Assembly: GCA_035554435.1 (NCBI GenBank)
Contig: DATMJC010000044.1
Coordinates: 30,624-94,623, forward strand
From: Burkholderiales bacterium
GTDB taxonomy: Bacteria; Pseudomonadota; Gammaproteobacteria; Burkholderiales; SG8-39
DNA length: 64,000 nucleotides
Direction: 5' to 3'
The translations under genes were made by a program, and so were the position numbers. The notes under the pieces were generated by a model. That model worked only from the letters and a program-made list of their open reading frames with translations, had not been told where the DNA came from and did not search any database. Of the stretch, positions 1 to 64,000 are shown piece by piece (the first letter of the stretch is position 1; each line of letters opens with the position of its first letter).

Positions 1-2
1 CG

Positions 3-191
3 CGCCCGATCGCTTTCGCCTTCGCCATCGAGATGGCGTTCATCGCGCTCACGGTCCAGTTGCCGAACGGCTACTTCTGGACCGCGCGCGGCGCCGAGTT
101 CGCCATCATGCTGTTCGCGATCTGCCTCGCGTTCGTCTTCGGCGGCGGCGGGCGCTACTCCCTCGACCGGCGGCTCGGGCGCGAATTCTGA
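3..191 (+). CDS. DoxX-family membrane protein, C-terminal fragment (gene begins upstream of window)
   Basis: Open frame from window edge to TGA at 189-191. Hydrophobic helices end in FVFGGGGRYSLDRRL, a tail typical of DoxX proteins. Confidence 0.55.
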   Translation, partial: RPIAFAFAIEMAFIALTVQLPNGYFWTARGAEFAIMLFAICLAFVFGGGGRYSLDRRLGREF

Positions 192-194
192 AGG

Positions 195-1178
195 TCACTC
201 GGGCTTGATGTTCGCCTGGGCGATGACGCGTCCCCACTTCGCGACTTCCTCGGCGAGCTCAGCCTGCAGCGACTCGGGCGTGCCGCCCGTCACTTCGATG
301 CCCTGCGCGGCAAGCTTGGCTCGGAGGTCGGCGAGCTGCAGCACCGCGTTGGTCTCGCGATTGAGCAGCACGACGATGTCCCGCGGCGTGGCTGCGGGTG
401 CATAGAGCGCGTAATCGGTCTGCGACACCACGCCCGGGACGCCCGCTTCCGCCATCGTGGGCAGCTCGGGCATGACCGCGGAGCGGCCGCGCGAGGCGAC
501 GGCGAGCGCGCGCAGCTTGCCCGACTTGAGGTGCGGGATGTAGGCCGGCAGGCTGTCGAGGGCCATGTCGACGCGGCCGTCGAGGAGATCGGGCAGGATC
601 TGCGTCGTGCCCTTATAGGGGACGTGCGTGAGCTGGATCGCGGCCGCCTGCTGGAACATCTCGCCGGTAAGGTGGATCAGCGCGCCGACGCCCGAAGAGG
701 CGAAGGTGTACTTGCCGGGGCTCGCCTTCGCCAGCGCGACGAAGTCCTTCACCGAGGCGGCGCGCGAGGCGGCGGGCACGACGAAGACGATGGTCCCGTA
801 GCCGATGCGCAGCACCGGGGCGAAATCGCGCTGGATGTCGAAGCCGCGCTGCGGATGCATGTGGTGCACGATCGCCTGGCTGCCGATCGGACCGACCAGC
901 AGCGTGTAGCCGTCGGGGGCGCTCTTCGCCGCCGCCTCGGTGCCGATGGTGGTGCCGGCGCCGGGCTTGTTGTCGATCACCACCGGCTGGCCCAGGCGCA
1001 CTGAAAGCTTCTCGCCCACGGCCCGCGCGACGATGTCGACGCCGCCGCCCGGCGGAAACGGCACGATGAAGCGGATCGGCCGCGCCGGGTACTGCTGCGC
1101 CCATGCAGAAGAAGGAAACGCCGCCGCAAACAGCGCGGCGGCGATCAGATGCGAAACGTTGAAGAGCGCTCTGGGCAT
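195..1178 (-). CDS. Bug/TctC-family tripartite tricarboxylate transporter substrate-binding protein (orphan)
   Basis: 327-aa ORF with signal peptide ending AWAQQ, then YPARPIRFIVPFPPGGGVDIVAR and NKPGAGTTIG, PDGYTLL, HVPYKG motifs characteristic of Bug receptors. Confidence 0.9.
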   Translation of the reverse strand: MPRALFNVSHLIAAALFAAAFPSSAWAQQYPARPIRFIVPFPPGGGVDIVARAVGEKLSVRLGQPVVIDNKPGAGTTIGTEAAAKSAPDGYTLLVGPIGSQAIVHHMHPQRGFDIQRDFAPVLRIGYGTIVFVVPAASRAASVKDFVALAKASPGKYTFASSGVGALIHLTGEMFQQAAAIQLTHVPYKGTTQILPDLLDGRVDMALDSLPAYIPHLKSGKLRALAVASRGRSAVMPELPTMAEAGVPGVVSQTDYALYAPAATPRDIVVLLNRETNAVLQLADLRAKLAAQGIEVTGGTPESLQAELAEEVAKWGRVIAQANIKPE

Positions 1179-1210
1179 GCCCGGATGATACCGGGCGATG
1201 CCCTTCGCTC

Positions 1211-1999
1211 TCAGTGGCGGCCGGAACGATCCGGGCGTTCTACGCGCTCTACGCGTTCCACTCGCTCGGCACGCTCGGCCCGCTCCGGGCGCTCGACGCG
1301 CTCGGCGCGCTCCGCGCGTTCGGCACGCTCGGGCCGGTCGGCGCCGCCGCGGCGGCCGCGCCGGTCGTCGGCGTCGACCCGCGCCACCCGGTCGACTCGC
1401 TCGGCGTTCCGGCCGCCGCCGGTGTCGGCCCTCACGACGCCGTCGCGCACCTCGAGGCGCACGCGCGCTCCGGTCGCGTCGACGCCGCGAATGCGCAGCC
1501 GATCGACCCCGGCTTGGGTGGCGAGCTGACGCGCCAAATCGGCCCGCTGGGCGGGGGTTAGCGTGCCGAAATCGATACCTTCGATTCTGGCGCGCAGCTC
1601 ACCTTCGTTGTTCCGCTGGACGCGGGCGTCGATTGCGCCGCGCAGGCGAACCTGGCGCTCGATCCCGTCGTTTGGCAGGAGCTTCGCGAGGTCGACCAGC
1701 AGGTTCTGGTTGCTGGCGAGGAGCGCGCTCACGTCCTGCGCGGTCAGTCCGCGGACTTGAATCTCGGTGGCGCCCGCGGCGATGCGGGCCTTGACGTCGT
1801 TGACGAGCTGGGTCTCGTTGATGGTGCCGTCGGCATTGCGCGGCACGGCGAGTTTCACCTCGAGTTCGTTCGCTTCCATCTGACGCTCGGCCAGCCGGTC
1901 GGCCTGGCGGTCTTCGCGCCGGTCTTCCTGCCGCACGTCCTGCGCCGCCGCGGCGGTCGCGAGCATGGCGAGGGCAATGGGGACGATGGTCTTGCGCAT
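1211..1999 (-). CDS. Secreted hypothetical protein with C-terminal ERAERP/ERVERP polyampholyte repeat tail
   Basis: 262-aa ORF with signal peptide MRKTIVPIALAMLATAAAAQ. The body is charged and helical; the tail reads GGADRPERAERAERAERVERPERAERAERVERVERVERPDRSGRH. Confidence 0.7.
   Translation of the reverse strand: MRKTIVPIALAMLATAAAAQDVRQEDRREDRQADRLAERQMEANELEVKLAVPRNADGTINETQLVNDVKARIAAGATEIQVRGLTAQDVSALLASNQNLLVDLAKLLPNDGIERQVRLRGAIDARVQRNNEGELRARIEGIDFGTLTPAQRADLARQLATQAGVDRLRIRGVDATGARVRLEVRDGVVRADTGGGRNAERVDRVARVDADDRRGRRGGADRPERAERAERAERVERPERAERAERVERVERVERPDRSGRH
1214..1348. repeat. Degenerate 6/18-nt tandem repeat (GCGCTC-type) encoding the ER(A/V)ERP tail
   Basis: Plus strand reads ...tacgcgctctacgcgttccactcgctcggcacgctcggcccgctccgggcgctcgacgcgctcggcgcgctccgcgcgttcggcacgctcggg..., a visible short-period repetition. 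Confidence 0.7.
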
Positions 2000-2036
2000 T
2001 GGGGGCTCCTTGCGGGTGGGTTACAGGATGCAGGCT

Positions 2037-2057
2037 ACGTGGGATAATTTCCCACGT
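2037..2057. promoter_or_regulatory. 21-nt palindrome ACGTGGGA-TAATT-TCCCACGT in a divergent promoter region; third half-site ATTTTCCCACG at 2077-2087; TATACT -10-like box at 2092-2097
   Basis: Perfect 8-bp arms read directly. Lies between the start of the 1211-1999 gene (-) and ATG 2111 (+). The half-site repeat sits about 30 nt downstream. Confidence 0.5.
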
Positions 2058-2110
2058 CAAGCGCTTTTGTGCGAAATTTTCCCACGACGGCTATACTGCG
2101 CCTCCAAGAT

Positions 2111-2944
2111 ATGACGCCGCCGAGCGCCCTTGTCGCCGCCCTGCGACACCTGTTGCGGCCGCTCGTGCGGCTGCTGACCGCGCAGGCCTTTACCTACCCG
2201 ATGCTCGCCGAGCTGCTGAAGCGGATCTACGTCGACGAGGCGGTACGCCACTTCGGGCTCGATGGCGAGCCGCCCACCGACAGCCGCGTAAGCCTGCTCA
2301 CCGGCGTGCACCGCAAGGATGTGAAACGGTTGCGTCAGTCGCGTACCGATGAGGGCGAAGCGATGCCGGAAATGGTGGCGCTCGGCGCGCAACTCGCCGC
2401 GGCGTGGACCACGCGCAAGGACCTGCGCGACGCACGCGGGCGGCCGCGCCCGTTGCCGCGGCTCGCGAGCCAGGGCGGCGCGCGCTCGTTCGAAGGTCTC
2501 GTGGCGAGCATCAGCAAGGACATCCGCGCGCGCCCGCTGCTCGACGAGTGGCTGCGACTCGGCGTAGTGAAGATCGACGAGCAGGACCGGGTGGTGCTGA
2601 AGAGCTCGGCGTTCGTGCCGAGCCGCGGCTTCGACGAGAAGGCGTTCTATTTCGGCCACAACCTGCACGACCACGTCGCCGCAGCCGCGCACAACATGGA
2701 AGCAAAAGGGGCGCCGTTCCTCGAGCGCAGCGTGCACTACGAGGGCTTGCAGAGCGCTTCGGTCGAGAAGCTCGCGGCGCTCTCCGAGAAGGACGGAATG
2801 GCGGCAGTGCAGGCGGTGTACGCGGAAGCGAAGGAATGCGATGCGCGCGACCGCAAGGCCGAAGGCCCGCGGCAGCGCATCACCTTTGGCATCTACTTCT
2901 ACAGCGAGCCCGCTCCGCCCAAGCCACCGAAGAAGGACGAATGA
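2111..2944 (+). CDS. Cytoplasmic HTH-like protein, resembles the DUF6502 family (putative regulator)
   Basis: The track ORF starts at GTG 2069, but ATG 2111 (MTPPSALVAALRHLL) lies downstream of the TATACT box. No signal peptide. The helix-turn-helix-like stretch is TDSRVSLLTGVHRKDVKRL. The stop overlaps the next ATG (ATGA at 2941-2944). Confidence 0.65.
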   Translation: MTPPSALVAALRHLLRPLVRLLTAQAFTYPMLAELLKRIYVDEAVRHFGLDGEPPTDSRVSLLTGVHRKDVKRLRQSRTDEGEAMPEMVALGAQLAAAWTTRKDLRDARGRPRPLPRLASQGGARSFEGLVASISKDIRARPLLDEWLRLGVVKIDEQDRVVLKSSAFVPSRGFDEKAFYFGHNLHDHVAAAAHNMEAKGAPFLERSVHYEGLQSASVEKLAALSEKDGMAAVQAVYAEAKECDARDRKAEGPRQRITFGIYFYSEPAPPKPPKKDE

Positions 2945-4053
2945 AGATCCTGCTCGCCGCATTGGTTTCGGCGCTCTGCGTCGCCTTCGCCGGCACGAGC
3001 GCCGGGGCTTGCAGCGATCCCGGCGGCATCGGCGGTACCGGCATCAACCCTGGCGGCACCGGCGCTACCGGGGTCGAACCCGGTGGAACGGGCGGTACCG
3101 GGGTCGATCCCGGCGGCATCGGCGGCACCGGGCAGCGCGCCGAGGCGGAGATTGGCGTGCTCGGGGTCATCACCGGTTTCGGCAGCATCTGCGTGAACGG
3201 CATCGAGGTGCACTACGACGCAGGCACGCCGGTGGCATTCAACGGCGACCTCTCTTCCGCCAAGGCGCTCGGCATCGGCCAGGTGGTCTCGGTGCTCGCG
3301 GTTGGAGCCGGCACGCAGGCGCGCGCAACCTGGATCGACATCGTCGACTCCGCGGTCGGGCCGGTCACCGCGGTGGAGAGTGCCGGCACGCTCCTCGAGG
3401 TCAACAAGCAGCGCGTGCGCATCGAGCCCTCCACGGTGCTCGGGGCGGGCCTCGAGCGCGCTCAGCTTGCGTCCGCGCACGTGGGCGATACTCTTCGCGT
3501 GAGCGGCCTGCGCAACGCCGACGGCACCATCGTGGCCACGCGCGTCGAGACCGCGGCGCCGGCAACGAGAGCGCTCGCCGCCGACGCGGCCGACCCCAGC
3601 CTCGGCCGGTTCGTCGTCGAAGGATACGTTTCGGACACTGCGCCGCAGGCGGTGCGCGTGGGGCCCACGCGCTTCAGCGTAGCGCCGGACACCGCTGCGC
3701 AGCTCAGCCGCGGGCAACTGGTTCGACTCTGGGGCCGCAGCGAAGGTGGCAATCGCATCGTCGAGCGGGCAGACTTTTTGAGCGGACCTTTCGACGTGCG
3801 GCCGCAGCGCACGCTGCGCATGGAGCCGCTCGGGACACGCCCGGGCGACGACCGGCGCGGCGGCGGCGACGGCGATCGCAGCGGCAGGGATTCGGGCGAC
3901 CGCAGCGGCCCTGGCGGCGGCGATCGGCCCGAGCGCGTCGATCGCAGCGGCCCCGGCGGCGGCGATCGGCCGGAGCGCGTCGAGCGCATCGACCGCAGCG
4001 GCCCTGGCGGCGGCGATCGGCCTGAGCGCGTCGACCGCAGCGGAAGAAGATGA
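2941..4053 (+). CDS. Exported (possibly lipo-)protein with DUF5666-like beta domains, N-terminal PGG(I/T)GGTG repeats and C-terminal DRSGPGGGDRPERV repeats
   Basis: The internal ATG at 2941 is in frame with track ORF 2404-4053. Signal peptide MKILLAALVSALCVAFAGTSAGAC. GFGSICVNGIEVHYD and repeated 'LxVxGxxVxV' segments match my memory of DUF5666 proteins. Confidence 0.75.
   Translation: MKILLAALVSALCVAFAGTSAGACSDPGGIGGTGINPGGTGATGVEPGGTGGTGVDPGGIGGTGQRAEAEIGVLGVITGFGSICVNGIEVHYDAGTPVAFNGDLSSAKALGIGQVVSVLAVGAGTQARATWIDIVDSAVGPVTAVESAGTLLEVNKQRVRIEPSTVLGAGLERAQLASAHVGDTLRVSGLRNADGTIVATRVETAAPATRALAADAADPSLGRFVVEGYVSDTAPQAVRVGPTRFSVAPDTAAQLSRGQLVRLWGRSEGGNRIVERADFLSGPFDVRPQRTLRMEPLGTRPGDDRRGGGDGDRSGRDSGDRSGPGGGDRPERVDRSGPGGGDRPERVERIDRSGPGGGDRPERVDRSGRR
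3019..3132 (+). repeat. 30-nt tandem repeat x3.8 encoding PGG(I/T)G(G/A)TG(I/V)(N/E/D)
   Basis: cccggcggcatcggcggtaccggcatcaac / cctggcggcaccggcgctaccggggtcgaa / cccggtggaacgggcggtaccggggtcgat / cccggcggcatcggcggcaccggg. Confidence 0.85.
3898..4044 (+). repeat. 42-nt tandem repeat x3 (one 9-nt spacer) encoding DRSGPGGGDRPERV
   Basis: Units at 3898-3939, 3940-3981 and 3991-4032 are near-identical (gaccgcagcggccctggcggcggcgatcggcccgagcgcgtc). A partial fourth unit reaches the stop codon. Confidence 0.85.
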
Positions 4054-4088
4054 ACACGAAGTTCAACCACATCATGGAGATTGTGCTC

Positions 4089-4913
4089 ATGCATCGGATT
4101 CAGCGCGGCCTCACGGCCGCGGCGGGGACTCTCTTGCTCGCGGGCAACGCGGCGGCGCAGACGGGCGCGCAAACGGCCGCGCAGGCGGTCGCGGGGCAGA
4201 CGGGCGCGGCGCAAACGAGCGTAGCAATAGGCGCTGAATACAGCACCGGCAAGTTCGGCGGAACCGAAACCACCGACACGCTCTACATCCCCGTCGTCAT
4301 CCGCCACGAGACCGGCCCCTGGGTGCTCAAGGCCACCGTGCCGTGGCTGCGCGTCACCGGACCCGGCAACGTGATCGGCGCGGGCGGCGATCGCGTGGTC
4401 GTGCCCGGCGCCACAGTGGCGCGCACCACCGAATCGGGCCTCGGCGATATCGTGCTGAGCGGCTTCTACAATCTCCTGGACGAGCGCAAGGGCGGCCTCG
4501 GCCTCGACCTCGGCGCGAAGGTGAAGCTGCCCACTGCGGACGACCAGAAACGCCTCGGCACCGGCGAGCTCGATTACGCGGTGCAGCTCGACTTCTTCAG
4601 GCCCATCGACGCGACGACGCTGTTCGGCTCGATCGGCTACCGGGTTTACGGCGACCCGGCCGGCATCACGCTGCGCGACGTGCCCTACGCCTCCATCGGC
4701 GCCTCCTACCGCATGTCGTCGCAGCAGAGCATCGGCGTGGCCTACGACTACCGGCCGCATATCGTGGAAGGCGGCGGGAAGGTGAGCGAGGTGACCGCGT
4801 TCTGGTCGAATCGCGTTTCGCCGCAGTGGAAGCTGCAGGTCTACGGCGTGGTCGGCTTCGCCGACGCGAGCCCCGACGCGGGCGTCGGCGCGCTGCTAGA
4901 GCGGCGGTTCTAG
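4089..4913 (+). CDS. Outer-membrane beta-barrel protein (MetA-pathway/'transporter'-like family)
   Basis: Signal peptide MHRIQRGLTAAAGTLLLAGNAAAQ, alternating beta-strand pattern and C-terminal ...GALLERRF (terminal Phe). An alternative ATG at 4050 overlaps the previous stop (ATGA) but gives a poor signal peptide. Confidence 0.65.
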   Translation: MHRIQRGLTAAAGTLLLAGNAAAQTGAQTAAQAVAGQTGAAQTSVAIGAEYSTGKFGGTETTDTLYIPVVIRHETGPWVLKATVPWLRVTGPGNVIGAGGDRVVVPGATVARTTESGLGDIVLSGFYNLLDERKGGLGLDLGAKVKLPTADDQKRLGTGELDYAVQLDFFRPIDATTLFGSIGYRVYGDPAGITLRDVPYASIGASYRMSSQQSIGVAYDYRPHIVEGGGKVSEVTAFWSNRVSPQWKLQVYGVVGFADASPDAGVGALLERRF

Positions 4914-4922
4914 AATAGGAGG

Positions 4923-6152
4923 ATGTCCGGGCCGAGCATCGACGCCCAGCGGCTCTGGTCCTCCCTCATGGGGCTGGCGAAGATCGGCGCCACGCCGAAG
5001 GGCGGCGTGCGCCGTGTCACGCTCACGCCCGCCGACCGCGAGGGACGCGAGCGCTTCGCCCTCTGGTGCCGCGAGGCCGGCCTCGAGCTGCGCGTCGACC
5101 CCATCGGCAACATGTTCGCGCGCCGCGCCGGGAAGGACGCCGGCGCTGCGCCCGTGGTCATGGGCAGCCATCTCGACACTCAGCCGAACGGCGGCCGGTT
5201 CGATGGCGCCTACGGCGTCATGGCCGGGCTCGAGGTGGTGCGGACGCTGAACGATGCGGGAATCGCGACGCGCGCGCCGCTCGAAGTGGCGTGCTGGACC
5301 AACGAGGAGGGCTCGCGCTTCGTCCCCACCATGATGGGCTCGGGCGTCTTCGCCGGGGTTTACGCGCTGGAGGACATTCTCGGGAACAAGGATACCGACG
5401 GCGTCAGCGTGCGCGAGGCGCTCGAGGCGACCGGCTACCGCGGCGAGGCGCGGCCGCACAGGGTCGGCGCGTACTTCGAGGCGCATATCGAGCAGGGACC
5501 GGTGCTCGAGGACACGCGCACTACCATCGGCGTGGTGCAGGGCGCCCTGGGCCAGCGCTGGTTCGACGTCCTCATCACCGGGCAGGACGCGCACGCCGGC
5601 CCGACGCCGATGCACCTGCGCAAGGACGCCATGCTCGCCGCGGCCCAGCTCACGCTGGAAGTGAACCGCATCGCGACCAGCTTTCCGGACTCCGCGCGCG
5701 GCACGGTGGGACACATGCAGGTCAAGCCCAATTCGCGCAACGTCATCCCTGGCGAGGTGCGCATGACCGTGGACCTGCGGAACGCTCGCGATGCCACGCT
5801 TTCTTCCATGAAACAGGAACTGGAGAAAACCGCTTCCGCCATTGCCCGCGAACGCCGGGTCGGGATTGAAATCAAGGAAGTGGTCTACTTCCCGCCGAGC
5901 GAATTCGCGCCCGAGCTGGTCGAGCGCGTGCGCGCGGCGGCGAAGCGGCTCGGCTTGAGCCACCGCGACATCGTGAGCGGCGCGGCGCACGACGCGGTCT
6001 ACCTCGCGCGCGTCGCGCCGACCGCGATGGTGTTCGTCCCCTGCGAGGGCGGCATCAGCCACAACGAGATCGAGAACGCGCGCCCCGAGGACCTCGCCGC
6101 GGGCTGCAGCGTCATGCTGGAAGCCGTCCTAGGCACCGCCGGGACCGCTTAG
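4923..6152 (+). CDS. M20-family Zn-dependent amidohydrolase (allantoate amidohydrolase / N-carbamoyl-amino-acid hydrolase type)
   Basis: 409 aa. Matching stretches are GGVRRVTLTPADREGRE, MGSHLDTQPNGGRFDGAYGV, NEEGSRF and a C-terminal CEGGISHNEIE. Confidence 0.85.
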   Translation: MSGPSIDAQRLWSSLMGLAKIGATPKGGVRRVTLTPADREGRERFALWCREAGLELRVDPIGNMFARRAGKDAGAAPVVMGSHLDTQPNGGRFDGAYGVMAGLEVVRTLNDAGIATRAPLEVACWTNEEGSRFVPTMMGSGVFAGVYALEDILGNKDTDGVSVREALEATGYRGEARPHRVGAYFEAHIEQGPVLEDTRTTIGVVQGALGQRWFDVLITGQDAHAGPTPMHLRKDAMLAAAQLTLEVNRIATSFPDSARGTVGHMQVKPNSRNVIPGEVRMTVDLRNARDATLSSMKQELEKTASAIARERRVGIEIKEVVYFPPSEFAPELVERVRAAAKRLGLSHRDIVSGAAHDAVYLARVAPTAMVFVPCEGGISHNEIENARPEDLAAGCSVMLEAVLGTAGTA

Positions 6153-6191
6153 CGGTACACTGCCCTCCCTGCCCGAGGGAGGAGCACCCCC

Positions 6192-7439
6192 ATGGATGAA
6201 AAGAGCGACGGTCGTCGGCGTTTTCTCGCGCAAGGTGCTGCCCTCGCAGGCGGCACAGCGTTCGCAGCGCTTTCGCCGCCCGGCGCGGCGCAGGAAATCG
6301 CGGGCCAGCCGTGGGAGCGCGTATACGGCGCGCCGTTCACCGGCTACGGGCAGCCGTCGAAATTCGAAGCGCCGGTGATACGCCACATCGGACGACCCTA
6401 CGGCGACCTTGCGCCAGGATCGGGCGCGGCGCTATCGCCGATCGAGTCGCTCGAGGGCATCATCACGCCGAGCTCGCTGCACAACATACGCAGTCACAGC
6501 GGCACGCCGGACATCGATCCCAAGGAGCACCGCCTGCTCATTCACGGCCTGGTCGCGCGGCCGCTCATGTTCACCGTCGATTCGCTGCTGAGCTACCCGA
6601 TGACCACTCGCACTCATTTCATCGAATGCTCGGGCAATAGCAGCCGCGCAACCACGCCGCAGCCCGCTCAGGTGCCGGCGGGCGCGATCCACGGCAATGC
6701 GGCGTGCAGCGAGTGGACCGGCGTTCCGCTGCGGGTGCTGCTCGAAGAGGCCGGCGTCGACGCGTCGGCCAAGTGGCTGCTCGCCGAAGGCGCCGACTCG
6801 GCGCACATGAGCCGCAGCATTCCGATCGAAAAGGCGTTCGATGACGCGCTGGTCGCGCTCTACCAGAACGGCGAGCGGCTGCGCCCGGAGCAGGGCTACC
6901 CGGTGCGCCTGTTTCTCCCCGGCTGGGAAGGCAACATGAGCGTGAAGTGGCTGCGGCGCATCAAGGCGACCGACGGCCCAACGCACACGAAGGACGAGAC
7001 CTCCAAGTACACCGATCCGCTTCCCGACGGACGCTCGCTGCAGTTCACCTTCGAGATGGGCGTGAAGTCGGTGATCACGCGTCCGTCTTCGACCATGACG
7101 CTGCCGCGCCCCGGCCTCTACGAGATCACCGGCCTCGCGTGGAGCGGCGCCGGTCGCATCCAGAAGGTCGAGGTTTCGACCGACGGCGGCGCGACATGGA
7201 CCGCCGCGACGCTGCTCGGAGAAGAACGGCCGAAGAGCTTCGTGCGCTTTCGCCTGCCCTGGGAATGGTCCGGCAAGCCGGCAGTGCTCCAGAGCCGAGC
7301 GACCGACGAGAAGGGGCGCGTGCAGCCCCCTCGCAAGGAATGGACCGCGCGCTATTCGCCCGACATGCGCTATCACAACAATTCGATCGTGAGCTGGGCA
7401 GTCGGCGCCGATGGGAAGGTGACGCATGTCTACGCGTAA
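6192..7439 (+). CDS. sorA: Sulfite dehydrogenase molybdopterin subunit (SorA-like, Tat-exported)
   Basis: Twin-arginine leader DGRRRFLAQGAALAGG. Sulfite-oxidase-family Cys motif HFIECSGNS, followed by a Moco-dimerisation-like C-terminal half. Confidence 0.8.
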   Translation: MDEKSDGRRRFLAQGAALAGGTAFAALSPPGAAQEIAGQPWERVYGAPFTGYGQPSKFEAPVIRHIGRPYGDLAPGSGAALSPIESLEGIITPSSLHNIRSHSGTPDIDPKEHRLLIHGLVARPLMFTVDSLLSYPMTTRTHFIECSGNSSRATTPQPAQVPAGAIHGNAACSEWTGVPLRVLLEEAGVDASAKWLLAEGADSAHMSRSIPIEKAFDDALVALYQNGERLRPEQGYPVRLFLPGWEGNMSVKWLRRIKATDGPTHTKDETSKYTDPLPDGRSLQFTFEMGVKSVITRPSSTMTLPRPGLYEITGLAWSGAGRIQKVEVSTDGGATWTAATLLGEERPKSFVRFRLPWEWSGKPAVLQSRATDEKGRVQPPRKEWTARYSPDMRYHNNSIVSWAVGADGKVTHVYA

Positions 7440-7971
7440 TCTCACCACCTTACTGTCACTAGTCGCGCTTGCCGCATGTACAGGGGTAATGCAAACGACC
7501 AGCAGCAAGCCGCCCGCTCTCGGCACGCCGGTCGGTGCGGCGGAGATTGCGCGGTGGGACATCAGCATCCCGCCGAGCGGCGCCGGCCTGCCCGCCGGCA
7601 GCGGCAGCGCGCGGCAGGGGCAGCAGGTCTACGAGCAGAAGTGCCTCGCCTGCCACGGCGCGAAAGGCGCCGGCAAGCCGGCCGACGCGCTCGCCGGCGG
7701 CGTCGGCACGCTCGCGAGCAAGACGCCGGTGCGCACCGTCGGCAGCTACTGGCCGTACGCGACCACGCTCTTCGACTATGTGCGCCGCGCCATGCCGATC
7801 AACAACCCCCTTTCGCTCACCAGCGACGAGGTGTACGCCGTGACCGCGTACGTGCTGGCGCTCAACGGCATCATCGGCGAGGACGCGGTGATGAACGCAC
7901 AGTCCCTGCCGCAGGTGAAGATGCCGAACCGCGACGGCTTCGTCAGCGACTGGCCACCGCGCGAGCGCTAG
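7426..7971 (+). CDS. sorB: Monohaem cytochrome c subunit (SorB-like)
   Basis: Overlaps the sorA end by 14 nt. Has a lipoprotein-like leader LVALAACT and a single CLACHG haem motif. 181 aa. Confidence 0.75.
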   Translation: MSTRNLTTLLSLVALAACTGVMQTTSSKPPALGTPVGAAEIARWDISIPPSGAGLPAGSGSARQGQQVYEQKCLACHGAKGAGKPADALAGGVGTLASKTPVRTVGSYWPYATTLFDYVRRAMPINNPLSLTSDEVYAVTAYVLALNGIIGEDAVMNAQSLPQVKMPNRDGFVSDWPPRER

Positions 7972-7992
7972 CCAAAGGCGCTTCCATACGGT

Positions 7993-8997
7993 CTAGCAAG
8001 GCGCCGGCGGCGCCTCGGCGAGCTTCGGGTCGATCGCGCGCAGCGCGTTCGGCCAGGTGAGCTTGCCGAAATCCACCGGCTGCGTGGTGAGCCCGGCGCC
8101 CTGCGCCCACTTCGACAGGCTGCAGAAGTCCTGGTAGTAGACGCGGTCGAGCGCGATCGGCCGCGTGTTGGTGTCCCACTGGTCGCGCGTCGCCTTCTCC
8201 GAGAGGCTGTAGGTCTTGGCCGCATACGCCGCCACCGCCTTGAAGTCGCCCTCGGCCTTGGCGCGCCCCTTGAGGATCGCGCGCAGGAACCGCTGCACCT
8301 TGTCTGCGCCGTCGGCGGAATTGAGGAACTCGGGCCGCGCCCCGGCCACGAGGTAGCCCTGGATGTAGCCCGAGGCGTCGCTCATCTGCCAGGCGTTCGC
8401 CGGGCAGATCTCGAGCGTACGCGAGCCGATCGGCTGCCAGATGAAGAACGCCGAGATGTCGCCTGCGCACAGCGCCGCCGGCAGGAGCTGCGTGTCGAGG
8501 TTCTTCACCGGCACGCTCTTCGGGTCGACGCCGTTCTTCGACAGGTACTCCGAGATGAACCACGAGCCGGTCGAGCCCACGCGCGTGGCCACCGTCTTGC
8601 CGACGAGGTCCTTGGGCGACTTGATGTCCTTGCGCGCGATGACCACGTAGCCCTTGGCGTCGCGCTCGATCGCGGCGAAGGTCTGGTAGTGGCCAGGGTT
8701 GTTGAAGAAGTACTGCACGCTCGGCAGGTCGCCGGTCATCACGACGTCGCCCTGGCCGGTGCGGAAGGTCTGGAACGCGGTCGTGCCCGACGGGAACACC
8801 CGGTAGTCGACCTCGAGCCCCTGCTCCTTGAAGTAGCCGTACTCGAGCGCCATCCAGATGGCGTCGTTGTTGACCGAGGGCTGTCCGAAGAGAACCAGCT
8901 TCTTCAAGGGTTGGGCATCCGCCAATCCGACCGTGAAAAGCAATAGCGCCAGAATCGTTCCGATCTGTCTTCCCATTCGCTTGATAACTGCATTCAT
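7993..8997 (-). CDS. ABC transporter substrate-binding protein (NMT1/NitT-TauT family)
   Basis: 334 aa with a signal peptide. Contains NDAIWMALEYGYFKEQGLEVDYRVFPSGTTAFQ, typical of sulfonate/nitrate/taurine-type binding proteins. Confidence 0.8.
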   Translation of the reverse strand: MNAVIKRMGRQIGTILALLLFTVGLADAQPLKKLVLFGQPSVNNDAIWMALEYGYFKEQGLEVDYRVFPSGTTAFQTFRTGQGDVVMTGDLPSVQYFFNNPGHYQTFAAIERDAKGYVVIARKDIKSPKDLVGKTVATRVGSTGSWFISEYLSKNGVDPKSVPVKNLDTQLLPAALCAGDISAFFIWQPIGSRTLEICPANAWQMSDASGYIQGYLVAGARPEFLNSADGADKVQRFLRAILKGRAKAEGDFKAVAAYAAKTYSLSEKATRDQWDTNTRPIALDRVYYQDFCSLSKWAQGAGLTTQPVDFGKLTWPNALRAIDPKLAEAPPAPC

Positions 8998-9006
8998 GGC
9001 GTCCTC

Positions 9007-9765
9007 CTAGGTCAGCGCAATATAAGACATGTAGCGCGAAAGCATGCGGTCGACCGCGATCCGGAACAGGCGGTCGAAGATGAAGCCGATCACGCAGATC
9101 GTGAGCAGCGCGACGAAGATGCGGTTGGTCTGCAGCAGGATCGAGGACTGCTGCAGCAGGAAGCCGATGCCCGAATCGGCCGCCAGGATCTCCGCCGGGA
9201 TGATGCTCATGAACGACGACGCCATCGCGATCCGCATCCCCGTGACGATGTACGGCGCGGCGGAGGGAATCACCACCAGAAGGAAGATCTGCAGCTCGCT
9301 CGCGCCGAGGCACTGCGCCGCGCGCTGCCGGATGACCGGCGCGCGCATCACCCCGGCGGTGGTGTTGATGAGCACGATGAAGAACGTGCCCCAGAAGATG
9401 AGGAAGTACTTCGAGGTCTCGCCGATGCCGAACCAGATCACCGCGATCGGGATCATCGCGGTCGGCGAAAGGTAGCGCAGCAGCTCGATGACGGGATCGA
9501 GCAGGTCGTTGACCAGCCTGACCCTTCCAAGAATGACGCCCAGCACGATTGCCGCGGCGCATCCCGTGACGAAGCCGACCGCGACCCGCGCCAGGCTGAT
9601 CGCGACGTGCCGGAAGATCTCGCCGTTCTGAATCATCGGCACCATGGTTTTCAGGACCACCAGCGGCGGCGGGATGAGGAACGGGTTGAACACCATCGTG
9701 GACAGGAACTGCCACGCCGCGAATGCGATGACGATCGAACCCGTGAAAAGGGTTACGGCCCTCAT
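9007..9765 (-). CDS. ABC transporter permease (NitT/TauT family)
   Basis: Internal ATG (MRAVTLFTGS...) of track ORF 9007-10563. Six hydrophobic helices. The start overlaps the ATPase stop (ATGA at 9762-9765). Confidence 0.9.
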   Translation of the reverse strand: MRAVTLFTGSIVIAFAAWQFLSTMVFNPFLIPPPLVVLKTMVPMIQNGEIFRHVAISLARVAVGFVTGCAAAIVLGVILGRVRLVNDLLDPVIELLRYLSPTAMIPIAVIWFGIGETSKYFLIFWGTFFIVLINTTAGVMRAPVIRQRAAQCLGASELQIFLLVVIPSAAPYIVTGMRIAMASSFMSIIPAEILAADSGIGFLLQQSSILLQTNRIFVALLTICVIGFIFDRLFRIAVDRMLSRYMSYIALT

Positions 9766-10505
9766 GAAAGAAGCGATTCGATGCGCCTGAAAATGTGTCC
9801 CGCCCCGGGGTCCGACAGGTCGCGCGGCCGCGGCAGGCCGACGTCGATCGTCTCGGTGATGCGCGAGCCCGGCCCGAGCGACATGACGCAGATGCGGTCG
9901 GCGAGCGTCACCGCCTCGCCGATGTCGTGCGTCACGAACACGATGGTCTTGCCGGTGCGCTGCCAGATGTCGAGCAGGAAGCCGTGCATCCTGCGGCGCG
10001 TGAGCGCATCGAGCGCGGCGAAGGGCTCGTCCATCAGCAGGACCTTCGGCTCGACCGCGAGGGCGCGCGCGATCTGCAGGCGCTGGCGCATGCCGCCCGA
10101 GAGCTGCGCCGGGAACTTGTGGCGATGCTCGGCGAGGCCGACCATCGCGAGGTATTTGTCGATGATCGCCGGCCACTCGGCCTTCGGCAGCTTGCGCACC
10201 CGCAACGCGAAGCGCACGTTCTCCTCGGCCGAGAGCCACGGCAGGAGCGCCGCGCCGGCGTCCTGGAAGAACATCACCCGGTCCTTGCCCGCGCCGCGCA
10301 CCGGCTCGCCTTCGAAGTCGACCGCGCCGCCGCTCGGCCGGTCGAATCCGGCGAGGATGTTGAGCAGCGTCGACTTGCCGCAGCCCGAGGGACCGAGCAG
10401 GCACACGAGCTCGCCGGAACGCACCTCGAAATCGATGCCGTCGAGCGCGAGGTAGCGCTGCGCGTCCGTGCCGAAAACCTTGCTGACGTTTCGCACCGCG
10501 AGCAC
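9762..10505 (-). CDS. ABC transporter ATP-binding protein
   Basis: Walker A GPSGCGKST, signature LSGGMRQR and Walker B LLMDEPF. Confidence 0.92.
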   Translation of the reverse strand: MLAVRNVSKVFGTDAQRYLALDGIDFEVRSGELVCLLGPSGCGKSTLLNILAGFDRPSGGAVDFEGEPVRGAGKDRVMFFQDAGAALLPWLSAEENVRFALRVRKLPKAEWPAIIDKYLAMVGLAEHRHKFPAQLSGGMRQRLQIARALAVEPKVLLMDEPFAALDALTRRRMHGFLLDIWQRTGKTIVFVTHDIGEAVTLADRICVMSLGPGSRITETIDVGLPRPRDLSDPGAGHIFRRIESLLS

Positions 10506-10561
10506 CGGCGTCTTGCTCCTTTCGTCCTATCGTACTATCGGCGAAAGCGAGGACGCGCGCC

Positions 10562-11818
10562 ATGGCGAATATCGAAATCCGCTCGGTCGAAGGGCTTGCA
10601 GGCAGCGCGGTGCCCTACGCGTACGCGGTGAAGGCCGGAGCGTGGCTCTTCCTGACCGGCCACGAAGCGTTCGATTTCGCCTCAGGTCCGGCGCAGGAGG
10701 TGGAAGGCCCGGAGGGCTTTCCCGCGTTTGGCGCGCCGCGGCTCAAGCGCGAGGCCGAGTTCATCCTGAAGCGCATGCGCAAGACCCTCGCGGAGTTCGG
10801 CTCCGATTTTCGCCACAGCGTCCGCGTCGACCAGTACTACCCCGTGTTCGAGGCGGTGCGCGCCTATCAGCTCGCGCGCCACGGCGAATTCGGCGACTAC
10901 ATCCCGCCGTCCACCTCGGTGCTGATGGAGCGCCTGTTCAAGCGCGACTCGCACATCTCGATGTCGATGATCGCGGCGGTCCCGGGCAAGGACTACGAGA
11001 TCGGCAAGCTCTATCCGAAGGAAGTGCCGGTCCCGGTCGGCTCGTTCTTCGTGCCGGCGATCACCTGCAACGACTTCGTGTTCGTCGCCGGGCAGATGGC
11101 GAGCGACGAGAACGCGCTCGATCCGAGCGTGCGGCTGCCCGCGGACAAGCGCAACTGGGGCGGACCCAACGCCGTGCGCCGGCAGACCGAGTTCATCATC
11201 AGGAAGCGCCTCGAGCCTGCGCTCAAGGCCGGCGACTCGTCGTGGCAGAACGTCCTCAAGGCGCAGATCTACGTGCCGAGCGCCGCCGACATCCCGGATG
11301 CGCTCGACGTCTGGCGGGAGCACGTGCCGCACCCCTGCGCCCTCACGGCAGTGCCGACGCGGGGCTTCGGCTTCGTCGACGGCATCGTCGAGATCAACCT
11401 CCTCGCGCTACGCGACGGCGCCAGGCGCCGGAAGGAAGTGCTCAAGCCGGACCTGCCCGCGCTCTCGAGCTACGGCGCGCACGTGCGCGCCGGCGAGCTC
11501 GTGCTGTGCTCGGGGCTCATGCCGCTCGGCGCCGACGGGCGCGTTCCCGGCCTCTCGAGCCTCGACGCGCTGGGCCATCCCGCCCAGGCGCAGGCCGCCA
11601 CGGTCCTTTCCCATGCCGAGCGCCTCTGCAAGGACGGGGGCAGGATCGTGCGCGCCCAGTGGTTCATGGCCGACGTGCATGCCTTTCCCGGAGTACAGCT
11701 CGCCTGGTCACGCCTCCAGGAGGGTGCGCCGCATCCCTTCGTGTGTGTCCAGGTCCCGGGCGAGCTCGGGGCGCCCGGGGCGCTCCTCACCGCAGATTTC
11801 TGGATCTATTCGCCCTGA
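10562..11818 (+). CDS. Triple-domain RidA/YjgF-family protein (three tandem RidA-like domains in one chain)
   Basis: 418 aa. Three segments each show the RidA pattern: AGAWLFLTGH..., NDFVFVAGQMA...GIVEINLLAL, and AGELVLCSGLMP...LLTADFWIY. Confidence 0.8.
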   Translation: MANIEIRSVEGLAGSAVPYAYAVKAGAWLFLTGHEAFDFASGPAQEVEGPEGFPAFGAPRLKREAEFILKRMRKTLAEFGSDFRHSVRVDQYYPVFEAVRAYQLARHGEFGDYIPPSTSVLMERLFKRDSHISMSMIAAVPGKDYEIGKLYPKEVPVPVGSFFVPAITCNDFVFVAGQMASDENALDPSVRLPADKRNWGGPNAVRRQTEFIIRKRLEPALKAGDSSWQNVLKAQIYVPSAADIPDALDVWREHVPHPCALTAVPTRGFGFVDGIVEINLLALRDGARRRKEVLKPDLPALSSYGAHVRAGELVLCSGLMPLGADGRVPGLSSLDALGHPAQAQAATVLSHAERLCKDGGRIVRAQWFMADVHAFPGVQLAWSRLQEGAPHPFVCVQVPGELGAPGALLTADFWIYSP

Positions 11819-11910
11819 AAGCGCGGCCGAAAGCGATTTCGGACTATTGACGCCCCTCGTAAAAGGGGGAGACTGGCCTCACCACGCCACATCTTTTTCG
11901 GGGGGAGGGG

Positions 11911-12093
11911 ATGGCGAAGGGCGGGTTCCTTTTCGTGCTGGTCACCGCGGCGGTCGTCGCCCCGGCGCTCGTGCTTCTCTACCTCATCATCCGGGCGCTC
12001 TGGGACGAGATCGGCCCGATGGTGCGCCTCCTCCTTCACCGCGACCGTGTCGTCGCCATCCAGGAAGACCAGGACGCCGGGCTGAAGCGGTAA
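11911..12093 (+). CDS. Small hypothetical single-pass membrane protein
   Basis: 60-aa ORF, MAKGGFLFVLVTAAVVAPALVLLYLII..., with GGAGGGG directly upstream. No recognisable family. Confidence 0.25.
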   Translation: MAKGGFLFVLVTAAVVAPALVLLYLIIRALWDEIGPMVRLLLHRDRVVAIQEDQDAGLKR

Positions 12094-12111
12094 GCCGCGC
12101 CGATTCGGGTC

Positions 12112-12489
12112 TTAGAGGCTTTGAATGAGGGCGAGGATGTTGCCCTCGCTGTCCTTGAACCAGGCCGACTTCGCGCCACCGGCCGTGGCGATGCCGTCCT
12201 CGGTCTTCATCTCCGGCATGTCATAGTCCTCGAATTGCACTCCGCGCGCCTTCAGCTCGCGCACTTCGCGCTCCACGTTCTCGACCTGCCAGAATGCCTG
12301 GCTCGCCTTCGACGTCCCCGCGTTCGGCGTCGGGTATAGGAAGCAGGCTGTGCCCTTCGCGAACTCGTAGGTGACGCCCCCGGCGATCTGCTGCTTGGGC
12401 TTCAAACCCACTTTCTCCTCGTAGAATTTGCGCGCCCGCGTCATGTCCGTGGCGGGGATGTACGCATACATCGGCGATTTCTGAAGCAT
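12112..12489 (-). CDS. VOC/glyoxalase-family protein
   Basis: Internal ATG (MLQKSPMYAYIPATDMTRARKFYEEKVGL...) of track ORF 12112-12717. 125 aa with a glyoxalase-like beta-alpha-beta pattern. Confidence 0.75.
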   Translation of the reverse strand: MLQKSPMYAYIPATDMTRARKFYEEKVGLKPKQQIAGGVTYEFAKGTACFLYPTPNAGTSKASQAFWQVENVEREVRELKARGVQFEDYDMPEMKTEDGIATAGGAKSAWFKDSEGNILALIQSL

Positions 12490-12549
12490 GGAGGGCTCCT
12501 TGTCGCTTCCGTCGGTTACAGCCACAAGAACCGTTTCCCGGGCTGCGAG

Positions 12550-12572
12550 AAAATAGGGACTGTCCCTAATTT
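12550..12572. repeat. Family-2 palindrome (AAAATAGGGAC-T-GTCCCTAATTT), one mismatch
   Basis: Read directly. Lies in the divergent gap between the VOC gene (-) and the ECF sigma start at 12579 (+). Confidence 0.8.
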
Positions 12573-12578
12573 CCAACC

Positions 12579-13793
12579 ATGAACGAAAAGATCGAGGCGG
12601 TCTACCGCGCAGAGTCCCGCCGCGTGTTCGCGACGCTGGTGCGCCTGCTCGGCGATTTCGACCTTGCCGAGGAAGCGCTGCACGAAGCCTTCCGCGCCGC
12701 GCTGGAACAATGGCCAAGCGACGGCGTTCCCGACAACCCGCGCGCCTGGCTGGTGTCGGCGGGGCGCTTCAAGGCGATCGACGCCATCCGCCGCCGCGCG
12801 CGCTTCGATCCCCTCGAGGAAGAGCACGCGGAAACGATTTCGACCGAAGAACAGGAGATCAATGAAATCGAGGACGACCGGCTGCGGCTCATCTTCACCT
12901 GCTGCCACCCCGCGCTTTCGCCCGACGCTCAAGTTGCGCTCACGTTGCGCGAAGTCTGCGGCCTCAAGACCGAGGAGATCGCGTACGCCTTCCTCACGCC
13001 GGCGCCGACGCTCGCGCAGCGCATCGTGCGCGCGAAGAGCAAGATCCGCGACGCGCGCATCCCGTACGAGGTGCCGGCCGCCGCCGAGCTCGGCGAGCGG
13101 CTCGACGCGGTGCTGCGCGTGATCTACCTCGTGTTCAACGAAGGCTACTCCGCTTCGTCCGGCGAATCGGCGACGCGTGCCGACCTCTCGGCCGAGGCGC
13201 TGCGCCTCGCGCGGCTCCTCGCCGCGCTCCTGCCCGAACCCGAGGCGATGGGCCTGCTCGCGCTCATGCTCCTGCACGAATCGCGCCGCGCGGCGCGCAC
13301 CTCGCCGAGCGGGGACCTGATTCTGCTCGAGCATCAGGACCGGAGCAGGTGGGACCCAAAACTCATCGCCGAAGGCACCTCGCTGGTGGAGGCGGCGCTC
13401 TCCTCCCGGCGCTTCGGCCCCTACAGCCTGCAGGCGGCCATCTCGGCGGTGCACGCCGAGGCGCCCGCGGCCGCGGCGACCGACTGGGCGCAGATCGTGG
13501 CGCTCTACGACGTGCTCGAGCGCCTCGACCCCTCGCCGGTCGTAGCGCTGAACCGCGCCGTGGCGCTCGCGATGCGCGACGGCCCCGCGGCCGGACTTTC
13601 ACTTGTCGAGGAGATCCTGGAAAAAGGCGATCTGCACGATTACCACCTTGCCCACGCGGCGCGCGCGGACCTGTGCCGGCGGCTCGGGCGCAACGCCGAA
13701 GCGCGCGCAGCCTACGAGCGCGCCCTCGCCCTCGCCCGGCAGGAGCCCGAGCGGCGCTTCCTCAAGCGGCGGCTCGCCGAATTGAAGGGCTGA
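12579..13793 (+). CDS. ECF sigma factor with long C-terminal TPR-like extension (ECF42-type)
   Basis: 404 aa. Sigma-2 region is [17 protein letters not shown]...[21 protein letters not shown] and the sigma-4 HTH is [19 protein letters not shown] helical extension of about 200 aa follows. A YciI/DGPF gene lies downstream. Confidence 0.85.
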
Positions 13794-13842
13794 GCAGTCG
13801 ATTTGCGGCCCGGCGGTTCGACTAGCCGGAAAGGAGCCGCAA

Positions 13843-13998
13843 ATGGACATGCTGAAGAAGGTCGGGCCTTACCTCGCGATCGAAATCCTGTTACCCGGCG
13901 GGACTTTAATAGCGCTCTTGCTCTATCTGGCCCGGCACCGCAAATTCTTTCCGAGCCTGATGTCGATTCTCGGCCCGGCCGTTCGACTATTCACTTAG
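13843..13998 (+). CDS. Possible 51-aa membrane peptide (below the track cutoff)
   Basis: ATG is preceded by GGAAAGGAGCCGCAA. It encodes MDMLKKVGPYLAIEILLPGGTLIALLLYLARHRKFFPSLMSILGPAVRLFT. G/C-rich third codon positions are less pronounced than in neighbouring genes. Confidence 0.35.
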   Translation: MDMLKKVGPYLAIEILLPGGTLIALLLYLARHRKFFPSLMSILGPAVRLFT

Positions 13999-14016
13999 AT
14001 CCTTAAGGAGATAGCG

Positions 14017-14361
14017 GTGAAATACCTCTGCCTGGTTTATGGAGAAGAGAAGGCGATCCAATCGATGGACGACCGCCACTGCCTCGACTACGACGAGTCG
14101 GTCCGCGCGAGCGGGCATTGCATCGCATCGGAGGCGCTGCAGCCGGTGGCGACCGCGACGACCGTGAGGGTGCGCGGCGGCAAGGTCTCGGTGACCGACG
14201 GCCCGTTCGCCGAAACCAAGGAATGCCTCGCCGGGTTCTACCTCGTCGAGGCGCGCGACCTGAACGAGGCGATCCAGCTCGCCTCGCGCATCCCGCCCGC
14301 CGCGGTCGGCAGCATCGAGGTGCGGCCCATCCGCCCGATCCGGGAAACGACGCCGCGATGA
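14017..14361 (+). CDS. YciI-family (DGPF-domain) protein
   Basis: GTG start 6 nt after AAGGAG. Contains the motif VTDGPFAETKECLAGFYLVEA. Confidence 0.85.
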   Translation: MKYLCLVYGEEKAIQSMDDRHCLDYDESVRASGHCIASEALQPVATATTVRVRGGKVSVTDGPFAETKECLAGFYLVEARDLNEAIQLASRIPPAAVGSIEVRPIRPIRETTPR

Positions 14362-14858
14362 AAAAAAAGCCTTCCGCTCCGAAAAAGAAGCGCGTGAGCT
14401 TCACCCCGACCGGATACCACAGCGTGACACCCTACCTCGCGTGCGGCGACGCGGCGGCGGCGATCGAGTTCTACAAAAAGGCGTTCGGCGCGAGCGAGGT
14501 CATGCGCATGCCCGGGCCCGGCGGCAGGATCGGCCACGCCGAGGTGAAGATCGGCGATTCGCGCGTCATGCTCACCGACGAGTACGCCGAGATGAGCTTC
14601 GTCGGGCCGCTCTCGCGCGGCGGCACCACGGTCCACATGCACGTCTACGTGAAAGACGTCGACGCCACGATGCAGCGCGCGCTCGCCGCGGGCGGCAAGC
14701 TGGTGCGCGAGATCAAGGACCAGTTCTACGGCGATCGCAGCGGCACGCTCGCCGACCCGTTCGGCCACGTCTGGCACCTCGCGACGCACAAGGAAGACGT
14801 CTCCACGGCCGAGCTCAGGAAGCGCGCCGAGAAGCTGGTGACGGAAGCGGGCGGCTAG
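14358..14858 (+). CDS. VOC/glyoxalase (PhnB-like) protein with Lys-rich N-terminal extension
   Basis: ATGA overlap with the yciI stop. Reads MKKKPSAPKKKRVSF, then GYHSVTPYLACGDAAAAIEFYKKAFGA...DQFYGDRSGTLADPFGHVWHLATH. Confidence 0.85.
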   Translation: MKKKPSAPKKKRVSFTPTGYHSVTPYLACGDAAAAIEFYKKAFGASEVMRMPGPGGRIGHAEVKIGDSRVMLTDEYAEMSFVGPLSRGGTTVHMHVYVKDVDATMQRALAAGGKLVREIKDQFYGDRSGTLADPFGHVWHLATHKEDVSTAELRKRAEKLVTEAGG

Positions 14859-16087
14859 GCAGGTACCGGCGCGGCCCCGGCCGCGCGCCGCGGAACGCGT
14901 GGCGGACGCTCGTCCATCAGCCATTGCAGCGTGAACGCGGTGAGGCCGATCACGATCAACGCACCCCAGCCGAAGTTGTAGCTGCCGAAGCGATCGAACA
15001 CCACGCCGCCCATCCAGGCGCCGAAGAACGAGCCGACCTGGTGGCTGAGGAACACCACCCCGTAGAGCGTGTTGAAGTGGGTGAGGCCGAACACGCGGCC
15101 GATGATCCCGGTGACGAGCGGCGCGACGCCGAGCCAGAGGAAGCCCATCGCGGCAGCGAATACCAGGGTCGACGCCGCGCTCACCGGCACGAGCAGGAAG
15201 ACGACGATGAAGAGGGTGCGCAGGAGGTAGATGAGCGCGAGCAGGTGCTTCTGGCTGTAGCGCGCCCCGAGCAGGCCGAACATGTAAGTGCCGATCGTGT
15301 TGAACAGGCCGATCAGCGCAAGCGCGGTTGCGCCCACGCCCGGCGCCACGCCGCAGAGCGCCAGGTAGCTCGGCAGGTGCGTGGTGATGAACACGAGCTG
15401 GAAGCCGCAGGCAAAGAACGCGAGCGTCATGAAGAGGTAGCCGCGATGCGCGATCGCTTCGCGAAGTGCTTCTCCCAGCTTGAGATGGGCCTGCGGAGAG
15501 GATCCGGCAGAGGCAGCGGGCTCTCGTATGGCGAGCGAGAGAACCGCCATCGAAGCAGCGATGGCGGCGAACGCGACGAGCGCGCCTTGCCAGCCGATGC
15601 CGCCGATGAGGTGCTGGCCGACCGGCGCAAGCACCAGGGTGCCCAGCGACCCAGCCGCGGCCACGAGGCCCACGGTCTGGCTGCGCTTCTCCGGCCGTGT
15701 GGCGCGCGACACCGTCCCGATCAGCACGCCGAAGCCGGTGCCCGCCGTCCCGACGCCGGCGAGGAAGCCGGCGACGTAAAGCGCACCCGGGAACACGCTC
15801 GAGAATCCCATCAGGACGAGCCCCGCGGCGTACACCAGCGCAGTGACGACGAGCACCGGGCGCGCACCGTAGCGGTCGGCGGCCGCGCCGACGAACGGCT
15901 GGGAGAGCCCCCAGACGATGTTCTGCAGCGCGATCGAGAAGCCGAAGGTCGCCGCCGAGATGCCGAGGTCCACGGTCATCGGCCGCATGAACAGGCCCAG
16001 GCTCTGGCGCAGGCCCATGCACAGGGAAATGATCAGGCCGCTCAGGACAATAAGCAGCAGCATCGCACGGCGCTGGCTTTGGCTCAT
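14855..16087 (-). CDS. MFS transporter
   Basis: 410 aa with 12 hydrophobic segments. The loop AADRYGARP lies between TM2 and TM3. Confidence 0.85.
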   Translation of the reverse strand: MSQSQRRAMLLLIVLSGLIISLCMGLRQSLGLFMRPMTVDLGISAATFGFSIALQNIVWGLSQPFVGAAADRYGARPVLVVTALVYAAGLVLMGFSSVFPGALYVAGFLAGVGTAGTGFGVLIGTVSRATRPEKRSQTVGLVAAAGSLGTLVLAPVGQHLIGGIGWQGALVAFAAIAASMAVLSLAIREPAASAGSSPQAHLKLGEALREAIAHRGYLFMTLAFFACGFQLVFITTHLPSYLALCGVAPGVGATALALIGLFNTIGTYMFGLLGARYSQKHLLALIYLLRTLFIVVFLLVPVSAASTLVFAAAMGFLWLGVAPLVTGIIGRVFGLTHFNTLYGVVFLSHQVGSFFGAWMGGVVFDRFGSYNFGWGALIVIGLTAFTLQWLMDERPPRVPRRAAGAAPVPA

Positions 16088-16095
16088 GGCTCGTA

Positions 16096-16167
16096 AACCG
16101 ATCTGTTTAGCGATGATCGGTTGGTATTTCTACTAGACTTGCGCCGGCCGATGTAACAGATGTAACG
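16096..16167. promoter_or_regulatory. Inverted repeat AACCGATC-N11-GATCGGTT (16096-16122) plus tandem direct repeat GATGTAACA/GATGTAACG (16150-16167) upstream of the MFS gene
   Basis: Read directly in the 84-nt gap between the DJ-1 stop and the MFS start (both on the minus strand). Confidence 0.35.
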
Positions 16168-16171
16168 GCAC

Positions 16172-16843
16172 TTACCCACCGCCGGCGTACTCTAGATCGC
16201 CTTTATAGAGCTCGTAGGCCTTCGAGTACTCCATGACGCGCGCCACCTCGGAGATGAAATTCTCGTCGTAGCCGGCGCGGCGCAGCAGGTGGAAGCCGAC
16301 TTCCATCCCGGAGCTGATACCCCCGCCGCTGATGACGCGGCCGGCGTCGACCACGCGCGCGCGGCTGATCCTGCACTTCGGCGCGATCTCGGCGAGGCGG
16401 TCGATCGGCACCTTGCCCATGGCCGACTGCTCGAGGCGATCGGGCTCCTTTCGGTTGGTCGCGGCGAGGCCATCGAGCAGGCCCATCCTGCCGTAGATCC
16501 ACGAGCCGGTGCACACCGAGACGAGCAGCGTCTTCTCCGGGAGCTCGCGGATGAAAGCGTGCAGGCGCGCGTTGCTGATTTCCGCGCGGGTGCCGAATCC
16601 GCCCGGGATGAGGAACGCGTCCATGTTCGGGCGCTCGGCGAACGAGTAGTTCGGCAGCACGGTGAACCCAGCCTGCGCGCTCACCGGGCGCAGCGCCTCG
16701 GCGATGAAGAACGCGTCGAGCTCGGGGTCGAAGCGGCGCGCGACGGCGAACACGCCGTAGGGTGCGGCGAAATCGACGATTTCCAGCTCCTTGCAGATGT
16801 AGATGCCCAGGCGAAAGCCCGGCTTTTTCGGGAAGGTCGGCAT
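16172..16843 (-). CDS. DJ-1/PfpI-family protein
   Basis: Internal ATG (MPTFPKKPGFRLGIY...). Shows the nucleophile-elbow VSVCTGSWIYG and IPGGFGTR. Confidence 0.85.
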   Translation of the reverse strand: MPTFPKKPGFRLGIYICKELEIVDFAAPYGVFAVARRFDPELDAFFIAEALRPVSAQAGFTVLPNYSFAERPNMDAFLIPGGFGTRAEISNARLHAFIRELPEKTLLVSVCTGSWIYGRMGLLDGLAATNRKEPDRLEQSAMGKVPIDRLAEIAPKCRISRARVVDAGRVISGGGISSGMEVGFHLLRRAGYDENFISEVARVMEYSKAYELYKGDLEYAGGG

Positions 16844-17036
16844 GGTCTGACTCACGAAGGAGAAGAGTTGAGAAACCGAGGTTCGGAAATTGAGCGAGGC
16901 AGATTCTACGAGCCTGGCGTTTTCAACTGACTGGATTTCACGACACGACAATCCGCCGCACACAGAAATCACCATTATCACTACATGGGTTCTAGCTCAT
17001 CGGCTGCTACCATCCTTCGGCTTGCGAAGAGATCAC

Positions 17037-17807
17037 GTGCGCCACGCCTCGTGGCAGGAATTGCTTGCCTCGCCGGCGCCCGCGTCGCACGTCGTCCAGA
17101 TCGTCGACAACGACGACTTCCTCGCCTCCGGCGTCGCGCTCTTCGCCGCCGAAGGCTTGCAGCGCGGCGAGGCGGTCATCCTGACGGGAACCGAGGCGCA
17201 CTTGCGCGCCCTGCGGCGCGAGCTCCTCGCGAAGAATGTCGACTACGACGCCGCAGTTCGCCGCGGGCAGCTTTCCGTGAACGAAGTGCAGCGGTGCCTC
17301 GAAGGCATCCTCTACCACGGCATGCCGGACGCCGCCGCTTACGACGCGATGGTCGGCGCAGCGCTCGCGAAGGCCCGCGCCGCCTATTCCGCGGTGCGCT
17401 GGTGGGGCGAATCGGGCAGCTTCCTGCATCTGCACGGCAACGCGAAGGCTGCCGTCGCGCTCGAGGAGCTCCGCGGCGCCGCGGCACGCAAGCACGGTGT
17501 AGGCATCCTCTGCTCCTTTCTCTGCGACCGCTTCGATCCCCGCAGCTACGACGGCATTCTGAGGGACGTGTGCTCGGTCCACACGCACGTGATCCCGGCC
17601 GACGACTACGTGCGCTATCGCCTCGCGGTCAACCGGGCGATCGCCGAAATCCTCGGCGAGATCAAGGGGCCGCTGCTGCAGTCGCTGCTGTCGTGGAAGG
17701 GCCTGGCGTGCGACCTGCCCTCTTCGCAGGCGCTGCTGTTCTGGATTCGCGAGACGCTGCCGGACCAGTTCCACAGCGTGCTGGCGCGGGTGAAGGCCTA
17801 TGCATGA
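17037..17807 (+). CDS. MEDS-domain protein with extra C-terminal helical region
   Basis: SHVVQIVDNDDFLASGVALFAAEGLQRGEAVIL fits the MEDS N-terminal signature. The start is uncertain: GTG 17037, TTG 17022 or the track start at 16890. Confidence 0.6.
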   Translation: MRHASWQELLASPAPASHVVQIVDNDDFLASGVALFAAEGLQRGEAVILTGTEAHLRALRRELLAKNVDYDAAVRRGQLSVNEVQRCLEGILYHGMPDAAAYDAMVGAALAKARAAYSAVRWWGESGSFLHLHGNAKAAVALEELRGAAARKHGVGILCSFLCDRFDPRSYDGILRDVCSVHTHVIPADDYVRYRLAVNRAIAEILGEIKGPLLQSLLSWKGLACDLPSSQALLFWIRETLPDQFHSVLARVKAYA

Positions 17808-18405
17808 CGCCACGCCTTCCAACCTGACCGATTGCGGGCTGCCTGGAATCCGGAGCATTCCCTACGGCGTCCACATGTGCCACTTCTACAGCGGACGCGA
17901 CGAGCTCGCGGCGGTGCTGGTGCCCTACTTCGCAGCCGGGCTGCGCAACCGCGAGCGCTGCATCTGGATCGCGGCCGAGCCGCTCGATGCCGCCGCCGCC
18001 ACGCTCGCGCTCGCTCAAGCCGGCGTCGACGTGGACGCGGCGCTCGCCGGCGGAGCGCTCATCCTGCGCGACTTTTCCGATTGGTACGGCGAGGGCGAAA
18101 GCCTCCGCGGGGCCGCGGTGGTCGACTTCTGGCTCGCCGAGGAGACGCGCGCGCTCGCCGACGGCTACGCGGGCATCCGCATCAGCGGCAACATCAGCTT
18201 CCTGACGCCCGCGACCTGGTCGGTCTTCATGGAGTACGAGGACACGGTGCAGAAGGCCTTCTCGGGCCGGCGCATCGTCACGCTCTGCACCTATCCGAGC
18301 GAGCGATGCGGCGCCGCCAACGTCCTCGACGTAGTGCATCGGCATAGCTGCACGATCGAGCATCCGGACCAAGGCTGGCAGATCCTGACCCGGCTCGGCG
18401 CCTAG
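17800..18405 (+). CDS. MEDS-domain protein
   Basis: HMCHFYSGRDELAAVLVPYFAAGLRNRERCIWI and ...RIVTLCTYP. There is an 8-nt overlap with the previous gene. Confidence 0.7.
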   Translation: MHDATPSNLTDCGLPGIRSIPYGVHMCHFYSGRDELAAVLVPYFAAGLRNRERCIWIAAEPLDAAAATLALAQAGVDVDAALAGGALILRDFSDWYGEGESLRGAAVVDFWLAEETRALADGYAGIRISGNISFLTPATWSVFMEYEDTVQKAFSGRRIVTLCTYPSERCGAANVLDVVHRHSCTIEHPDQGWQILTRLGA

Positions 18406-18414
18406 CGCTCGCAC

Positions 18415-19374
18415 CTACTCCGGCTTGAGACCCTTTTCTCGAATGATCCGGCCGTAGCGGCCGCGATCCTTGTCGATCAGCGCCTGCAGCTCCTTGGGCG
18501 TGCTCGCCTGGGGTACGGCGCCCTGCGCGATCAGCTTCTCGCGCACGTCGGGCGCCGACACCGCTTCCTTCACGTCGGCCGCCACTTTGTCGATGATCGC
18601 CGCGGGGGTCGCGGCCGGCGCGAGGAGCGCGATCCACGAGCCCGACTCGGCGTCCTTCACGCCCGCTTCGGCGAGCGTCGGCACGTCGGGAAGCGCGGGC
18701 GAGCGCTTCGCGTGCGTCACCGCGAGTCCCTTGAGCTTCCCGGCCTTGATGTGCCCGGACCCTTCGAGCACCGAGGCGAAAAGGAGGTCCACGTGTCCCG
18801 CCATCAGGTCGGTCATCGCCGGGCCTCCGCCCTTGTAGGGCACATGCGTGAGCCGGGTGCCGGTGGCAAGCTGGAAGATCTCGGCGGTGAGGTGCGGCGA
18901 GCCGCCCTGCCCCGAGCTCGCGAAGGTCACCTTATCGGGATTGGCTTTGGCGAACGCCACCAGCTCCTTTACCGAGTTCGGCTTGAACGACGGGCTCGCC
19001 ATCAGCACGAACGGCAGCTCGCAGAGGAGCGAGATGGGCGCGAACGCCTTGTCCGGGTCGTATGGCAGCTTCGGATAGAGCGTCGGATTGATCGAGGTGA
19101 TGCCGACGTTCACGATGAGCAGCGTGTAGCCGTCGGGCCGCGCCTTGGCCGCCGCGTCCGCGCCCAGGATGCCGGCCGCGCCCGCGCGGTTCTCCGCAAT
19201 CACCGACTGGCCCCACTTCTGGGTCAGCTTCGCCGCGACCGTGCGCGCCGAAATGTCGGTGCCGCCGCCCGGCGGGAACGGCACGATAAAGGTCACGGGT
19301 TTCGTCGGATAGGTTTGTGCAACAACGATCGTCGTCGCGGCGAACAGGACCGCCGCGATGACTATCTTGATCAT
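18415..19374 (-). CDS. tctC: Bug/TctC-family substrate-binding protein (second copy, distal gene of tct operon)
   Basis: Internal ATG (MIKIVIAAVLFAATTIVVAQTYPTKPVTFIVPFPPGGGTD...) of track ORF 18415-20118. ATGA overlap with the tctA stop. Confidence 0.9.
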   Translation of the reverse strand: MIKIVIAAVLFAATTIVVAQTYPTKPVTFIVPFPPGGGTDISARTVAAKLTQKWGQSVIAENRAGAAGILGADAAAKARPDGYTLLIVNVGITSINPTLYPKLPYDPDKAFAPISLLCELPFVLMASPSFKPNSVKELVAFAKANPDKVTFASSGQGGSPHLTAEIFQLATGTRLTHVPYKGGGPAMTDLMAGHVDLLFASVLEGSGHIKAGKLKGLAVTHAKRSPALPDVPTLAEAGVKDAESGSWIALLAPAATPAAIIDKVAADVKEAVSAPDVREKLIAQGAVPQASTPKELQALIDKDRGRYGRIIREKGLKPE

Positions 19375-20867
19375 GAACTGCTCCTCGAGAACAGGGTCCG
19401 GCCCCATTTCGCAAGCGGCACCGCGATGGCGGCGAGCGCGAGCACCATGAGCACGGCGGAGATCGGCCGCGTGAAGAAGATGCCGACGCCGGCGTCGGAG
19501 ATGATGAGCGACTGGCGCAGCGCGCGCTCGGCGAGCGGCCCGAGCACAAGCGCGAGCACCAGCGCCGCGGGCGAGTAGCCGAGCTTCTTCATGAAATAGC
19601 CCACGACGCCGAACACCAGCATCTGGCCGACGTCGAACAGGTTGTTCTTGAGCGAGTACGCGCCGGTGACGCAGAAGAGGATGATGAGCGGCATCAGGAT
19701 GCTGTAGGGAATGCGCAGCGCCCGCACGAAGAGCGGGATCAGCGCGGTGCTGGCGATGAGCAGCATGACGTTCGCGATGTACTGCGAGGCGATCAGGCCC
19801 CAGACGAACTGCGGGTTCTTCTCGAAGAGCAGCGGCCCCGGGCGCAGGCCCCACATCATCAGGCCACCGAGCATGATCGCGGTGGTGGCCGAGCCCGGGA
19901 TGCCGAGCGTCAGCATCGGCACCATCGCAGCGGTGGCGGCAGCGTTGTTCGCCGACTCGGGCGCCGCCACGCCCTCGATCGCGCCCTTGCCGAACCGCTC
20001 GGGCGTCCTCGACACCTTCTTCTCCACCGTGTAGGAGAGGAACGAAGCGACCGTCGGACCCGCGCCCGGCAGCACCCCGACCAGGAAGCCGAGCACCGTG
20101 CCGCGCGCAATCGCCCACTTGCTCTGCGCCCAGTCGGCGAGGCTGGGCAGCACCTCGCGCAGGCGCACGCTGATTTTCATTTGCGCGGTCTTCTCTTCGG
20201 CGCCAGCCAGGACTTCACCGAGGCCGAAGAGGCCGATCGCCACCGGCAGGAAGTCGATGCCGTCCATCAGCTCCGGCACGCCGAAGCCGTAGCGCGCGTC
20301 GCCCGAGATGATGTCGAAGCCGACCATCGCCAGCATCAGGCCGAGCACCATGCTGATGTACCCCTTGAGCGGGTCCTCGCCCGCGAGCATGGTCACGGTG
20401 GTGAGGCCGAGGAGCATCAGCGCGAAGGTCTCGGGCGGGCCGAAGGAAAGCGCCCAGCGCGCGAGCGCCGGCGACACCAGCATCAGCAGCACCACGCCGA
20501 CCGTCCCGGCGATGAAGGAGCCGATCGCGGCGATGCCGAGCGCCGGTCCCGCCCTTCCCTGCAGCGCCATCTGGTAGCCGTCGAGGCAGGTAACGACCGA
20601 GGCCGACTCGCCCGGCGTGTTGATCAGGACCGAGGTGATCGTGCCGCCGTACATCGTGCCGGCGTACATCGCGGCGAGCATGATGATGCCCGAGGTCGGC
20701 TCCATGCCGAAGGTGAGCGGCAGCAGCAGCGCCACGCCCGAAGGCGGCCCGACGCCGGGCAGCGCGCCGATCAGCATGCCGACCAGCACGCCGGCCACCG
20801 CCATCATGAGGTTGAACGGCGTGAGTGCGATCGAGAAGCCAAGCCCGAGGTGGGTCAGAAAGTCCAG
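19371..20867 (-). CDS. tctA: Tripartite tricarboxylate transporter permease TctA
   Basis: About 498 aa, polytopic. The family-typical N-terminus is (M)DFLTHLGLGFSIALTPFNLMMAVAGVLVGMLIGALPGVGP. There is no in-frame ATG/GTG/TTG near it. CTG at 20867 lies 6 nt after GGAGGG; the alternative ATG at 20963 gives a 32-aa extension. Confidence 0.8.
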   Translation of the reverse strand: MDFLTHLGLGFSIALTPFNLMMAVAGVLVGMLIGALPGVGPPSGVALLLPLTFGMEPTSGIIMLAAMYAGTMYGGTITSVLINTPGESASVVTCLDGYQMALQGRAGPALGIAAIGSFIAGTVGVVLLMLVSPALARWALSFGPPETFALMLLGLTTVTMLAGEDPLKGYISMVLGLMLAMVGFDIISGDARYGFGVPELMDGIDFLPVAIGLFGLGEVLAGAEEKTAQMKISVRLREVLPSLADWAQSKWAIARGTVLGFLVGVLPGAGPTVASFLSYTVEKKVSRTPERFGKGAIEGVAAPESANNAAATAAMVPMLTLGIPGSATTAIMLGGLMMWGLRPGPLLFEKNPQFVWGLIASQYIANVMLLIASTALIPLFVRALRIPYSILMPLIILFCVTGAYSLKNNLFDVGQMLVFGVVGYFMKKLGYSPAALVLALVLGPLAERALRQSLIISDAGVGIFFTRPISAVLMVLALAAIAVPLAKWGRTLFSRSSS

Positions 20868-21307
20868 AACAATCCCTCCGGCATCGGCACGCGCAGCCAG
20901 TGGACGAACACCAGCCAGTTGAGCCCGGCTGCGGCGAGCGCGATTGCAATCGTGACCCGCCATCGATGCCTGCCGAGGTAGCGCAGCAGCACGATGAGGA
21001 AGAGCGCCGTGCCGACCACCATGCCGAGCACCTTGAGAAGGCCGATGAACGCGGCGGTGACGCCGAGCACCACGAACACGCGTTTTCTGGCTTCCCCCCT
21101 GGGCATCCACTCGGCAATCTGCTCTTTGGAACTTCTAAAGAGCATCAGGGCGCCGAGGCAGGCCATCACCACGCCGAGCCAGAACGGCAAAAACGCCGGC
21201 CCCGGCCCGTCATGGCCCCACCACCTGTAATACCTAAGCGCCCCGACCGCGAACGCGGCGGAGACGATCAGCAACAGGACCGCCGTGATGCGGTCGGTAT
21301 TACGCAC
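20855..21307 (-). CDS. tctB: Tripartite tricarboxylate transporter small subunit TctB
   Basis: 150 aa with four helices, positioned between tctC and tctA. Confidence 0.8.
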   Translation of the reverse strand: MRNTDRITAVLLLIVSAAFAVGALRYYRWWGHDGPGPAFLPFWLGVVMACLGALMLFRSSKEQIAEWMPRGEARKRVFVVLGVTAAFIGLLKVLGMVVGTALFLIVLLRYLGRHRWRVTIAIALAAAGLNWLVFVHWLRVPMPEGLFWTF

Positions 21308-21321
21308 CTACGTCGACATTT

Positions 21322-22284
21322 CTACTTTTGCGCTGCCTTCAGGCCCTGCAACGCCTTCGCGTACTTCTCGCGCAGGCCGTCGAGGTACTTGTTCGCCTGG
21401 TCTCCGGTCCAGTCGGTCGGCGTGAGGAGGTTGCGCTTGATGTAGTCCTCCTGCCACTTCTTCGTCTGCGTGACCTTCTTCAGCGTGTCCTGCCAGTATT
21501 TCACCGCCTCGGGCGCCATGTTCGCCGGCCCGACCACGCCGCGCATCTGCTCCCAATAGAACTCGTAGCCGCGCTCGGCGAAGGTGGGCAGGTCGGGCGC
21601 ATCCGGCAATCTTTTCCTTGCTGCAACCGCCAGATTCCGCGCTTTCTTCGCTTCCACCTGCGCCACGATCTCGTTCGGGTTCATCACGCCGGCGTCGATG
21701 TGGCCGCCCATCAGCGCGGTGGTGACCTCGCCGCCGGAGTTGAACGGCACGTACTTCACCTGGATCTTCGCCGCCTGCTCGAGAAGGTAGGTGAAGATGT
21801 GGTCCTCGGTGAGCGTCGCGGTGCCGCCGACGGTGAGGCCGTTGGGCTTGGCGCGAGCCGCCTTCACGAAATCGTCGATCGTCCTGTACGGCGACTCGGT
21901 GCGCACCGAGAGCATCAGCTCGTCGATCGCCACGATCATGAGGATCGTCATCGCGTCGCGGTGGTCGCCCGGCAGGCGGCCCTCGATCTTGCCGGAGACG
22001 ATCATCGGCGTCGCGCCCGCGATCACGTGCGGATCGCCCTTCTTGTTGATGAGGTAGCTGAAGCCGACGGCGCCCGAGCCGCCGGCGCGGTTGTTCACGT
22101 TGAGCGGTACCGGCGACCACTTGTTCTCGTCGATGATGCCGGTGATCATGCGCATCAGGTTGTCGGTACCGCCGCCCGGCGCGTACGGCACCACCACCTC
22201 CACCGTCCTCTGCGGGTACTTCGCCTGCGCCACGGCGACGGCGGACGCCGCGGCGAGCACTGCGCCGACGATCAGCTTGTGCAT
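21322..22284 (-). CDS. tctC: Bug/TctC-family substrate-binding protein (first gene of tctCBA)
   Basis: Internal ATG (MHKLIVGAVLAAASAVAVAQAKYPQRTVEVVVPYAPGGGTD...) of track ORF 21322-23046. Confidence 0.9.
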   Translation of the reverse strand: MHKLIVGAVLAAASAVAVAQAKYPQRTVEVVVPYAPGGGTDNLMRMITGIIDENKWSPVPLNVNNRAGGSGAVGFSYLINKKGDPHVIAGATPMIVSGKIEGRLPGDHRDAMTILMIVAIDELMLSVRTESPYRTIDDFVKAARAKPNGLTVGGTATLTEDHIFTYLLEQAAKIQVKYVPFNSGGEVTTALMGGHIDAGVMNPNEIVAQVEAKKARNLAVAARKRLPDAPDLPTFAERGYEFYWEQMRGVVGPANMAPEAVKYWQDTLKKVTQTKKWQEDYIKRNLLTPTDWTGDQANKYLDGLREKYAKALQGLKAAQK

Positions 22285-22374
22285 AGAGTCACTCCTCCTG
22301 GAGGCGATGGTAGCATCGCCGGGATTTCCAAACAGTCGGGAACAGGGACAGACCACGATTTTGGGAGATGTTCG

Positions 22375-23151
22375 ATGGAAGAACTCCTCTACGAGGTGCG
22401 CGACGGCGTCGCGTACGTCACCTTCAACCGGCCGCAGGCCCGCAACGCGCTCACCTTCGCGATGTACGAGCGCCTGGCGGAGATCTGCGACCACGCCAAC
22501 ACCGACCGCTCGATCCGGGCGATCCTGATCACCGGCGGCGGCGACAAGGCGTTCGCCGCCGGCACCGACATCTCGCAGTTCCGCACCTTCGACAAGGAGG
22601 AGGATGCGCTCGCCTACGAGGCACGGATCGACCGCGTGATGAACGCGATCGAGGGCTGCCGCGTGCCCACGATCGCCGCGATCAACGGCGCCTGCACCGG
22701 CGGCGGCGCGAGCATCGCCGCGTGCTGCGACCTGCGCGTCGCCTCGCGCAGCATGAAATACGGCTTCCCCGTGGCGCGCACGCTCGGCAATTGCCTTTCG
22801 CTGCCGAGCTACAACCGGCTCGTCTACCTCGTCGGCCCGGCGCTGGTGAAGGACATCGTGTTCCAGGCGCGGCTCATCGAGGCCGACGAGGCGCTGGCCA
22901 AGGGTCTGGTGATGGAACTGAGCGAAAATCAAGAAACGTTGCTGAAGCGCGCCGAGGAGATCGCCCGCCTCGTCGCCAGCCACGCGCCGCTCACCCTGCA
23001 GGCGACCAAGGAGGCCCTGCTGCGCCTGCGACCGAAGGTGGGCCACGGCGAGGGCAACGACCTCGTGCTCATGTGCTACATGAGCCAGGACTTCCGCGAA
23101 GGCATGGAAGCGTTTCTCAACAAGCGCAAGCCCGTTTGGAAGGGAAAATAG
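22375..23151 (+). CDS. Enoyl-CoA hydratase/isomerase (crotonase) family protein
   Basis: VAYVTFNRPQARNAL, ILITGGGDKAFAAGTDI and INGACTGGGASIAACCDLRVA. Confidence 0.85.
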   Translation: MEELLYEVRDGVAYVTFNRPQARNALTFAMYERLAEICDHANTDRSIRAILITGGGDKAFAAGTDISQFRTFDKEEDALAYEARIDRVMNAIEGCRVPTIAAINGACTGGGASIAACCDLRVASRSMKYGFPVARTLGNCLSLPSYNRLVYLVGPALVKDIVFQARLIEADEALAKGLVMELSENQETLLKRAEEIARLVASHAPLTLQATKEALLRLRPKVGHGEGNDLVLMCYMSQDFREGMEAFLNKRKPVWKGK

Positions 23152-23213
23152 AAATTGGGGTCAGACCCCGATTCTTCTTGGTTTTGCCTTAATTGGGGTC
23201 TGACCCCGATTTC
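23152..23213. repeat. Two family-1 palindromes (AAATTGGGGTCAGACCCCGATT at 23152-23173; AATTGGGGTCTGACCCCGATTTC at 23191-23213) filling the whole intergenic gap
   Basis: Read directly. They begin 1 nt after stop 23149-23151 and end 2 nt before ATG 23216. Confidence 0.9.
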
Positions 23214-23215
23214 TG

Positions 23216-24442
23216 ATGAAATCACGCGCGGTAATTATCGGAGGTTCGCTCGGCGGCCTCTTCGCCGGCAACCTGCTCGTTGATCTCGGGTGGGAGGTGG
23301 ACATCTACGAGCGCGTGCCCGATGACCTCGCCTCGCGCGGCGCGGGCATCGGTACGCACCAGGAGCTCCTCTCGGTCCTCGCCGGGCTCGGGATCGAATT
23401 GGAGGAGCGGCTCGGCGCCGAGGTGGGCGACCGGGTCTGCCTCGACCCCGAAGGCAACACGATCCGTCGCGTTGCCTGGGGCCACATCATGAGCGGCTGG
23501 GCGAACGTCTACCGGCCGTTAAAGGACCGCTTTCCCGCCCAGCGGTATCACTTCGACAAGAATTTCAGCGCTTTCGAACATCACGGCGGGAAAATCGTTG
23601 TTCGCTTCTCCAACGGCTCAGAAGCTCACGCCGACCTCGTGATCGGCGCCGACGGCCTGCGATCCGCGGTGCGGACGCAGCTCTTCCCCGGGCTCGAGCC
23701 CGCGTACGCCGGCTATGTCGCGTGGCGCGCGCTGGTCGACGAGCACACGCTGCCGGCGGATCTGCGACGGCGCCTGGGCAACATCTACTGGTTCGGCCTG
23801 CCGCCGGGCGAGATGATCGTCGCGTACCCCGTGCCCTCGCGCGACGGCGCGCCGGGCCACCGCGACTGGAACATCGTCTGGTATCGCCCGATCGTCGGCG
23901 ACGAGGCGCTGCGCGAGATGTGCACCGACGCGCACGGGCGGCATCACGGCCTGTCGATCCCGCCGCCGCTGGTGCGGCCCGAGGTGATCGCCGCGCTCAA
24001 GCGCGACGCGCGCGCGCTCCTCGCGCCGCTCCTTGCCGAGCTCCTCGAGCGCTCGCAGCCCTTCTTCCAGGCGATCTTCGACGTCGAGTCGCCGCGAATC
24101 GCGGTGGGTCGGGTGTGCCTGCTCGGCGACGCCGCGTTCGTCGCCCGTCCGCACGTCGGCATGGGCGTCACGAAGGCCGCGCTCGACGCGCTAAGCCTCT
24201 ATCGCTCAATCCAGATCGATCCTGACAATCTGGATGCTGCGCTGGCGCGCTACGAGCGCCTGCGCGGCGAGTTCGGCCGGCGTTGCGTGGCGCGTGCGCG
24301 TCGCCTCGGTGCCTACATCGAGGCGCGCGCCCGGCCGGGCCGCGGATGGACCGAGGAGCAGACCGATCAGCGGCCCGAACGGGTCATGCGTGAAGTTGCC
24401 GCGTCGCTTTCCGAGATCCCCGAATTGGGCTTGGAGGTCTAG
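23216..24442 (+). CDS. FAD-dependent monooxygenase (aromatic hydroxylase-like)
   Basis: GxGxxG-type N-terminus AVIIGGSLGGLFAGNLL, DLVIGADGLRSAVR and LLGDAAFVARPHVGMG. Confidence 0.85.
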   Translation: MKSRAVIIGGSLGGLFAGNLLVDLGWEVDIYERVPDDLASRGAGIGTHQELLSVLAGLGIELEERLGAEVGDRVCLDPEGNTIRRVAWGHIMSGWANVYRPLKDRFPAQRYHFDKNFSAFEHHGGKIVVRFSNGSEAHADLVIGADGLRSAVRTQLFPGLEPAYAGYVAWRALVDEHTLPADLRRRLGNIYWFGLPPGEMIVAYPVPSRDGAPGHRDWNIVWYRPIVGDEALREMCTDAHGRHHGLSIPPPLVRPEVIAALKRDARALLAPLLAELLERSQPFFQAIFDVESPRIAVGRVCLLGDAAFVARPHVGMGVTKAALDALSLYRSIQIDPDNLDAALARYERLRGEFGRRCVARARRLGAYIEARARPGRGWTEEQTDQRPERVMREVAASLSEIPELGLEV

Positions 24443-24449
24443 GAAAAAA

Positions 24450-25049
24450 CTACATGGGCGGGATCTGACCCTTCAGCCCGACGTTAACGCGCGGGGCGGT
24501 GAACGTGCCGTCGGCCTGGCGCTCGGCGTTGTTGATGAACACTCCCGTTCCGGGCTTCAGGTCGCTGCGGCTGGCGGGCTCGTAGCTCACCACCGAGGTG
24601 CGCGGTGTGACCAGCACCTGCTTCTCGCCGCCTTTGTACTGCACGGTCATCACGCGGCCGTCGCCCATGTTCTTGATCTCGGCGACGTTGGCGTTGGTCA
24701 TCTTGCTCTCCGGCCGCAGGTCCCAGTCGCGGTGGCCTTCGCCGGTTCCGCGCATGGCCTCGGGAAAGATGTGCACTTCCTCGGCAACCAGCGCGCCGTC
24801 TTTCTGGCCCACCGTGGTGGTGCCGATGAACTTGCCCTTGCCGATGTCGGCCATGCTCGCCTTGGCGATGCCGACGAGGACGACGTTGTCGGGGACCTTG
24901 ACCTTCATCACCTCGCCGGTGCGCGCCTTGACGGTGAGCAGGTTACCGTCGACCTGCTCGAGCGTGCCGCGGATTCTGGTGGGTGGTGTCTGAGCAACAA
25001 CAGCCGCGGACATGGCGGCGATGACGATGGCTGCGAGCGGGCGGATCAT
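24450..25049 (-). CDS. Exported hypothetical protein (beta-rich)
   Basis: Internal ATG after GGAGG. Signal peptide MIRPLAAIVIAAMSAAVVAQ. RIRGTLEQVDGNLLTVKARTGEVMKVKV is an OB-like repeat. No confident family assignment. Confidence 0.55.
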   Translation of the reverse strand: MIRPLAAIVIAAMSAAVVAQTPPTRIRGTLEQVDGNLLTVKARTGEVMKVKVPDNVVLVGIAKASMADIGKGKFIGTTTVGQKDGALVAEEVHIFPEAMRGTGEGHRDWDLRPESKMTNANVAEIKNMGDGRVMTVQYKGGEKQVLVTPRTSVVSYEPASRSDLKPGTGVFINNAERQADGTFTAPRVNVGLKGQIPPM

Positions 25050-25132
25050 TTGAAACCTCCAGGGTGGGCTACGTTCGCTAACGTGGGGACGGCCCGAGTA
25101 TTCCAGATCCTGGAAGAACAAGACGCGCAAAA

Positions 25133-25157
25133 AAAATCGGGGGCAGACCCCGATTTT
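25133..25157. repeat. Family-1 palindrome variant AAAATCGGGGGCAGACCCCGATTTT
   Basis: Read directly in the 139-nt gap between two minus-strand genes. Confidence 0.85.
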
Positions 25158-25188
25158 CTGATTCAGATGCTGGGAAAAAGCTGGGGTT

Positions 25189-25776
25189 CTAGCCCCTCGT
25201 GGTCGTCTTCCTGATTTCCTTCTCGTCGGACCACTCGAGCAACCCGTTGCGGATGTTCCAGAGCTGCAGGTTGAACTTGTAGTACACGTCCTTCGTGTCC
25301 CTCACCTGCTTCACGATCGAGGTGATGTTGCCTTCCATGCGGTACTGCGCGCCCACCATCTGTCCTCTTTCCACCGACTGTTCGCGGGCGTAGTAGCCGC
25401 TTTGCTGGCGGTCGATCTCCCCGGTCTGCTGCTTCAAGCCGCTCTGGTCCACGGCGAAGCGGACCTTGCCGCCCTTCTGCAACTCGGAGCGGATGCTATC
25501 GGTGATGGCGCGCGTATCGATGTATTCGCTCGTCCTGTTCCTCACCTCCTGCACCGTGAGGATCGGCAGGTTGCCGCTTATGATCGCCGGCGCGGTCTGC
25601 ATCGAGCGCGCCATCGACTCGGCGATCGTCTGCAGGTCGGTCGAGCCGAACTCGTTGGTGACGGTCTCGACGCCTTTCGCGTCGCCGTAGCGGGTCACCT
25701 GCTCGGCGCAGCCGGCGGCGAGCAGCGCCGCCGCGGCGAGCGGCAGGGCGACCCGGAAGAAGCGGGTCGAGCTCAT
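25189..25776 (-). CDS. LpoB-like (COG3417) outer-membrane lipoprotein
   Basis: Lipobox LLAAGCA. LPILTVQEVRNRTSEYIDTRAITDSIRSELQKGGKVRF matches the LpoB-family core pattern. ATGA overlap with the upstream gene. Confidence 0.7.
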   Translation of the reverse strand: MSSTRFFRVALPLAAAALLAAGCAEQVTRYGDAKGVETVTNEFGSTDLQTIAESMARSMQTAPAIISGNLPILTVQEVRNRTSEYIDTRAITDSIRSELQKGGKVRFAVDQSGLKQQTGEIDRQQSGYYAREQSVERGQMVGAQYRMEGNITSIVKQVRDTKDVYYKFNLQLWNIRNGLLEWSDEKEIRKTTTRG

Positions 25777-26207
25777 TCCATGCTCCTCAGGACGAGGCGG
25801 AAGTCGGCCGCCTTGTTGGTCGGCGCGACCGTGTTCACCATCAGGTTGGAGTTGTCGTAGACCATGAGCGGCTTCCACGCTTCCTCTTCCCACGCGCGCA
25901 TCCCCTCGCGGTCGATCCAGCGGAACTTGTAGGAAACGCGCTTGACGGTCTTGCTGTCGTTGTTGAGGTTGGCGTCGATCCTCAGGAGATCGCCGCTGCG
26001 GCTGCAGCGCATTTCAGTGGGCAGGACAGTCGTGCGCGAGCCCTCCATCACCACCTTGGCCTTGACCAGGTCTTCCATCGAGGCGATCTTCTGCTCGCCG
26101 ATCGGGCAGCCGAACGCTTGCCCAGGAACTTCGAACCCCTTCTTGGTGGCGCAGCCTGCGCCCAGTGCCGTCGCGAGGACCGCGGCGGGGACCCATGCGT
26201 ATTTCAT
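25773..26207 (-). CDS. YcfL-like (DUF1425) lipoprotein
   Basis: Lipobox ALGAGCA. VSYKFRWIDREGM...DFRLVL parallels the E. coli YcfL pattern YRFYWYDARGL. ATGA overlap. Confidence 0.65.
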   Translation of the reverse strand: MKYAWVPAAVLATALGAGCATKKGFEVPGQAFGCPIGEQKIASMEDLVKAKVVMEGSRTTVLPTEMRCSRSGDLLRIDANLNNDSKTVKRVSYKFRWIDREGMRAWEEEAWKPLMVYDNSNLMVNTVAPTNKAADFRLVLRSME

Positions 26208-27607
26208 CTTGAGGCCTCCCCTGTTTGTGCTCCCGGGTGGTACCCGTAAAGCTGATTTCCCAGCAACCAAAAGTCTATCACCGCGTGGCGCCCCTTGACG
26301 TCCACGCGCGCGCTGCGCGGGCCTTGCGGTGTCTGAATCGTGACACTGTGCACACCGGCGGGCAGGCGCGCCCGCGCAATCGAGATGTCGGAGGGCAGCG
26401 TGCGCCAGGTGCGATCGTCGGCCCCTGACACCAGCACCGAGCCGAGCGTCACGATCATCGCCGCGAGACCGGCTGCATTGTTACCGCGGTCGGCGGACCT
26501 CTGAGTCTGCACCTGCGCTACGGCGCTCGCGGCAGCGCGCACCGAAGCGCGCAGCATGATCGAAGGCATGTCGTCCTTCAGCCGGCGCCGGGCCATCAGG
26601 TCGACGCTGGTGATGGGTGCGAGCGGCACGGAGCCGGCGCCGTCCACGGCGAGCGCGTTCGGCCGCGGCGCCCAGGCGCTCGGCGTGATCACCGGAAACG
26701 AGATCGGCACCAATACCCACCTGTAACCTGACAACACCGGCAGGTTGAACTGCTGCGAGTGAATCGCGGGCGCCGAACCAGAGGCGACGATGAAGAGCAC
26801 GTCCACCTTTCCGTCGTCAGGCGCATGCAAGCGTGCTTCCAGACCGGAGAGCGCCTCTTCCAGGAGCGGCACGCCGGGATGAAGCTCGTTCGCGAGGCGA
26901 TAGCCCGGGGCGGCGAGGCTCAGCTCGCCGAGCGCCTCGTAGATGAACCCCGCCAGATAGTGCGAGAGCGCGCTCTGATAGCTGTTCATGAGCGCGTTCA
27001 CCTCGGCGTTGTCGATGCTCTGCACCGGGTAGCCGTTCAGCTCCTTGAAGCTGGTGCGCGCGCCGCGCTTCTTCGCTTCTTCCTGCACCTCGGCGAGCTG
27101 CTTCACGCGCTCCTCCGCGATCAGCGCCTCCAGCTCGTGGGTCTGCTTGATCGCCACGCGGGCGTTCTCGTAGTCACCGAGCGCGAGATGATTGAGCGCA
27201 ATGTAGGTGAGGAGCATGACCTTTTCGTAGTCATAGCCGTCGTACGTGCGCAGCTTGTCGCTCAGGAGGTAGCTCGAGCTGCTGCGCACCAGGCTCGCGG
27301 CCTGGGCGAGCGGGTCGCGCACCTGGATGCGGGCGTTGGCGGCCATCCAGGTCTTCTGGCTATCCGGGTAGCGGTTGCCCAGGCGCTGCAGCATGCCGAG
27401 CTCGAGGTAGTAGAGCAGGTCGCGGTCGTTGACCGCATTGTTCGAGTCGAGCGTCTTGATCGCGCCGTCGACGTTGCCGGCCAGGGCGTAATTGAGCGTG
27501 CCGGTCAGCTCACGGTCATAGCTACGGAACGCGGCGCAGCCGGTCAGGCCGAGCGCGAGCACTAGGGCCGGCACGAGCGCGCGAAGCGACGGCGGCCAGG
27601 ACGGCAT
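26204..27607 (-). CDS. Large TPR-like lipoprotein (COG3014-like)
   Basis: 467 aa with lipobox GLTGCAAF. The N-terminal half is helical-repeat (YYLELGMLQRLGNRY, ALNHLALGDYENA). Confidence 0.6.
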   Translation of the reverse strand: MPSWPPSLRALVPALVLALGLTGCAAFRSYDRELTGTLNYALAGNVDGAIKTLDSNNAVNDRDLLYYLELGMLQRLGNRYPDSQKTWMAANARIQVRDPLAQAASLVRSSSSYLLSDKLRTYDGYDYEKVMLLTYIALNHLALGDYENARVAIKQTHELEALIAEERVKQLAEVQEEAKKRGARTSFKELNGYPVQSIDNAEVNALMNSYQSALSHYLAGFIYEALGELSLAAPGYRLANELHPGVPLLEEALSGLEARLHAPDDGKVDVLFIVASGSAPAIHSQQFNLPVLSGYRWVLVPISFPVITPSAWAPRPNALAVDGAGSVPLAPITSVDLMARRRLKDDMPSIMLRASVRAAASAVAQVQTQRSADRGNNAAGLAAMIVTLGSVLVSGADDRTWRTLPSDISIARARLPAGVHSVTIQTPQGPRSARVDVKGRHAVIDFWLLGNQLYGYHPGAQTGEASR

Positions 27608-27711
27608 ATCCCCCCTTCCGTGTACGCCGATGGACTTGGACTTGCCGCGATTTTACGCTCGAACGCCTCGTCGCCACTATTGATTAGTGCCGTGTAAAAA
27701 TGGGGACAGCC

Positions 27712-28551
27712 ATGCCTACACTCAAGATTCGCGACGTCAACATCCACTATCGCGTCCTCGGCACCGGCGGGCCGTGGCTCGCGCTCATCACCGGCGGCCG
27801 CAGGGGCTTCAACGAGTTCGTTCCTCTCGCCGAGAAGATCGCCGCGCACGGTGTCCGAGTGCTCCTGCATGACCGGCGCAACACTGGCGCCTCCGACATC
27901 CTCATCGACGGGAAGGATGGAGAAGAAGAGATCTGGACCGACGATCTCTACGAGCTCCTCGGCAGGCTCGAGGCGCGCCCCGCGGTGGTGGGCGGCGCCT
28001 CCTCCGGCGCGCGCACCTCGATCCTCACCTACCTGCGCCACCCCGATGCGGTGCGCGCGCTCTTCCTGATGCGGCTCACCGGCGGAGAGTTCGCCGCCGG
28101 ACGGCTGCCCGAGATGTACTACGGCCAGTTCATCAAGGCCGCACGCGAAGGCGGCATGGCCGCCGTGTGCGCCACCGAGCAGTACCAGGAGCGCATCGCC
28201 GCCAATCCCGCCAACCGCGAGCGCCTGATGTGCATGGATCCGAAGCGCTATGTCGAGGTGATGTCGAGCTGGCTCGCGATCTTCACCCGCGGCCCGGTGG
28301 CGCCGATGTACGGCGTCACCGACGCGCAGCTCGCGTCGATCCGCGTGCCTTCGATCGTCATTCCCGGCAACGACAAGACGCACTCGATGCCCTGCGGGCG
28401 CGCCATCCAGCGCCTCATTCCGGGCAGCCGCCTGGTCGAGCTGCAACTGGAAGACCAGGACCGGCCGCTCGTCCCGTTCCCCGAATGGGCGCCGCACGAG
28501 GAAACGATCGCGCGCGTCTGCGCCGACTTCGTCAAGAGCAACTCAAAATAG
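27712..28551 (+). CDS. Alpha/beta-fold hydrolase
   Basis: MPTLKIRDVNIHYRVLG..., nucleophile motif GGASSGA and VPSIVIPGNDKTH. An alternative ATG is at 27700. The TAG stop lies inside the 28545 palindrome. Confidence 0.8.
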   Translation: MPTLKIRDVNIHYRVLGTGGPWLALITGGRRGFNEFVPLAEKIAAHGVRVLLHDRRNTGASDILIDGKDGEEEIWTDDLYELLGRLEARPAVVGGASSGARTSILTYLRHPDAVRALFLMRLTGGEFAAGRLPEMYYGQFIKAAREGGMAAVCATEQYQERIAANPANRERLMCMDPKRYVEVMSSWLAIFTRGPVAPMYGVTDAQLASIRVPSIVIPGNDKTHSMPCGRAIQRLIPGSRLVELQLEDQDRPLVPFPEWAPHEETIARVCADFVKSNSK

Positions 28552-28567
28552 GGACAGTCCCTATTTT
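28545..28567. repeat. Perfect family-2 palindrome AAAATAGGGAC-A-GTCCCTATTTT
   Basis: 11-bp arms, read directly. It contains stop codon 28549-28551 and ends 3 nt before ATG 28571. Confidence 0.95.
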
Positions 28568-28570
28568 TCT

Positions 28571-30226
28571 ATGACCCGCATTACCGGGCGCAGAGCCTTC
28601 CTGCAGCTCCTCGCCGACGAAGGCGTCACGCATCTCTTCGGCAATCCGGGCACCACCGAGCTCGCCATCATGGAAGTGGTGCCCGACTTTCCCCAGCTCA
28701 AGTTCGTGCTCGGCCTGCAGGAGTCGGCGGTGATGGCGATGGCCGACGGCTTCTGCCGCGCCTCGGGCCGCCTCGCCGCGGCCAACGTCCACGTGATGCC
28801 GGGCCTGGGCAACGCGATGGGCGCGCTCTACAACGCCAAGTTCTCGGGCTCGCCGGTGATCCTCACCGCCGGCCAGCAGGAGCAGGGGCACGGCCTGCTC
28901 GAGCCGCTGCTCTACGAGCCGCTCGTGCCGGTGGCGCAGCCGCTCGTCAAGTGGGCCGTGGAAGCCACACGCGCCGCAGACCTGCCGCGCATCCTGCACC
29001 GCGCGGCGAAGATCGCGCTCACGCCGCCGACGGGTCCGGTGTTCCTCAGCTTGCCGGGCGACGTGCTCGACGAAGAGGTGGACGTGGACATGGGCCGTCC
29101 AGTACGCCTCCACACCGAAACACAACCTTCAAGTGAGGCGTTAAAGAAAATCTCGGATTTGCTGCTCGCCGCGAAACGTCCGGTGATCATTGCCGGCCAG
29201 GAGCTCGCGCAGCGCGACGCCTTCGCCGAAGCCGCCGAGCTCGCCGAGCTTCTCGGCGCGGCGGTGTACCAGTCCTCCGTCCCGTACTCGGCGCAGTTCC
29301 CCACCGCGCACCCCGCCTTCATGGGGGCGCTTACGCGCCAGCAGAAGCAGGTGCGCGGCGCGCTCGAGGCCCACGACCTGCTCCTGTGCCTCGGCGCCGA
29401 CCTCCTGCGCATGTCGGTGTACAGCCCGCTCGAGCCGCTACCCGGGAACCTCCCGGTGATCCACATCTCCGAGCGCGCTCACGAGCTCGGCAAGAACTAC
29501 CGCACCGACCTCGCGATACAGGCCGACGTCAAGGCGACTCTTCTTTCCCTCCTGCCTTTGCTGAGGCAAAGGGCCGATCGCGCTTTGGCTGCTGGCCGGT
29601 TGTCGGAGCTCAAGGGGAAGAACTGGACCGCTCAGCGCGACAAGGCGCGCGTCGACGCGATGATGGCGGCGGAGACCTCGCCGATCGACCCGCTATACCT
29701 GATGCTGCGCTTCACCGAGTCGCTGCCGCGCGACGCGGTGGTGGTGGACGAAGGCCTGGTCAGCACCTACAGCCTGCCGAAGTTCCTGCCGCTCGCCGGG
29801 CCGAAGGACTACTACGGCCTCGCGAGCGGCGGCCTCGGCTTCGCCGTTCCCGGCGCGGTCGGCATCAGCATGGCGCTCCCCGGGCGGCCGATCGCGGTGA
29901 TGGTGGGCGACGGCAGCGCGATGTACGGCATCCAGGGACTCTGGACCGCCGCGCACGAGCGGCTGCCGATCACCTACATCGTGGCGAACAACCGCGGCTA
30001 CCGCATCATCAAGGAGCGCCTGGTGGCGTTCCGCAAGACCGACCGCTTCACCGGCATGGACCTGCGCGACCCGGACATCGACTTCGTGTCGCTCGCCGCG
30101 TCGTTCGGCCTCTCCGCGCGCCGCGTCACCGATCCGCAGGACATCGCGCCGGCGCTACGCGAGGCGTTCGCGAGCGGCGCGCCCAACGTGGTCGACGTGC
30201 GCGTCGCCGACGGCTTCGGCGCCTAG
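28571..30226 (+). CDS. Thiamine-diphosphate-dependent enzyme (benzoylformate decarboxylase/acetolactate synthase-like)
   Basis: 551 aa. N-terminal GVTHLFGNPGTTEL and the ThDP-binding region VMVGDGSAMYGIQGLWTAAHERLPITYIVANN. Confidence 0.85.
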   Translation: MTRITGRRAFLQLLADEGVTHLFGNPGTTELAIMEVVPDFPQLKFVLGLQESAVMAMADGFCRASGRLAAANVHVMPGLGNAMGALYNAKFSGSPVILTAGQQEQGHGLLEPLLYEPLVPVAQPLVKWAVEATRAADLPRILHRAAKIALTPPTGPVFLSLPGDVLDEEVDVDMGRPVRLHTETQPSSEALKKISDLLLAAKRPVIIAGQELAQRDAFAEAAELAELLGAAVYQSSVPYSAQFPTAHPAFMGALTRQQKQVRGALEAHDLLLCLGADLLRMSVYSPLEPLPGNLPVIHISERAHELGKNYRTDLAIQADVKATLLSLLPLLRQRADRALAAGRLSELKGKNWTAQRDKARVDAMMAAETSPIDPLYLMLRFTESLPRDAVVVDEGLVSTYSLPKFLPLAGPKDYYGLASGGLGFAVPGAVGISMALPGRPIAVMVGDGSAMYGIQGLWTAAHERLPITYIVANNRGYRIIKERLVAFRKTDRFTGMDLRDPDIDFVSLAASFGLSARRVTDPQDIAPALREAFASGAPNVVDVRVADGFGA

Positions 30227-30332
30227 TCCGGGAAAAACCGACCGGAAGAGTCGGGAAAGACCCTGCACCGTAACGAGCGTACCCGCAGCGCCGGGGCCGG
30301 GTTGGTCGCGATGTAAAGTTCGACGCTCGCCC

Positions 30333-31025
30333 ATGTTCTACCGGGATCACACTCTCCTGATCCACAAGGCCGTCGCCGCCGCCGGCGGCGAGGATAAGCT
30401 GCGCATGCTGCTGCGGGTATCGTGGCCGCAGCTCCAGGCGTGGCTCGATGCGCGCTCCGCGGTACCGACCGACGTGTTCCTCAAGCTCGTCGACCTGCTG
30501 GAGCAGGCGCCGGAGCCGGCGGAGCCGGCGCTGCATCCGTTCCTCGCGCCGGACTACGCCGCCACCAGCCGCGAACAGGTTTGCGAAGCCGCGCTCGACG
30601 CGGCCCTCTGCGTCACCGGAAGCGATCTCGGCAACGTGCAGCTCCTGGACGCGAGCGGCGTGCTGCGCATCTGCGCGCAACGCGGCTTCGAACAACGTTT
30701 CCTCGAGTTCTTCGCCGAAGTGAAAGGCGCCGAATCGGCCTGCGGCGTGGCGCTGATCCTCGGGCGGCAATACTCCGTGCCCGACGTCCAGGCGCATCCG
30801 GTGTTTCGCGGCACCGCGGCGGGCGACGTGATGCTCTCGGCCGGAGCGCACGCGGTAGAGTCGAGCCCGATCGTCAGCTCGGCCGGCGTGCCGCTCGGCA
30901 TGCTTTCGGTGCACCACCGCCAGCCCGGCACGCCCGACGAATGCGTGCTCGCGCTTCTCTACCGCATCGCGCGCCGCGCCGGCGCGCTGCTGGGAAAATC
31001 GGGGTCCGGCCCCGCTTTTCCCTAG
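30333..31025 (+). CDS. HTH-like N-terminal module fused to a GAF domain
   Basis: The GAF-like core is GNVQLLDASGVLRICAQRGF...ACGVAL...VESSPIVSSAGVPLGMLSVHH. The N-terminal AGGEDKLRMLLRVSWPQLQAWL resembles a Cro/YdaS-type HTH. Confidence 0.65.
   Translation: MFYRDHTLLIHKAVAAAGGEDKLRMLLRVSWPQLQAWLDARSAVPTDVFLKLVDLLEQAPEPAEPALHPFLAPDYAATSREQVCEAALDAALCVTGSDLGNVQLLDASGVLRICAQRGFEQRFLEFFAEVKGAESACGVALILGRQYSVPDVQAHPVFRGTAAGDVMLSAGAHAVESSPIVSSAGVPLGMLSVHHRQPGTPDECVLALLYRIARRAGALLGKSGSGPAFP
30995..31019. repeat. Family-1 palindrome variant AAAATCGGGGTCCGGCCCCGCTTTT overlapping the 3' ends of two convergent genes
   Basis: Read directly. It encodes the last residues (KSGSGPAFP) of the GAF protein and lies next to the stop (31022-31024, minus strand) of the tctC-like gene. 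Confidence 0.75.
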
Positions 31026-31987
31026 TGCGGCTTGATTCCGGTTTCCTGGGCGATCTTGCCGAAGATCGCCATCCAATCTTCGTAGCGCTTCGTGACGTCC
31101 TGCGGGCTGCTTGCCTGCGGCACCGATCCCGCCTTGGCGAAGCGCCCGCGCAGTTCCTCGTTGCCGAGGCTGCGGGCGATCGCGCGGCTGAGGATCTCGA
31201 CCACTTCCGGGCGTATTCCCGCAGGGCCCATGATGCTGCGCCAGGCCGGCAAGTCGTAGGCCGGCATCCCCGACTCGGCCATCGTCGGCACCTCGGGCAG
31301 CATTTCCGAGCGCACCCGCGAGGTCACCGCGAGCGCGCGCAGCTTGCCGCTGTTCGTGACGGCGCCGACCACCGGCGAGAAGAAGTAATCGACGCGTCCG
31401 CTGACGACGTCCACCAGCGCCTCTCCCGTCGTCTTGTACGGCACCTCGACCGCCTGGATCCTGTTGACGTGATTGAAGACCACCGCGGTCCAATAGGGCA
31501 TCTGGCCGGCGCCAAGCGTCGCGTAGGTCATCTTGCCGGGACGCTGCCGCGCGAGCGCGATGAACTCCTGGACGTTGCGCGCCGGGAGCGATGAATCGAT
31601 CACCAGCACGAACGGCGAGGTCTCGACCAGCGAGATCGGAGTGAAATCCTTCAGCAGGTCGTACGTGACATTGGCGTTCACGTAGCGCGCGCCCGCCATC
31701 GACCCGCCCGCGAGGAGCAGCGTGTAGCCGTCCGGGGGCGACCTGGCGACGAAGGTCTGGCCGATCATGCCGCCCGCGCCGGGGCGGTTCTCGACGACGA
31801 ACTGCTGCCCGAGGAGCCCGGAGAGCCCGGCCGCGACCTGGCGTGCGACGAAATCGTCGCCGCTCCCCGCGCCGGCGGCGACGATGACGCGCACCGGCTT
31901 GACCGGGTAATCGTCGGCGGCCGCGCCGGCGCCCGCGAATACCGCCAGCACTCCTGCCCAAAGAAAAGCGCGGCCTATCTGGCCCAT
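31022..31987 (-). CDS. Bug/TctC-family substrate-binding protein (orphan, last gene of the 38.2-31.0 kb array)
   Basis: 321 aa. YPVKPVRVIVAAGAGSGDDFVAR, ENRPGAGGMIG, PDGYTLLL and VPYKTTGEA. Confidence 0.88.
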   Translation of the reverse strand: MGQIGRAFLWAGVLAVFAGAGAAADDYPVKPVRVIVAAGAGSGDDFVARQVAAGLSGLLGQQFVVENRPGAGGMIGQTFVARSPPDGYTLLLAGGSMAGARYVNANVTYDLLKDFTPISLVETSPFVLVIDSSLPARNVQEFIALARQRPGKMTYATLGAGQMPYWTAVVFNHVNRIQAVEVPYKTTGEALVDVVSGRVDYFFSPVVGAVTNSGKLRALAVTSRVRSEMLPEVPTMAESGMPAYDLPAWRSIMGPAGIRPEVVEILSRAIARSLGNEELRGRFAKAGSVPQASSPQDVTKRYEDWMAIFGKIAQETGIKPH

Positions 31988-31991
31988 GAAA

Positions 31992-32471
31992 TCAATTCGG
32001 GTTCTTGGGCTTCCCGGACTCGTCGACCCGGATGGTGGCGCTCGGGCCGATGCCCATGATCTGCACGATTACTTCCTCGTCCTTCGCGCCGTCCCAGTGG
32101 ATCTGGTTCGGGTGGTGCACCACGAAGCTGCCCGCGGGCACCGGCGTGGTCTTGCTCTTGTCCTGCACCGGGCCCGAGCCCACCCACCAGGTGCCTTTGA
32201 GCACGGTGATGTAGCGCGTCTCGGGATGGAAGTGCGGCGGGCTGAACGTGCCCGGCGAGAAGCGGTTGCGCACGACGTACATCTGCCCCGGGACCTTCGG
32301 GTCGCCGGAGATCACCGCGTTTGCAGCGCCCGGCACGATCGGGCTGGGATTGAACTTCACCTCCTCCGAGCGCCAGATGTTCATGACCTCTTTCGGCGGG
32401 TCGGCGAGCACCGGGAAGGAAGCACTCATTGCCAGAAGCAAGAGCGAACAAAGGGTGTTTGCTGTCTTCAT
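31992..32471 (-). CDS. Exported cupin-domain protein
   Basis: Internal ATG (MKTANTLCSLLLLAMSASFPVLA) of track ORF 31992-34445. Cupin motifs PPHFHPETRYITVLKGTW and HHPNQIHW. Confidence 0.7.
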   Translation of the reverse strand: MKTANTLCSLLLLAMSASFPVLADPPKEVMNIWRSEEVKFNPSPIVPGAANAVISGDPKVPGQMYVVRNRFSPGTFSPPHFHPETRYITVLKGTWWVGSGPVQDKSKTTPVPAGSFVVHHPNQIHWDGAKDEEVIVQIMGIGPSATIRVDESGKPKNPN

Positions 32472-32494
32472 GACTCGTCCTCCTCCAGGGTGAG

Positions 32495-32518
32495 AAAAAC
32501 AGCGACCGTCCCTATTTT
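32495..32518. repeat. Degenerate family-2 palindrome (AAAAACAGCGAC-C-GTCCCTATTTT)
   Basis: Read directly. Lies between the two cupin genes and abuts the stop at 32519-32521 (TTTTCTAG). Confidence 0.7.
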
Positions 32519-33139
32519 CTAGGGCTCGCGTGAATCGATGAGGATGAACGCGACGCGGCACGGCTCCTTGCCGCGGTTCACCCACGCGTGATTGGTCGCC
32601 TGCTGCACCACCACGTCGCCCGCCTTGAGGTGCACCACGCTGTCGTCGAGCAGCATGTCGATCTCCCCCGACATGATGATCGCGTAGTCCAGGCTGCGCG
32701 TGCGATGCATCATCGGGTGGCTCGGCGGCCGGCCCTTCGCCGGCGCCTCGTCGCCGACGATGCGCATCATGTAGTTCATCTCGGTCGGGTGGCCGGGCGC
32801 CGACTCCGGCGCGAAGTCGACCACGCGGAACACCGTGCCCGACTTCGGCGGCACCAGCCCGATCTTGGTCTTGCCGCGGTCGTCGCTCCACGAGAAGTCG
32901 GGCAGGCTCTTGTCGGTGATCCAGACGTTCGCCGCGGCGTTGGGCGGCCGCGGCGCGGTAAGCCGCGTACGCTCGTCGATCATCACCACCGCCTTGCCGG
33001 ACTCGTCGAGCTTGGTGACGACGCGCCGTACCTCTGGAGCCTGTTTCTGCTGCCCGAGGACATAGCCGCCAAAGCCGGTTGCCGCGCCGACCAGAAAAAT
33101 GGTGACAGTCACCATTTTCTTCACAAGCTTTGTCTTCAT
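32519..33139 (-). CDS. Cupin-domain protein with N-terminal signal anchor
   Basis: 206 aa. MHRTRSLDYAIIMSGEIDMLLDDSVVHLKAGDVVVQQATNHAWVNRG is a cupin core. The N-terminus is MKTKLVKKMVTVTIFLVGAATGFGG. Confidence 0.7.
   Translation of the reverse strand: MKTKLVKKMVTVTIFLVGAATGFGGYVLGQQKQAPEVRRVVTKLDESGKAVVMIDERTRLTAPRPPNAAANVWITDKSLPDFSWSDDRGKTKIGLVPPKSGTVFRVVDFAPESAPGHPTEMNYMMRIVGDEAPAKGRPPSHPMMHRTRSLDYAIIMSGEIDMLLDDSVVHLKAGDVVVQQATNHAWVNRGKEPCRVAFILIDSREP
33096..33118. repeat. Perfect 23-nt palindrome AAAATGGTGAC-A-GTCACCATTTT inside the cupin signal-anchor coding region
   Basis: Read directly. On the minus strand it encodes K-M-V-T-V-T-I-F. It has the same architecture as family 2. Confidence 0.85.
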
Positions 33140-33169
33140 GACGATCCCCTCCCCGGGCCGCGTTCGATT

Positions 33170-34798
33170 CTAGTCCAGCCTCTCGTCGAGCGGCGCCAAT
33201 CGGATGATCGAGGCGCCGTGATTGCTGCCGACCCAGAAGGTCACCGGCTTCGTCCGGTTGTCGACGAACACGCGCCGCACGTTGGTCTGGCGGGGCAGCA
33301 GGTACTCGAGCGACTTCCCGCTCGCCGGGTCGAAGCGCAGGATGCGGTCGCTCGACATCGAGCCGCTCCAGAGCTCGCCGTTCCGGTCGACGAACACGTC
33401 GTACGGATAGGTGTGCGGCGTCGGCGCGTCCCACTCGCGGAAGCTCTCCTTCGCCGGATCGAACATCGCCACCTTGTTCGCGGCGAACTCGGCGAACCAG
33501 ACCCGGCCCTGCGCGTCCATCATCGTGCGCCGCGGGCGCGAGCGCGGCGTAGGTGTGGGATAGATCATGGCCTGGCCCGTCTTTGCGTCGATGCGGCCGA
33601 TCGCCTCGCCGCCGAAGTCCATGAAGAAGAGATTGTTGGCCGCATCCGCCACCAGCCCGTACGGGGAGTGGCTGCCGCCCATCATCTTGAACGGCTCGAA
33701 CAGCTCGTACTTGCCGCTCTTGATGTCGAGGCGCATCAGCGCCTGCTTCGCTACCTCGTTGGTCCACACCTTGCCGTCGACGTGCGACTGGCGCGGCATG
33801 ACCATCGATTGCTGAGAGGCGTCGGTGTTCATCTCCGGCGGCAGGCGAAAGACCTGAAAGGCTTTCTTCCGCACGTCGAACTTGACCACGCCCGTCTGGA
33901 ACATCGCCGCCAGCCAGAAGTTGCCGTCGCGGTCGGTGGAGAGCGCGAGCGCCCCGGTGGGCGCCCCGGGCTTGACCGCCGGCCAGGCGAACTCCTCGTG
34001 CGCGCCGGTTTTCGGGTCGAGGCGGCCAAGGTAGTTGTCGACGAAGTTGGAATACCAGGCCATGCCCTCTGCGTCGATCTGGACGTCGTGGGGCGCGATC
34101 GTCTTGCGCGGCATGTCGTATTCGGTGATCACCACGCGCGTTGCGCGGCCCGACGGGCGCGGCAGGGTCTTCAGGGAATATGCCCAGGGGCCGCTGCTCT
34201 GGTTGACGGTGGCGAGATAGGCCGCCAGCCGCCGCAGGTTCTGCTCTTCGTACTTGCGCTCGACCTTGCGCACCTGCACCTTCTGCAGGGTGCTGTTGTT
34301 GGCGTAGGTGGTCATGCGCTTCAGCACTTCGAACATCTCGCCCGCGCCGTGCTTCGTCCGCAGGATGCGCTCGAAGGTATGGCAGCTCATGCATTCGATC
34401 AGCGGCCGCTTCTGCTCCGTCGTGCCCGGCATGCTGATGAACCACTCGGTGTTGGTGAGCTGGGCGGCGAGGTCCTTCGCCTTGCGCAGGGTCAGCTGGA
34501 TCGTGCCGTCGTCCCCGCTCGCGCTGCGCTCGAGCTCGTAGCCTACGGCGCGGGTCGAGTATTCGTACTTGCCCGGCGGCAGGCTGGCCTCCGGGAAGCG
34601 GAACTCGCCTTTCGCGTCGCTCACCACGGTGACGGTGATCGGCGAGCCGGCACGGCGCGCGCTGACCAGGACGCCTTCCATCGCGCCTTCCTCGCGGGAC
34701 GACACGTGGCCGCGCAGCTCGGCCGCAGCGCCGGTGCCGCAGAAAAGCAGAAGCAGTGTGAAACCGAAAAGCGCCTTCAGCCGCGCTCCATCCTGCAT
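33170..34798 (-). CDS. Exported CarboxypepD_reg-like beta-sandwich + CxxCH + beta-propeller (Vgb/NHL-like) protein (P2)
   Basis: Internal ATG (MQDGARLKALFGFTLLLLFCGTGAAAE). Beta-sandwich GVLVSARRAGSPITVTVVSDAKGEFRFPEASLPPGKYEY. Haem motif IECMSCHTFE. Repeated strand-turn motifs run to the C-terminus. Confidence 0.75.
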   Translation of the reverse strand: MQDGARLKALFGFTLLLLFCGTGAAAELRGHVSSREEGAMEGVLVSARRAGSPITVTVVSDAKGEFRFPEASLPPGKYEYSTRAVGYELERSASGDDGTIQLTLRKAKDLAAQLTNTEWFISMPGTTEQKRPLIECMSCHTFERILRTKHGAGEMFEVLKRMTTYANNSTLQKVQVRKVERKYEEQNLRRLAAYLATVNQSSGPWAYSLKTLPRPSGRATRVVITEYDMPRKTIAPHDVQIDAEGMAWYSNFVDNYLGRLDPKTGAHEEFAWPAVKPGAPTGALALSTDRDGNFWLAAMFQTGVVKFDVRKKAFQVFRLPPEMNTDASQQSMVMPRQSHVDGKVWTNEVAKQALMRLDIKSGKYELFEPFKMMGGSHSPYGLVADAANNLFFMDFGGEAIGRIDAKTGQAMIYPTPTPRSRPRRTMMDAQGRVWFAEFAANKVAMFDPAKESFREWDAPTPHTYPYDVFVDRNGELWSGSMSSDRILRFDPASGKSLEYLLPRQTNVRRVFVDNRTKPVTFWVGSNHGASIIRLAPLDERLD

Positions 34799-35157
34799 TC
34801 GGTTTCGACCGGCTTGGGCGGATTGGCTTTGGCGATCGGGCGGCGGATCACGCGCGTCTGCTTGTAGCCTTCCTTCGCACAAGCGATGACGACCTCCGCC
34901 GGATTGATGTTCGTGCTGAAGGTCGGCAGGCGGTAGAGACCGGTCGCGGTGGTCTGGACGATGAAGGTGTTGCCGCTCTTCATCGTCGCGGTGACCTTCG
35001 CGCTGGCGATGGGCGCGCCACGCGCATCCTTCACGTAACCGAAGAAGACCAGCCCTTCGTCCTGGTGCTCGTCCGGGCCGCCCATTTCGCCGCCGGCCAT
35101 TGCCTCCCCCGAAGCAATCGCGATCGCAGCCACGGCGAGTCGCGCGAGCCTGCTCAC
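34777..35157 (-). CDS. Small exported CarboxypepD_reg-like protein
   Basis: GTG 35157 overlaps the upstream stop (GTGA). Leader VSRLARLAVAAIAIASGEAMA. GYVKDARGAPIASAKVTATMKSGNTFIVQTTATGLYRL is beta-sandwich-like. Confidence 0.5.
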   Translation of the reverse strand: MSRLARLAVAAIAIASGEAMAGGEMGGPDEHQDEGLVFFGYVKDARGAPIASAKVTATMKSGNTFIVQTTATGLYRLPTFSTNINPAEVVIACAKEGYKQTRVIRRPIAKANPPKPVETECRMERG

Positions 35158-35528
35158 CGCAGAAAGTAAGCTCGCAACAGCCAGCCGAACGCCAGCATCG
35201 CGCAAAGCGGCACCACCCAGGTCAGGGTCGGTCGCAGAAAGCGCGTCGCACGGTCGGGCAGCAGCGCGGCAAGGACGCCCGCGATGCCGGCGATGATGCC
35301 CGCGGTGACGAGCCAGCCGAACCAGTACATCGCCGGCCCTTCGCGCGGCTTCTCGACGCCGAAGCCGAACTCGGCGATCTGCGGGTGGTAGGTGACGAGC
35401 GCCCAGTTCTGCTCCACCGCGAAGAAGTAGGCGACCGCGTAGACGACGGCGAAGACGATACCGAAGGACGCAGCGCGCACGCTGGTGAGATTCGCGCCCG
35501 CGGTGGCGAGATTCGCGCCCGCGCTCAA
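35154..35528 (-). CDS. Small polytopic membrane protein (TM-B)
   Basis: TTG 35528 overlaps the upstream stop (TTGA); an alternative GTG is at 35480. Three to four hydrophobic helices (FGIVFAVVYAVAYFFAV, WFGWLVTAGIIAGIAGVLAALL, WVVPLCAMLAFGWLL). Confidence 0.5.
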   Translation of the reverse strand: MSAGANLATAGANLTSVRAASFGIVFAVVYAVAYFFAVEQNWALVTYHPQIAEFGFGVEKPREGPAMYWFGWLVTAGIIAGIAGVLAALLPDRATRFLRPTLTWVVPLCAMLAFGWLLRAYFLR

Positions 35529-35980
35529 GACCCGAAGCCCCGGATGTTGTTCAGGACGTGCCCGGTGAGGAAGTTCCACCAGACGATGAAGGCGAGGAGC
35601 GCGGTGACGACGGCTCGCGTGCGTCCATCGGGCGGCCGCCGCCACAGGTACCAATACGCCGGCAGCATGCCCATGCCGATCGCGGCGAAGTGCTCCTTCA
35701 GCTCGAACGCGCCGAACGCCGACCACGCCCTGAGGTCCTCCACGAGCGGGCGGACAAAGACGCGGTATTCGGTGTAGATGATGCCGCCGAGGGTGAAGGT
35801 GGCGAGGTAAAGCAGCACGATCGCGTTGGCGTAGCCGGGCGCCGCAACCGAGCGAAAGCGGCCGGTGAACGATCCCGCGGGCCGGGTCACAGGCCACAAC
35901 ACGCTCGCGGCCTGGTGCGTGATGGCACCGAGCAACGCGACCGCGAGCAGACCGTGGACGATCAGCAGGACGGTAAACAA
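35525..35980 (-). CDS. Four-helix membrane protein with conserved-looking His residues (TM-A)
   Basis: 151 aa. TTG start 5 nt after GAGGGGG. Reads LLIVHGLLAVALLGAITHQAA...KEHFAAIGMGMLPAYWYLW...WWNFLTGHV. Confidence 0.6.
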   Translation of the reverse strand: MFTVLLIVHGLLAVALLGAITHQAASVLWPVTRPAGSFTGRFRSVAAPGYANAIVLLYLATFTLGGIIYTEYRVFVRPLVEDLRAWSAFGAFELKEHFAAIGMGMLPAYWYLWRRPPDGRTRAVVTALLAFIVWWNFLTGHVLNNIRGFGS

Positions 35981-36011
35981 GCGGCCCCCTCAATCCGCGA
36001 GCGCAAGGCGG

Positions 36012-38159
36012 TCAATCCGCCAGCGGGTTCGGCCTGATCTGGAACTTGTAGACCTTCGGGCTGTTCGCCGTGCCGCCTTCGTTGTGGAACACGGTGCGCG
36101 TGCCCGAGGTCGCCCAGAGGCCTTTGCCCTTCCAGCCCGCCTTGTCGTTGTCGATCCGGCCGTCGACCAGCTTGGTGAAGAAACCCAGCGGGTACGGCAC
36201 GCGGAGATCCACGATCTTGCCGTCGACCACCGCCATCAGCGACTCGCTGCCGTTCGCCATCGCGATCGGCACGTTGTTGCCGAGGCCGAGGGTGTTGTAG
36301 CGATCGACCCACAGGTAATACGCGTGGTTCGCGCTGCCCGACGTGTCGACGCCCTTGAACTGCGGCCCGGGCATCTTGTAGACCGTCCAGCCTTCGGGAC
36401 AGAGCTTGCCTTCGGCGGCCTGCGGGCCGTTGAGCGGTCCCTTGCACTTGCGGCGGTCGAAGCTGGCGATGTGCCCGCTCGCGTACGGCAGCCACGCTAC
36501 GCCGTCCGTGGTCATGTCGATGCCGCGCGGGCTCCAGACGCCGTCGGGCGGTAGATAGACCTCGGAGAGCGCGGTCTCGGCGGGATTCGGTCCCGGGACG
36601 GTGCGGATGAGATAGCCGGGCTGCGGCATGCGTGCAAAGCCGACGCCCATCGACTGGCCCCAGATCGAGTCGTCGGCCGGGCTCGGCATGATGCCGTAGA
36701 AGCCGGCGGTGAGGCGCTTGTCCTTCGTCGGATCGACTGGGTCGTTCGGCCCGACGAACTCGTCGCGCTTGCCGTTGCCGTTGGTGTCAATGACGATCGG
36801 CATCCAGCCCTGCGACTTCGCCGAGTCGCCGGTGGCGAGGAACTGCTTGGTCTTCAGGTAGCCGACGACGCCGCTCGCCGGGCCGCCCTGGCTGAACCAG
36901 AGCGTGTCGTTGTCCTTCGCGAAGAAGAGGTGGTGCGTCGGGAAGCACAGGTCCGCGTGCATCCACTTCTGCGTCTTCGGATCGTACACCGACGCCTGCC
37001 GCGGCGATGCGTCGAGCGGCATCACCTTGGCCGACGGATGGTCCGAGCCCTTCTTGCAGAAGTCGGGGTTGGCCGCCGGGCGGAAGCGCGCGGTGACCCA
37101 CAAGCGGCCCTCTGCGTCCATCTGCGCGTTATGGATGCTGCTCGAGCCGTCCCAGATCGGATCGGCGCCCCAGTAGGCCGAGGGCTGCATCGGCAGCTGC
37201 TTGGAGTTCGGCGTCTCGCTGTTCGACACCGGGTGCTTGATCGAGTAGGCGCGGTTCTTCACCGGGTCGAGCACCGGGATGTTGTCCGTGCTCTCCTCCG
37301 GCGCGCCGTAGATCGGGCCATTCGGGTTGAGGCGCGGATTGAGCTGGTAGGTGGAGACGCCGTCATGCAGGTAGTGCTTCGGCGTGGAGTAGTCCCACAT
37401 CGTGATGACCATGTTGCGCTCGACGCCCTCGGGGCGCCGCGGCTTGTCGAAAGGCAGCTCGCCCTTCGCGATGCGGTCGGTCCAGTCGGCGTAGTTCTTC
37501 AGCGCGGCGTCGACGCCCATGTAGCCGAGACCAAGCGCCATGTTGCTCATGGCCTGGCCCGACTGCGTGCGCCGGGCCCAGGCGGCGACCGAGCTCGTCT
37601 GGCCTTCCATGAACTGCTTTGGCACGACGCGGATGCCGTGCGAGCCGAGCGCGTGGCACGACTGGCAAGCGTTCTTCACCGTGTCGACCCACTGCTCCTG
37701 GGACTTGATATTCGGCGAGATGCCGTTGCCCTTTTCGCCGGTGCCCGGAAACTGGTCCTTCCCCGGGATGTTGATCATCGAATACCAATACATGCCCGGA
37801 TAGAGCTCGGCGGCATCCTTCGCGCTCTTGGCCGCAGCGGCCTTCAGCTCGACGGTTTTCCCCGGACTCGCCTTCACCTTAGCGGAATCGGCGAGGCCAT
37901 AGCCCCTGGCCCAGACGGTGTAGTTCGCCTTGGGCAGCTCGGGAATGAGGTAACGGCCCTTGTCGTCGGTGACGACCACCTTGGCGTACTTGGTCGGCAG
38001 ATCGGTCGTCTCGGCGATCACCCAGACGCCGGCCTCGGGCCCTTTCGGACCGCTGACCACGCCGCCGATGTCGGACGCGCCGACCTTCTGCGCGAGCGCT
38101 GTTCCGGAAAAAAGAACCAGGGAAGCAAAGGCAGTTGCTGCAGGGATTGCAGAATGCAT
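36012..38159 (-). CDS. Exported CarboxypepD_reg-like beta-sandwich + CxxCH + large beta-rich domain protein (P1)
   Basis: 715 aa. GGAGGAG lies 9 nt before the ATG. Signal peptide ...FSGTALAQ. Beta-sandwich VWVIAETTDLPTKYAKVVVTDDKGRYLIPELPKANYTVWARGYG. Haem motif NACQSCHALG. Confidence 0.8.
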   Translation of the reverse strand: MHSAIPAATAFASLVLFSGTALAQKVGASDIGGVVSGPKGPEAGVWVIAETTDLPTKYAKVVVTDDKGRYLIPELPKANYTVWARGYGLADSAKVKASPGKTVELKAAAAKSAKDAAELYPGMYWYSMINIPGKDQFPGTGEKGNGISPNIKSQEQWVDTVKNACQSCHALGSHGIRVVPKQFMEGQTSSVAAWARRTQSGQAMSNMALGLGYMGVDAALKNYADWTDRIAKGELPFDKPRRPEGVERNMVITMWDYSTPKHYLHDGVSTYQLNPRLNPNGPIYGAPEESTDNIPVLDPVKNRAYSIKHPVSNSETPNSKQLPMQPSAYWGADPIWDGSSSIHNAQMDAEGRLWVTARFRPAANPDFCKKGSDHPSAKVMPLDASPRQASVYDPKTQKWMHADLCFPTHHLFFAKDNDTLWFSQGGPASGVVGYLKTKQFLATGDSAKSQGWMPIVIDTNGNGKRDEFVGPNDPVDPTKDKRLTAGFYGIMPSPADDSIWGQSMGVGFARMPQPGYLIRTVPGPNPAETALSEVYLPPDGVWSPRGIDMTTDGVAWLPYASGHIASFDRRKCKGPLNGPQAAEGKLCPEGWTVYKMPGPQFKGVDTSGSANHAYYLWVDRYNTLGLGNNVPIAMANGSESLMAVVDGKIVDLRVPYPLGFFTKLVDGRIDNDKAGWKGKGLWATSGTRTVFHNEGGTANSPKVYKFQIRPNPLAD

Positions 38160-38252
38160 ATGGGGATCTCCTCCACGAGACTCGCCAATCTACCCTCGTC
38201 GCCCGCGCTGCGCCAGCCTCGCCTGCGGTTTTCTTGCTACGATGCCCGCCCC

Positions 38253-39485
38253 ATGCGCCTGAGCGAGGAAGAGCGCGACATCCTCGCCGGAAAGCTCGGC
38301 CCGGTGCCCCGGCTCGCACTCGAGCACCAGGTCAAGGTCGGCGAGTTCTTCGGCGCGGAGGACTTCGTCGCCGTCTCCCAGGCCCACGTCATGGCCGACG
38401 GCGAAAGCCTGGGCGAGGCCGGCGTGCGCTGGCTGGAGGGCCTCGCCGCGGCGAAGGAAGGCCGCCGCCGCGTGCGCATCCCGACGATCACCGACCCGCG
38501 CGGCACCGACTTCGCCAGGGCGGCGTTCCTCGGCCACACCCCGGCGATGCTCGGGCTCGAAGAGCGCGTCATCGCCGCGCTGGTGAAGCTCGGCGTGATG
38601 ATGACCGACACCTGCATCAACTACCAGACGGTCCAGCCCGCGACGCTGAACGAGCACGTCGCGTTCGGCGACACCGGCGTGGTGATCTATTCCAACTCGG
38701 CGTGCGGCGCGCGCTCCAACTTCGAAGGCGGGCCCTCGGCGCTCGCCGCGGGGCTGACCGGGCGCACGCCGCGCTACGGCTTCCACCTCGAAGGGCAGCG
38801 CCGCGCAACGCTCGCGGTGCGCGTCGATTTCGCCCCGAAGAGCCTGAACGAATGGGGCGCGCTCGGCGGCGCGATCGGCCGCCTCGCCGGCAACTACTGG
38901 GCGGTGCCGCTGGTCGAAGGCTTCGGCGCTACGCCCGGCTCCGACGCGCTCAAGCACTTCGGCGCGGCGATGGCGAGCTTCGGCTCGGTGGCGCTCTTCC
39001 ACATGCCGGAGGTGACGCCGGAGGCGCGGCGCCGCGCCGACGTGGCGCCCGACCCCTTGCCGCAGGTGGGCGTGACACGTGCCGACATCGAGGCGCTGCA
39101 GAAGTCCTACCGCAAGGACGATGCGGTCGACGTCGTCGTGTTCTCGGCGCCGCAGCTCTCGCTCCTCGAGCTCGCCGAGCTCGCCGCGCAGTGCGACGGC
39201 CGGCGCTTCGCGATCCCGCTCCTCGCGGTCACCAGCCCGCAGGTGAAGCCCGATGCCGACCGCATGGGCTACACCGGGAAGATCGAGGCCGCAGGCGGCA
39301 CGGTGCTCTCGGGCATGTGCTTCTACCAGTCATACGCGCGCGAGATCGCGGAAGCGAAGGGCTGGAAGCGCCTCGCCACCAACAGCGCCAAGCTCGTGAA
39401 CATCCTCGGCGGCTACGGCTACGTGCCGATGCTCGCTTCGATGGAGCAATGCGTCGAAGCCGCGCGCACTGGAAAGCTGGGATGA
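38253..39485 (+). CDS. Aconitase X catalytic (large) subunit, DUF521
   Basis: Internal ATG (MRLSEEERDILAGKLGP...). Contains AHVMADGESLGEAG, MTDTCINYQ and SNSACGARSNFEGG. Confidence 0.85.
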   Translation: MRLSEEERDILAGKLGPVPRLALEHQVKVGEFFGAEDFVAVSQAHVMADGESLGEAGVRWLEGLAAAKEGRRRVRIPTITDPRGTDFARAAFLGHTPAMLGLEERVIAALVKLGVMMTDTCINYQTVQPATLNEHVAFGDTGVVIYSNSACGARSNFEGGPSALAAGLTGRTPRYGFHLEGQRRATLAVRVDFAPKSLNEWGALGGAIGRLAGNYWAVPLVEGFGATPGSDALKHFGAAMASFGSVALFHMPEVTPEARRRADVAPDPLPQVGVTRADIEALQKSYRKDDAVDVVVFSAPQLSLLELAELAAQCDGRRFAIPLLAVTSPQVKPDADRMGYTGKIEAAGGTVLSGMCFYQSYAREIAEAKGWKRLATNSAKLVNILGGYGYVPMLASMEQCVEAARTGKLG

Positions 39486-39889
39486 TGGAGCTTCGTGCGC
39501 GCCACGCCATCGGGTCGGCCGTGACAGGAGAGGCGCTCGTCGCGCGCGACGGCTTCTCCGCGCGCTACGACCTCGACCGCGGGCGCGGTGTCTTCTCCCG
39601 CCCGACGCACAAGCTCGCCGGCCAGTCCTACGTCGGCCGGATCCTCGTGCTCGACACCGCCAAGGGCGGCGTCGCGAGCGCCTGGATGCTGCACGAGATG
39701 GCTTCGCGCCGCGTCGTGCCGCTCGCGCTGGTCTTCAACAGCGTCAACCCGATCCTGGTGCAGGGCGCCGCGTTCGGCGATATCACGATGCTCGCGGGCT
39801 TCGACGGCGATATCACCGCGCTCGTGCCCGACGGCGCGCGCCTGGCACTCGATCCTTCAAAACGCATTCTGGTCATCGTCGAAAAATGA
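39482..39889 (+). CDS. Aconitase X swivel (small) subunit, DUF126
   Basis: ATGA overlap. GEALVARDGFSARYDLD...GRILVLDTAKGGVASAWMLHEM. Confidence 0.8.
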   Translation: MMELRARHAIGSAVTGEALVARDGFSARYDLDRGRGVFSRPTHKLAGQSYVGRILVLDTAKGGVASAWMLHEMASRRVVPLALVFNSVNPILVQGAAFGDITMLAGFDGDITALVPDGARLALDPSKRILVIVEK

Positions 39890-40989
39890 GCCTCAAGCGC
39901 TTCAAAGGCAATGCCGGCACCACGCTCGTCCTGGAGCACGTCTCGGAGATCCTCAAGGGAAATCCGCTCGGCGATCCGCACGTGCGCAAGCTCGCGGTCT
40001 GGCTGCCCCCCGGATACGACCATTCGGGCAAGCGGCGCTTTCCGGTGCTCTACGATCTGGTCGGCTTCACCGGCTCGGGGCTCTCGCACGTCGGCTGGAA
40101 GCCGTTCGGCGACAACGTCCCCGAGCGCGCCGCACGCCTCATCCGCGACGGGAAGATGGGCGCGGCGATCATCGTGTTTCCTGACTGCTTCACCGCGTTC
40201 GGCGGCAACCAGTACGTCAACTCCCCGGCGATCGGCGACTACGCCGACTACCTCACGCGCGAGATCATCCCGTTCGTCGACCGCGAGTTCCGCACCCTCG
40301 CCTCACGCGAGCACCGCGGCTGCTTCGGCAAGTCATCGGGCGGCTACGGCGCGATCATCCACGCCATGAAGTACGCGAGGTACTGGGGCGCGATCGCGGA
40401 TCACTCGGGCGACGCCTACTTCGACTTCGTCTACTGGCACGACTGGCCGAACACGCTGAACGAGCTCGCCAAGTACCGCACGCCGAAGCGCAGACCGGGA
40501 CGCTATGAGGCGCTGCGCGAATCACGCCGAAGAGGTTTGCCTGAGGGCAGGGACGATGGCCGAATCCGGCGTTTCCTGAATGCGGTGTGGAAAAGAGAGA
40601 AGCTCTCGGGCGCCGAAACCCACTGCCTCATGAACCTCTGCATGGCCGCGACCTACGACCCCGACCCGCGCGCGCCGAACGGCTTTCGCGTGCCGTTCAA
40701 CCTCGAGTCGGGCGAGCCGATCGAGGAGCGCTGGCGCGAGTGGCGCCGGCACGATCCGATCCACCTTGTCGCCCGGTACAAGAGCAATTTGAGAACGCTG
40801 CGCGGGATCTACATCGACTGCGGCTGGCGCGACCAGTACCACATCCATTACGGGGCTCGCATCCTGTCCAAGCAGCTTTCCGTCGCAAAAATAGAGCACC
40901 GCTACGAAGAGTTCGACGACAACCATTCCGACATCGACTACCGGATGGACGTCAGCCTGCCGTTCCTATACCGAGCGCTGAAGCCCTAG
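39886..40989 (+). CDS. Putative esterase (esterase D/enterochelin-esterase-like fold)
   Basis: ATGA overlap. RFPVLYDLVGFTGSG and nucleophile motif GCFGKSSGGYGA. Confidence 0.75.
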   Translation: MSLKRFKGNAGTTLVLEHVSEILKGNPLGDPHVRKLAVWLPPGYDHSGKRRFPVLYDLVGFTGSGLSHVGWKPFGDNVPERAARLIRDGKMGAAIIVFPDCFTAFGGNQYVNSPAIGDYADYLTREIIPFVDREFRTLASREHRGCFGKSSGGYGAIIHAMKYARYWGAIADHSGDAYFDFVYWHDWPNTLNELAKYRTPKRRPGRYEALRESRRRGLPEGRDDGRIRRFLNAVWKREKLSGAETHCLMNLCMAATYDPDPRAPNGFRVPFNLESGEPIEERWREWRRHDPIHLVARYKSNLRTLRGIYIDCGWRDQYHIHYGARILSKQLSVAKIEHRYEEFDDNHSDIDYRMDVSLPFLYRALKP

Positions 40990-40996
40990 GTAGTAA

Positions 40997-41061
40997 GAAA
41001 TCGGGGTCAGACCCCGATTCTCCTTTTTTGGGGTCTGACCCCGATTTCTTACCCCGATTTC
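40997..41061. repeat. Two family-1 palindromes (GAAATCGGGGTCAGACCCCGATTC at 40997-41020; TTTTGGGGTCTGACCCCGATTTC at 41026-41048) plus a duplicated half arm ACCCCGATTTC (41051-41061)
   Basis: Read directly in the 110-nt gap after the esterase stop. Confidence 0.9.
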
Positions 41062-41099
41062 TTTGGCCTAGAATGAGCACTCTCCCGGGAGGAGGTCCC

Positions 41100-42368
41100 A
41101 TGCGATCCGTCGTCTTCGCCGTCATCGGTTTTTTCACAGCCTCTGTTGCTTTCGCCGCCGATCCGCTACCCCGAGCGAAACCAGAAACCGTCGGCATGTC
41201 CTCGGAGCGGCTCGGGCGCATCGGCGAGGCGCTGCGGGCCGACGTCGAGAAAGGGCGCCTGCCGGGCGCGGTGGTGGCGGTGGCGCGCAAGGGCAAGCTG
41301 GTCTACTACCAGGCCTTCGGCTACCTCGACAAGGACGCCGGCACGAAGATGCACAACGACGCGATCTTCAGCATCGCGTCGATGACCAAGCCGATCGTCG
41401 CGGTGGGAGCGCTCACGCTGCTCGAGCGCGGGCAGCTCCAGATCGACGAGCCGGTCGGGACCTACCTGCCGCAGCTCTCGAAGATGCAGGTCGCGGTGCT
41501 CAAGTCGAGCGACGGCGGCTCGGGCTTCGACTCCGTGGCGGCGCAGCGCCAGGTCACGATCCAGGACCTGATGCGGCATACCTCCGGCATCATCTACGGC
41601 GGCCGCGGCGCGACGCCGGTCCACAAGCTCTACCCCGCGTCGTCGAGCACGGCAGGAACCGGCATGACCGGCAAGGAGTTCGTCGACAAGCTGGGCTCGC
41701 TCCCGCTCCTGCACCAGCCGGGCTCGACCTGGGACTACGGCTTCGGGCTCGATGTCCTCGGCGTGGTGATCGAGAAAATCTCGGGTCAGCCGCTCGGCCA
41801 GTATCTCGAGGCGCAGGTGTTCAAGCCGCTCGGCATGAGGGACACCGCGTTCGCGGTGCCGCCGGAGAAGGCGAAGCGCTACGCGAAGGCCTTTGCCAAC
41901 GACCCAGACACCGGCAAGCCGCAGTTCGTGCTCGACCTCACGAAACCGCTGAAGTTCGAGTGCGGCGGCGGCTGCGCCGCGTCGACTGCGGGCGACTACA
42001 TCCGCTTCGCGCAGATGCTGCTCGACGGCGGCAAGCTCGAGGGCAAGCGCGTCCTCTCGCGCAAAACCGTCGAGTACATGCTCTCGAACCAGCTCGCGCC
42101 GAACACGGTGAACCTCATCGCCAACGCCGATCCGACAAGCGCCGACATGGGCTTCGGGCTCGGCGTCGCGGTGCGCACCACGCCCGGCGTCGTGCGCAAG
42201 GTCGGCTCGGTCGGAGAATTCTCCTGGAACGGCGCCTACGGCACGAGCTGGTGGGCCGATCCGAAGGAGCAGCTGGCGGTGGTGTTCATGGCGCAGACCC
42301 CCGGGCCGATCCGCTGGCACTACCGCTACGTGATCAACGCGCTGGTCGAGCAGGCGATCGTCGACTAA
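41100..42368 (+). CDS. Serine hydrolase (class C beta-lactamase/PBP-like family)
   Basis: ATG follows GGGAGGAGG. Has a signal peptide, the SxxK motif IFSIASMTKPIV and a YGFGLD region. Confidence 0.85.
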   Translation: MRSVVFAVIGFFTASVAFAADPLPRAKPETVGMSSERLGRIGEALRADVEKGRLPGAVVAVARKGKLVYYQAFGYLDKDAGTKMHNDAIFSIASMTKPIVAVGALTLLERGQLQIDEPVGTYLPQLSKMQVAVLKSSDGGSGFDSVAAQRQVTIQDLMRHTSGIIYGGRGATPVHKLYPASSSTAGTGMTGKEFVDKLGSLPLLHQPGSTWDYGFGLDVLGVVIEKISGQPLGQYLEAQVFKPLGMRDTAFAVPPEKAKRYAKAFANDPDTGKPQFVLDLTKPLKFECGGGCAASTAGDYIRFAQMLLDGGKLEGKRVLSRKTVEYMLSNQLAPNTVNLIANADPTSADMGFGLGVAVRTTPGVVRKVGSVGEFSWNGAYGTSWWADPKEQLAVVFMAQTPGPIRWHYRYVINALVEQAIVD

Positions 42369-42387
42369 GCCGAACTGGCGATCGTCG

Positions 42388-43074
42388 CTAGTCGCCGGTC
42401 GGTGCGATCCTGAATTCCTGGATCGCGCTTTCCTTTTCGAGGCTGGCGGCGAGCCTCCCCGCCGCGGAGCGGTCCGCCGAAGCGAGCGTCATGCTGTAGC
42501 GGCGGACGCTCCCATCGCGGTCCAGCCGGTAGCTGAAGTTCGCCAGGCTGAACCCATGGCCCTCCACCAGCGTGCGAATGTGCGATTCCGACACGTCGGC
42601 GCTGCGTGCGAAGCGCACATCGAAGTGGTAGTACGCCTGCGTGGGCATCCTGGCTTCGATCCATCGGAATGCCGAAAGCACTCCGAGCGCCAGAACGACC
42701 GACAACGCCATCGGGAAATAGAACCCGATGCCCGCAAGGATGCCGATGGCGGCCGTGATCCAGATCGATGCTGCGGTCGTAAGCCCGCGCACCGAGAGGC
42801 CCTCTTGCATGATGACGCCGGCACCGAGAAAACCGATGCCGGTCATGATCCCTTGCGCCATCCGCGTCGGGTCCAGGCGTGCTTCGCCCATGGAGCGGAC
42901 CCAATGCGCCTCGTACACCGTCACCAGCATGAGCATGCTTGAAGCCATGCAGACCAGCGCGTGAGTGCGAAATCCGGCCGGCCTTCCACGATATGAACGC
43001 TCATAGCCGATGAGCGCGCCTGCGATCAGCGCGACGACTATTCGCACTGCCATTTCGTACAAGTCAGGGGACAT
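42388..43074 (-). CDS. MgtC/SapB-family membrane protein
   Basis: RIVVALIAGALIGYERSYRGRPAGFRTHALVC..., followed by a soluble C-terminal ACT-like domain. Confidence 0.85.
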   Translation of the reverse strand: MSPDLYEMAVRIVVALIAGALIGYERSYRGRPAGFRTHALVCMASSMLMLVTVYEAHWVRSMGEARLDPTRMAQGIMTGIGFLGAGVIMQEGLSVRGLTTAASIWITAAIGILAGIGFYFPMALSVVLALGVLSAFRWIEARMPTQAYYHFDVRFARSADVSESHIRTLVEGHGFSLANFSYRLDRDGSVRRYSMTLASADRSAAGRLAASLEKESAIQEFRIAPTGD

Positions 43075-43136
43075 CGCACCCCGGCCGGTCTAGCTGGCCC
43101 CAAGAGTAACGCCGGCTCCTCAAACCTGCAAAAAGG

Positions 43137-43877
43137 CTAGGAGCGCTGCCAGCCGTCGGCCTGTCGCTCGAACGCGTCGGCCGCCGCGCGCATGAAGTTG
43201 CCGCCGCGCAGCGCGTAATGGTCGACCTCGATCCGGCCGGGCGCGACGCGCAGCAGGTTGAACGCGTTCGGCTCCTCGCGGGTCCGCTGCGAGGTCGCGG
43301 TCCCCGCCTCGACGATCAGCACCGACATGCGCCCGATGCGGCGCTGCGCCGTGCGACTGGCGTGGTGGTGTCCGGAGACGAAGACGTCGACGCCGCAGTC
43401 GGCGAGCTTTTCCAGCGCCGCCGGGTGGTGGGAGACGACGATGCGGGTACGCTCGCCCCGGAGCCGGCCGAGCGCCTCGCAGACCCGCGCGCGCTGCGAC
43501 TCGCTCACGCGCCCGCCCTTGAGCACGAACGAGCGCGCGGTGTTGACGCCGAGCACCGCGATCTCGTCGTCGACGAAGCCGGGCTCGACCTCCCCGGCGA
43601 TGACGCGGCGGTAGCCGGCGAGCGGCGCCACGAAGCGCGCCAGCACGTTGTAGAGCGGCACGTCGTGGTTGCCCGGGACCACCACCTGCGGCTTCGGCAG
43701 GCTGTCGAGAAAGGCGCGCGCGGCGCGGAACTGGTGCGCGCGGGCGCGCTGCGTGAGGTCGCCCGAGATCACCACCAGGTCGGGCGCGAGCGCCTTCACG
43801 CGCCGGCGCAGCGCCTCGAGCACGCCCCGGTCGACGCGGTCGAAATGCAGGTCGGAGAGGTGCGCGAGCGTCCTCAC
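43137..43877 (-). CDS. Metallophosphoesterase
   Basis: GTG start. LSDLHF, VISGDLT, GNHD and VSHHP motifs. Confidence 0.8.
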   Translation of the reverse strand: MRTLAHLSDLHFDRVDRGVLEALRRRVKALAPDLVVISGDLTQRARAHQFRAARAFLDSLPKPQVVVPGNHDVPLYNVLARFVAPLAGYRRVIAGEVEPGFVDDEIAVLGVNTARSFVLKGGRVSESQRARVCEALGRLRGERTRIVVSHHPAALEKLADCGVDVFVSGHHHASRTAQRRIGRMSVLIVEAGTATSQRTREEPNAFNLLRVAPGRIEVDHYALRGGNFMRAAADAFERQADGWQRS

Positions 43878-44809
43878 GGCACGATCACCTGCAGGGCGCG
43901 CGGCCGGATGCTGAACTCGAGCGGCGAGTCGAGCACGTTCGGCTCGCCGTCGATCGCGACGAGCAGGCGCCTGCGGCGCCGGCTGGCGACGCGCAGCGAC
44001 CGGGCGCTCGCCTCCACGAAGTCTTCGGCCTGCCTCAGGCGGCCGAAGAGGGCGCGCAGCGCGAGGCCGAAGAGCCGCGCCGTGCTCGTCGCGCGCGTGG
44101 CGTACACGTTGAGGACCCCTCCGTCGAGGCGCACACGGCTTCCGATGTCGAAGCCCTCGAGGATGTAGTCGTTGTTCCCGACGAACAGGAAGGGCGCGCG
44201 GAATTCGTGCACGCGCCCTTCGAGCTCGAGCCTCACGTCGAGCAGCCGCGAACGATGGAACGCCTCGAGCGTCGCCCAGAGCATCGCCATGCGCTTGCTG
44301 CGGCCGAGGCGCCGCTGCTGACGAGCCCGTTCGCGCACGATGTTCGGGTAGAGGCCGAGGCTCGCGTTGTTGATGAAGCCGCGGCCGTTCACCTCGCCCA
44401 CGTCCACGCCGACGCGCCGGCCCGCGGCGATGACGCGCACAGCCTCAGCCGGATCGAGCGGAATGCCGAGGTCCTTCGCGAAATGGTTGAGCGTTCCGAC
44501 CGGGATGACGCCCAGCGCCGTGCCGCTGCCGCGCACCACGTCGGCCACCGCGCTCACGGTTCCGTCGCCGCCCGCGGCGACCAGCACCGCCGGACGCTCC
44601 TTCAGCGCGCGCCGCGCGAGCTTCCGGATCTCCTCGCCGCGCGCGAAAGTATTGATCCGCGCGTCAAGCCCGGCGTCAGAGAAAGCAGCATGAAGCGTCT
44701 CGGCGCTGGCCGAGCGCCCGCCGCCGGCCCTGCCGTTGAGGATGACCGGAATTTCCTGCGAAGTAACGGGCGGGTGCGCAAGGGCGTGCAAGCAGACACC
44801 CCGTCGCAA
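43874..44809 (-). CDS. Diacylglycerol/lipid kinase family protein (YegS/LCB5-like)
   Basis: VLVAAGGDGTVSAVA, GVIPVGTLNHFAKD. GTGA overlap with the downstream phosphoesterase. The start is not certain. Confidence 0.8.
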   Translation of the reverse strand: MRRGVCLHALAHPPVTSQEIPVILNGRAGGGRSASAETLHAAFSDAGLDARINTFARGEEIRKLARRALKERPAVLVAAGGDGTVSAVADVVRGSGTALGVIPVGTLNHFAKDLGIPLDPAEAVRVIAAGRRVGVDVGEVNGRGFINNASLGLYPNIVRERARQQRRLGRSKRMAMLWATLEAFHRSRLLDVRLELEGRVHEFRAPFLFVGNNDYILEGFDIGSRVRLDGGVLNVYATRATSTARLFGLALRALFGRLRQAEDFVEASARSLRVASRRRRRLLVAIDGEPNVLDSPLEFSIRPRALQVIVP

Positions 44810-45071
44810 GACACATGCCCAGGTGCGGGCGGTTGTTCTTAGCGCCCGTCGCGGCGCGGCCCCGCGCGCATGAAAAGCGCGGAGAGGAACACGACGCGAA
44901 CGGCGAGCTCGAGAAACGAGAGAGTGAAGAACCAGCGGATGCGGAACACGGTCGCCATTACGCCAGCAGGGCTCGCAACCCCCATGCCGCGGCGGTTGAT
45001 CCGTTCGGGGTCAGTAATCGCCCCGTCGTAACGGATCGACTCGCGCCGTTAAATCTCTGCCGGGTGAATTC

Positions 45072-46205
45072 CTATTCCTGCCGGTCGACGCGGCGGAATT
45101 TCTGCACGCGCTGCCCGGTCTGGACCTCGGCGGTATAGAGGTTGCCCTGGCGATCGACCGCGATGTTGTGGAGCGCGGTGAACTCGCCCGCCTGGCGGCC
45201 GGGGCGGCCGAAGCGGCCGAGGACCTGCTTCGACGCCCGGTCGACGACGCGCACCTCGCCGTTCATGCCGTCGATCATGTAGATGAAGCGCTGCTCTCGG
45301 TCGGGCGAGAACACGAGGTCGTACACCGAGCCGGTGCCGCGCGTCTCCTTCTCGAACACGTGCTCCGACACGAAGCTGCCGTCCTTGCGGAAGACCTGCA
45401 GGCGGTCGTTGGTGCGGTCGCAGACGTACACCAGGCCATCGTTCGAGAGGCGGATGCAGTGCACCGGGTTGCCGAACTGCGCCGAAGGCGGCCGCGCGGG
45501 ATCGTACGGCGGTAGTTTTTCGTCGACAGGCTTCTTGCCGTAAGCGCCCCAGTGGCGCTTGTACGCCCCGGTCTCGGAGTCGAACACCACCACGCGCCGG
45601 TTCGCGTAGCCGTCGGCGGCGAACACCTCGCGCGCCGCGGTGTCGACCGCGACGTCGGCCGGCGAGCCCAGCCGCTCGGTCGAGTTGCTGTCGTTGCCGC
45701 TCGCCTGCTTTCCGATCTGCAGCACGAACTTGCCTTCCATCGTGAATTTCAGCACTTGTCCGTCGCTCTTGCCGTTTCCGGCGAGCCAGACGAAGTCCTT
45801 CGCGTCGACGTAGACCCCGTGCTCGCTCTCGGGCCACTGGTACCCCGCGCCCGGCCCGCCCCAGGAAAAGAGGAAGTTTCCCGACGGGTCGAACACCAGC
45901 ACCGGCGGCGCCGCGATACAGCACTTCGCCTCCGGCGGCGTGCGCTCGGCCGCGCGCTCGCGCGGGGTTAGCGAGCCCGGGCGGTGCACGACCCAGATGC
46001 GGTCGTAGCGGTCGGTCGCGATGCCCGATACCTGGCCGAGGATCCAGCGGTTCGGCAGCGGCTTCGGCCATGAGGCGTCGACCTGGAATTGCGGGACGCT
46101 TCGATCCTGTGAGTGGACCGCTGAGAACGAACCCAGCATGGTCGCGGCCAGCAACACGGCGGTTCCCGTTCTCAAAAGAAAAATAGGGTCCGTCCCTGTT
46201 TTCAT
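45072..46205 (-). CDS. Exported NHL-repeat six-bladed beta-propeller protein (amidating-lyase-like)
   Basis: Internal ATG after AGGGGGA. Reads MKTGTDPIFLLRTGTAVLLAATMLGSFSAVHS. NHL-like repeats are FGNPVHCIRLSNDGLVYVCDRTNDRLQVF and EFTALHNIAVDRQGNLYTAEV. Confidence 0.75.
   Translation of the reverse strand: MKTGTDPIFLLRTGTAVLLAATMLGSFSAVHSQDRSVPQFQVDASWPKPLPNRWILGQVSGIATDRYDRIWVVHRPGSLTPRERAAERTPPEAKCCIAAPPVLVFDPSGNFLFSWGGPGAGYQWPESEHGVYVDAKDFVWLAGNGKSDGQVLKFTMEGKFVLQIGKQASGNDSNSTERLGSPADVAVDTAAREVFAADGYANRRVVVFDSETGAYKRHWGAYGKKPVDEKLPPYDPARPPSAQFGNPVHCIRLSNDGLVYVCDRTNDRLQVFRKDGSFVSEHVFEKETRGTGSVYDLVFSPDREQRFIYMIDGMNGEVRVVDRASKQVLGRFGRPGRQAGEFTALHNIAVDRQGNLYTAEVQTGQRVQKFRRVDRQE
46180..46202. 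repeat. Family-2 palindrome, two mismatches (AAAATAGGGTC-C-GTCCCTGTTTT), inside the first codons of the NHL gene
   Basis: Read directly. On the minus strand it encodes K-T-G-T-D-P-I-F. Confidence 0.75.
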
Positions 46206-46329
46206 GGTTCCCCCTTTTGGCGCCGGAGAATACTCCAAAAGCTGACGCAAACCTTTCCAGGACAAGGCATTGTTCTTGCGTCCCCCTCCGCCGCAGTCCA
46301 TCTCCATCCCAACCCTAGAGGAATTGAAG

Positions 46330-46797
46330 ATGAATATGAAACTCATCAGCGCAGCAGTTACCGCCGCCATGGTCGCCTTTGCAACGGCGGCCTGGGCTCA
46401 AGGCGCGGGCGGCGCGGCTGGCGGCGGCGCAAGCGCCGGCGCGAGCAGTGGCAGTGCGGGCTCGAGCTCGTCGGGCGATAGCTCTTCCGGAGCGTCGGGC
46501 GCAAGCGGCAGCGGAGCGTCCTCGTCCAGCGGCGACGCCGGCGCGCCTCCGAGCGGCGGCAGCATGAGCTCGGGCACGAGCGCGCCGAGCACCGGCAGCA
46601 TGAGCTCCGACAGCCCGTCGCCGAGCGCCGGCAGCACGAGCAGCACGCCGAGCGACAGCTCTTCGTCGAGCTCTTCGTCGACCCCTTCGAGCAGCAGCGG
46701 CGCCACCTCGGGCGACAGCAGCAGCTCGTCCACGAGCTCGAAGTGTGCCGGCCTCAGCGGACAAGAGCGCTACGACTGTCTGAGCAAGCCGAAGTAA
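46330..46797 (+). CDS. Secreted Ser/Gly-rich low-complexity protein with C-terminal Cys pair
   Basis: Signal peptide MNMKLISAAVTAAMVAFATAAWAQ, about 110 aa of S/G/A/P and a tail KCAGLSGQERYDCLSKPK. The codon third-position bias fits this frame. Confidence 0.6.
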   Translation: MNMKLISAAVTAAMVAFATAAWAQGAGGAAGGGASAGASSGSAGSSSSGDSSSGASGASGSGASSSSGDAGAPPSGGSMSSGTSAPSTGSMSSDSPSPSAGSTSSTPSDSSSSSSSSTPSSSSGATSGDSSSSSTSSKCAGLSGQERYDCLSKPK

Positions 46798-46804
46798 GCG
46801 ATGT

Positions 46805-46904
46805 GAAATCGGGGTCAGAGCCCGATCTCGTTTTTGCGTACGCGCAGCCAATTCGGGCTCTGACCCCGAATTGCCTCAACAAATTGGGGTCTGACCCCGA
46901 TTTC
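46805..46904. repeat. Three family-1 elements (46805-46827 and 46849-46873 are inverted copies of the asymmetric GGGGTCAGAGCCC variant; 46881-46904 is canonical)
   Basis: Read directly between convergent genes. The last copy runs into the histidine-kinase stop (TTTCTAG, 46904-46906). Confidence 0.9.
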
Positions 46905-49189
46905 TAGCCGGCTGCGAGGCGCGAGAGCCGCTGCAGGTCGGCGGGCTTGGTGATGTGCTCGTCGAAGCCGGCCTCGCGCGTACGATCGATGTCGGACTGC
47001 TGTCCCATGCCGGTCAGCGCGACCAGGCGTGCCTTGCGTCCCCACGGCGTGAGGCGCAGCCGCCGCGCGACCTCGGCGCCGTCCATGCGCGGCATGTTGA
47101 GGTCGATGAACGCCACGTCGGGGTGCAGGATCTCGGCGATGCGCAGCGCCGCCTCGCCGTCGAGCGCGCTCTCGACGCGGTGGCCGGTGAGCCGCAGGTA
47201 CTGGGCGAGGGTCTGCGCGGCGTCGACGTTGTCGTCGACCACGAGCACGCGCCGGCGCACCGGAGGCGAAGCAGGCGCGGCCTTCGTCTCCTCGGCCGCC
47301 GGCGCCGTCACGAGAGGCAGGCGCACGATGAAGTCGGCGCCCTTGCCGCGTCCGGGGCTGCGTGCCTCGATCTCGCCGCCGTGGCGCCGCACGATCGCGC
47401 GGGCGAGCGTCAGGCCCAGGCCGAGCCCGCCGGTGGCGGAGACGTGCCGCTCGTCGACCTGCACGAACATGTCGAACACTTCCTGCAGGTGCTCGCGCGC
47501 GATGCCGATGCCGTTGTCGGCGACGCGCACCGCGACGAAGCCCAGCTCGGCGTGCGCCGAGAGCTCGATGCGGCCCTTCGGCGGGGTGAACTTGGCGGCG
47601 TTGTTGAGGAGGTTCGCCACCACCTGCGCGAGGCGCACCGCGTCGCCTTCCACGTATTGCGCTTCCGGATAGCTCACCGCGAGCGTGTGGCCCTTCGCGT
47701 CGATGTTGGGAGTGGCGGTCTCGACCCCGACGCGCATCACCTCGGCCACCGCCACCGGCGCGGTGCGCAGCTCGAGCTTGCCGCGGTCGATGCGGCTCAC
47801 GTCGAGGAGGTCGTCGATGAGCCGCGTGAGCTGCACGATCTGGCGCTCCAGCATGTCGTGCGTCTCCGCGGTGGCGGCGCCTTCGGGCTGCATCTTGAGG
47901 AGCGTCAGGCCGTTGCGCAGCGGCGCGAGCGGATTGCGCAGCTCGTGCGACAGCACCGCCAGGAACTGGCTCTTGTTGGCGTCTGCGCGCTGGAGCTGCG
48001 CCGCGCGCTCCTTCAGCTCGATCTCCGAGACGCGGTAGCGGTCGCGCGCGCGGCGCATCGCCTCGCCCAGCACGATGATGAGCGAGCACGACAGCGCGAA
48101 CACGCCGAGCGCCAGCGCGTCCGCCGGCCCGCTGATCGCGATCTCGCCGAGCGGCGCGATGTAGCGCACGTTGACGATGGCGTAGCCGATCACCATCGCC
48201 ATCACCGCGGGCCCGAGGCCGCCGAACCACACCGCGATCGCGACCGCGCCGTACAGCGTGGCGTACGGAATGCCGTCGCCGAGCCACGGATCGAGGACCC
48301 AGCGCAGGTGCATGGCGGTCAGCGTCACCGCGACCGCTCCGCCATAGGCCGCGACGCCCGCGATCTTCGACATCGCGCGCCGCTCGGCCACGGCGTCCCC
48401 GAGCAGGAATGCGAGCAGCAGGCACGCCGAGACCGCGAGGTTCACGCGCGAGGCGTGCCAACCGATCGTGAAGCGCGCGCCGCCGAGGTTCGAGAGCGTG
48501 AGGTCGGCGATCGAGGCGAGCAGCACCAGCCCCACCCAGAGGTAGAGCAGGTCGCCGAACGCGCGCCGGCCCCAGAGGAGCGCGAAGGCCGCGGCGTTCA
48601 GGAACACCGCGACCCACTGGACCGTCGTGCCGAGCTCGGTGAACCGGTCGCCCGACAGGCCCTCGACGCGAGCGTGCGCGGCGAGCGCGCCGACGGCGGC
48701 AGCGCCGGCGAGGGTCAGCGCGAGCGCGACCAGGAGCCGCCGGGTGCGCGCGTCCGGCGAAGGCTCCTTCGACGCGAGAAGCAGCGCGGCGAAGAAGAGC
48801 GCCGCGGCGCCAAGGCGCCACGCGAGGTAGAGCCAGCTCACCGTCTGGCGATCGCCCACGAGCGGCTGCTCGTAGAGCGCGCCGGGAAAGGTCGCCACGT
48901 GCGCGCCGGCCATGAGCGCGCCGTAGAAATAGGCGCAACAAAGAAGCAGGTGCGCGATGCGGCCGGTGTCGCGGTAGAGCGCCCCCAGCATGAGCGCGGT
49001 GCAGAGGTCCGCGATGGCGACCGCGAAGCCGTACATGACGACGACATGCGGGTCCGCGGTCCCCAGCTCGCGTGCCCAGGGCACCGCCGCGAGCGTAAGC
49101 GCGACGAAGGTCGCCGAGAGCAGCGCGAACGTGCGCATCTGCACCGGGGTCGGCGCGCGTGGCGGGAGCGCGGGCGCGTCCGTCGTCAT
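46904..49189 (-). CDS. Hybrid sensor histidine kinase/response regulator with polytopic N-terminal sensor
   Basis: 761 aa. About nine N-terminal helices, H-box LSHELRNPL, N/G boxes LLNNAAKF and DNGIGI...GGLGLGL, and receiver VVDDNVDAAQTL...DLNMPRMDG. Confidence 0.9.
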   Translation of the reverse strand: MTTDAPALPPRAPTPVQMRTFALLSATFVALTLAAVPWARELGTADPHVVVMYGFAVAIADLCTALMLGALYRDTGRIAHLLLCCAYFYGALMAGAHVATFPGALYEQPLVGDRQTVSWLYLAWRLGAAALFFAALLLASKEPSPDARTRRLLVALALTLAGAAAVGALAAHARVEGLSGDRFTELGTTVQWVAVFLNAAAFALLWGRRAFGDLLYLWVGLVLLASIADLTLSNLGGARFTIGWHASRVNLAVSACLLLAFLLGDAVAERRAMSKIAGVAAYGGAVAVTLTAMHLRWVLDPWLGDGIPYATLYGAVAIAVWFGGLGPAVMAMVIGYAIVNVRYIAPLGEIAISGPADALALGVFALSCSLIIVLGEAMRRARDRYRVSEIELKERAAQLQRADANKSQFLAVLSHELRNPLAPLRNGLTLLKMQPEGAATAETHDMLERQIVQLTRLIDDLLDVSRIDRGKLELRTAPVAVAEVMRVGVETATPNIDAKGHTLAVSYPEAQYVEGDAVRLAQVVANLLNNAAKFTPPKGRIELSAHAELGFVAVRVADNGIGIAREHLQEVFDMFVQVDERHVSATGGLGLGLTLARAIVRRHGGEIEARSPGRGKGADFIVRLPLVTAPAAEETKAAPASPPVRRRVLVVDDNVDAAQTLAQYLRLTGHRVESALDGEAALRIAEILHPDVAFIDLNMPRMDGAEVARRLRLTPWGRKARLVALTGMGQQSDIDRTREAGFDEHITKPADLQRLSRLAAG

Positions 49190-49223
49190 GCCCGGATCAT
49201 AGCGCCGGGAATCGGGATAGAAG

Positions 49224-50312
49224 TTACGCGCGCTCGATGCGCGGCATGACCTCGGTCGCCATCAGCTCCATCGAGCGCCGCGCGAGCGCCGGATCGACCC
49301 AGTCCATGCCCGCGTAGACGATCTCGCCGAAGGGGCCGGCCGCCTCGCGCAGCTTCAGGATCTCGTCAGCCACCTTGTCGGGGGTGCCCCAGATGACGAG
49401 CTCGTCGAGCAGGCGCTCGAGGCTCACCGCGGCGTCGTCCTCGCCCTCGTGGCGCTTGAAGATCACGTGGCGCTTCGCGCGCATCATGTTGGCGCGCAGC
49501 TTTTCCCAGTAGAACCGGTACGGGCTCTTCGGATCGTCGCGCCCGTAGCGGCGCGCCGTGTGCGCGTCGTTGGCGACGAAGATGGTGCGCGCGACTCGCC
49601 ATTCGCTTCCGTCGGCGCGTTTACCCGCGTTTGTTTTACCAATGCAATAGTTCTGCCAGTGGCTGGGCAGCCAGTGCGGCAGCAGGAAGTTCGCCGACAG
49701 CGGATGAAAGTCGCGCTCGCCCATGGCGATCACGCCCTTCGAATGCGGCGCCACCACCGTGCCGACGATCTCCGGGCGCGGCTTCTGGAAGGGCTTGTAC
49801 ATCGTGCCGCGGCCTACCTCGGGAACCTGGGTCCTCGCGGTGGACACCTTGAAGCGGTTGCCGGGGAGCGCGATGTCGTAGGGCGCGTTGCGCTCCCAGA
49901 TCGCGAGGATCACGTCCATCGCCTCGGCGAACAGGCGGTTGCGGTCCTCCTCCAGGATGCCGAGCGCCTCGGCGTCGGAGGCGAGCGCGCCCGGGCTCAC
50001 GCCGAAGATGAAGCGGCCCTGCGCCAGGTGGTCGAACATCGCCGCGTGCGCGGCGATCAGCACCGGGTGGCTGTGCGAGAGGTTCGAGGTGCCGGTGGCG
50101 AGCTTGATCGTCCCGGTCTCGGAAAGCAGGCTCGCGAGAAAGATCAGGCTGCTCGTGATGTTCTCTTCCGGGTCGGTGAGGTGCTCGCCGACGAAGGCGT
50201 CGTAGAAGCCCAGACGATCCGCGAGCACGATCGCCGCGCGGTCTTCCTGCAGCGTGACCGCCGGATCCCGCTCGCGCGGATGCATGGGCATGGTGAAGAA
50301 TCCCAACCTCAT
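49224..50312 (-). CDS. LLM-class (luciferase-like) flavin-dependent monooxygenase
   Basis: 362 aa. MRLGFFTMPMHP, FDAFVGEHLT and GRFIFGVSPGA. Confidence 0.85.
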   Translation of the reverse strand: MRLGFFTMPMHPRERDPAVTLQEDRAAIVLADRLGFYDAFVGEHLTDPEENITSSLIFLASLLSETGTIKLATGTSNLSHSHPVLIAAHAAMFDHLAQGRFIFGVSPGALASDAEALGILEEDRNRLFAEAMDVILAIWERNAPYDIALPGNRFKVSTARTQVPEVGRGTMYKPFQKPRPEIVGTVVAPHSKGVIAMGERDFHPLSANFLLPHWLPSHWQNYCIGKTNAGKRADGSEWRVARTIFVANDAHTARRYGRDDPKSPYRFYWEKLRANMMRAKRHVIFKRHEGEDDAAVSLERLLDELVIWGTPDKVADEILKLREAAGPFGEIVYAGMDWVDPALARRSMELMATEVMPRIERA

Positions 50313-50339
50313 GGGGCGCCGAGAATAGCACTTGATTTA

Positions 50340-50357
50340 TTCACCCATATGGGTTAA
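50340..50357. promoter_or_regulatory. 18-nt near-perfect palindrome TTCACCCAT-ATGGGTTAA, candidate ArsR-type operator
   Basis: One mismatch. Lies in the 54-nt divergent gap between the LLM gene and arsR-like ATG 50367. Confidence 0.45.
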
Positions 50358-50366
50358 TGTTCGCCC

Positions 50367-50741
50367 ATGGACCTCGACGACACCCTCATCGCGCTGGCCG
50401 ACGATACCCGCCGCGCGATCCTGAAGCGCCTCGCCGCCGGCGAGGCGCGCGTCACCGAGGTCGCGGCGCCGTTCGAGATCTCGCTCAACTCGGTGTCGAA
50501 GCACATCCGCCTCCTCGAGCGCGCCGGCCTGGTGCGGCGGCGCGTTGCCGGGCGGGACCATTTTTTGTCCGTGGACCCCAAACCCTTTGACGAGCTCACG
50601 CAGTGGATGCAGCGCACGCGCGAGTTCTGGTCCTCGCGCCTCGATGCGCTGGACGCGGCGCTGCGCGCCGAGGACGCGATCGAGGCCGCACGCAGGAAAT
50701 CCTCCACCCCTCCCCATCCCAAGCGAAGGAGAAAGCAATGA
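50367..50741 (+). CDS. ArsR/SmtB-family transcriptional regulator
   Basis: LADDTRRAILKRLAAGEARVTEVAAPFEISLNSVSKHIRLLERAGLV. Confidence 0.85.
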   Translation: MDLDDTLIALADDTRRAILKRLAAGEARVTEVAAPFEISLNSVSKHIRLLERAGLVRRRVAGRDHFLSVDPKPFDELTQWMQRTREFWSSRLDALDAALRAEDAIEAARRKSSTPPHPKRRRKQ

Positions 50742-51256
50742 AGGCACCCGTTACCCTCGTCGAGCCCGGCACCGTCCGCCTCGAACGCCTCCTCCCCGGG
50801 CCGCTCGAGCGCGTCTGGGCTTACATCACCGAGTCGGACAAGCGCGCAAAGTGGCTGGCGTCCGGCGAGTTCGACCTGCGCCTCGGCGGGAAGATCCGCC
50901 TGGAGTTCGACAACTGCAGCCTCTCTTCCGAGAAGACCACGCCCGAGAAATACAGGGACCGCGGGATGGGCAAGTTCGACGGCGTGATCACGCGCCTCGA
51001 GCCCATGCGCGCCCTCGCCCACACCTGGGCCTGGAACGGCGGCGATACCGAGGTGAGCTACGAACTCACCCCCAAGGGCAAGGACGTGCTGCTCACCATC
51101 GTGCACCGCCGCCTCGGCAAGGACCTCACGCCCTCGGTGATGGGCGGCTGGGACGTGCACACCGGCATCCTCGAAGACGTCCTGAACGGCGTCGAGCCGC
51201 GCCCGTTCTGGAGCACGCACGGCGAGCTCGAGAAGGAGTACGCCGCCTCGCTGTAG
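50738..51256 (+). CDS. SRPBCC/AHSA1-family protein
   Basis: ATGA overlap with arsR. LERLLPGPLERVWAYITESDKRAKWL. This is the usual ArsR partner arrangement. Confidence 0.8.
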   Translation: MKAPVTLVEPGTVRLERLLPGPLERVWAYITESDKRAKWLASGEFDLRLGGKIRLEFDNCSLSSEKTTPEKYRDRGMGKFDGVITRLEPMRALAHTWAWNGGDTEVSYELTPKGKDVLLTIVHRRLGKDLTPSVMGGWDVHTGILEDVLNGVEPRPFWSTHGELEKEYAASL

Positions 51257-51337
51257 ACGCTCGGCAGCGGTCGCTCGGCCGGGGTCGTGGCCGAGCGACA
51301 ATTTCGATGCGCCGCCGGCCGCTAAAATCGGGATGAC

Positions 51338-52141
51338 ATGAACCCGTTTCGCGGCCTCGCGCTTTGCGCCCTCGCGGCGCATGCGAACTTGTTTGCGCAG
51401 ACCAAATCTCCGAGCGACGACGCCGTAGCGGTGACCGCGCTGCGCAATCCGGTCGACAAGTCCTACCGCCGGATGGTCGAGGGCATGGAGCTCTTCGAGA
51501 AGCGCCACCGGCTCGCGCCTGACGCCGCGCTGCGCTTCAAGCTCCTGCCGCGCCACCGCGACACCGACATGCGCGAGGTCCGGGTCGAGGTCGTCGGCGA
51601 CAGCTTCACCGCGCCGGTCGCGCTCGCGCCGGACAACACCTTCACGCTCGAGCGCCGCGCGGCCGCGCTGAAGGAGAACGCCTCGGTGCGCCCGAACCGC
51701 AAGGCGAAGACCATGACCTGGCGCGCCGAGATCCGCACGCCCGGCCTGCCGCCGGACACCCGCCGTCTCGGCGACCTGCGCCTCGAATGCGAGGTCGGCA
51801 TGCAGGCCGGCCTGATCTCCAACTACCGCCCCATGCTCTTCGGCCTGCTCGACCCGTTCCTGCGCGAAGGCCCCGAGTACTGCCGCCGGACCGATCCGCG
51901 CTACCTCTTCTTCGCCGAGCGGCCGATCTTCGGCGTCACGCTGGTCGCCGGCGATCGCAGGGAGGCTCTGCCGGTCGACCGGCTCTACGGCGGCGCGAGC
52001 CGCGACCCGCAGTGGAAGGAAGAGCTTCGGTATTGCGACTGCGAAGTGCTGGTGGATCGCGCCTACTTCATGCCGCTCGGCGACTCGAGCTGGCCCGACG
52101 ACACGCGGGTCGAGTTCGAATACATGGACGGCCGCTCTTGA
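51338..52141 (+). CDS. Exported hypothetical protein
   Basis: 267 aa with signal peptide MNPFRGLALCALAAHANLFAQ and four Cys. No family recognised. Confidence 0.5.
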   Translation: MNPFRGLALCALAAHANLFAQTKSPSDDAVAVTALRNPVDKSYRRMVEGMELFEKRHRLAPDAALRFKLLPRHRDTDMREVRVEVVGDSFTAPVALAPDNTFTLERRAAALKENASVRPNRKAKTMTWRAEIRTPGLPPDTRRLGDLRLECEVGMQAGLISNYRPMLFGLLDPFLREGPEYCRRTDPRYLFFAERPIFGVTLVAGDRREALPVDRLYGGASRDPQWKEELRYCDCEVLVDRAYFMPLGDSSWPDDTRVEFEYMDGRS

Positions 52142-52428
52142 GATTCATCCTGATCGCGTGCGTGCTCGTGGCCGGCTGTAGCGCCCTTCCACAAGGTTCT
52201 AAATCAAAACCTCTTGCCCAGGCCGCCGCGGACAAGATCGCCGTCGGCAAGAGCACCAAGGCCGATGTGCGCGCCGCGCTCGGCGAGGCCGTGGTGCTCG
52301 ACTTCGAGAGCGGCTACGAAGTCTGGGTCTACCGGGAGCGGCCGGCCGAAAAGAGTAAGCCGCCCGCCGCCGAACTCGTGCTCCTGTTCGATCCATCGGG
52401 CACGCTCGCGAAGACTCGCATCCGCTAG
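52138..52428 (+). CDS. Small lipoprotein (SmpA/OmlA-BamE-like)
   Basis: TTG start overlapping the previous stop (TTGA). Lipobox LVAGCS. IAVGKSTKADVRAALGEAVV...YEVWVY. Confidence 0.5.
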   Translation: MRFILIACVLVAGCSALPQGSKSKPLAQAAADKIAVGKSTKADVRAALGEAVVLDFESGYEVWVYRERPAEKSKPPAAELVLLFDPSGTLAKTRIR

Positions 52429-52512
52429 CACGAGGAATGCCGTTCAGGACGAGGCGATAAACGCCTCGGCACGATCCGGTGTAGCGTAGTCGCCCATAGG
52501 GGAAGGATCGAT

Positions 52513-54681
52513 ATGGTCACTCGCTGGTGGGAGGCGTGGCTGCGGCTGCGCGAACGCGTGCACGCGCTCAAGCCCTGCCGGGTCGCGATCCTGCTGGTGC
52601 TCGCGGGGCTCGCGTTCCTGCTCCTCGCCTCGCAGGGCGAGGACGTGGCCCGCGCGCTCGCCGAGCGGCGCACCAACGACGCGATTTCCTCGCAGGCGTT
52701 CTGGTTCTTCGCGGCCGTCCTCGCCTGGTCGGTCTCGGCCTGGTACTGGGCGCGAACGATGCTCTCTCTGCGGCTCCCGGGGATGGAGGTCGCCAGGCAC
52801 GCGCACGGCGTGCGGATCTGGACCCCGCGGCTGCTCGGCTTCCTCGCCCCGCTCGGCGTGGCCGCGGCTTTCTACAAGGCCGCGGGCGGCTACGCGATCG
52901 ACGAGCACCAGGAGGTGAAGGAGCTCCTCCAGTTCTATGGCTTCTGGTGCGCCGCGGGCGCGGTCGCGTTCCTCGTCGCGGTTTCGGCGAGGCGCAGGGT
53001 CTCGCGCGCCGCCTACCGCATCGTCAAGCTCGAGTTCCTCAACCTGCCGCATGTCCACGAGCAGGACTCCGCCGCGCTCCGCCTGAGGGAGCTCGGCATG
53101 CTCACGCGCTCGATCCTCGTCGGCGCCATCCTCGCGTCGATTCTGCTCTTCGACCTCATGGTGTTCAGGGTGCAGGAGGTGGCGCCGGCCCTCGGCTCGG
53201 CAGCGATCGTGCTCCTCGCGGCGGCGGGCTGGATCGCGGTGGCGAGCGCTCTCGACTATCTCGGCATGCGCTTTCACCTGCCGGTCTTCTCCGCGCTCCT
53301 CGCGACCGCGGTCGTCTTCAGCCTGTGGAACGACAACCACGCCGTGCGCACGCTGCCCGAGGCGCAGCCCGCGCAGCGGCCGAACTTGCGCGCTAGCCTG
53401 CGCGCGTGGATCGCGCGCCACGACGCCGCGATCCAGAGCGGAGGGACAGTGCCGTTCTTCGTGGTGGACGCCGAGGGCGGCGGCATCCGCGCCGCCTACT
53501 GGACCGTCACGGTGCTCGGCGAAATCCAGAACCGCCACCCGTCCTTCGCGAGCCACGTGTTTTCGCTCAGCGGCGTCTCGGGCGGCAGCCTCGGCGCGAG
53601 CGTGTTCGTGGCGCTGCTCAACGAATCGCGCGAGAGCGCCGCGCCCTTCGACCTGAAAAAGAAGGGGCAGCAGATCCTCGGCGAAGACTTTCTCTCGCCG
53701 GCGGTGGCCGCCATCCTCTACCCCGACCTGGTGCAGCGCTTTCTTCCGCTGCCCGTTTCCATGTTCGACCGCGCCACCACGCTCGAGCAGTCCTGGGAGC
53801 GCGCATGGCACAAGCACGTCGGCGGGCGCAACCGCATGAGCGAGCCCTTCGACCGGCTCTGGGAGGGCCGCAGCGAGTGGACCCCGGCGCTCCTTCTCAA
53901 CGCCACCTGGGTGGAGACCGGCAAGCGGATCATCGCGAGCAACATGCGCGTCGCCGCCGGCAGGCGCCGCGAGGACTTCGTCGACGTCGAGGACGCGAAC
54001 GCCTTCTTTGCGCCGCGCTCGATTTCGCTCTCGAGCGCGGCGCACATGAGCGCGCGCTTCACCTACGTGAGCCCCGCCGGCAGCCTCGAGAAAGGCGGCC
54101 GCACCTACGGCCGCGTCGTCGACGGCGGCTACTTCGAGAACTCAGGCGCCACCACCACGCTCGCGATCCTGCAGACGATCGACCAGCTCGCCGAGACCGA
54201 CCCGCGCTGGAACCTGGTGGAGCGTTACGTCATCCACATCAGCAACGAGCCGATCGATCCCAGGTACGCGAACGACAGCCTCACCCTCGCGCCGGACAAC
54301 CCGAACATCCGCCCGCAGGATTTCCTCAACGAAGCGCTGTCGCCCCTCTCGGCGCTGCTGACCACGCGCAACGCCCGCGGCTACTACGCGCGGGAGAGCG
54401 CGGCGTGGGCGGTGGGCCATCCCAACTATCTGCACTTCGGCCTCTGCCGCCGCTCGGCGAACGTGCCGCTCGGGTGGGTGCTCTCGCGGGCCACGCGCCA
54501 GCGCATGGACGAGCAGCTCGCCAACGGCGCACCCTGCGGCGTCGACGGCACGGAAGCGGTGTTCAACAACCCGGCAAAGCTGGCGCAGATCGATGCGCTC
54601 TTTGCCGCGCCTTACCTCAACAACAAGGGGACCGAGGTCATCCCGGTGACCGCCCCCGCACCCGGGAAGTCCAGCCGCTGA
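52513..54681 (+). CDS. Membrane-anchored patatin-like phospholipase
   Basis: 722 aa. GGAAGGA precedes the ATG. About seven N-terminal helices, then oxyanion DAEGGGIRAAYW, nucleophile LSGVSGGSLGA and catalytic Asp VVDGGYFENSG. Confidence 0.8.
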   Translation: MVTRWWEAWLRLRERVHALKPCRVAILLVLAGLAFLLLASQGEDVARALAERRTNDAISSQAFWFFAAVLAWSVSAWYWARTMLSLRLPGMEVARHAHGVRIWTPRLLGFLAPLGVAAAFYKAAGGYAIDEHQEVKELLQFYGFWCAAGAVAFLVAVSARRRVSRAAYRIVKLEFLNLPHVHEQDSAALRLRELGMLTRSILVGAILASILLFDLMVFRVQEVAPALGSAAIVLLAAAGWIAVASALDYLGMRFHLPVFSALLATAVVFSLWNDNHAVRTLPEAQPAQRPNLRASLRAWIARHDAAIQSGGTVPFFVVDAEGGGIRAAYWTVTVLGEIQNRHPSFASHVFSLSGVSGGSLGASVFVALLNESRESAAPFDLKKKGQQILGEDFLSPAVAAILYPDLVQRFLPLPVSMFDRATTLEQSWERAWHKHVGGRNRMSEPFDRLWEGRSEWTPALLLNATWVETGKRIIASNMRVAAGRRREDFVDVEDANAFFAPRSISLSSAAHMSARFTYVSPAGSLEKGGRTYGRVVDGGYFENSGATTTLAILQTIDQLAETDPRWNLVERYVIHISNEPIDPRYANDSLTLAPDNPNIRPQDFLNEALSPLSALLTTRNARGYYARESAAWAVGHPNYLHFGLCRRSANVPLGWVLSRATRQRMDEQLANGAPCGVDGTEAVFNNPAKLAQIDALFAAPYLNNKGTEVIPVTAPAPGKSSR

Positions 54682-54835
54682 AGCCCTGATTGACCCCAAA
54701 AACGTCGGGCACCGGCGACAGGGCGGGTTTCGGAAGGCAAAACGTCTCGGTTTTGTTGCCTCGCCGTGAAAGATTGCGCGTCTTTCCCTTCGCGCGCGGT
54801 GCTAGCTTCCCATGCATAACGGAGGGAGGCCCCGC

Positions 54836-55063
54836 ATGTACGACACCAGCATTGTCCGAGTCGCGCGCGAGAACCCGTATATCCGACCGCTCGAGAACGC
54901 GAGGCGGGTGGCGGGCGGCGACGAGCAGCTCGCGGAAGCACTGCGCACATCCACCGAAGCGCTGTCGAAGTGGCTCTCCGGCGAGGCGACGCCGCCGATG
55001 CGCACCTACATGGCCGCGATCCACCTCGTTGGCCGCAGCAGCCTGAAGCGCCGCGCCGCGTAG
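54836..55063 (+). CDS. Small HTH-like protein (Cro/YdaS-like)
   Basis: ATG 6 nt after GGAGGGAGG (the track start 54812 is less likely). GGDEQLAEALRTSTEALSKWLSGEATPP resembles the N-terminal module of the 30333 GAF protein. Confidence 0.45.
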   Translation: MYDTSIVRVARENPYIRPLENARRVAGGDEQLAEALRTSTEALSKWLSGEATPPMRTYMAAIHLVGRSSLKRRAA

Positions 55064-55064
55064 C

Positions 55065-55132
55065 GCTGGGGTCGGACCCCGAATTCGGTTTTCGCGTCAG
55101 CGAAAAAGAATTCGGGGTCTGACCCCGATTTT
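55065..55132. repeat. Two family-1 elements (GCTGGGGTCGGACCCCGAATTC at 55065-55086; GAATTCGGGGTCTGACCCCGATTTT at 55108-55132)
   Basis: Read directly. The first begins 2 nt after stop 55061-55063. Confidence 0.9.
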
Positions 55133-55173
55133 CGTAATTTCCTTTCAGGCGCGATTCTTGATTGCGCCTTGCC

Positions 55174-56511
55174 ATGGCGACGCTCACGCATGGCAGCGCG
55201 ACGCACCCGGAGCGGCATGACGCGATGCGGCGGGTGCGGGCGATCGTAGCCGGCTCCTCCGGCAACCTCGTCGAGTGGTACGACTTCTACGTCTACTCCT
55301 TCACCGCGCTCTACTTCGCGGCCGAATTCTTTCCCAAGGGAAACCAGACCACCCAGCTCCTGCAGGCAGCGGGCGTGTTCGCCGCCGGCTTCTTCATGCG
55401 CCCGGTCGGGAGCTGGCTCTTCGGCTGGCTCGCCGACAAGCGCGGGCGGCGCTTCTCGATGATGGTCGCCGTGCTCATGATGTGCGGCGGCTCGCTCCTG
55501 GTCGCGGTGCTGCCGACCTACAGCCAGGTCGGGCTCCTCGCACCCGCGCTGCTCCTCGTCGCGCGGCTGATCCAGGGCCTCTCGGTCGGCGGCGAATACG
55601 GCACGGCGGCGACCTACATGTCCGAAGTCGCCGAGCACGGCCGCCGCGGCTTCTACTCGTCGTTCCAGTACGTGACCCTGATCGGCGGCCAGCTCGTCGC
55701 CACGCTGGTGCTCGTCGTCCTGCAGCAGTTCCTGAGCGACGCCGACCTGCGCGCCTGGGGCTGGCGCATCCCGTTCTTCATCGGCGCCATCGCCGCGGTG
55801 ATCGCCTTCTATCTTCGGCGCTCGCTCGCCGAGACCAGCTCCCGCGGCGCGCGCGAGCACAAGGAAGCGGGGAGCCTCCGCGGCATGCTGCGCTACCCGC
55901 GCTCGTTCTTCGTCGTCATGGGATTCACCGCCGCGGGCTCGCTCAGCTTCTACGCCTTCACCACCTACATGCAGAAGTACCTCGTGAACACCGCCGGGTT
56001 CGACGCGCGCCACGCGACCGAGATCATGACCGCGGCGCTCTTCTGCTTCATGGTGCTGCAGCCCGCGTTCGGCGCGCTCGCCGACCGCATCGGCCGGCGC
56101 ACCTCGATGCTCGTCTACTCGGTGCTGCTGATGCTCGTCACCGTTCCGGTCTTCACCGCGCTGGGCAACGTCAGCAACCCGGTACGCGCGTTCGCGCTCA
56201 TCATGGTGGCGCTCCTCTGCGTGAGCTTCTACACCTCGATCAGCGGCCTCATCAAGGCCGAGCTCTTCCCGATGCACGTGCGCGCGCTCGGGGTGGGGCT
56301 CTCCTACGCGCTCGCCAACGCGCTCTTCGGCGGCACCGCCGAATACGCCGCCCTGTGGTTCAAGTCCGTCGGCCACGAGAGCGTGTTCTTCTGGTACGTC
56401 GTCGGCATGGCCTGCGTCGCGTTCGTCGCGGTGCTCCTCATGCCCGACACCCGCAGCCGCGGCTATCTCACCGCCGACGAGGCGCGCCACCTCGAGGCCG
56501 AGCGGGCCTGA
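55174..56511 (+). CDS. MFS metabolite:H+ symporter (KgtP/ProP-like)
   Basis: [21 protein letters not shown] and [10 protein letters not shown]. 12 helices. ATG 55174 is preferred over the track's TTG at 55162. Confidence 0.85.
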
Positions 56512-56534
56512 ATTCGGGGTCAGAGCCAGAATTC
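56510..56534. repeat. Family-1 element, GAGCC variant (GAATTCGGGGTCAGAGCCAGAATTC)
   Basis: Read directly. It fills the 24-nt gap between convergent stops at 56511 and 56536. Confidence 0.8.
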
Positions 56535-56535
56535 T

Positions 56536-57045
56536 CTAGCGGCACGGCACCGCCACGTCCGGCTCGTCGGGCTCGCTGCGGTCGATGCAAAGCGGCTCGT
56601 GCAACGCACCTGCGTTTTTCTCCCATGCGACGCGCAGGTCGGAAGGTTCGACCGCAACGCTCAATCCCGAGCTCTCCCTCGCCACCGTAAGCTGCACGCG
56701 GCCGTCGAAGCGCGGCCCGCCCTGGCCAAAGGGATGGCATCCGTCGGACTGCCATTCGAGCGTGAACGGCGGGTCGGGCACCCGCGCGCCGGCGACGAGC
56801 GGGGCCCCGTTCACCCGCACCTCGCTATCCGCTCCGCAGCCCAATGCCGGGCGTGGATCGACCCAGTGGAGCGGCGGCATTGCCTCGAACTCCAGCGCAG
56901 GCAGGAGGAGCGCCTTGAGCAGGAGCCTGGACGCGTCCGGCCATATGTCCGAAGCGTCTGCAGCGCCCCCCTTTCCTATCGCGATGACGGCGCTGAACCC
57001 GAGTGCTGCAATGACATAGCTTGCGATGCGGATCTTGAGATCCAT
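56536..57045 (-). CDS. Hypothetical membrane-anchored/exported protein
   Basis: 169 aa. N-terminal helix IASYVIAALGFSAVIAI and four Cys. No family recognised. Confidence 0.45.
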   Translation of the reverse strand: MDLKIRIASYVIAALGFSAVIAIGKGGAADASDIWPDASRLLLKALLLPALEFEAMPPLHWVDPRPALGCGADSEVRVNGAPLVAGARVPDPPFTLEWQSDGCHPFGQGGPRFDGRVQLTVARESSGLSVAVEPSDLRVAWEKNAGALHEPLCIDRSEPDEPDVAVPCR

Positions 57046-57148
57046 CGTTCTCCTCCCTTGGCGAACGGTTGCGTAGCCGCGAACCGTAGCAACGAGCCGT
57101 TGCAGGCAAGCTTCGAACGCCCGCCTTTTTTGTATCGTCCGTTTCGCC

Positions 57149-57168
57149 TAGGGTCTGACCCCGATTTT
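57149..57168. repeat. Family-1 half/partial element (TAGGGTCTGACCCCGATTTT)
   Basis: Read directly. It abuts the MFS stop at 57169-57171. Confidence 0.7.
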
Positions 57169-58566
57169 CTATCCCCGCTCCCAGAGCTTGAGCCGCGGGA
57201 TCCGGCTCGCGGCGAACGCCGCAGCCGCCGCGACCGCGGCGAAGACGAGGAATCCGGTGTGGAAAGCGCTCGTGACCGAGCGGCCGTGCGCCGCCGCCGG
57301 CATCATCGCGAACGCCACCGCGCCGAAGAGCGCCGCGCCCGCGGCCCCGCCGGTGGAGCGGGCGAGCGCCATGAGGGCGGTCACCACGCCGAGCCTTTCG
57401 CGCCCCGCCACCGTCTGCATCGTCACCTGCGTGGTCGGCATGACGCAGCCGAAGCCCACGCCGGTGATGAACGCGAAGCACCCGATCAGCGCCGCGTCGG
57501 CCGGCACGAGCGCGAGCGCACAGAGCGCCGCGCTCGAAAGCGAGAGGCCGAAGATCGGGATCCAGTGCGGCCGACCGGTGCGCGCGAGGACGCGGCTCGA
57601 GCTCAGCGAGCCGATCACCATGCCCGCGGTCACCGGCAGGAGGAGGAGCCCCGAGGCCTGCGCCGACATCTCGTGACCGAGCTGCAGGTACACCGGGAGG
57701 AAGAACACCACCGAGAAAAGGCAGGACGCGAAGAGCGCGACGACCACTGCCGAGAGGAGCACCGTGCGCTCGCGCAGGAGCTCCACCGGCAGGAACGGCG
57801 CCGGGTGCAGGCGCTCCTGCCGCCACAAGAGCCCCAGCGCCACCGCGCCCGTCGTGAGGAGCGCAAGGCTCGGCGCCGAGGCCCACGCGAATCGATGGCC
57901 GCCCGACGTGAGCCAGAAGAGCGTGCTGAGCGCGCCCACCGCGAACAGCACGTGCCCCGGAAGGTCCGCCCCTCGCGCAGCGGGCGGATGCTTCTCCCCC
58001 TTCGGCAGCCGCGCGAGGCGCCACGCCGCCAACGCGGCGATCGGCAGGTTGGCGAAGAAGAGCCAGCGCCAGCTCGCGTTCGACACGACCAGGCCGCCCA
58101 CCACCGGGCCGGTGACGCTCGCGGCGGTGAAGACGAGCGCGAAGTAGCCCTGGAAGCGCGCCCGCTCGCGCGGCGGCACCAGCTCCGCGATGAGCGCCTG
58201 CGACAGCGTCATCAGCCCGCCGCCGCCCAGCCCCTGCAGGATGCGCGCGGCGACGAGCTGCGGCAGCGACTGCGCGAGCCCGCACGCAGCCGAGCCGAGC
58301 GTGAACACCCCGAGCGCCACGAGCAGCACGTCGCGCCGGCCCCTGCGATCGCCGAGCCGCCCGTACACCGGCACGATCGTCGCGGACGCGAGCAGGTACC
58401 CCACCGCGATCCACGACGTGTCGCGCAGGCCGCCGAGCGACGCTGCGATCGCCGGCGTCGCCGTCGCGAGCAGCGTCTGGTCGACCGCCGCCATGAACAT
58501 CGGCATGAACACCGCGCCGAAGAGGTTCAGGAACTCGGCGCGCGAGACGGTTTCGGAATTCTTCAT
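57169..58566 (-). CDS. MFS transporter, DHA2 (14-TMS drug:H+ antiporter)-like
   Basis: MAAVDQTLLATATPAIAASLGG and YGRLGDRRGRR. 465 aa. Confidence 0.85.
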   Translation of the reverse strand: MKNSETVSRAEFLNLFGAVFMPMFMAAVDQTLLATATPAIAASLGGLRDTSWIAVGYLLASATIVPVYGRLGDRRGRRDVLLVALGVFTLGSAACGLAQSLPQLVAARILQGLGGGGLMTLSQALIAELVPPRERARFQGYFALVFTAASVTGPVVGGLVVSNASWRWLFFANLPIAALAAWRLARLPKGEKHPPAARGADLPGHVLFAVGALSTLFWLTSGGHRFAWASAPSLALLTTGAVALGLLWRQERLHPAPFLPVELLRERTVLLSAVVVALFASCLFSVVFFLPVYLQLGHEMSAQASGLLLLPVTAGMVIGSLSSSRVLARTGRPHWIPIFGLSLSSAALCALALVPADAALIGCFAFITGVGFGCVMPTTQVTMQTVAGRERLGVVTALMALARSTGGAAGAALFGAVAFAMMPAAAHGRSVTSAFHTGFLVFAAVAAAAAFAASRIPRLKLWERG

Positions 58567-58697
58567 TTACCGGTAGACCGCAGCCGGCGGCAAGAGTTGA
58601 AGCGTCGAAGTATCCGGTAATTGGGCACACCGCTGTGGTGTGAATACGCACAGACACTCCCGGCCCGCCGCCGGCACAGTCTTGGGCCATCGACGCC

Positions 58698-59222
58698 ATG
58701 AACGGCATTCCCTCCGAGGCAGGGCGCTCGCCGGACATCGGAATCCGGCCCGGCGCGGAGCCATTGACGCTCGCCTGGGCCGACGGCCGCGAACGGCAGC
58801 AGGTGATCAGCCTCGCCGCCAGCGAGGGGCGCCAGACGATGAGTCTGCGCACCATGCCGCGCGCCAGGCTCGTCGTGCTGCGCCGGCCGCAGGGGGGATT
58901 CGCCGGATGGGCGGGCATGGATGCGGACTCCGATCCGAAGTGCCCCGAAGTGTTCTCTCAATACGTGTATCGCGAGTACCGCGGCCGCGGGCTCGGGGCA
59001 CTGCTCGAGCACGTCGGGTGGGCGTATCTCGACGGCCGCGGATGCAGGAAGGCCTACATGCGCATGGAACCGGACTGCAACGGGGAGCTTTTCAAGCGCG
59101 GGCGGGCGTCAGGCTACCGCCGGCACGTCTTTGTCGCCATCGACGTTCGAACGGCGCTCGCGGCCAGCATCGCGGCACGCGGACCGCTCGATATCGACGC
59201 CCTGCCAATGCGAGTCCTGTGA
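58698..59222 (+). CDS. GNAT-family N-acetyltransferase (tentative)
   Basis: YVYREYRGRGLGALLEHV resembles the acetyl-CoA-binding motif A. The N-terminal boundary is uncertain. Confidence 0.55.
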   Translation: MNGIPSEAGRSPDIGIRPGAEPLTLAWADGRERQQVISLAASEGRQTMSLRTMPRARLVVLRRPQGGFAGWAGMDADSDPKCPEVFSQYVYREYRGRGLGALLEHVGWAYLDGRGCRKAYMRMEPDCNGELFKRGRASGYRRHVFVAIDVRTALAASIAARGPLDIDALPMRVL

Positions 59223-59386
59223 TGAACCATCGAGGAGGAACTGTGTTCTATCAGATCGGAAAGGGGTTGTCGCGCGTGCGAGTGCGGGAAGCGTTGCGCA
59301 TGATGGGGTTGGACGCGGACGCTTGGACGTGGATGTACAACGCGCGCTCGGGGGTTCTTCGGGTCTTTTAGGTTCTTCGACGGCGC

Positions 59387-60091
59387 CTAGTGCCGGGGCA
59401 CCGCCTCGTGGGCGACGAACGCCATGACGGCGAGGAAGCCGGCCAGCGCCAGGTATTGAAACGCATACTCGCGCCTCACCGAAGGCGCGACCCTGTAGTA
59501 CGTCGATTCTGCGATCGAGCGCTCCTGAAACGCCTTCCACAGCTGCGGCAGGGCAAGCACCGCGACCAGGACCAGCATCGGGCTCGGAATCCAGAAGAAC
59601 AGCGCCACCAGGATCGGTACGCCGAAGAACCACAGGCGGGGCGAAACCACCGAGACGATGCGCCCGCCGTCCAGAGGCGAAAGCGGGATCAGGTTGAAGA
59701 GGTTAAGGACGAAGCCCGCATAGGCAAGCGCCATCAGCAGGTTGTTTCCCCATTCGCGGGCGAGGATGTAGCACGCGAACGCGGCCGCGCTGCCGAGCAT
59801 CGGGCCGGCGATGCCGACGAACGCCTCGGTCTCCGCGTCCATCGGCTGCTCCTTGAGCTCGATCCACGCCCCGACGAAGGGAATGAACGTGGGCAGCCCG
59901 ACGTCGAGCTCGCGTTTCCTCGCGGCTAGAAAGTGGCCCATCTCATGAACGAAGATCAGTCCGACGAATCCCGCCGCGTAGCGCCAGCCGTACACCAGCG
60001 CGTAGGCGAAGACCGAGAGCACCATCGAGCCGCCGGACAGCAGGAACTTGCCGAACTTGCCGGCGAAGAGAAGCGCCGCAAGGGTGCTCAC
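59387..60091 (-). CDS. Minimal M50/site-2-protease-family intramembrane metalloprotease
   Basis: GTG 60091 overlaps the upstream stop (GTGA). HEMGH and NLFNLIPLSPLDGG motifs. About six helices, with no PDZ or CBS domain. Confidence 0.75.
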   Translation of the reverse strand: MSTLAALLFAGKFGKFLLSGGSMVLSVFAYALVYGWRYAAGFVGLIFVHEMGHFLAARKRELDVGLPTFIPFVGAWIELKEQPMDAETEAFVGIAGPMLGSAAAFACYILAREWGNNLLMALAYAGFVLNLFNLIPLSPLDGGRIVSVVSPRLWFFGVPILVALFFWIPSPMLVLVAVLALPQLWKAFQERSIAESTYYRVAPSVRREYAFQYLALAGFLAVMAFVAHEAVPRH

Positions 60092-60348
60092 GCGTCCACT
60101 CCGCGCGCCTGCATGGCGCTCCGGTAGGCAGCGGCAACCTCTTTCGATTTGCGCTCGTCCGGCTGGTGTTGCCCCATCAGCGAGCGGTACGCCGCGCGGA
60201 TTTCCTCGATGCTCGCATCCGCGGGCACCTGCAGCGTGCGGTGCCACTCGGGCGCATCGGAGGCCGGCTTGTCGCCGAGGAGCTTGGCGACCACCCAGTA
60301 GCCGAGGAACAGGCCGAAGGCCACCACCAGAGCTTCTACGCCGGACAT
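60088..60348 (-). CDS. Single-pass membrane protein with degenerate J-like domain
   Basis: ATG after GGAGGAG. N-terminal helix ALVVAFGLFLGYWVVAKLL, then WHRTLQVPADASIEEIRAAYRSLMGQHQPD...AAAYRSAM. Confidence 0.5.
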   Translation of the reverse strand: MSGVEALVVAFGLFLGYWVVAKLLGDKPASDAPEWHRTLQVPADASIEEIRAAYRSLMGQHQPDERKSKEVAAAYRSAMQARGVDA

Positions 60349-61067
60349 GGCTTCTCCTCCGCCAGCCGGCGGCGCGATTCCTTCAGCAGCGCGCCGCGCT
60401 CCGAGCCTTCGTCCTCGGCATCGATCTGCTCGTCGAGCCGCGCGATGAGCTCGCCGCGCGTTGCGTCCCACTCCTCCGGGCGCTGGAGCTGCCGCGCCGC
60501 GAGCGCGAGATCGGCGTCGAGCGGCATCTCGACCGAAACCCGCCTCACCACGTTGACGGCGAACGGCGGGCACGCGACGAGCTCGAAGGCGAGGCTGCCG
60601 AGCTGCCTTGCGCTGAGGCCGAGCTCCTTCCGCTTCATCGCGAGCCACAGCAGCGCGCCGGCGATGCCGGCGTAGAGCAGCGCCACCGCCAGGAGCAACA
60701 CCCAGTCCCCCAGGAACGAAAAGAGCCCCAGAGGCAGGAGCACGAACAGCGCGCAGGCCATCGCCCACACGAGCGGCGCGACCGGCCGGAAGAGCTTCCT
60801 TCGCGCCTCCCACGTGTCCGGCGCGTCGGTGGCGCCCGGGCGCAAGTGCCACAGCAGGCGGAATCCGGGCCGGTGTGGAAGGAAGGGCGACGGCAGGTAG
60901 AGCTCCCGGCCCCGGAGGGTGACATGGCTGGAGCCGAAGCGAAGCCGCCACCCGCCGCGCCGCGGCGTGATCACGCCTTCGTTGATGTGAAGAAGCAGCG
61001 CCGAGTCGTAAAGGTAGAGGCCGAGCGCGAGCAGCATGAGGGCAACCTCGGCCTGCTGCAGGATCAC
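60336..61067 (-). CDS. Hypothetical polytopic membrane protein with acidic cytoplasmic tail
   Basis: GTG 61067 overlaps the upstream stop (GTGA). Helices LMLLALGLYLY and VWAMACALFVLLPLGLFSFLGDWVLLLAVALLYAGIAGALLWLA. Tail DEQIDAEDEGSE. Confidence 0.5.
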   Translation of the reverse strand: MILQQAEVALMLLALGLYLYDSALLLHINEGVITPRRGGWRLRFGSSHVTLRGRELYLPSPFLPHRPGFRLLWHLRPGATDAPDTWEARRKLFRPVAPLVWAMACALFVLLPLGLFSFLGDWVLLLAVALLYAGIAGALLWLAMKRKELGLSARQLGSLAFELVACPPFAVNVVRRVSVEMPLDADLALAARQLQRPEEWDATRGELIARLDEQIDAEDEGSERGALLKESRRRLAEEKPCPA

Positions 61068-61897
61068 GTGTTCGTGTTCTTGCGCTTGAACAGCGCTCCA
61101 ATCCCGGCGAGCGCGGCGACGACCAGCCCCGCCAGCAGCTTCTTCGCGGCGAGGAGGAACGCGACCAGCGCACCCCAGAAGCCTTTCTTGGCCGCCACCG
61201 CGGCGGCGCCGCCGACGATCAGCGCGCCGAGACCGTACGCCGCGACCTTGTCCCCGGACTTGAACTCGGAATAGCGCTCGCCGGGAACGTAGGCGAAGTC
61301 CTTGAGCGCGACCTTGAAGCGCAGCACGTCCGCCTCCAGGCTGTCCGGGTCGGAAACCAGGATCGCCCGCATCACGCCAGTGCGCCCAAGCAGGCGGCTC
61401 GAGTAATTCACGACGTAATGCCCGCGCGCGGTGCGCAGCCGCATGCCCCACTCGAGCCTGCGCGTGTCGGAATCGTAGAACGGCGCCACCTGCCACCCCT
61501 CGGTGTAGATCGCTTCCATGCCGAGGCGCTTGCGCTCCTCGTTCTCGGGGCCGTCCGAGCGCTTCAGCGTGGCGAGCAGCTGGTCGGGGTCGATCTTCTC
61601 GTCGTCCTTCACGTAGCCCGAGGCGTCGAACGCGAACACCGCGAACCAGTCGAGCGACTTCGGCGCGTAAAGATAGTGCCCGTCGCGAGGCGGGTTGCCG
61701 GTGAGCTCGAGGAAGCGGCTGGTGTTCCCCTCGTCGAGGAACACGTAGCCCTGCGGAACCGTGATGGTCGCCTTGTCGCCGATCCGGCCTTCGATCGGCC
61801 CGTTCTGCCAGGCGAGCTTCCTGATCTCGGCTTCCCGGTCGCCCTGCGCCCACGCCAGGAGCGGCCACATCAGCAGAACGATCAACGCGCGTCGCAT
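61064..61897 (-). CDS. DUF2167-like membrane-anchored periplasmic protein
   Basis: 277 aa with signal peptide ...LLAWAQ. ITVPQGYVFLDEGNTSRFLELTGNPP. The C-terminal double helix is Gly/Ala-rich. Confidence 0.7.
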   Translation of the reverse strand: MRRALIVLLMWPLLAWAQGDREAEIRKLAWQNGPIEGRIGDKATITVPQGYVFLDEGNTSRFLELTGNPPRDGHYLYAPKSLDWFAVFAFDASGYVKDDEKIDPDQLLATLKRSDGPENEERKRLGMEAIYTEGWQVAPFYDSDTRRLEWGMRLRTARGHYVVNYSSRLLGRTGVMRAILVSDPDSLEADVLRFKVALKDFAYVPGERYSEFKSGDKVAAYGLGALIVGGAAAVAAKKGFWGALVAFLLAAKKLLAGLVVAALAGIGALFKRKNTNT

Positions 61898-61906
61898 GAG
61901 GTCCCG

Positions 61907-62098
61907 CTACTTCGACTGTGCTTCGGGTCCCGCGCGGAACGACATGAACAGCATGACCGCGCCGACGAGCGCCATGCCGCCGGCGACCATCGGCGTGGCC
62001 TCGCCGAAGAAGCCGAGGATCCTGAACTGCATGCCGAACATCGGAAGAACGAAGGCTCCCACCCCTAGAACCAGCAGAAAGATCGCGGTGTTGCGCAT
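61907..62098 (-). CDS. Small two-helix membrane peptide
   Basis: 63 aa, MRNTAIFLLVLGVGAFVLPMFG...MVAGGMALVGAVMLFM. It lies 9 nt upstream of the DUF2167-like gene. Confidence 0.4.
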   Translation of the reverse strand: MRNTAIFLLVLGVGAFVLPMFGMQFRILGFFGEATPMVAGGMALVGAVMLFMSFRAGPEAQSK

Positions 62099-62356
62099 TG
62101 TTTTGCTCCCTTCAGAGGCGGCTATCTTGCCGCGGCGGAATCATATCTCCCGGGTACAAAAGCCCCTGCGCAGTAGTGCCTCGGGGCCGCGCGCAAGTGG
62201 GCCTCGCTGCCGAATCCGTCACTGGCGCGAGGCCAAGGCCTTATCTCCTGGTCCGAGCCTGAGAATTTTTGGTCCGCAGCGCAAACCGCCGCCGACCTGG
62301 CGTGCCAGAGCGCCGGCATTGCGGCAGTATGCGCAACCGATGGAGCCTCGCCAGCC

Positions 62357-63556
62357 CTGAGCCCCGCGCTCGCCCCCTTCGCCGTCCGCAGCTTCCGCTT
62401 CCAGTGGCCGGCGGACCTGGCGACCTCGATCGGCTTCGAGATGGAGGCGCTGATCCTCGGCTGGTACATCCTCACCGCGACCGGCTCGGTCGAGTGGCTC
62501 GTCGCCTTCGGCGCGCTGCAGTGGGCCGGCGCCGTGTTCGCGCCGTTTCTCGGCATGGCAGGCGACCGCATCGGCCTGCGGCGGCTCCTCTGCACCACGC
62601 GCGGCGGCTACGCGCTGCTCGCGGCGATCCTCACCGTCCTGATACTCACCGGGCTGCTCGAGCCCTGGCACGTGTTCGTCATCTACGGCATCGCCGGGCT
62701 CGCGCGCCCGTCCGACCAGGCGATCCGGAACGTGCTCATCGGCCACATCATGCGGCCGGAAGTCCTGATGGGCGCGATCGGCCTCTCGCGCACCACCGCC
62801 GACATGGCGAAGGTCGCCGGCGCCCTGGCCGGCGCGGGCGGCGTCGCCCTGATCGGCATGGGTCCGGCGTACCTGATCGTCACCGCGCTCTACGCTTCGG
62901 CATTCCTGCTTTCCCTCGGCGTAGCGCGCCCCCCGATCCACGCGGCGCACGCCAGCGCGCACGACGTGATCGGCGGCCTGAAAGAAGCCGCGCACTACAT
63001 CTGGGCCAAGCCCGATATCCTGGCCGCCTTCAGCATCACCTTTCTCGTCAACCTGCTCGCGTACCCGTTCGTCCTCGGCCTGCTGCCCTATGCGGCGAAG
63101 GAGGTCTACGACGTCGGCCAGTCGGGCCTCGGGTATCTCGCCGCCGCCTTTGCCGTCGGCGCGCTGGCCGGGTCGCTCGCCATCAGCACGAGCTCCCTGC
63201 CGCTCCCCGCCGGGCGCGTCATGCTCTGGAGCAGCGCCGTCTGGTTCGTCGCGATCGCGCTCTTCGGCCAGACCCGCTCGCTGCCTTTCGGCCTTGCGCT
63301 TCTCTTCGTCGCGGGCTTCGTGCAAAGCCTCTGCCTCGTTCCGGTCGCGGTGGTGATGCTGCGCGGCGCAGCCGAGCACATGCGCGGCCGCGTGATGGGC
63401 ATGCGCGTGCTCGCAGTCTGGGGATTGCCGCTCGGCCTTCTCGCGAGCGGGCCGGTCATCGACGGCCTCGGCTACACCGCGTGCACGGTCATCTACGCGA
63501 GCATCGGCCTCGCCGCAACGTTCGCCATCGGCCACCGCTTCTCTTTCGCGCGCTGA
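62357..63556 (+). CDS. MFS transporter (start uncertain; canonical ATG 62441 truncates TM1)
   Basis: The in-frame upstream sequence reads (L)SPALAPFAVRSFRFQWPADLATSIGFE, then MEALILGWYIL. There is no ATG/GTG/TTG in frame upstream. CTG is at 62357. Confidence 0.7.
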   Translation: MSPALAPFAVRSFRFQWPADLATSIGFEMEALILGWYILTATGSVEWLVAFGALQWAGAVFAPFLGMAGDRIGLRRLLCTTRGGYALLAAILTVLILTGLLEPWHVFVIYGIAGLARPSDQAIRNVLIGHIMRPEVLMGAIGLSRTTADMAKVAGALAGAGGVALIGMGPAYLIVTALYASAFLLSLGVARPPIHAAHASAHDVIGGLKEAAHYIWAKPDILAAFSITFLVNLLAYPFVLGLLPYAAKEVYDVGQSGLGYLAAAFAVGALAGSLAISTSSLPLPAGRVMLWSSAVWFVAIALFGQTRSLPFGLALLFVAGFVQSLCLVPVAVVMLRGAAEHMRGRVMGMRVLAVWGLPLGLLASGPVIDGLGYTACTVIYASIGLAATFAIGHRFSFAR

Positions 63557-63599
63557 GCAGCTCCTCGGGCGCCAGCGATTCCAGACCCAGCTCGCGGTA

Positions 63600-64000
63600 C
63601 TAGGCCGCCTCTCGTGCCGCGGCGCCGGGCCGCGCCACTTTCGCGTACGGGCTGAGCGGCAGCCACGACGCGAACTGGCGGATCATGCCCGGCATCCCGC
63701 TCACGCGGATCTTCTTCTGGCGCACCGCCTCCGCGAACGCGAGGTCGCCGAGCCACACCTTGGTCATCGCGGCCAGGTCGGCGTCGACATAGAGCTCGAC
63801 CTCGAAGCCCGGGTCGGTGACGCACACGTCGACCCCCGAGCGCTCGAGCAGCAGCCAGAATTTCCGGATGCCGCGATAGGACGCCGGCGCGCCGATGAAG
63901 TTGAAGTACACGACCAGGCGGCGCGCGGGCAGGCGCTCGGTTTCGACGCGGCGGCGAATGTTCCAGATCAGCACGCCCGCGTTCAGATTGTCCGGCTGCA
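63600..64000 (-). CDS. Partial CDS (5' end beyond window); SCP2-like C-terminal region of a probable winged-helix regulator (tentative)
   Basis: The frame stays open to the window edge (…QPDNLNAGVLIWNIRRRV…). YWLLLE-type and GFEVELYVDADLAAMTKVWLGDLAFAEAV resemble C-terminal extensions of HxlR-type regulators, as I recall them. Confidence 0.4.
   Translation of the reverse strand, partial: QPDNLNAGVLIWNIRRRVETERLPARRLVVYFNFIGAPASYRGIRKFWLLLERSGVDVCVTDPGFEVELYVDADLAAMTKVWLGDLAFAEAVRQKKIRVSGMPGMIRQFASWLPLSPYAKVARPGAAAREAA

What the first reader, a model, noticed from the sequence alone, without database searches (positions are those of the whole stretch)
31022..38159. Eight-gene same-strand periplasmic module built around two beta-sandwich + CxxCH + propeller proteins
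Eight minus-strand ORFs (38159 down to 31022) follow one another with spacings from a 22-nt overlap to a 47-nt gap.

The genes, in order:
- P1 (715 aa).
- TM-A (151 aa, TTG start after GAGGGGG).
- TM-B (TTGA overlap).
- A mini beta-sandwich protein (GTGA overlap).
- P2 (542 aa).
- Two exported cupins.
- An orphan TctC-type binding protein with no TctAB partner.

P1 and P2 share one plan. Each has a Sec leader and a carboxypeptidase-regulatory-like sandwich of about 80 aa (DDKGRYLIPELPKANYTVWARGYG versus DAKGEFRFPEASLPPGKYEYSTRAVGY). Each then has a single c-type haem motif at the same relative place (NACQSCHALG versus IECMSCHTFE), followed by a long beta-rich, propeller-like region.

I know of no characterised pathway with this composition. 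Haem c, metal-binding cupins, a solute receptor and two His-bearing small membrane proteins together suggest an extracytoplasmic redox or catabolic machine. The function is entirely open.
Basis: partly seen in the sequence, partly recalled or inferred. Interest (0 to 1): 0.7.

Follow-up and report, generated by a model that had tools for sequence, protein, structure and literature searches.

The report
Two haem-propeller proteins with membrane trio
A soil bacterium carries a widely conserved but unstudied gene cluster: two related exported haem-plus-propeller proteins next to three small membrane and periplasmic proteins.

Summary
The eight minus-strand genes exist exactly as described, with the stated spacings, start codons and motifs.

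**P1 and P2.** They are distant paralogues (hhalign 96.9 %). Each has a Sec leader, a transthyretin-like sandwich, one c-type haem domain with an invariant CxxCH and a downstream Met, and a 7-bladed Vgb-like propeller. P2 is not a streptogramin lyase: Vgb's catalytic His270, Glu268 and His228 are Tyr, Tyr and Arg.

**What is conserved.**
- TM-A, TM-B and the mini sandwich form an obligate trio. TM-B follows TM-A in 64/64 loci and mini in 43/44.
- P2 orthologues always lie next to the trio.
- P1 lies next to it in about 15 % of its own loci and otherwise stands alone.
- The two cupins occur only in the nearest Burkholderiales relatives.
- TctC is probably background; the window holds three more copies.
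- Other lineages put an Amidohydro_3, a small cytochrome c or an NMT1-type binding protein beside the trio.

**Expression.** P1 is among the most covered genes of this window in rhizosphere metatranscriptomes. RNA contigs span the P1/TM-A, TM-A/TM-B and TM-B/mini junctions.

**Known matches.** TM-A and TM-B match no Pfam or NCBIfam family; TM-A and P1 have no PDB relative; no paper on the cluster was found.

**Function (inferred).** P1 and P2 are cytochrome-c-coupled periplasmic enzymes. The trio is either a metal/cofactor relay or an electron relay.

The parts
36012..38159 (-). P1, 715 aa. Sec leader, beta-sandwich (about residues 31-107), helical mono-haem c domain (about 113-249), then a 7-bladed Vgb-like propeller with insertions (about 250-708).
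   Evidence: ORF. Pfam CarboxypepD_reg weak. AlphaFold model pLDDT 84, pTM 0.86. Foldseek best match Vgb (2z2o, 2z2p), target-normalised TM-score 0.78-0.82. More than 8000 homologues, all 'hypothetical'. Best-covered gene of the cluster in RNA contigs.
37653..37667 (-). P1 haem-c attachment motif C165-Q-S-C168-H169. The likely distal ligand is Met207.
   Evidence: Invariant in 41 homologues and in paralogues down to 52 % identity. Met207 is kept in all of these; Met204 is not.
35525..35980 (-). TM-A, 151 aa. Four-helix membrane protein, N-terminus outside. His9, Glu93, Glu96, His97, His141, Asn144 and Asn145 lie on the periplasmic side; His22 and Gln23 lie towards the cytoplasm.
   Evidence: TTG start after GAGGGGG. 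Conservation. AlphaFold 4-helix bundle, pLDDT 86. Positive-inside count. No Pfam or NCBIfam hit. No PDB relative. Only 738 representative clusters and no fusions.
35154..35528 (-). TM-B, 124 aa. Three predicted helices, with conserved periplasmic motifs 'ALFTYHP' and 'GPAMYWYGW'. Its start overlaps the TM-A stop (TTGA).
   Evidence: Follows TM-A in 64 of 64 metagenome loci with enough downstream sequence. No family hit.
34777..35157 (-). Mini sandwich, 126 aa from the GTG. Signal peptide (..AMA|GGEM), an acidic His-bearing N-terminal tail (GGE..D.DH.DEG), a CarboxypepD_reg-like sandwich and two conserved Cys.
   Evidence: Follows TM-B in 43 of 44 loci.
33170..34798 (-). P2, 542 aa. Sec leader, CarboxypepD_reg sandwich, mono-haem c domain, then a 7-bladed Vgb_lyase-family propeller whose blade-start residues are rich in Arg and Tyr.
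   Evidence: Pfam. PDB 2qc5 5e-36. NCBIfam VgbA/VgbB 71-83 bits against a cut-off of 600. About 7500 homologues. Every orthologue context examined has the trio adjacent.
34379..34393 (-). P2 haem-c attachment motif C136-M-S-C139-H140. The likely distal ligand is Met162.
   Evidence: Invariant in 38 homologues.
32519..33139 (-). cup1, 206 aa. Signal-anchored or exported Cupin_2 protein. A lineage-specific companion of P1.
   Evidence: Pfam 2.5e-8, above the cut-off. Found only in L005, L007, L008, L010, L090, L091 and L094.
31992..32471 (-). cup2, 159 aa. Exported small cupin with HxH..E..H ligand motifs. Lineage-specific.
   Evidence: Weak Cupin_1, Cupin_2 and Cupin_7 hits, and NCBIfam mandelonitrile-lyase cupin 3e-8 below its cut-off. 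Same distribution as cup1.
31022..31987 (-). TctC ('Bug') solute-binding protein, 321 aa. Last gene of the string and probably a passenger.
   Evidence: Pfam 5e-59. Absent after cup2 in L005, L008, L010 and L090. Three more paralogues in the window. An RNA contig from a related strain ends cup2 with a hairpin instead.
31000..31014 (.). G+C-rich hairpin between the convergent TctC gene and the GAF-domain gene. Likely the end of the transcription unit.
38160..38246 (.). About 87 nt of intergenic DNA between P1 and the divergently transcribed AcnX gene. Presumed promoter region, with a GGAGGAG ribosome-binding site before the P1 ATG.
   Evidence: Sequence. RNA contig depth drops to about 0 beyond 38350. 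No sigma-70 consensus match.

Best explanation
**What it is (shown).** This is a conserved five-gene extracytoplasmic module, followed in this lineage by two exported cupins and a probably unrelated TctC gene.
- P1 and P2 are distant paralogues. Each is a Sec-exported protein made of a transthyretin-like sandwich, one covalently bound c-haem domain (CxxCH plus a conserved Met) and a 7-bladed propeller of the virginiamycin-B-lyase fold.
- TM-A (4 helices), TM-B (3 helices) and the mini sandwich are an obligate, translationally coupled trio.

**How it most likely works (inferred).**
- P1 and P2 are periplasmic enzymes. Catalysis takes place on the top face of the propeller.
- In P1 the first inner strands of blades 1-3 start with conserved His265, His343 and His409/410, which looks like a metal or acid-base centre.
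- In P2 the equivalent positions carry His237, His377, Arg423/424, Tyr464/466 and Arg508/509, which looks like an anion-binding pocket.
- The His/Met haem carries electrons between that site and soluble periplasmic cytochromes. P1 can therefore work alone, as it does in most genomes.
- The trio forms a membrane complex with a binding site facing the periplasm. The site is built from TM-A His9, Glu93-x-x-Glu96-His97 and His141, and from the TM-B YHP and GPAMYWYGW motifs.
- The acidic, His-bearing tail of the mini sandwich docks at that site.
- My preferred reading is that the trio is a metal or cofactor supply relay for the neighbouring periplasmic enzymes. The logic is that of CopC/CopD beside copper enzymes.
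- An electron-relay role is almost as likely.

Substrate and product are unknown.
For: **Architecture and paralogy:**

**Haem motif and Met invariant:**

**Trio always together:** 64/64 and 43/44, with 4-nt start/stop overlaps.

**Trio next to P1- or P2-type genes:**
- 11 of 14 loci informative on both flanks.
- Every P2 orthologue context examined.
- The gene order is permuted between lineages (P1-trio-P2, trio-P2-P1, P1-P2-trio). That argues for selection on linkage rather than inherited order.

**Periplasm-facing His/Glu cluster in TM-A:**

**Acidic His tail of mini:**. The tail His and the TM-B loop His are lost together in the Polynucleobacter-type variant.

**Alternative neighbours of the trio** are metal-dependent periplasmic hydrolases (Amidohydro_3, MBL fold).

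**Small class-I cytochrome c genes** lie inside some clusters (L049, L062, L073, L143). This fits electron exit through soluble cytochromes.

**In situ expression and co-transcription** of P1, TM-A, TM-B and mini.
Against: - No cofactor, metal, substrate or activity has been shown.
- The positions of the His and Arg residues in 3-D are inferred from the secondary structure of the model and from blade periodicity. I could not inspect coordinates.
- P1 occurs without the trio in about 85 % of its loci, so the trio cannot be an obligatory maturation factor for P1.
- The P2 propeller centre is not His-rich.
- The most frequent extra neighbour of the trio is an NMT1-type solute-binding protein (28 of 80 loci). 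That is not a metalloenzyme.
- TM-A His97 and His141 are replaced in some distant family members.
- Nothing in the trio is homologous to any known metal transporter, chaperone or cytochrome b.
- RNA contig depth over P2 is low.
Confidence: 0.35

Rival explanations
1. **Electron-relay reading.** TM-A and TM-B form a small membrane redox subunit, either a b-haem or a quinone-reactive four-helix bundle. It connects the haem c of P2/P1, directly or through a small soluble cytochrome c, to the quinone pool. The module would then be a respiratory-chain-linked periplasmic dehydrogenase or reductase. Mini would be a docking adaptor.
For: - Both large proteins carry an electron-transfer-type haem, with CxxCH and a conserved Met.
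- TM-A has two His 13 residues apart in helix 1, plus His in helices 3 and 4. All four are invariant among close homologues.
- A small class-I cytochrome c gene sits between P1 and TM-A in L049, L062 and L073, and after P2 in L143.
- The weak fold neighbours of TM-A are respiratory four-helix bundles: COX3, hydrogenase cytochrome b and STEAP.
Against: - Those Foldseek matches are not significant (best E 0.2).
- No cytochrome-b family hit appears even at E 10.
- By the positive-inside rule, three of the four His lie at one membrane face. Two bis-His sites therefore cannot be formed within TM-A.
- His97 and His141 are not universal.
- Several trio loci have no CxxCH gene within 2-5 kb.
- A cofactor-less sandwich protein is unusual in such complexes.
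Confidence: 0.25
2. **Processing-plus-uptake reading.** P1, P2 or the alternative hydrolases modify a periplasmic compound or a metal chelate. A solute-binding protein captures the product: NMT1-type in many lineages, perhaps TctC here. The 7-helix TM-A/TM-B pair imports it. The logic resembles EfeUOB or FtrABCD iron uptake, where a periplasmic haem or copper protein works with a small periplasmic binding protein and a 7-helix permease carrying ExxE motifs.
For: - An NMT1/THI5-type binding protein lies directly after mini in 28 of 80 trio loci.
- TctC ends the string in the window and in L007.
- TM-A has a conserved E93-x-x-E96-H97 motif at the periplasmic end of helix 3.
- Together the pair has 7 helices.
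- A TonB-dependent receptor and an outer-membrane barrel gene flank the trio in L121.
Against: - There is no homology to FTR1/EfeU, TctA/TctB, TRAP or ABC permeases.
- Seven helices split over 151 and 124 residues would be an unprecedented permease.
- TctC genes are background in this genome, with four in 64 kb. TctC is also missing from the closest relative, L005.
- The window cluster has no NMT1 gene.
Confidence: 0.12
3. **Antibiotic-lyase reading.** P2, and by extension P1, is a streptogramin or depsipeptide lyase of the Vgb type, that is, an antibiotic-inactivating enzyme. The neighbouring genes would be unrelated. Automatic pipelines annotate it this way.
For: - Pfam Vgb_lyase 3.5e-37.
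- PDB Vgb and streptogramin B lactonase hits, 5e-36 to 5e-20.
- JGI names homologues 'streptogramin lyase' or 'virginiamycin B lyase'.
Against: - In the HMMER alignment to 2z2n, catalytic His270 aligns with Tyr466, Glu268 with Tyr464 and His228 with Arg423. All three are invariant in the P2 family. PDB entry 2z2p is titled 'catalytically inactive H270A'.
- NCBIfam VgbA/VgbB scores are 71-83 bits against a cut-off of 600.
- P2 is exported and carries an extra sandwich and a haem domain.
- It is always linked to the trio.
Confidence: 0.03
4. **No functional unit.** P1 is an independent enzyme, and the rest is a neighbourhood kept by descent in a few soil lineages.
For: - P1 is solo in about 67 of 80 GTDB loci, with variable neighbours.
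- RNA depth falls sharply after the trio.
Against: - The same five families recur in Alphaproteobacteria, Burkholderiales and Gammaproteobacteria MAGs in at least three different gene orders.
- The genes have overlapping starts and stops.
- RNA contigs bridge three junctions.
Confidence: 0.1

Closest known systems
Virginiamycin B (streptogramin B) lyase Vgb, Pfam PF24684, PDB 2z2n/2z2o/2z2p/2qc5
   Same: Seven-bladed propeller of the same fold. P2 matches the family model at 3.5e-37. The P1 model superposes on Vgb with target-normalised TM-score about 0.8.
   Different: - Vgb is a cytoplasmic single-domain protein of about 300 aa that depends on Mg2+. P1 and P2 are exported.
- P1 and P2 carry an N-terminal sandwich and a c-haem domain.
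- P2 replaces the catalytic His270, Glu268 and His228 with Tyr, Tyr and Arg.
- They sit in a conserved cluster with membrane proteins.
Cytochrome-c-fused propeller oxidoreductases: cytochrome cd1 nitrite reductase NirS, haem-c-containing clade II N2O reductase (cNosZ), quinohaemoprotein alcohol dehydrogenases
   Same: One polypeptide combines a class-I-like c-haem electron-transfer domain with a beta-propeller whose central top face holds the catalytic cofactor. All are periplasmic. Accessory membrane and periplasmic maturation or electron-transfer genes lie nearby. (Comparison from my own knowledge.)
   Different: - No sequence relation: there are no Cytochrom_D1, PQQ or NosZ Pfam hits.
- The propeller has 7 blades of the Vgb type.
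- There is an additional N-terminal sandwich.
- The propeller cofactor, if there is one, is unknown.
CopC/CopD periplasmic copper chaperone plus membrane protein, often encoded beside copper enzymes
   Same: A small periplasmic beta-sandwich with an N-terminal metal-binding-like tail, paired with a His-bearing membrane partner and encoded next to periplasmic enzymes. This resemblance is one of working logic only and comes from my own knowledge.
   Different: - No homology: there are no CopC or CopD Pfam hits.
- The membrane part is split into 4-helix and 3-helix proteins.
- The sandwich is CarboxypepD_reg-like, not CopC-like.
- No metal is known.
Tripartite tricarboxylate transporter TctABC
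   Same: The last gene is a clear TctC-family binding protein. TM-A resembles TctB in size and helix count.
   Different: - There is no TctA.
- TM-A gives no TctB hit even at E 10.
- TctC genes are abundant orphan 'Bug' genes in this genome.
- TctC is absent from the closest relative's cluster.

Membership tests
Streptogramin B lyase (Vgb) | Match to the Vgb_lyase propeller family model | tested here: met
   P2: PF24684 at 3.5e-37, 128 bits against a cut-off of 50. P1: by fold only, Foldseek 2z2p target-normalised TM-score 0.82.
Streptogramin B lyase (Vgb) | Catalytic and Mg-binding residues His270, Glu268 and His228 (S. aureus numbering) | tested here: not met
   The HMMER alignment to 2z2n_A puts Tyr466, Tyr464 and Arg423 at these positions. 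All three are invariant in 38 P2 homologues. His270 is named catalytic in the PDB title of 2z2p. The roles of Glu268 and His228 are from my own knowledge.
Streptogramin B lyase (Vgb) | NCBIfam VgbA/VgbB score above the curated cut-off | tested here: not met
   83 and 71 bits against a cut-off of 600.
c-type cytochrome (mono-haem, His/Met) | Conserved CxxCH motif in an exported protein | tested here: met
   P1 C165, C168 and H169 and P2 C136, C139 and H140 are invariant. Both proteins have Sec-type leaders.
c-type cytochrome (mono-haem, His/Met) | Conserved distal Met in a helical domain after the motif | tested here: inconclusive
   P1 Met207 and P2 Met162 are invariant, and the P1 model is helical over residues 113-249. 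Ligation itself cannot be seen, and no Pfam cytochrome c model matches.
c-type cytochrome (mono-haem, His/Met) | Covalently bound haem in the mature protein | not testable with these tools
   Needs haem staining or spectroscopy of the expressed protein.
Quinohaemoprotein / PQQ propeller dehydrogenases | Match to PQQ-type propeller repeats or the GSDH family | tested here: not met
   No PQQ, PQQ_2 or GSDH hit for P1 or P2. sGDH appears only as a generic propeller neighbour (rank 19).
Tripartite tricarboxylate transporter (TctABC) | TctC binding protein together with TctA and TctB membrane subunits | tested here: not met
   TctC is present at 5e-59. There is no TctA-sized membrane ORF in the cluster. 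TM-A and TM-B give no TctB hit at E up to 10.
Cupin superfamily | Cupin family model above the cut-off | tested here: met
   cup1: Cupin_2 33.9 bits against a cut-off of 27.2. cup2: below the cut-off for Cupin_1, Cupin_2 and Cupin_7, but the HxH..E..H motifs are visible in the sequence.
CarboxypepD_reg (transthyretin-like sandwich) | PF13620 above the cut-off (32.3 bits) | tested here: inconclusive
   P2 scores 48.4 bits and meets it. P1 at 27.3 and mini at 30.0 fall just below. The P1 model shows a beta-sandwich at residues 31-107. Mini shows no pairwise similarity to the P1 or P2 N-terminal domains.
Membrane di-haem cytochrome b (FdnI/HyaC type) | Four-helix bundle with two bis-His pairs at opposite membrane faces, and a family model match | tested here: not met
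   TM-A is a four-helix bundle with four His. Three of them lie at the periplasmic face. There is no Pfam hit and Foldseek is not significant.

The most novel reading that the evidence does not exclude
P1 and P2 found a previously unrecognised class of periplasmic haem-c/propeller metalloenzymes. In this class a Vgb-type propeller has been turned from a lyase into a redox catalyst. TM-A, TM-B and mini would be a new kind of dedicated membrane service complex, supplying either metal/cofactor or electrons. The whole would be a widespread soil and rhizosphere pathway for a substrate not yet connected with any known periplasmic oxidoreductase.
Probability: 0.25. Interest if true: 0.8.

Novelty: new variant of a known kind. 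Interest (0 to 1): 0.6.

Why it matters
All the families involved are large yet unnamed or misnamed.
- P1 has more than 8000 cluster-level homologues and P2 about 7500.
- TM-A has about 3800.
- Pipelines call P2 'streptogramin lyase', which could be miscounted as an antibiotic-resistance gene in soil resistome surveys.

The organism is common in soil and rhizosphere metagenomes. P1 is among the best-covered genes of this 64-kb window in rhizosphere metatranscriptomes. The protein is therefore made in nature and probably matters for life near roots.

A cytochrome-c-fused Vgb-type propeller would be a new solution to periplasmic redox catalysis. The invariant trio is a compact, experimentally tractable unknown.

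Cultured carriers exist:
- Polynucleobacter kasalickyi VK13 has P1, a small cytochrome c, the trio and an amidohydrolase.
- Bradyrhizobium sp. ARR65 and STM 3562, Methylobacterium longum and Noviherbaspirillum pedocola have P1 alone.

Tried and rejected
- **Family searches.** Pfam and NCBIfam gave nothing for TM-A or TM-B, even with Pfam at E 10. This also rejects the idea that TM-A is a TctB.
- **PDB by sequence.** P1 hits only an SdrD-like sandwich at E about 0.1. The TM-A profile finds nothing.
- **Foldseek of the TM-A model.** Only generic helical bundles, best E 0.2.
- **Exhaustive profile search with TM-A** against 1.84 billion representatives. It found 738 hits, all about 150 aa. The few longer ones are mis-called N-terminal extensions, not fusions, so there is no link to a known superfamily.
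- **Mini versus the P1 and P2 N-terminal domains by BLASTP.** No significant similarity.
- **Promoter scan.** No sigma-70-like site. The count of terminator-like sites is not above the shuffled expectation.
- **Literature.** Four full-text searches found no paper on this architecture or cluster.
- **Two leads considered and dropped.** The 2026 preprint on six-bladed PQQ/lanthanide propellers concerns GSDH-type enzymes, not this family. FoxY of the foxEYZ iron-oxidation operon is an eight-bladed PQQ-like barrel.
- **Solo-P1 loci of cultured strains.** I looked for a recurrent partner such as a small cytochrome or the trio and found none within ±4 kb.
- **Neighbour clustering around P1.** It gave only lineage-specific synteny: MR/MLE enolase, SDR, FMN_dh, AcnX.

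Full report
**1. Observation**

The window has about 68 % G+C, so spurious ORFs abound. The eight minus-strand genes still stand out. I read each junction.
- P1 (36012-38159) ends 31 nt before the TM-A TTG at 35980, which follows GAGGGGG.
- The TM-A stop and the TM-B start share TTGA (TM-B 35154-35528).
- The TM-B stop and the mini start share GTGA (mini 34777-35157, 126 aa).
- Mini overlaps the P2 ATG at 34798 by 22 nt.
- The remaining gaps are 30, 47 and 4 nt. A hairpin follows the TctC stop.
- P1 starts 87 nt from a divergently transcribed split aconitase-X pair.

The finding is accurate as a description.

**2. The two large proteins**

Family and structure searches:
- Pfam sees CarboxypepD_reg plus Vgb_lyase in P2, and only a sub-threshold CarboxypepD_reg in P1.
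- P2 matches solved Vgb lyases at 5e-36 to 5e-20. P1 matches nothing in the PDB by sequence.
- An AlphaFold model of P1, built on 41 homologues, has pLDDT 84 and pTM 0.86.
- The model shows a sandwich (residues 31-107), a helical domain around the CxxCH (113-249) and a propeller (250-708).
- Its best PDB matches are Vgb structures, with target-normalised TM-score 0.78-0.82.

P1 and P2 are related:
- BLASTP aligns them from the sandwich to the CxxCH at E 1e-5.
- Profile-profile comparison of the two families gives 96.9 % probability over 358 columns.

The haem motif:
- The CxxCH is invariant in both families. So is one downstream Met, Met207 in P1 and Met162 in P2.
- The motif and Met207 persist in P1 paralogues down to 52 % identity.
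- That pattern suggests an electron-transfer His/Met haem.

P2 is not a Vgb lyase:
- In the HMMER alignment to 2z2n, catalytic His270 aligns with Tyr466, Glu268 with Tyr464 and His228 with Arg423. All three are invariant in the P2 family.
- The NCBIfam Vgb models score 71-83 bits against a cut-off of 600.

Inferred active-site positions:
- Blade periodicity, read against the model's strands, places P1 His265, His343 and His409/410 at the start of the innermost strands of blades 1-3.
- It places P2 His237, His377, Arg423/424, Tyr464/466 and Arg508/509 at the equivalent positions.
- In Vgb these are the positions that form the active site.
- This step is inference. I could not inspect coordinates.

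**3. The small proteins**

TM-A:
- It is a confident four-helix bundle (pLDDT 86).
- Its K/R-rich loops 28-47 and 114-124 put the N-terminus outside.
- His9, Glu93, Glu96, His97, His141, Asn144 and Asn145 then face the periplasm. His22 and Gln23 lie near the cytoplasm.
- The four His are invariant among close homologues.
- Among 56 diverse representatives they are kept in 51, 48, 43 and 36 of 57 aligned sequences.

TM-B has three predicted helices and conserved periplasmic motifs ALFTYHP and GPAMYWYGW.

Mini has a signal peptide, a mature N-terminus of the form GGE..D.DH.DEG, a sandwich and two conserved Cys.

Searches for relatives:
- TM-A and TM-B match no Pfam or NCBIfam family.
- TM-A has no PDB relative by sequence or fold.
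- An exhaustive profile search found only 738 representative clusters of TM-A, with no fusions.

**4. What travels together**

Starting from P1, 80 loci from GTDB species representatives were examined (366 species matched).
- Only 13 loci have TM-A, TM-B and mini adjacent, and about 9 of those also have P2.
- In the rest P1 is alone, with lineage-specific neighbours.

Starting from P2, every orthologue context has the trio and P1 beside it, in different orders.

Starting from TM-A, 80 metagenome loci were examined.
- TM-B follows in 64 of 64 loci and mini in 43 of 44 loci with enough sequence.
- 11 of 14 loci informative on both sides carry P1- and/or P2-type genes.

Observed gene orders include P1-trio-P2 (the window, L001), trio-P2-P1 (L085, L087, L107) and P1-P2-trio (L123, L129, L138).

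Other variants of the cluster:
- In Polynucleobacter kasalickyi and relatives the cluster is P1, small cytochrome c, trio, then a periplasmic Amidohydro_3.
- In 28 of 80 trio loci an NMT1/THI5-type binding protein follows mini.
- A few trio loci show only hydrolases and no CxxCH gene nearby.

The cupins and TctC:
- The cupins occur only in the closest Burkholderiales relatives.
- In L007, L008 and L010 they follow P1 directly, without the trio or P2.
- TctC is missing from the 90 %-identical relative L005.
- The window has three more TctC paralogues, so its presence here carries little weight.

**5. Expression**

The sequence is common in soil and rhizosphere metagenomes. In four rhizosphere metatranscriptomes the assembled RNA contigs give these depths.

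| Region | Depth |
|---|---|
| P1 | 5-29 |
| TM-A / TM-B | 4-8 |
| P2 | 0-2 |
| Cupins | 2-11 |
| Flanking AcnX and GAF genes | about 0 |

- Contigs bridge the P1/TM-A, TM-A/TM-B and TM-B/mini junctions.
- Over a further 40 kb of the window, only an LpoB/DUF1425 lipoprotein cluster is covered as well.
- These are unstranded contigs, so depth is only a rough guide and DNA carry-over cannot be excluded.

**6. Mechanism**

Shown:
- composition and paralogy of P1 and P2;
- conserved haem motifs;
- an obligate trio;
- linkage across lineages;
- expression in situ.

Inferred:
- P1 and P2 are periplasmic enzymes whose propeller top face is the catalytic site.
- Their haem exchanges electrons with soluble cytochromes. 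This fits the small cytochrome c genes found in some clusters and the ability of P1 to stand alone.

For the trio I weigh three roles.
- **Metal or cofactor supply relay (preferred, about 0.3).** Support comes from the periplasm-facing His/Glu site, the acidic His tail of mini, the joint loss of the mini and TM-B His in one variant, and the metal-dependent alternative partner enzymes.
- **Electron relay to the quinone pool (about 0.25).** Support comes from the haem partners, the His spacing in helix 1 and the small cytochromes.
- **Binding-protein-dependent uptake (about 0.12).** Support comes from the NMT1 association and the ExxEH motif.

None of these is demonstrated. The main counter-evidence to each is listed in the report sections.

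**7. Comparison and novelty**

- The propeller belongs to the Vgb fold family, but membership of the Vgb lyases fails on catalytic residues, score thresholds, location and architecture.
- The overall design (c-haem domain plus propeller, periplasmic, accessory genes nearby) works like cd1 nitrite reductase, haem-c N2O reductase or the quinohaemoproteins, without homology to them.
- The membership test for the TctABC transporter fails.
- Four literature searches found no description.
- I rate it a new variant of a known kind, namely cytochrome-c-fused propeller enzymes with accessory proteins. The accessory trio has no known counterpart.
- Interest is 0.6. The families are large, expressed in nature, mis-annotated and experimentally tractable, but their function is still open.

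Noticed in passing
window 35479-35520 (minus strand, 5' end of TM-B): A 21-nt tandem duplication (GCGGGCGCGAATCTC.CCA..) adds seven residues (AGANLAT/AGANLTS) to the cytoplasmic N-terminal tail of TM-B. The 97 %-identical metagenome relative L088 has one copy. L005 has none.
   Followed up: partly
window 201-1100, 18421-19320, 21379-22218 (all minus strand): Three further TctC-family ('Bug') binding-protein genes lie in the same 64 kb, at 23-37 % identity to the one in the cluster. This is typical Burkholderiales expansion of orphan TctC genes.
   Followed up: partly
window 38247-39485, 39485-39889, 39886-40989 (plus strand): A split aconitase-X pair (AcnX large subunit plus swivel subunit) followed by a putative esterase, transcribed divergently from P1. 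The AcnX-P1 synteny is kept in L005, L007, L008 and L010. RNA contig depth here is about 0 while P1 is well covered.
   Followed up: partly
window 24450-27607 (minus strand): A lipoprotein cluster made of an LpoB-family protein, DUF1425, a 467-aa TPR-like lipoprotein and an unannotated 226-aa exported protein. It has the highest metatranscriptome contig depth of the 50 kb examined (up to 41).
   Followed up: partly
L073 9950-15424 (Polynucleobacter kasalickyi VK13); also L049, L062, L084: A variant cluster in a cultured strain: P1, a small class-I cytochrome c (absent in L084), TM-A, TM-B, mini, then a 557-aa exported Amidohydro_3 in place of P2. In L049, L062 and L073 the mini tail and the TM-B loop both lack the His seen elsewhere.
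   Followed up: partly
L102 3528-10075; L104, L120, L121, L145, L151 and others: A second variant: an NMT1/THI5-type periplasmic binding protein directly follows mini (28 of 80 trio loci). L102 also has two tandem P1 paralogues upstream of the trio. L110 and L120 have exported metallo-beta-lactamase-fold proteins nearby.
   Followed up: partly
window 31996 and 32520-33097 (RNA contigs of run X26): One RNA contig from a closely related strain continues past cup2 into a different sequence with a hairpin instead of TctC. Another weakly supported contig (depth 2, 21 letters on one side) joins 32520 to 33097, which would remove cup1. Both hint at strain-level variation in the tail of the cluster.
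   Followed up: no
window 30333-31025 (plus strand): A GAF-domain protein gene converges on TctC. The two genes share the hairpin at 31000-31014.
   Followed up: no
L008 4413-5924 and L010 3407-4732: A third, more distant P2-like paralogue (24 % identity) lies immediately upstream of P1 in relatives that lack the trio. L143 has a 639-aa CxxCH paralogue after a small cytochrome c. The superfamily is larger than P1 and P2.
   Followed up: no
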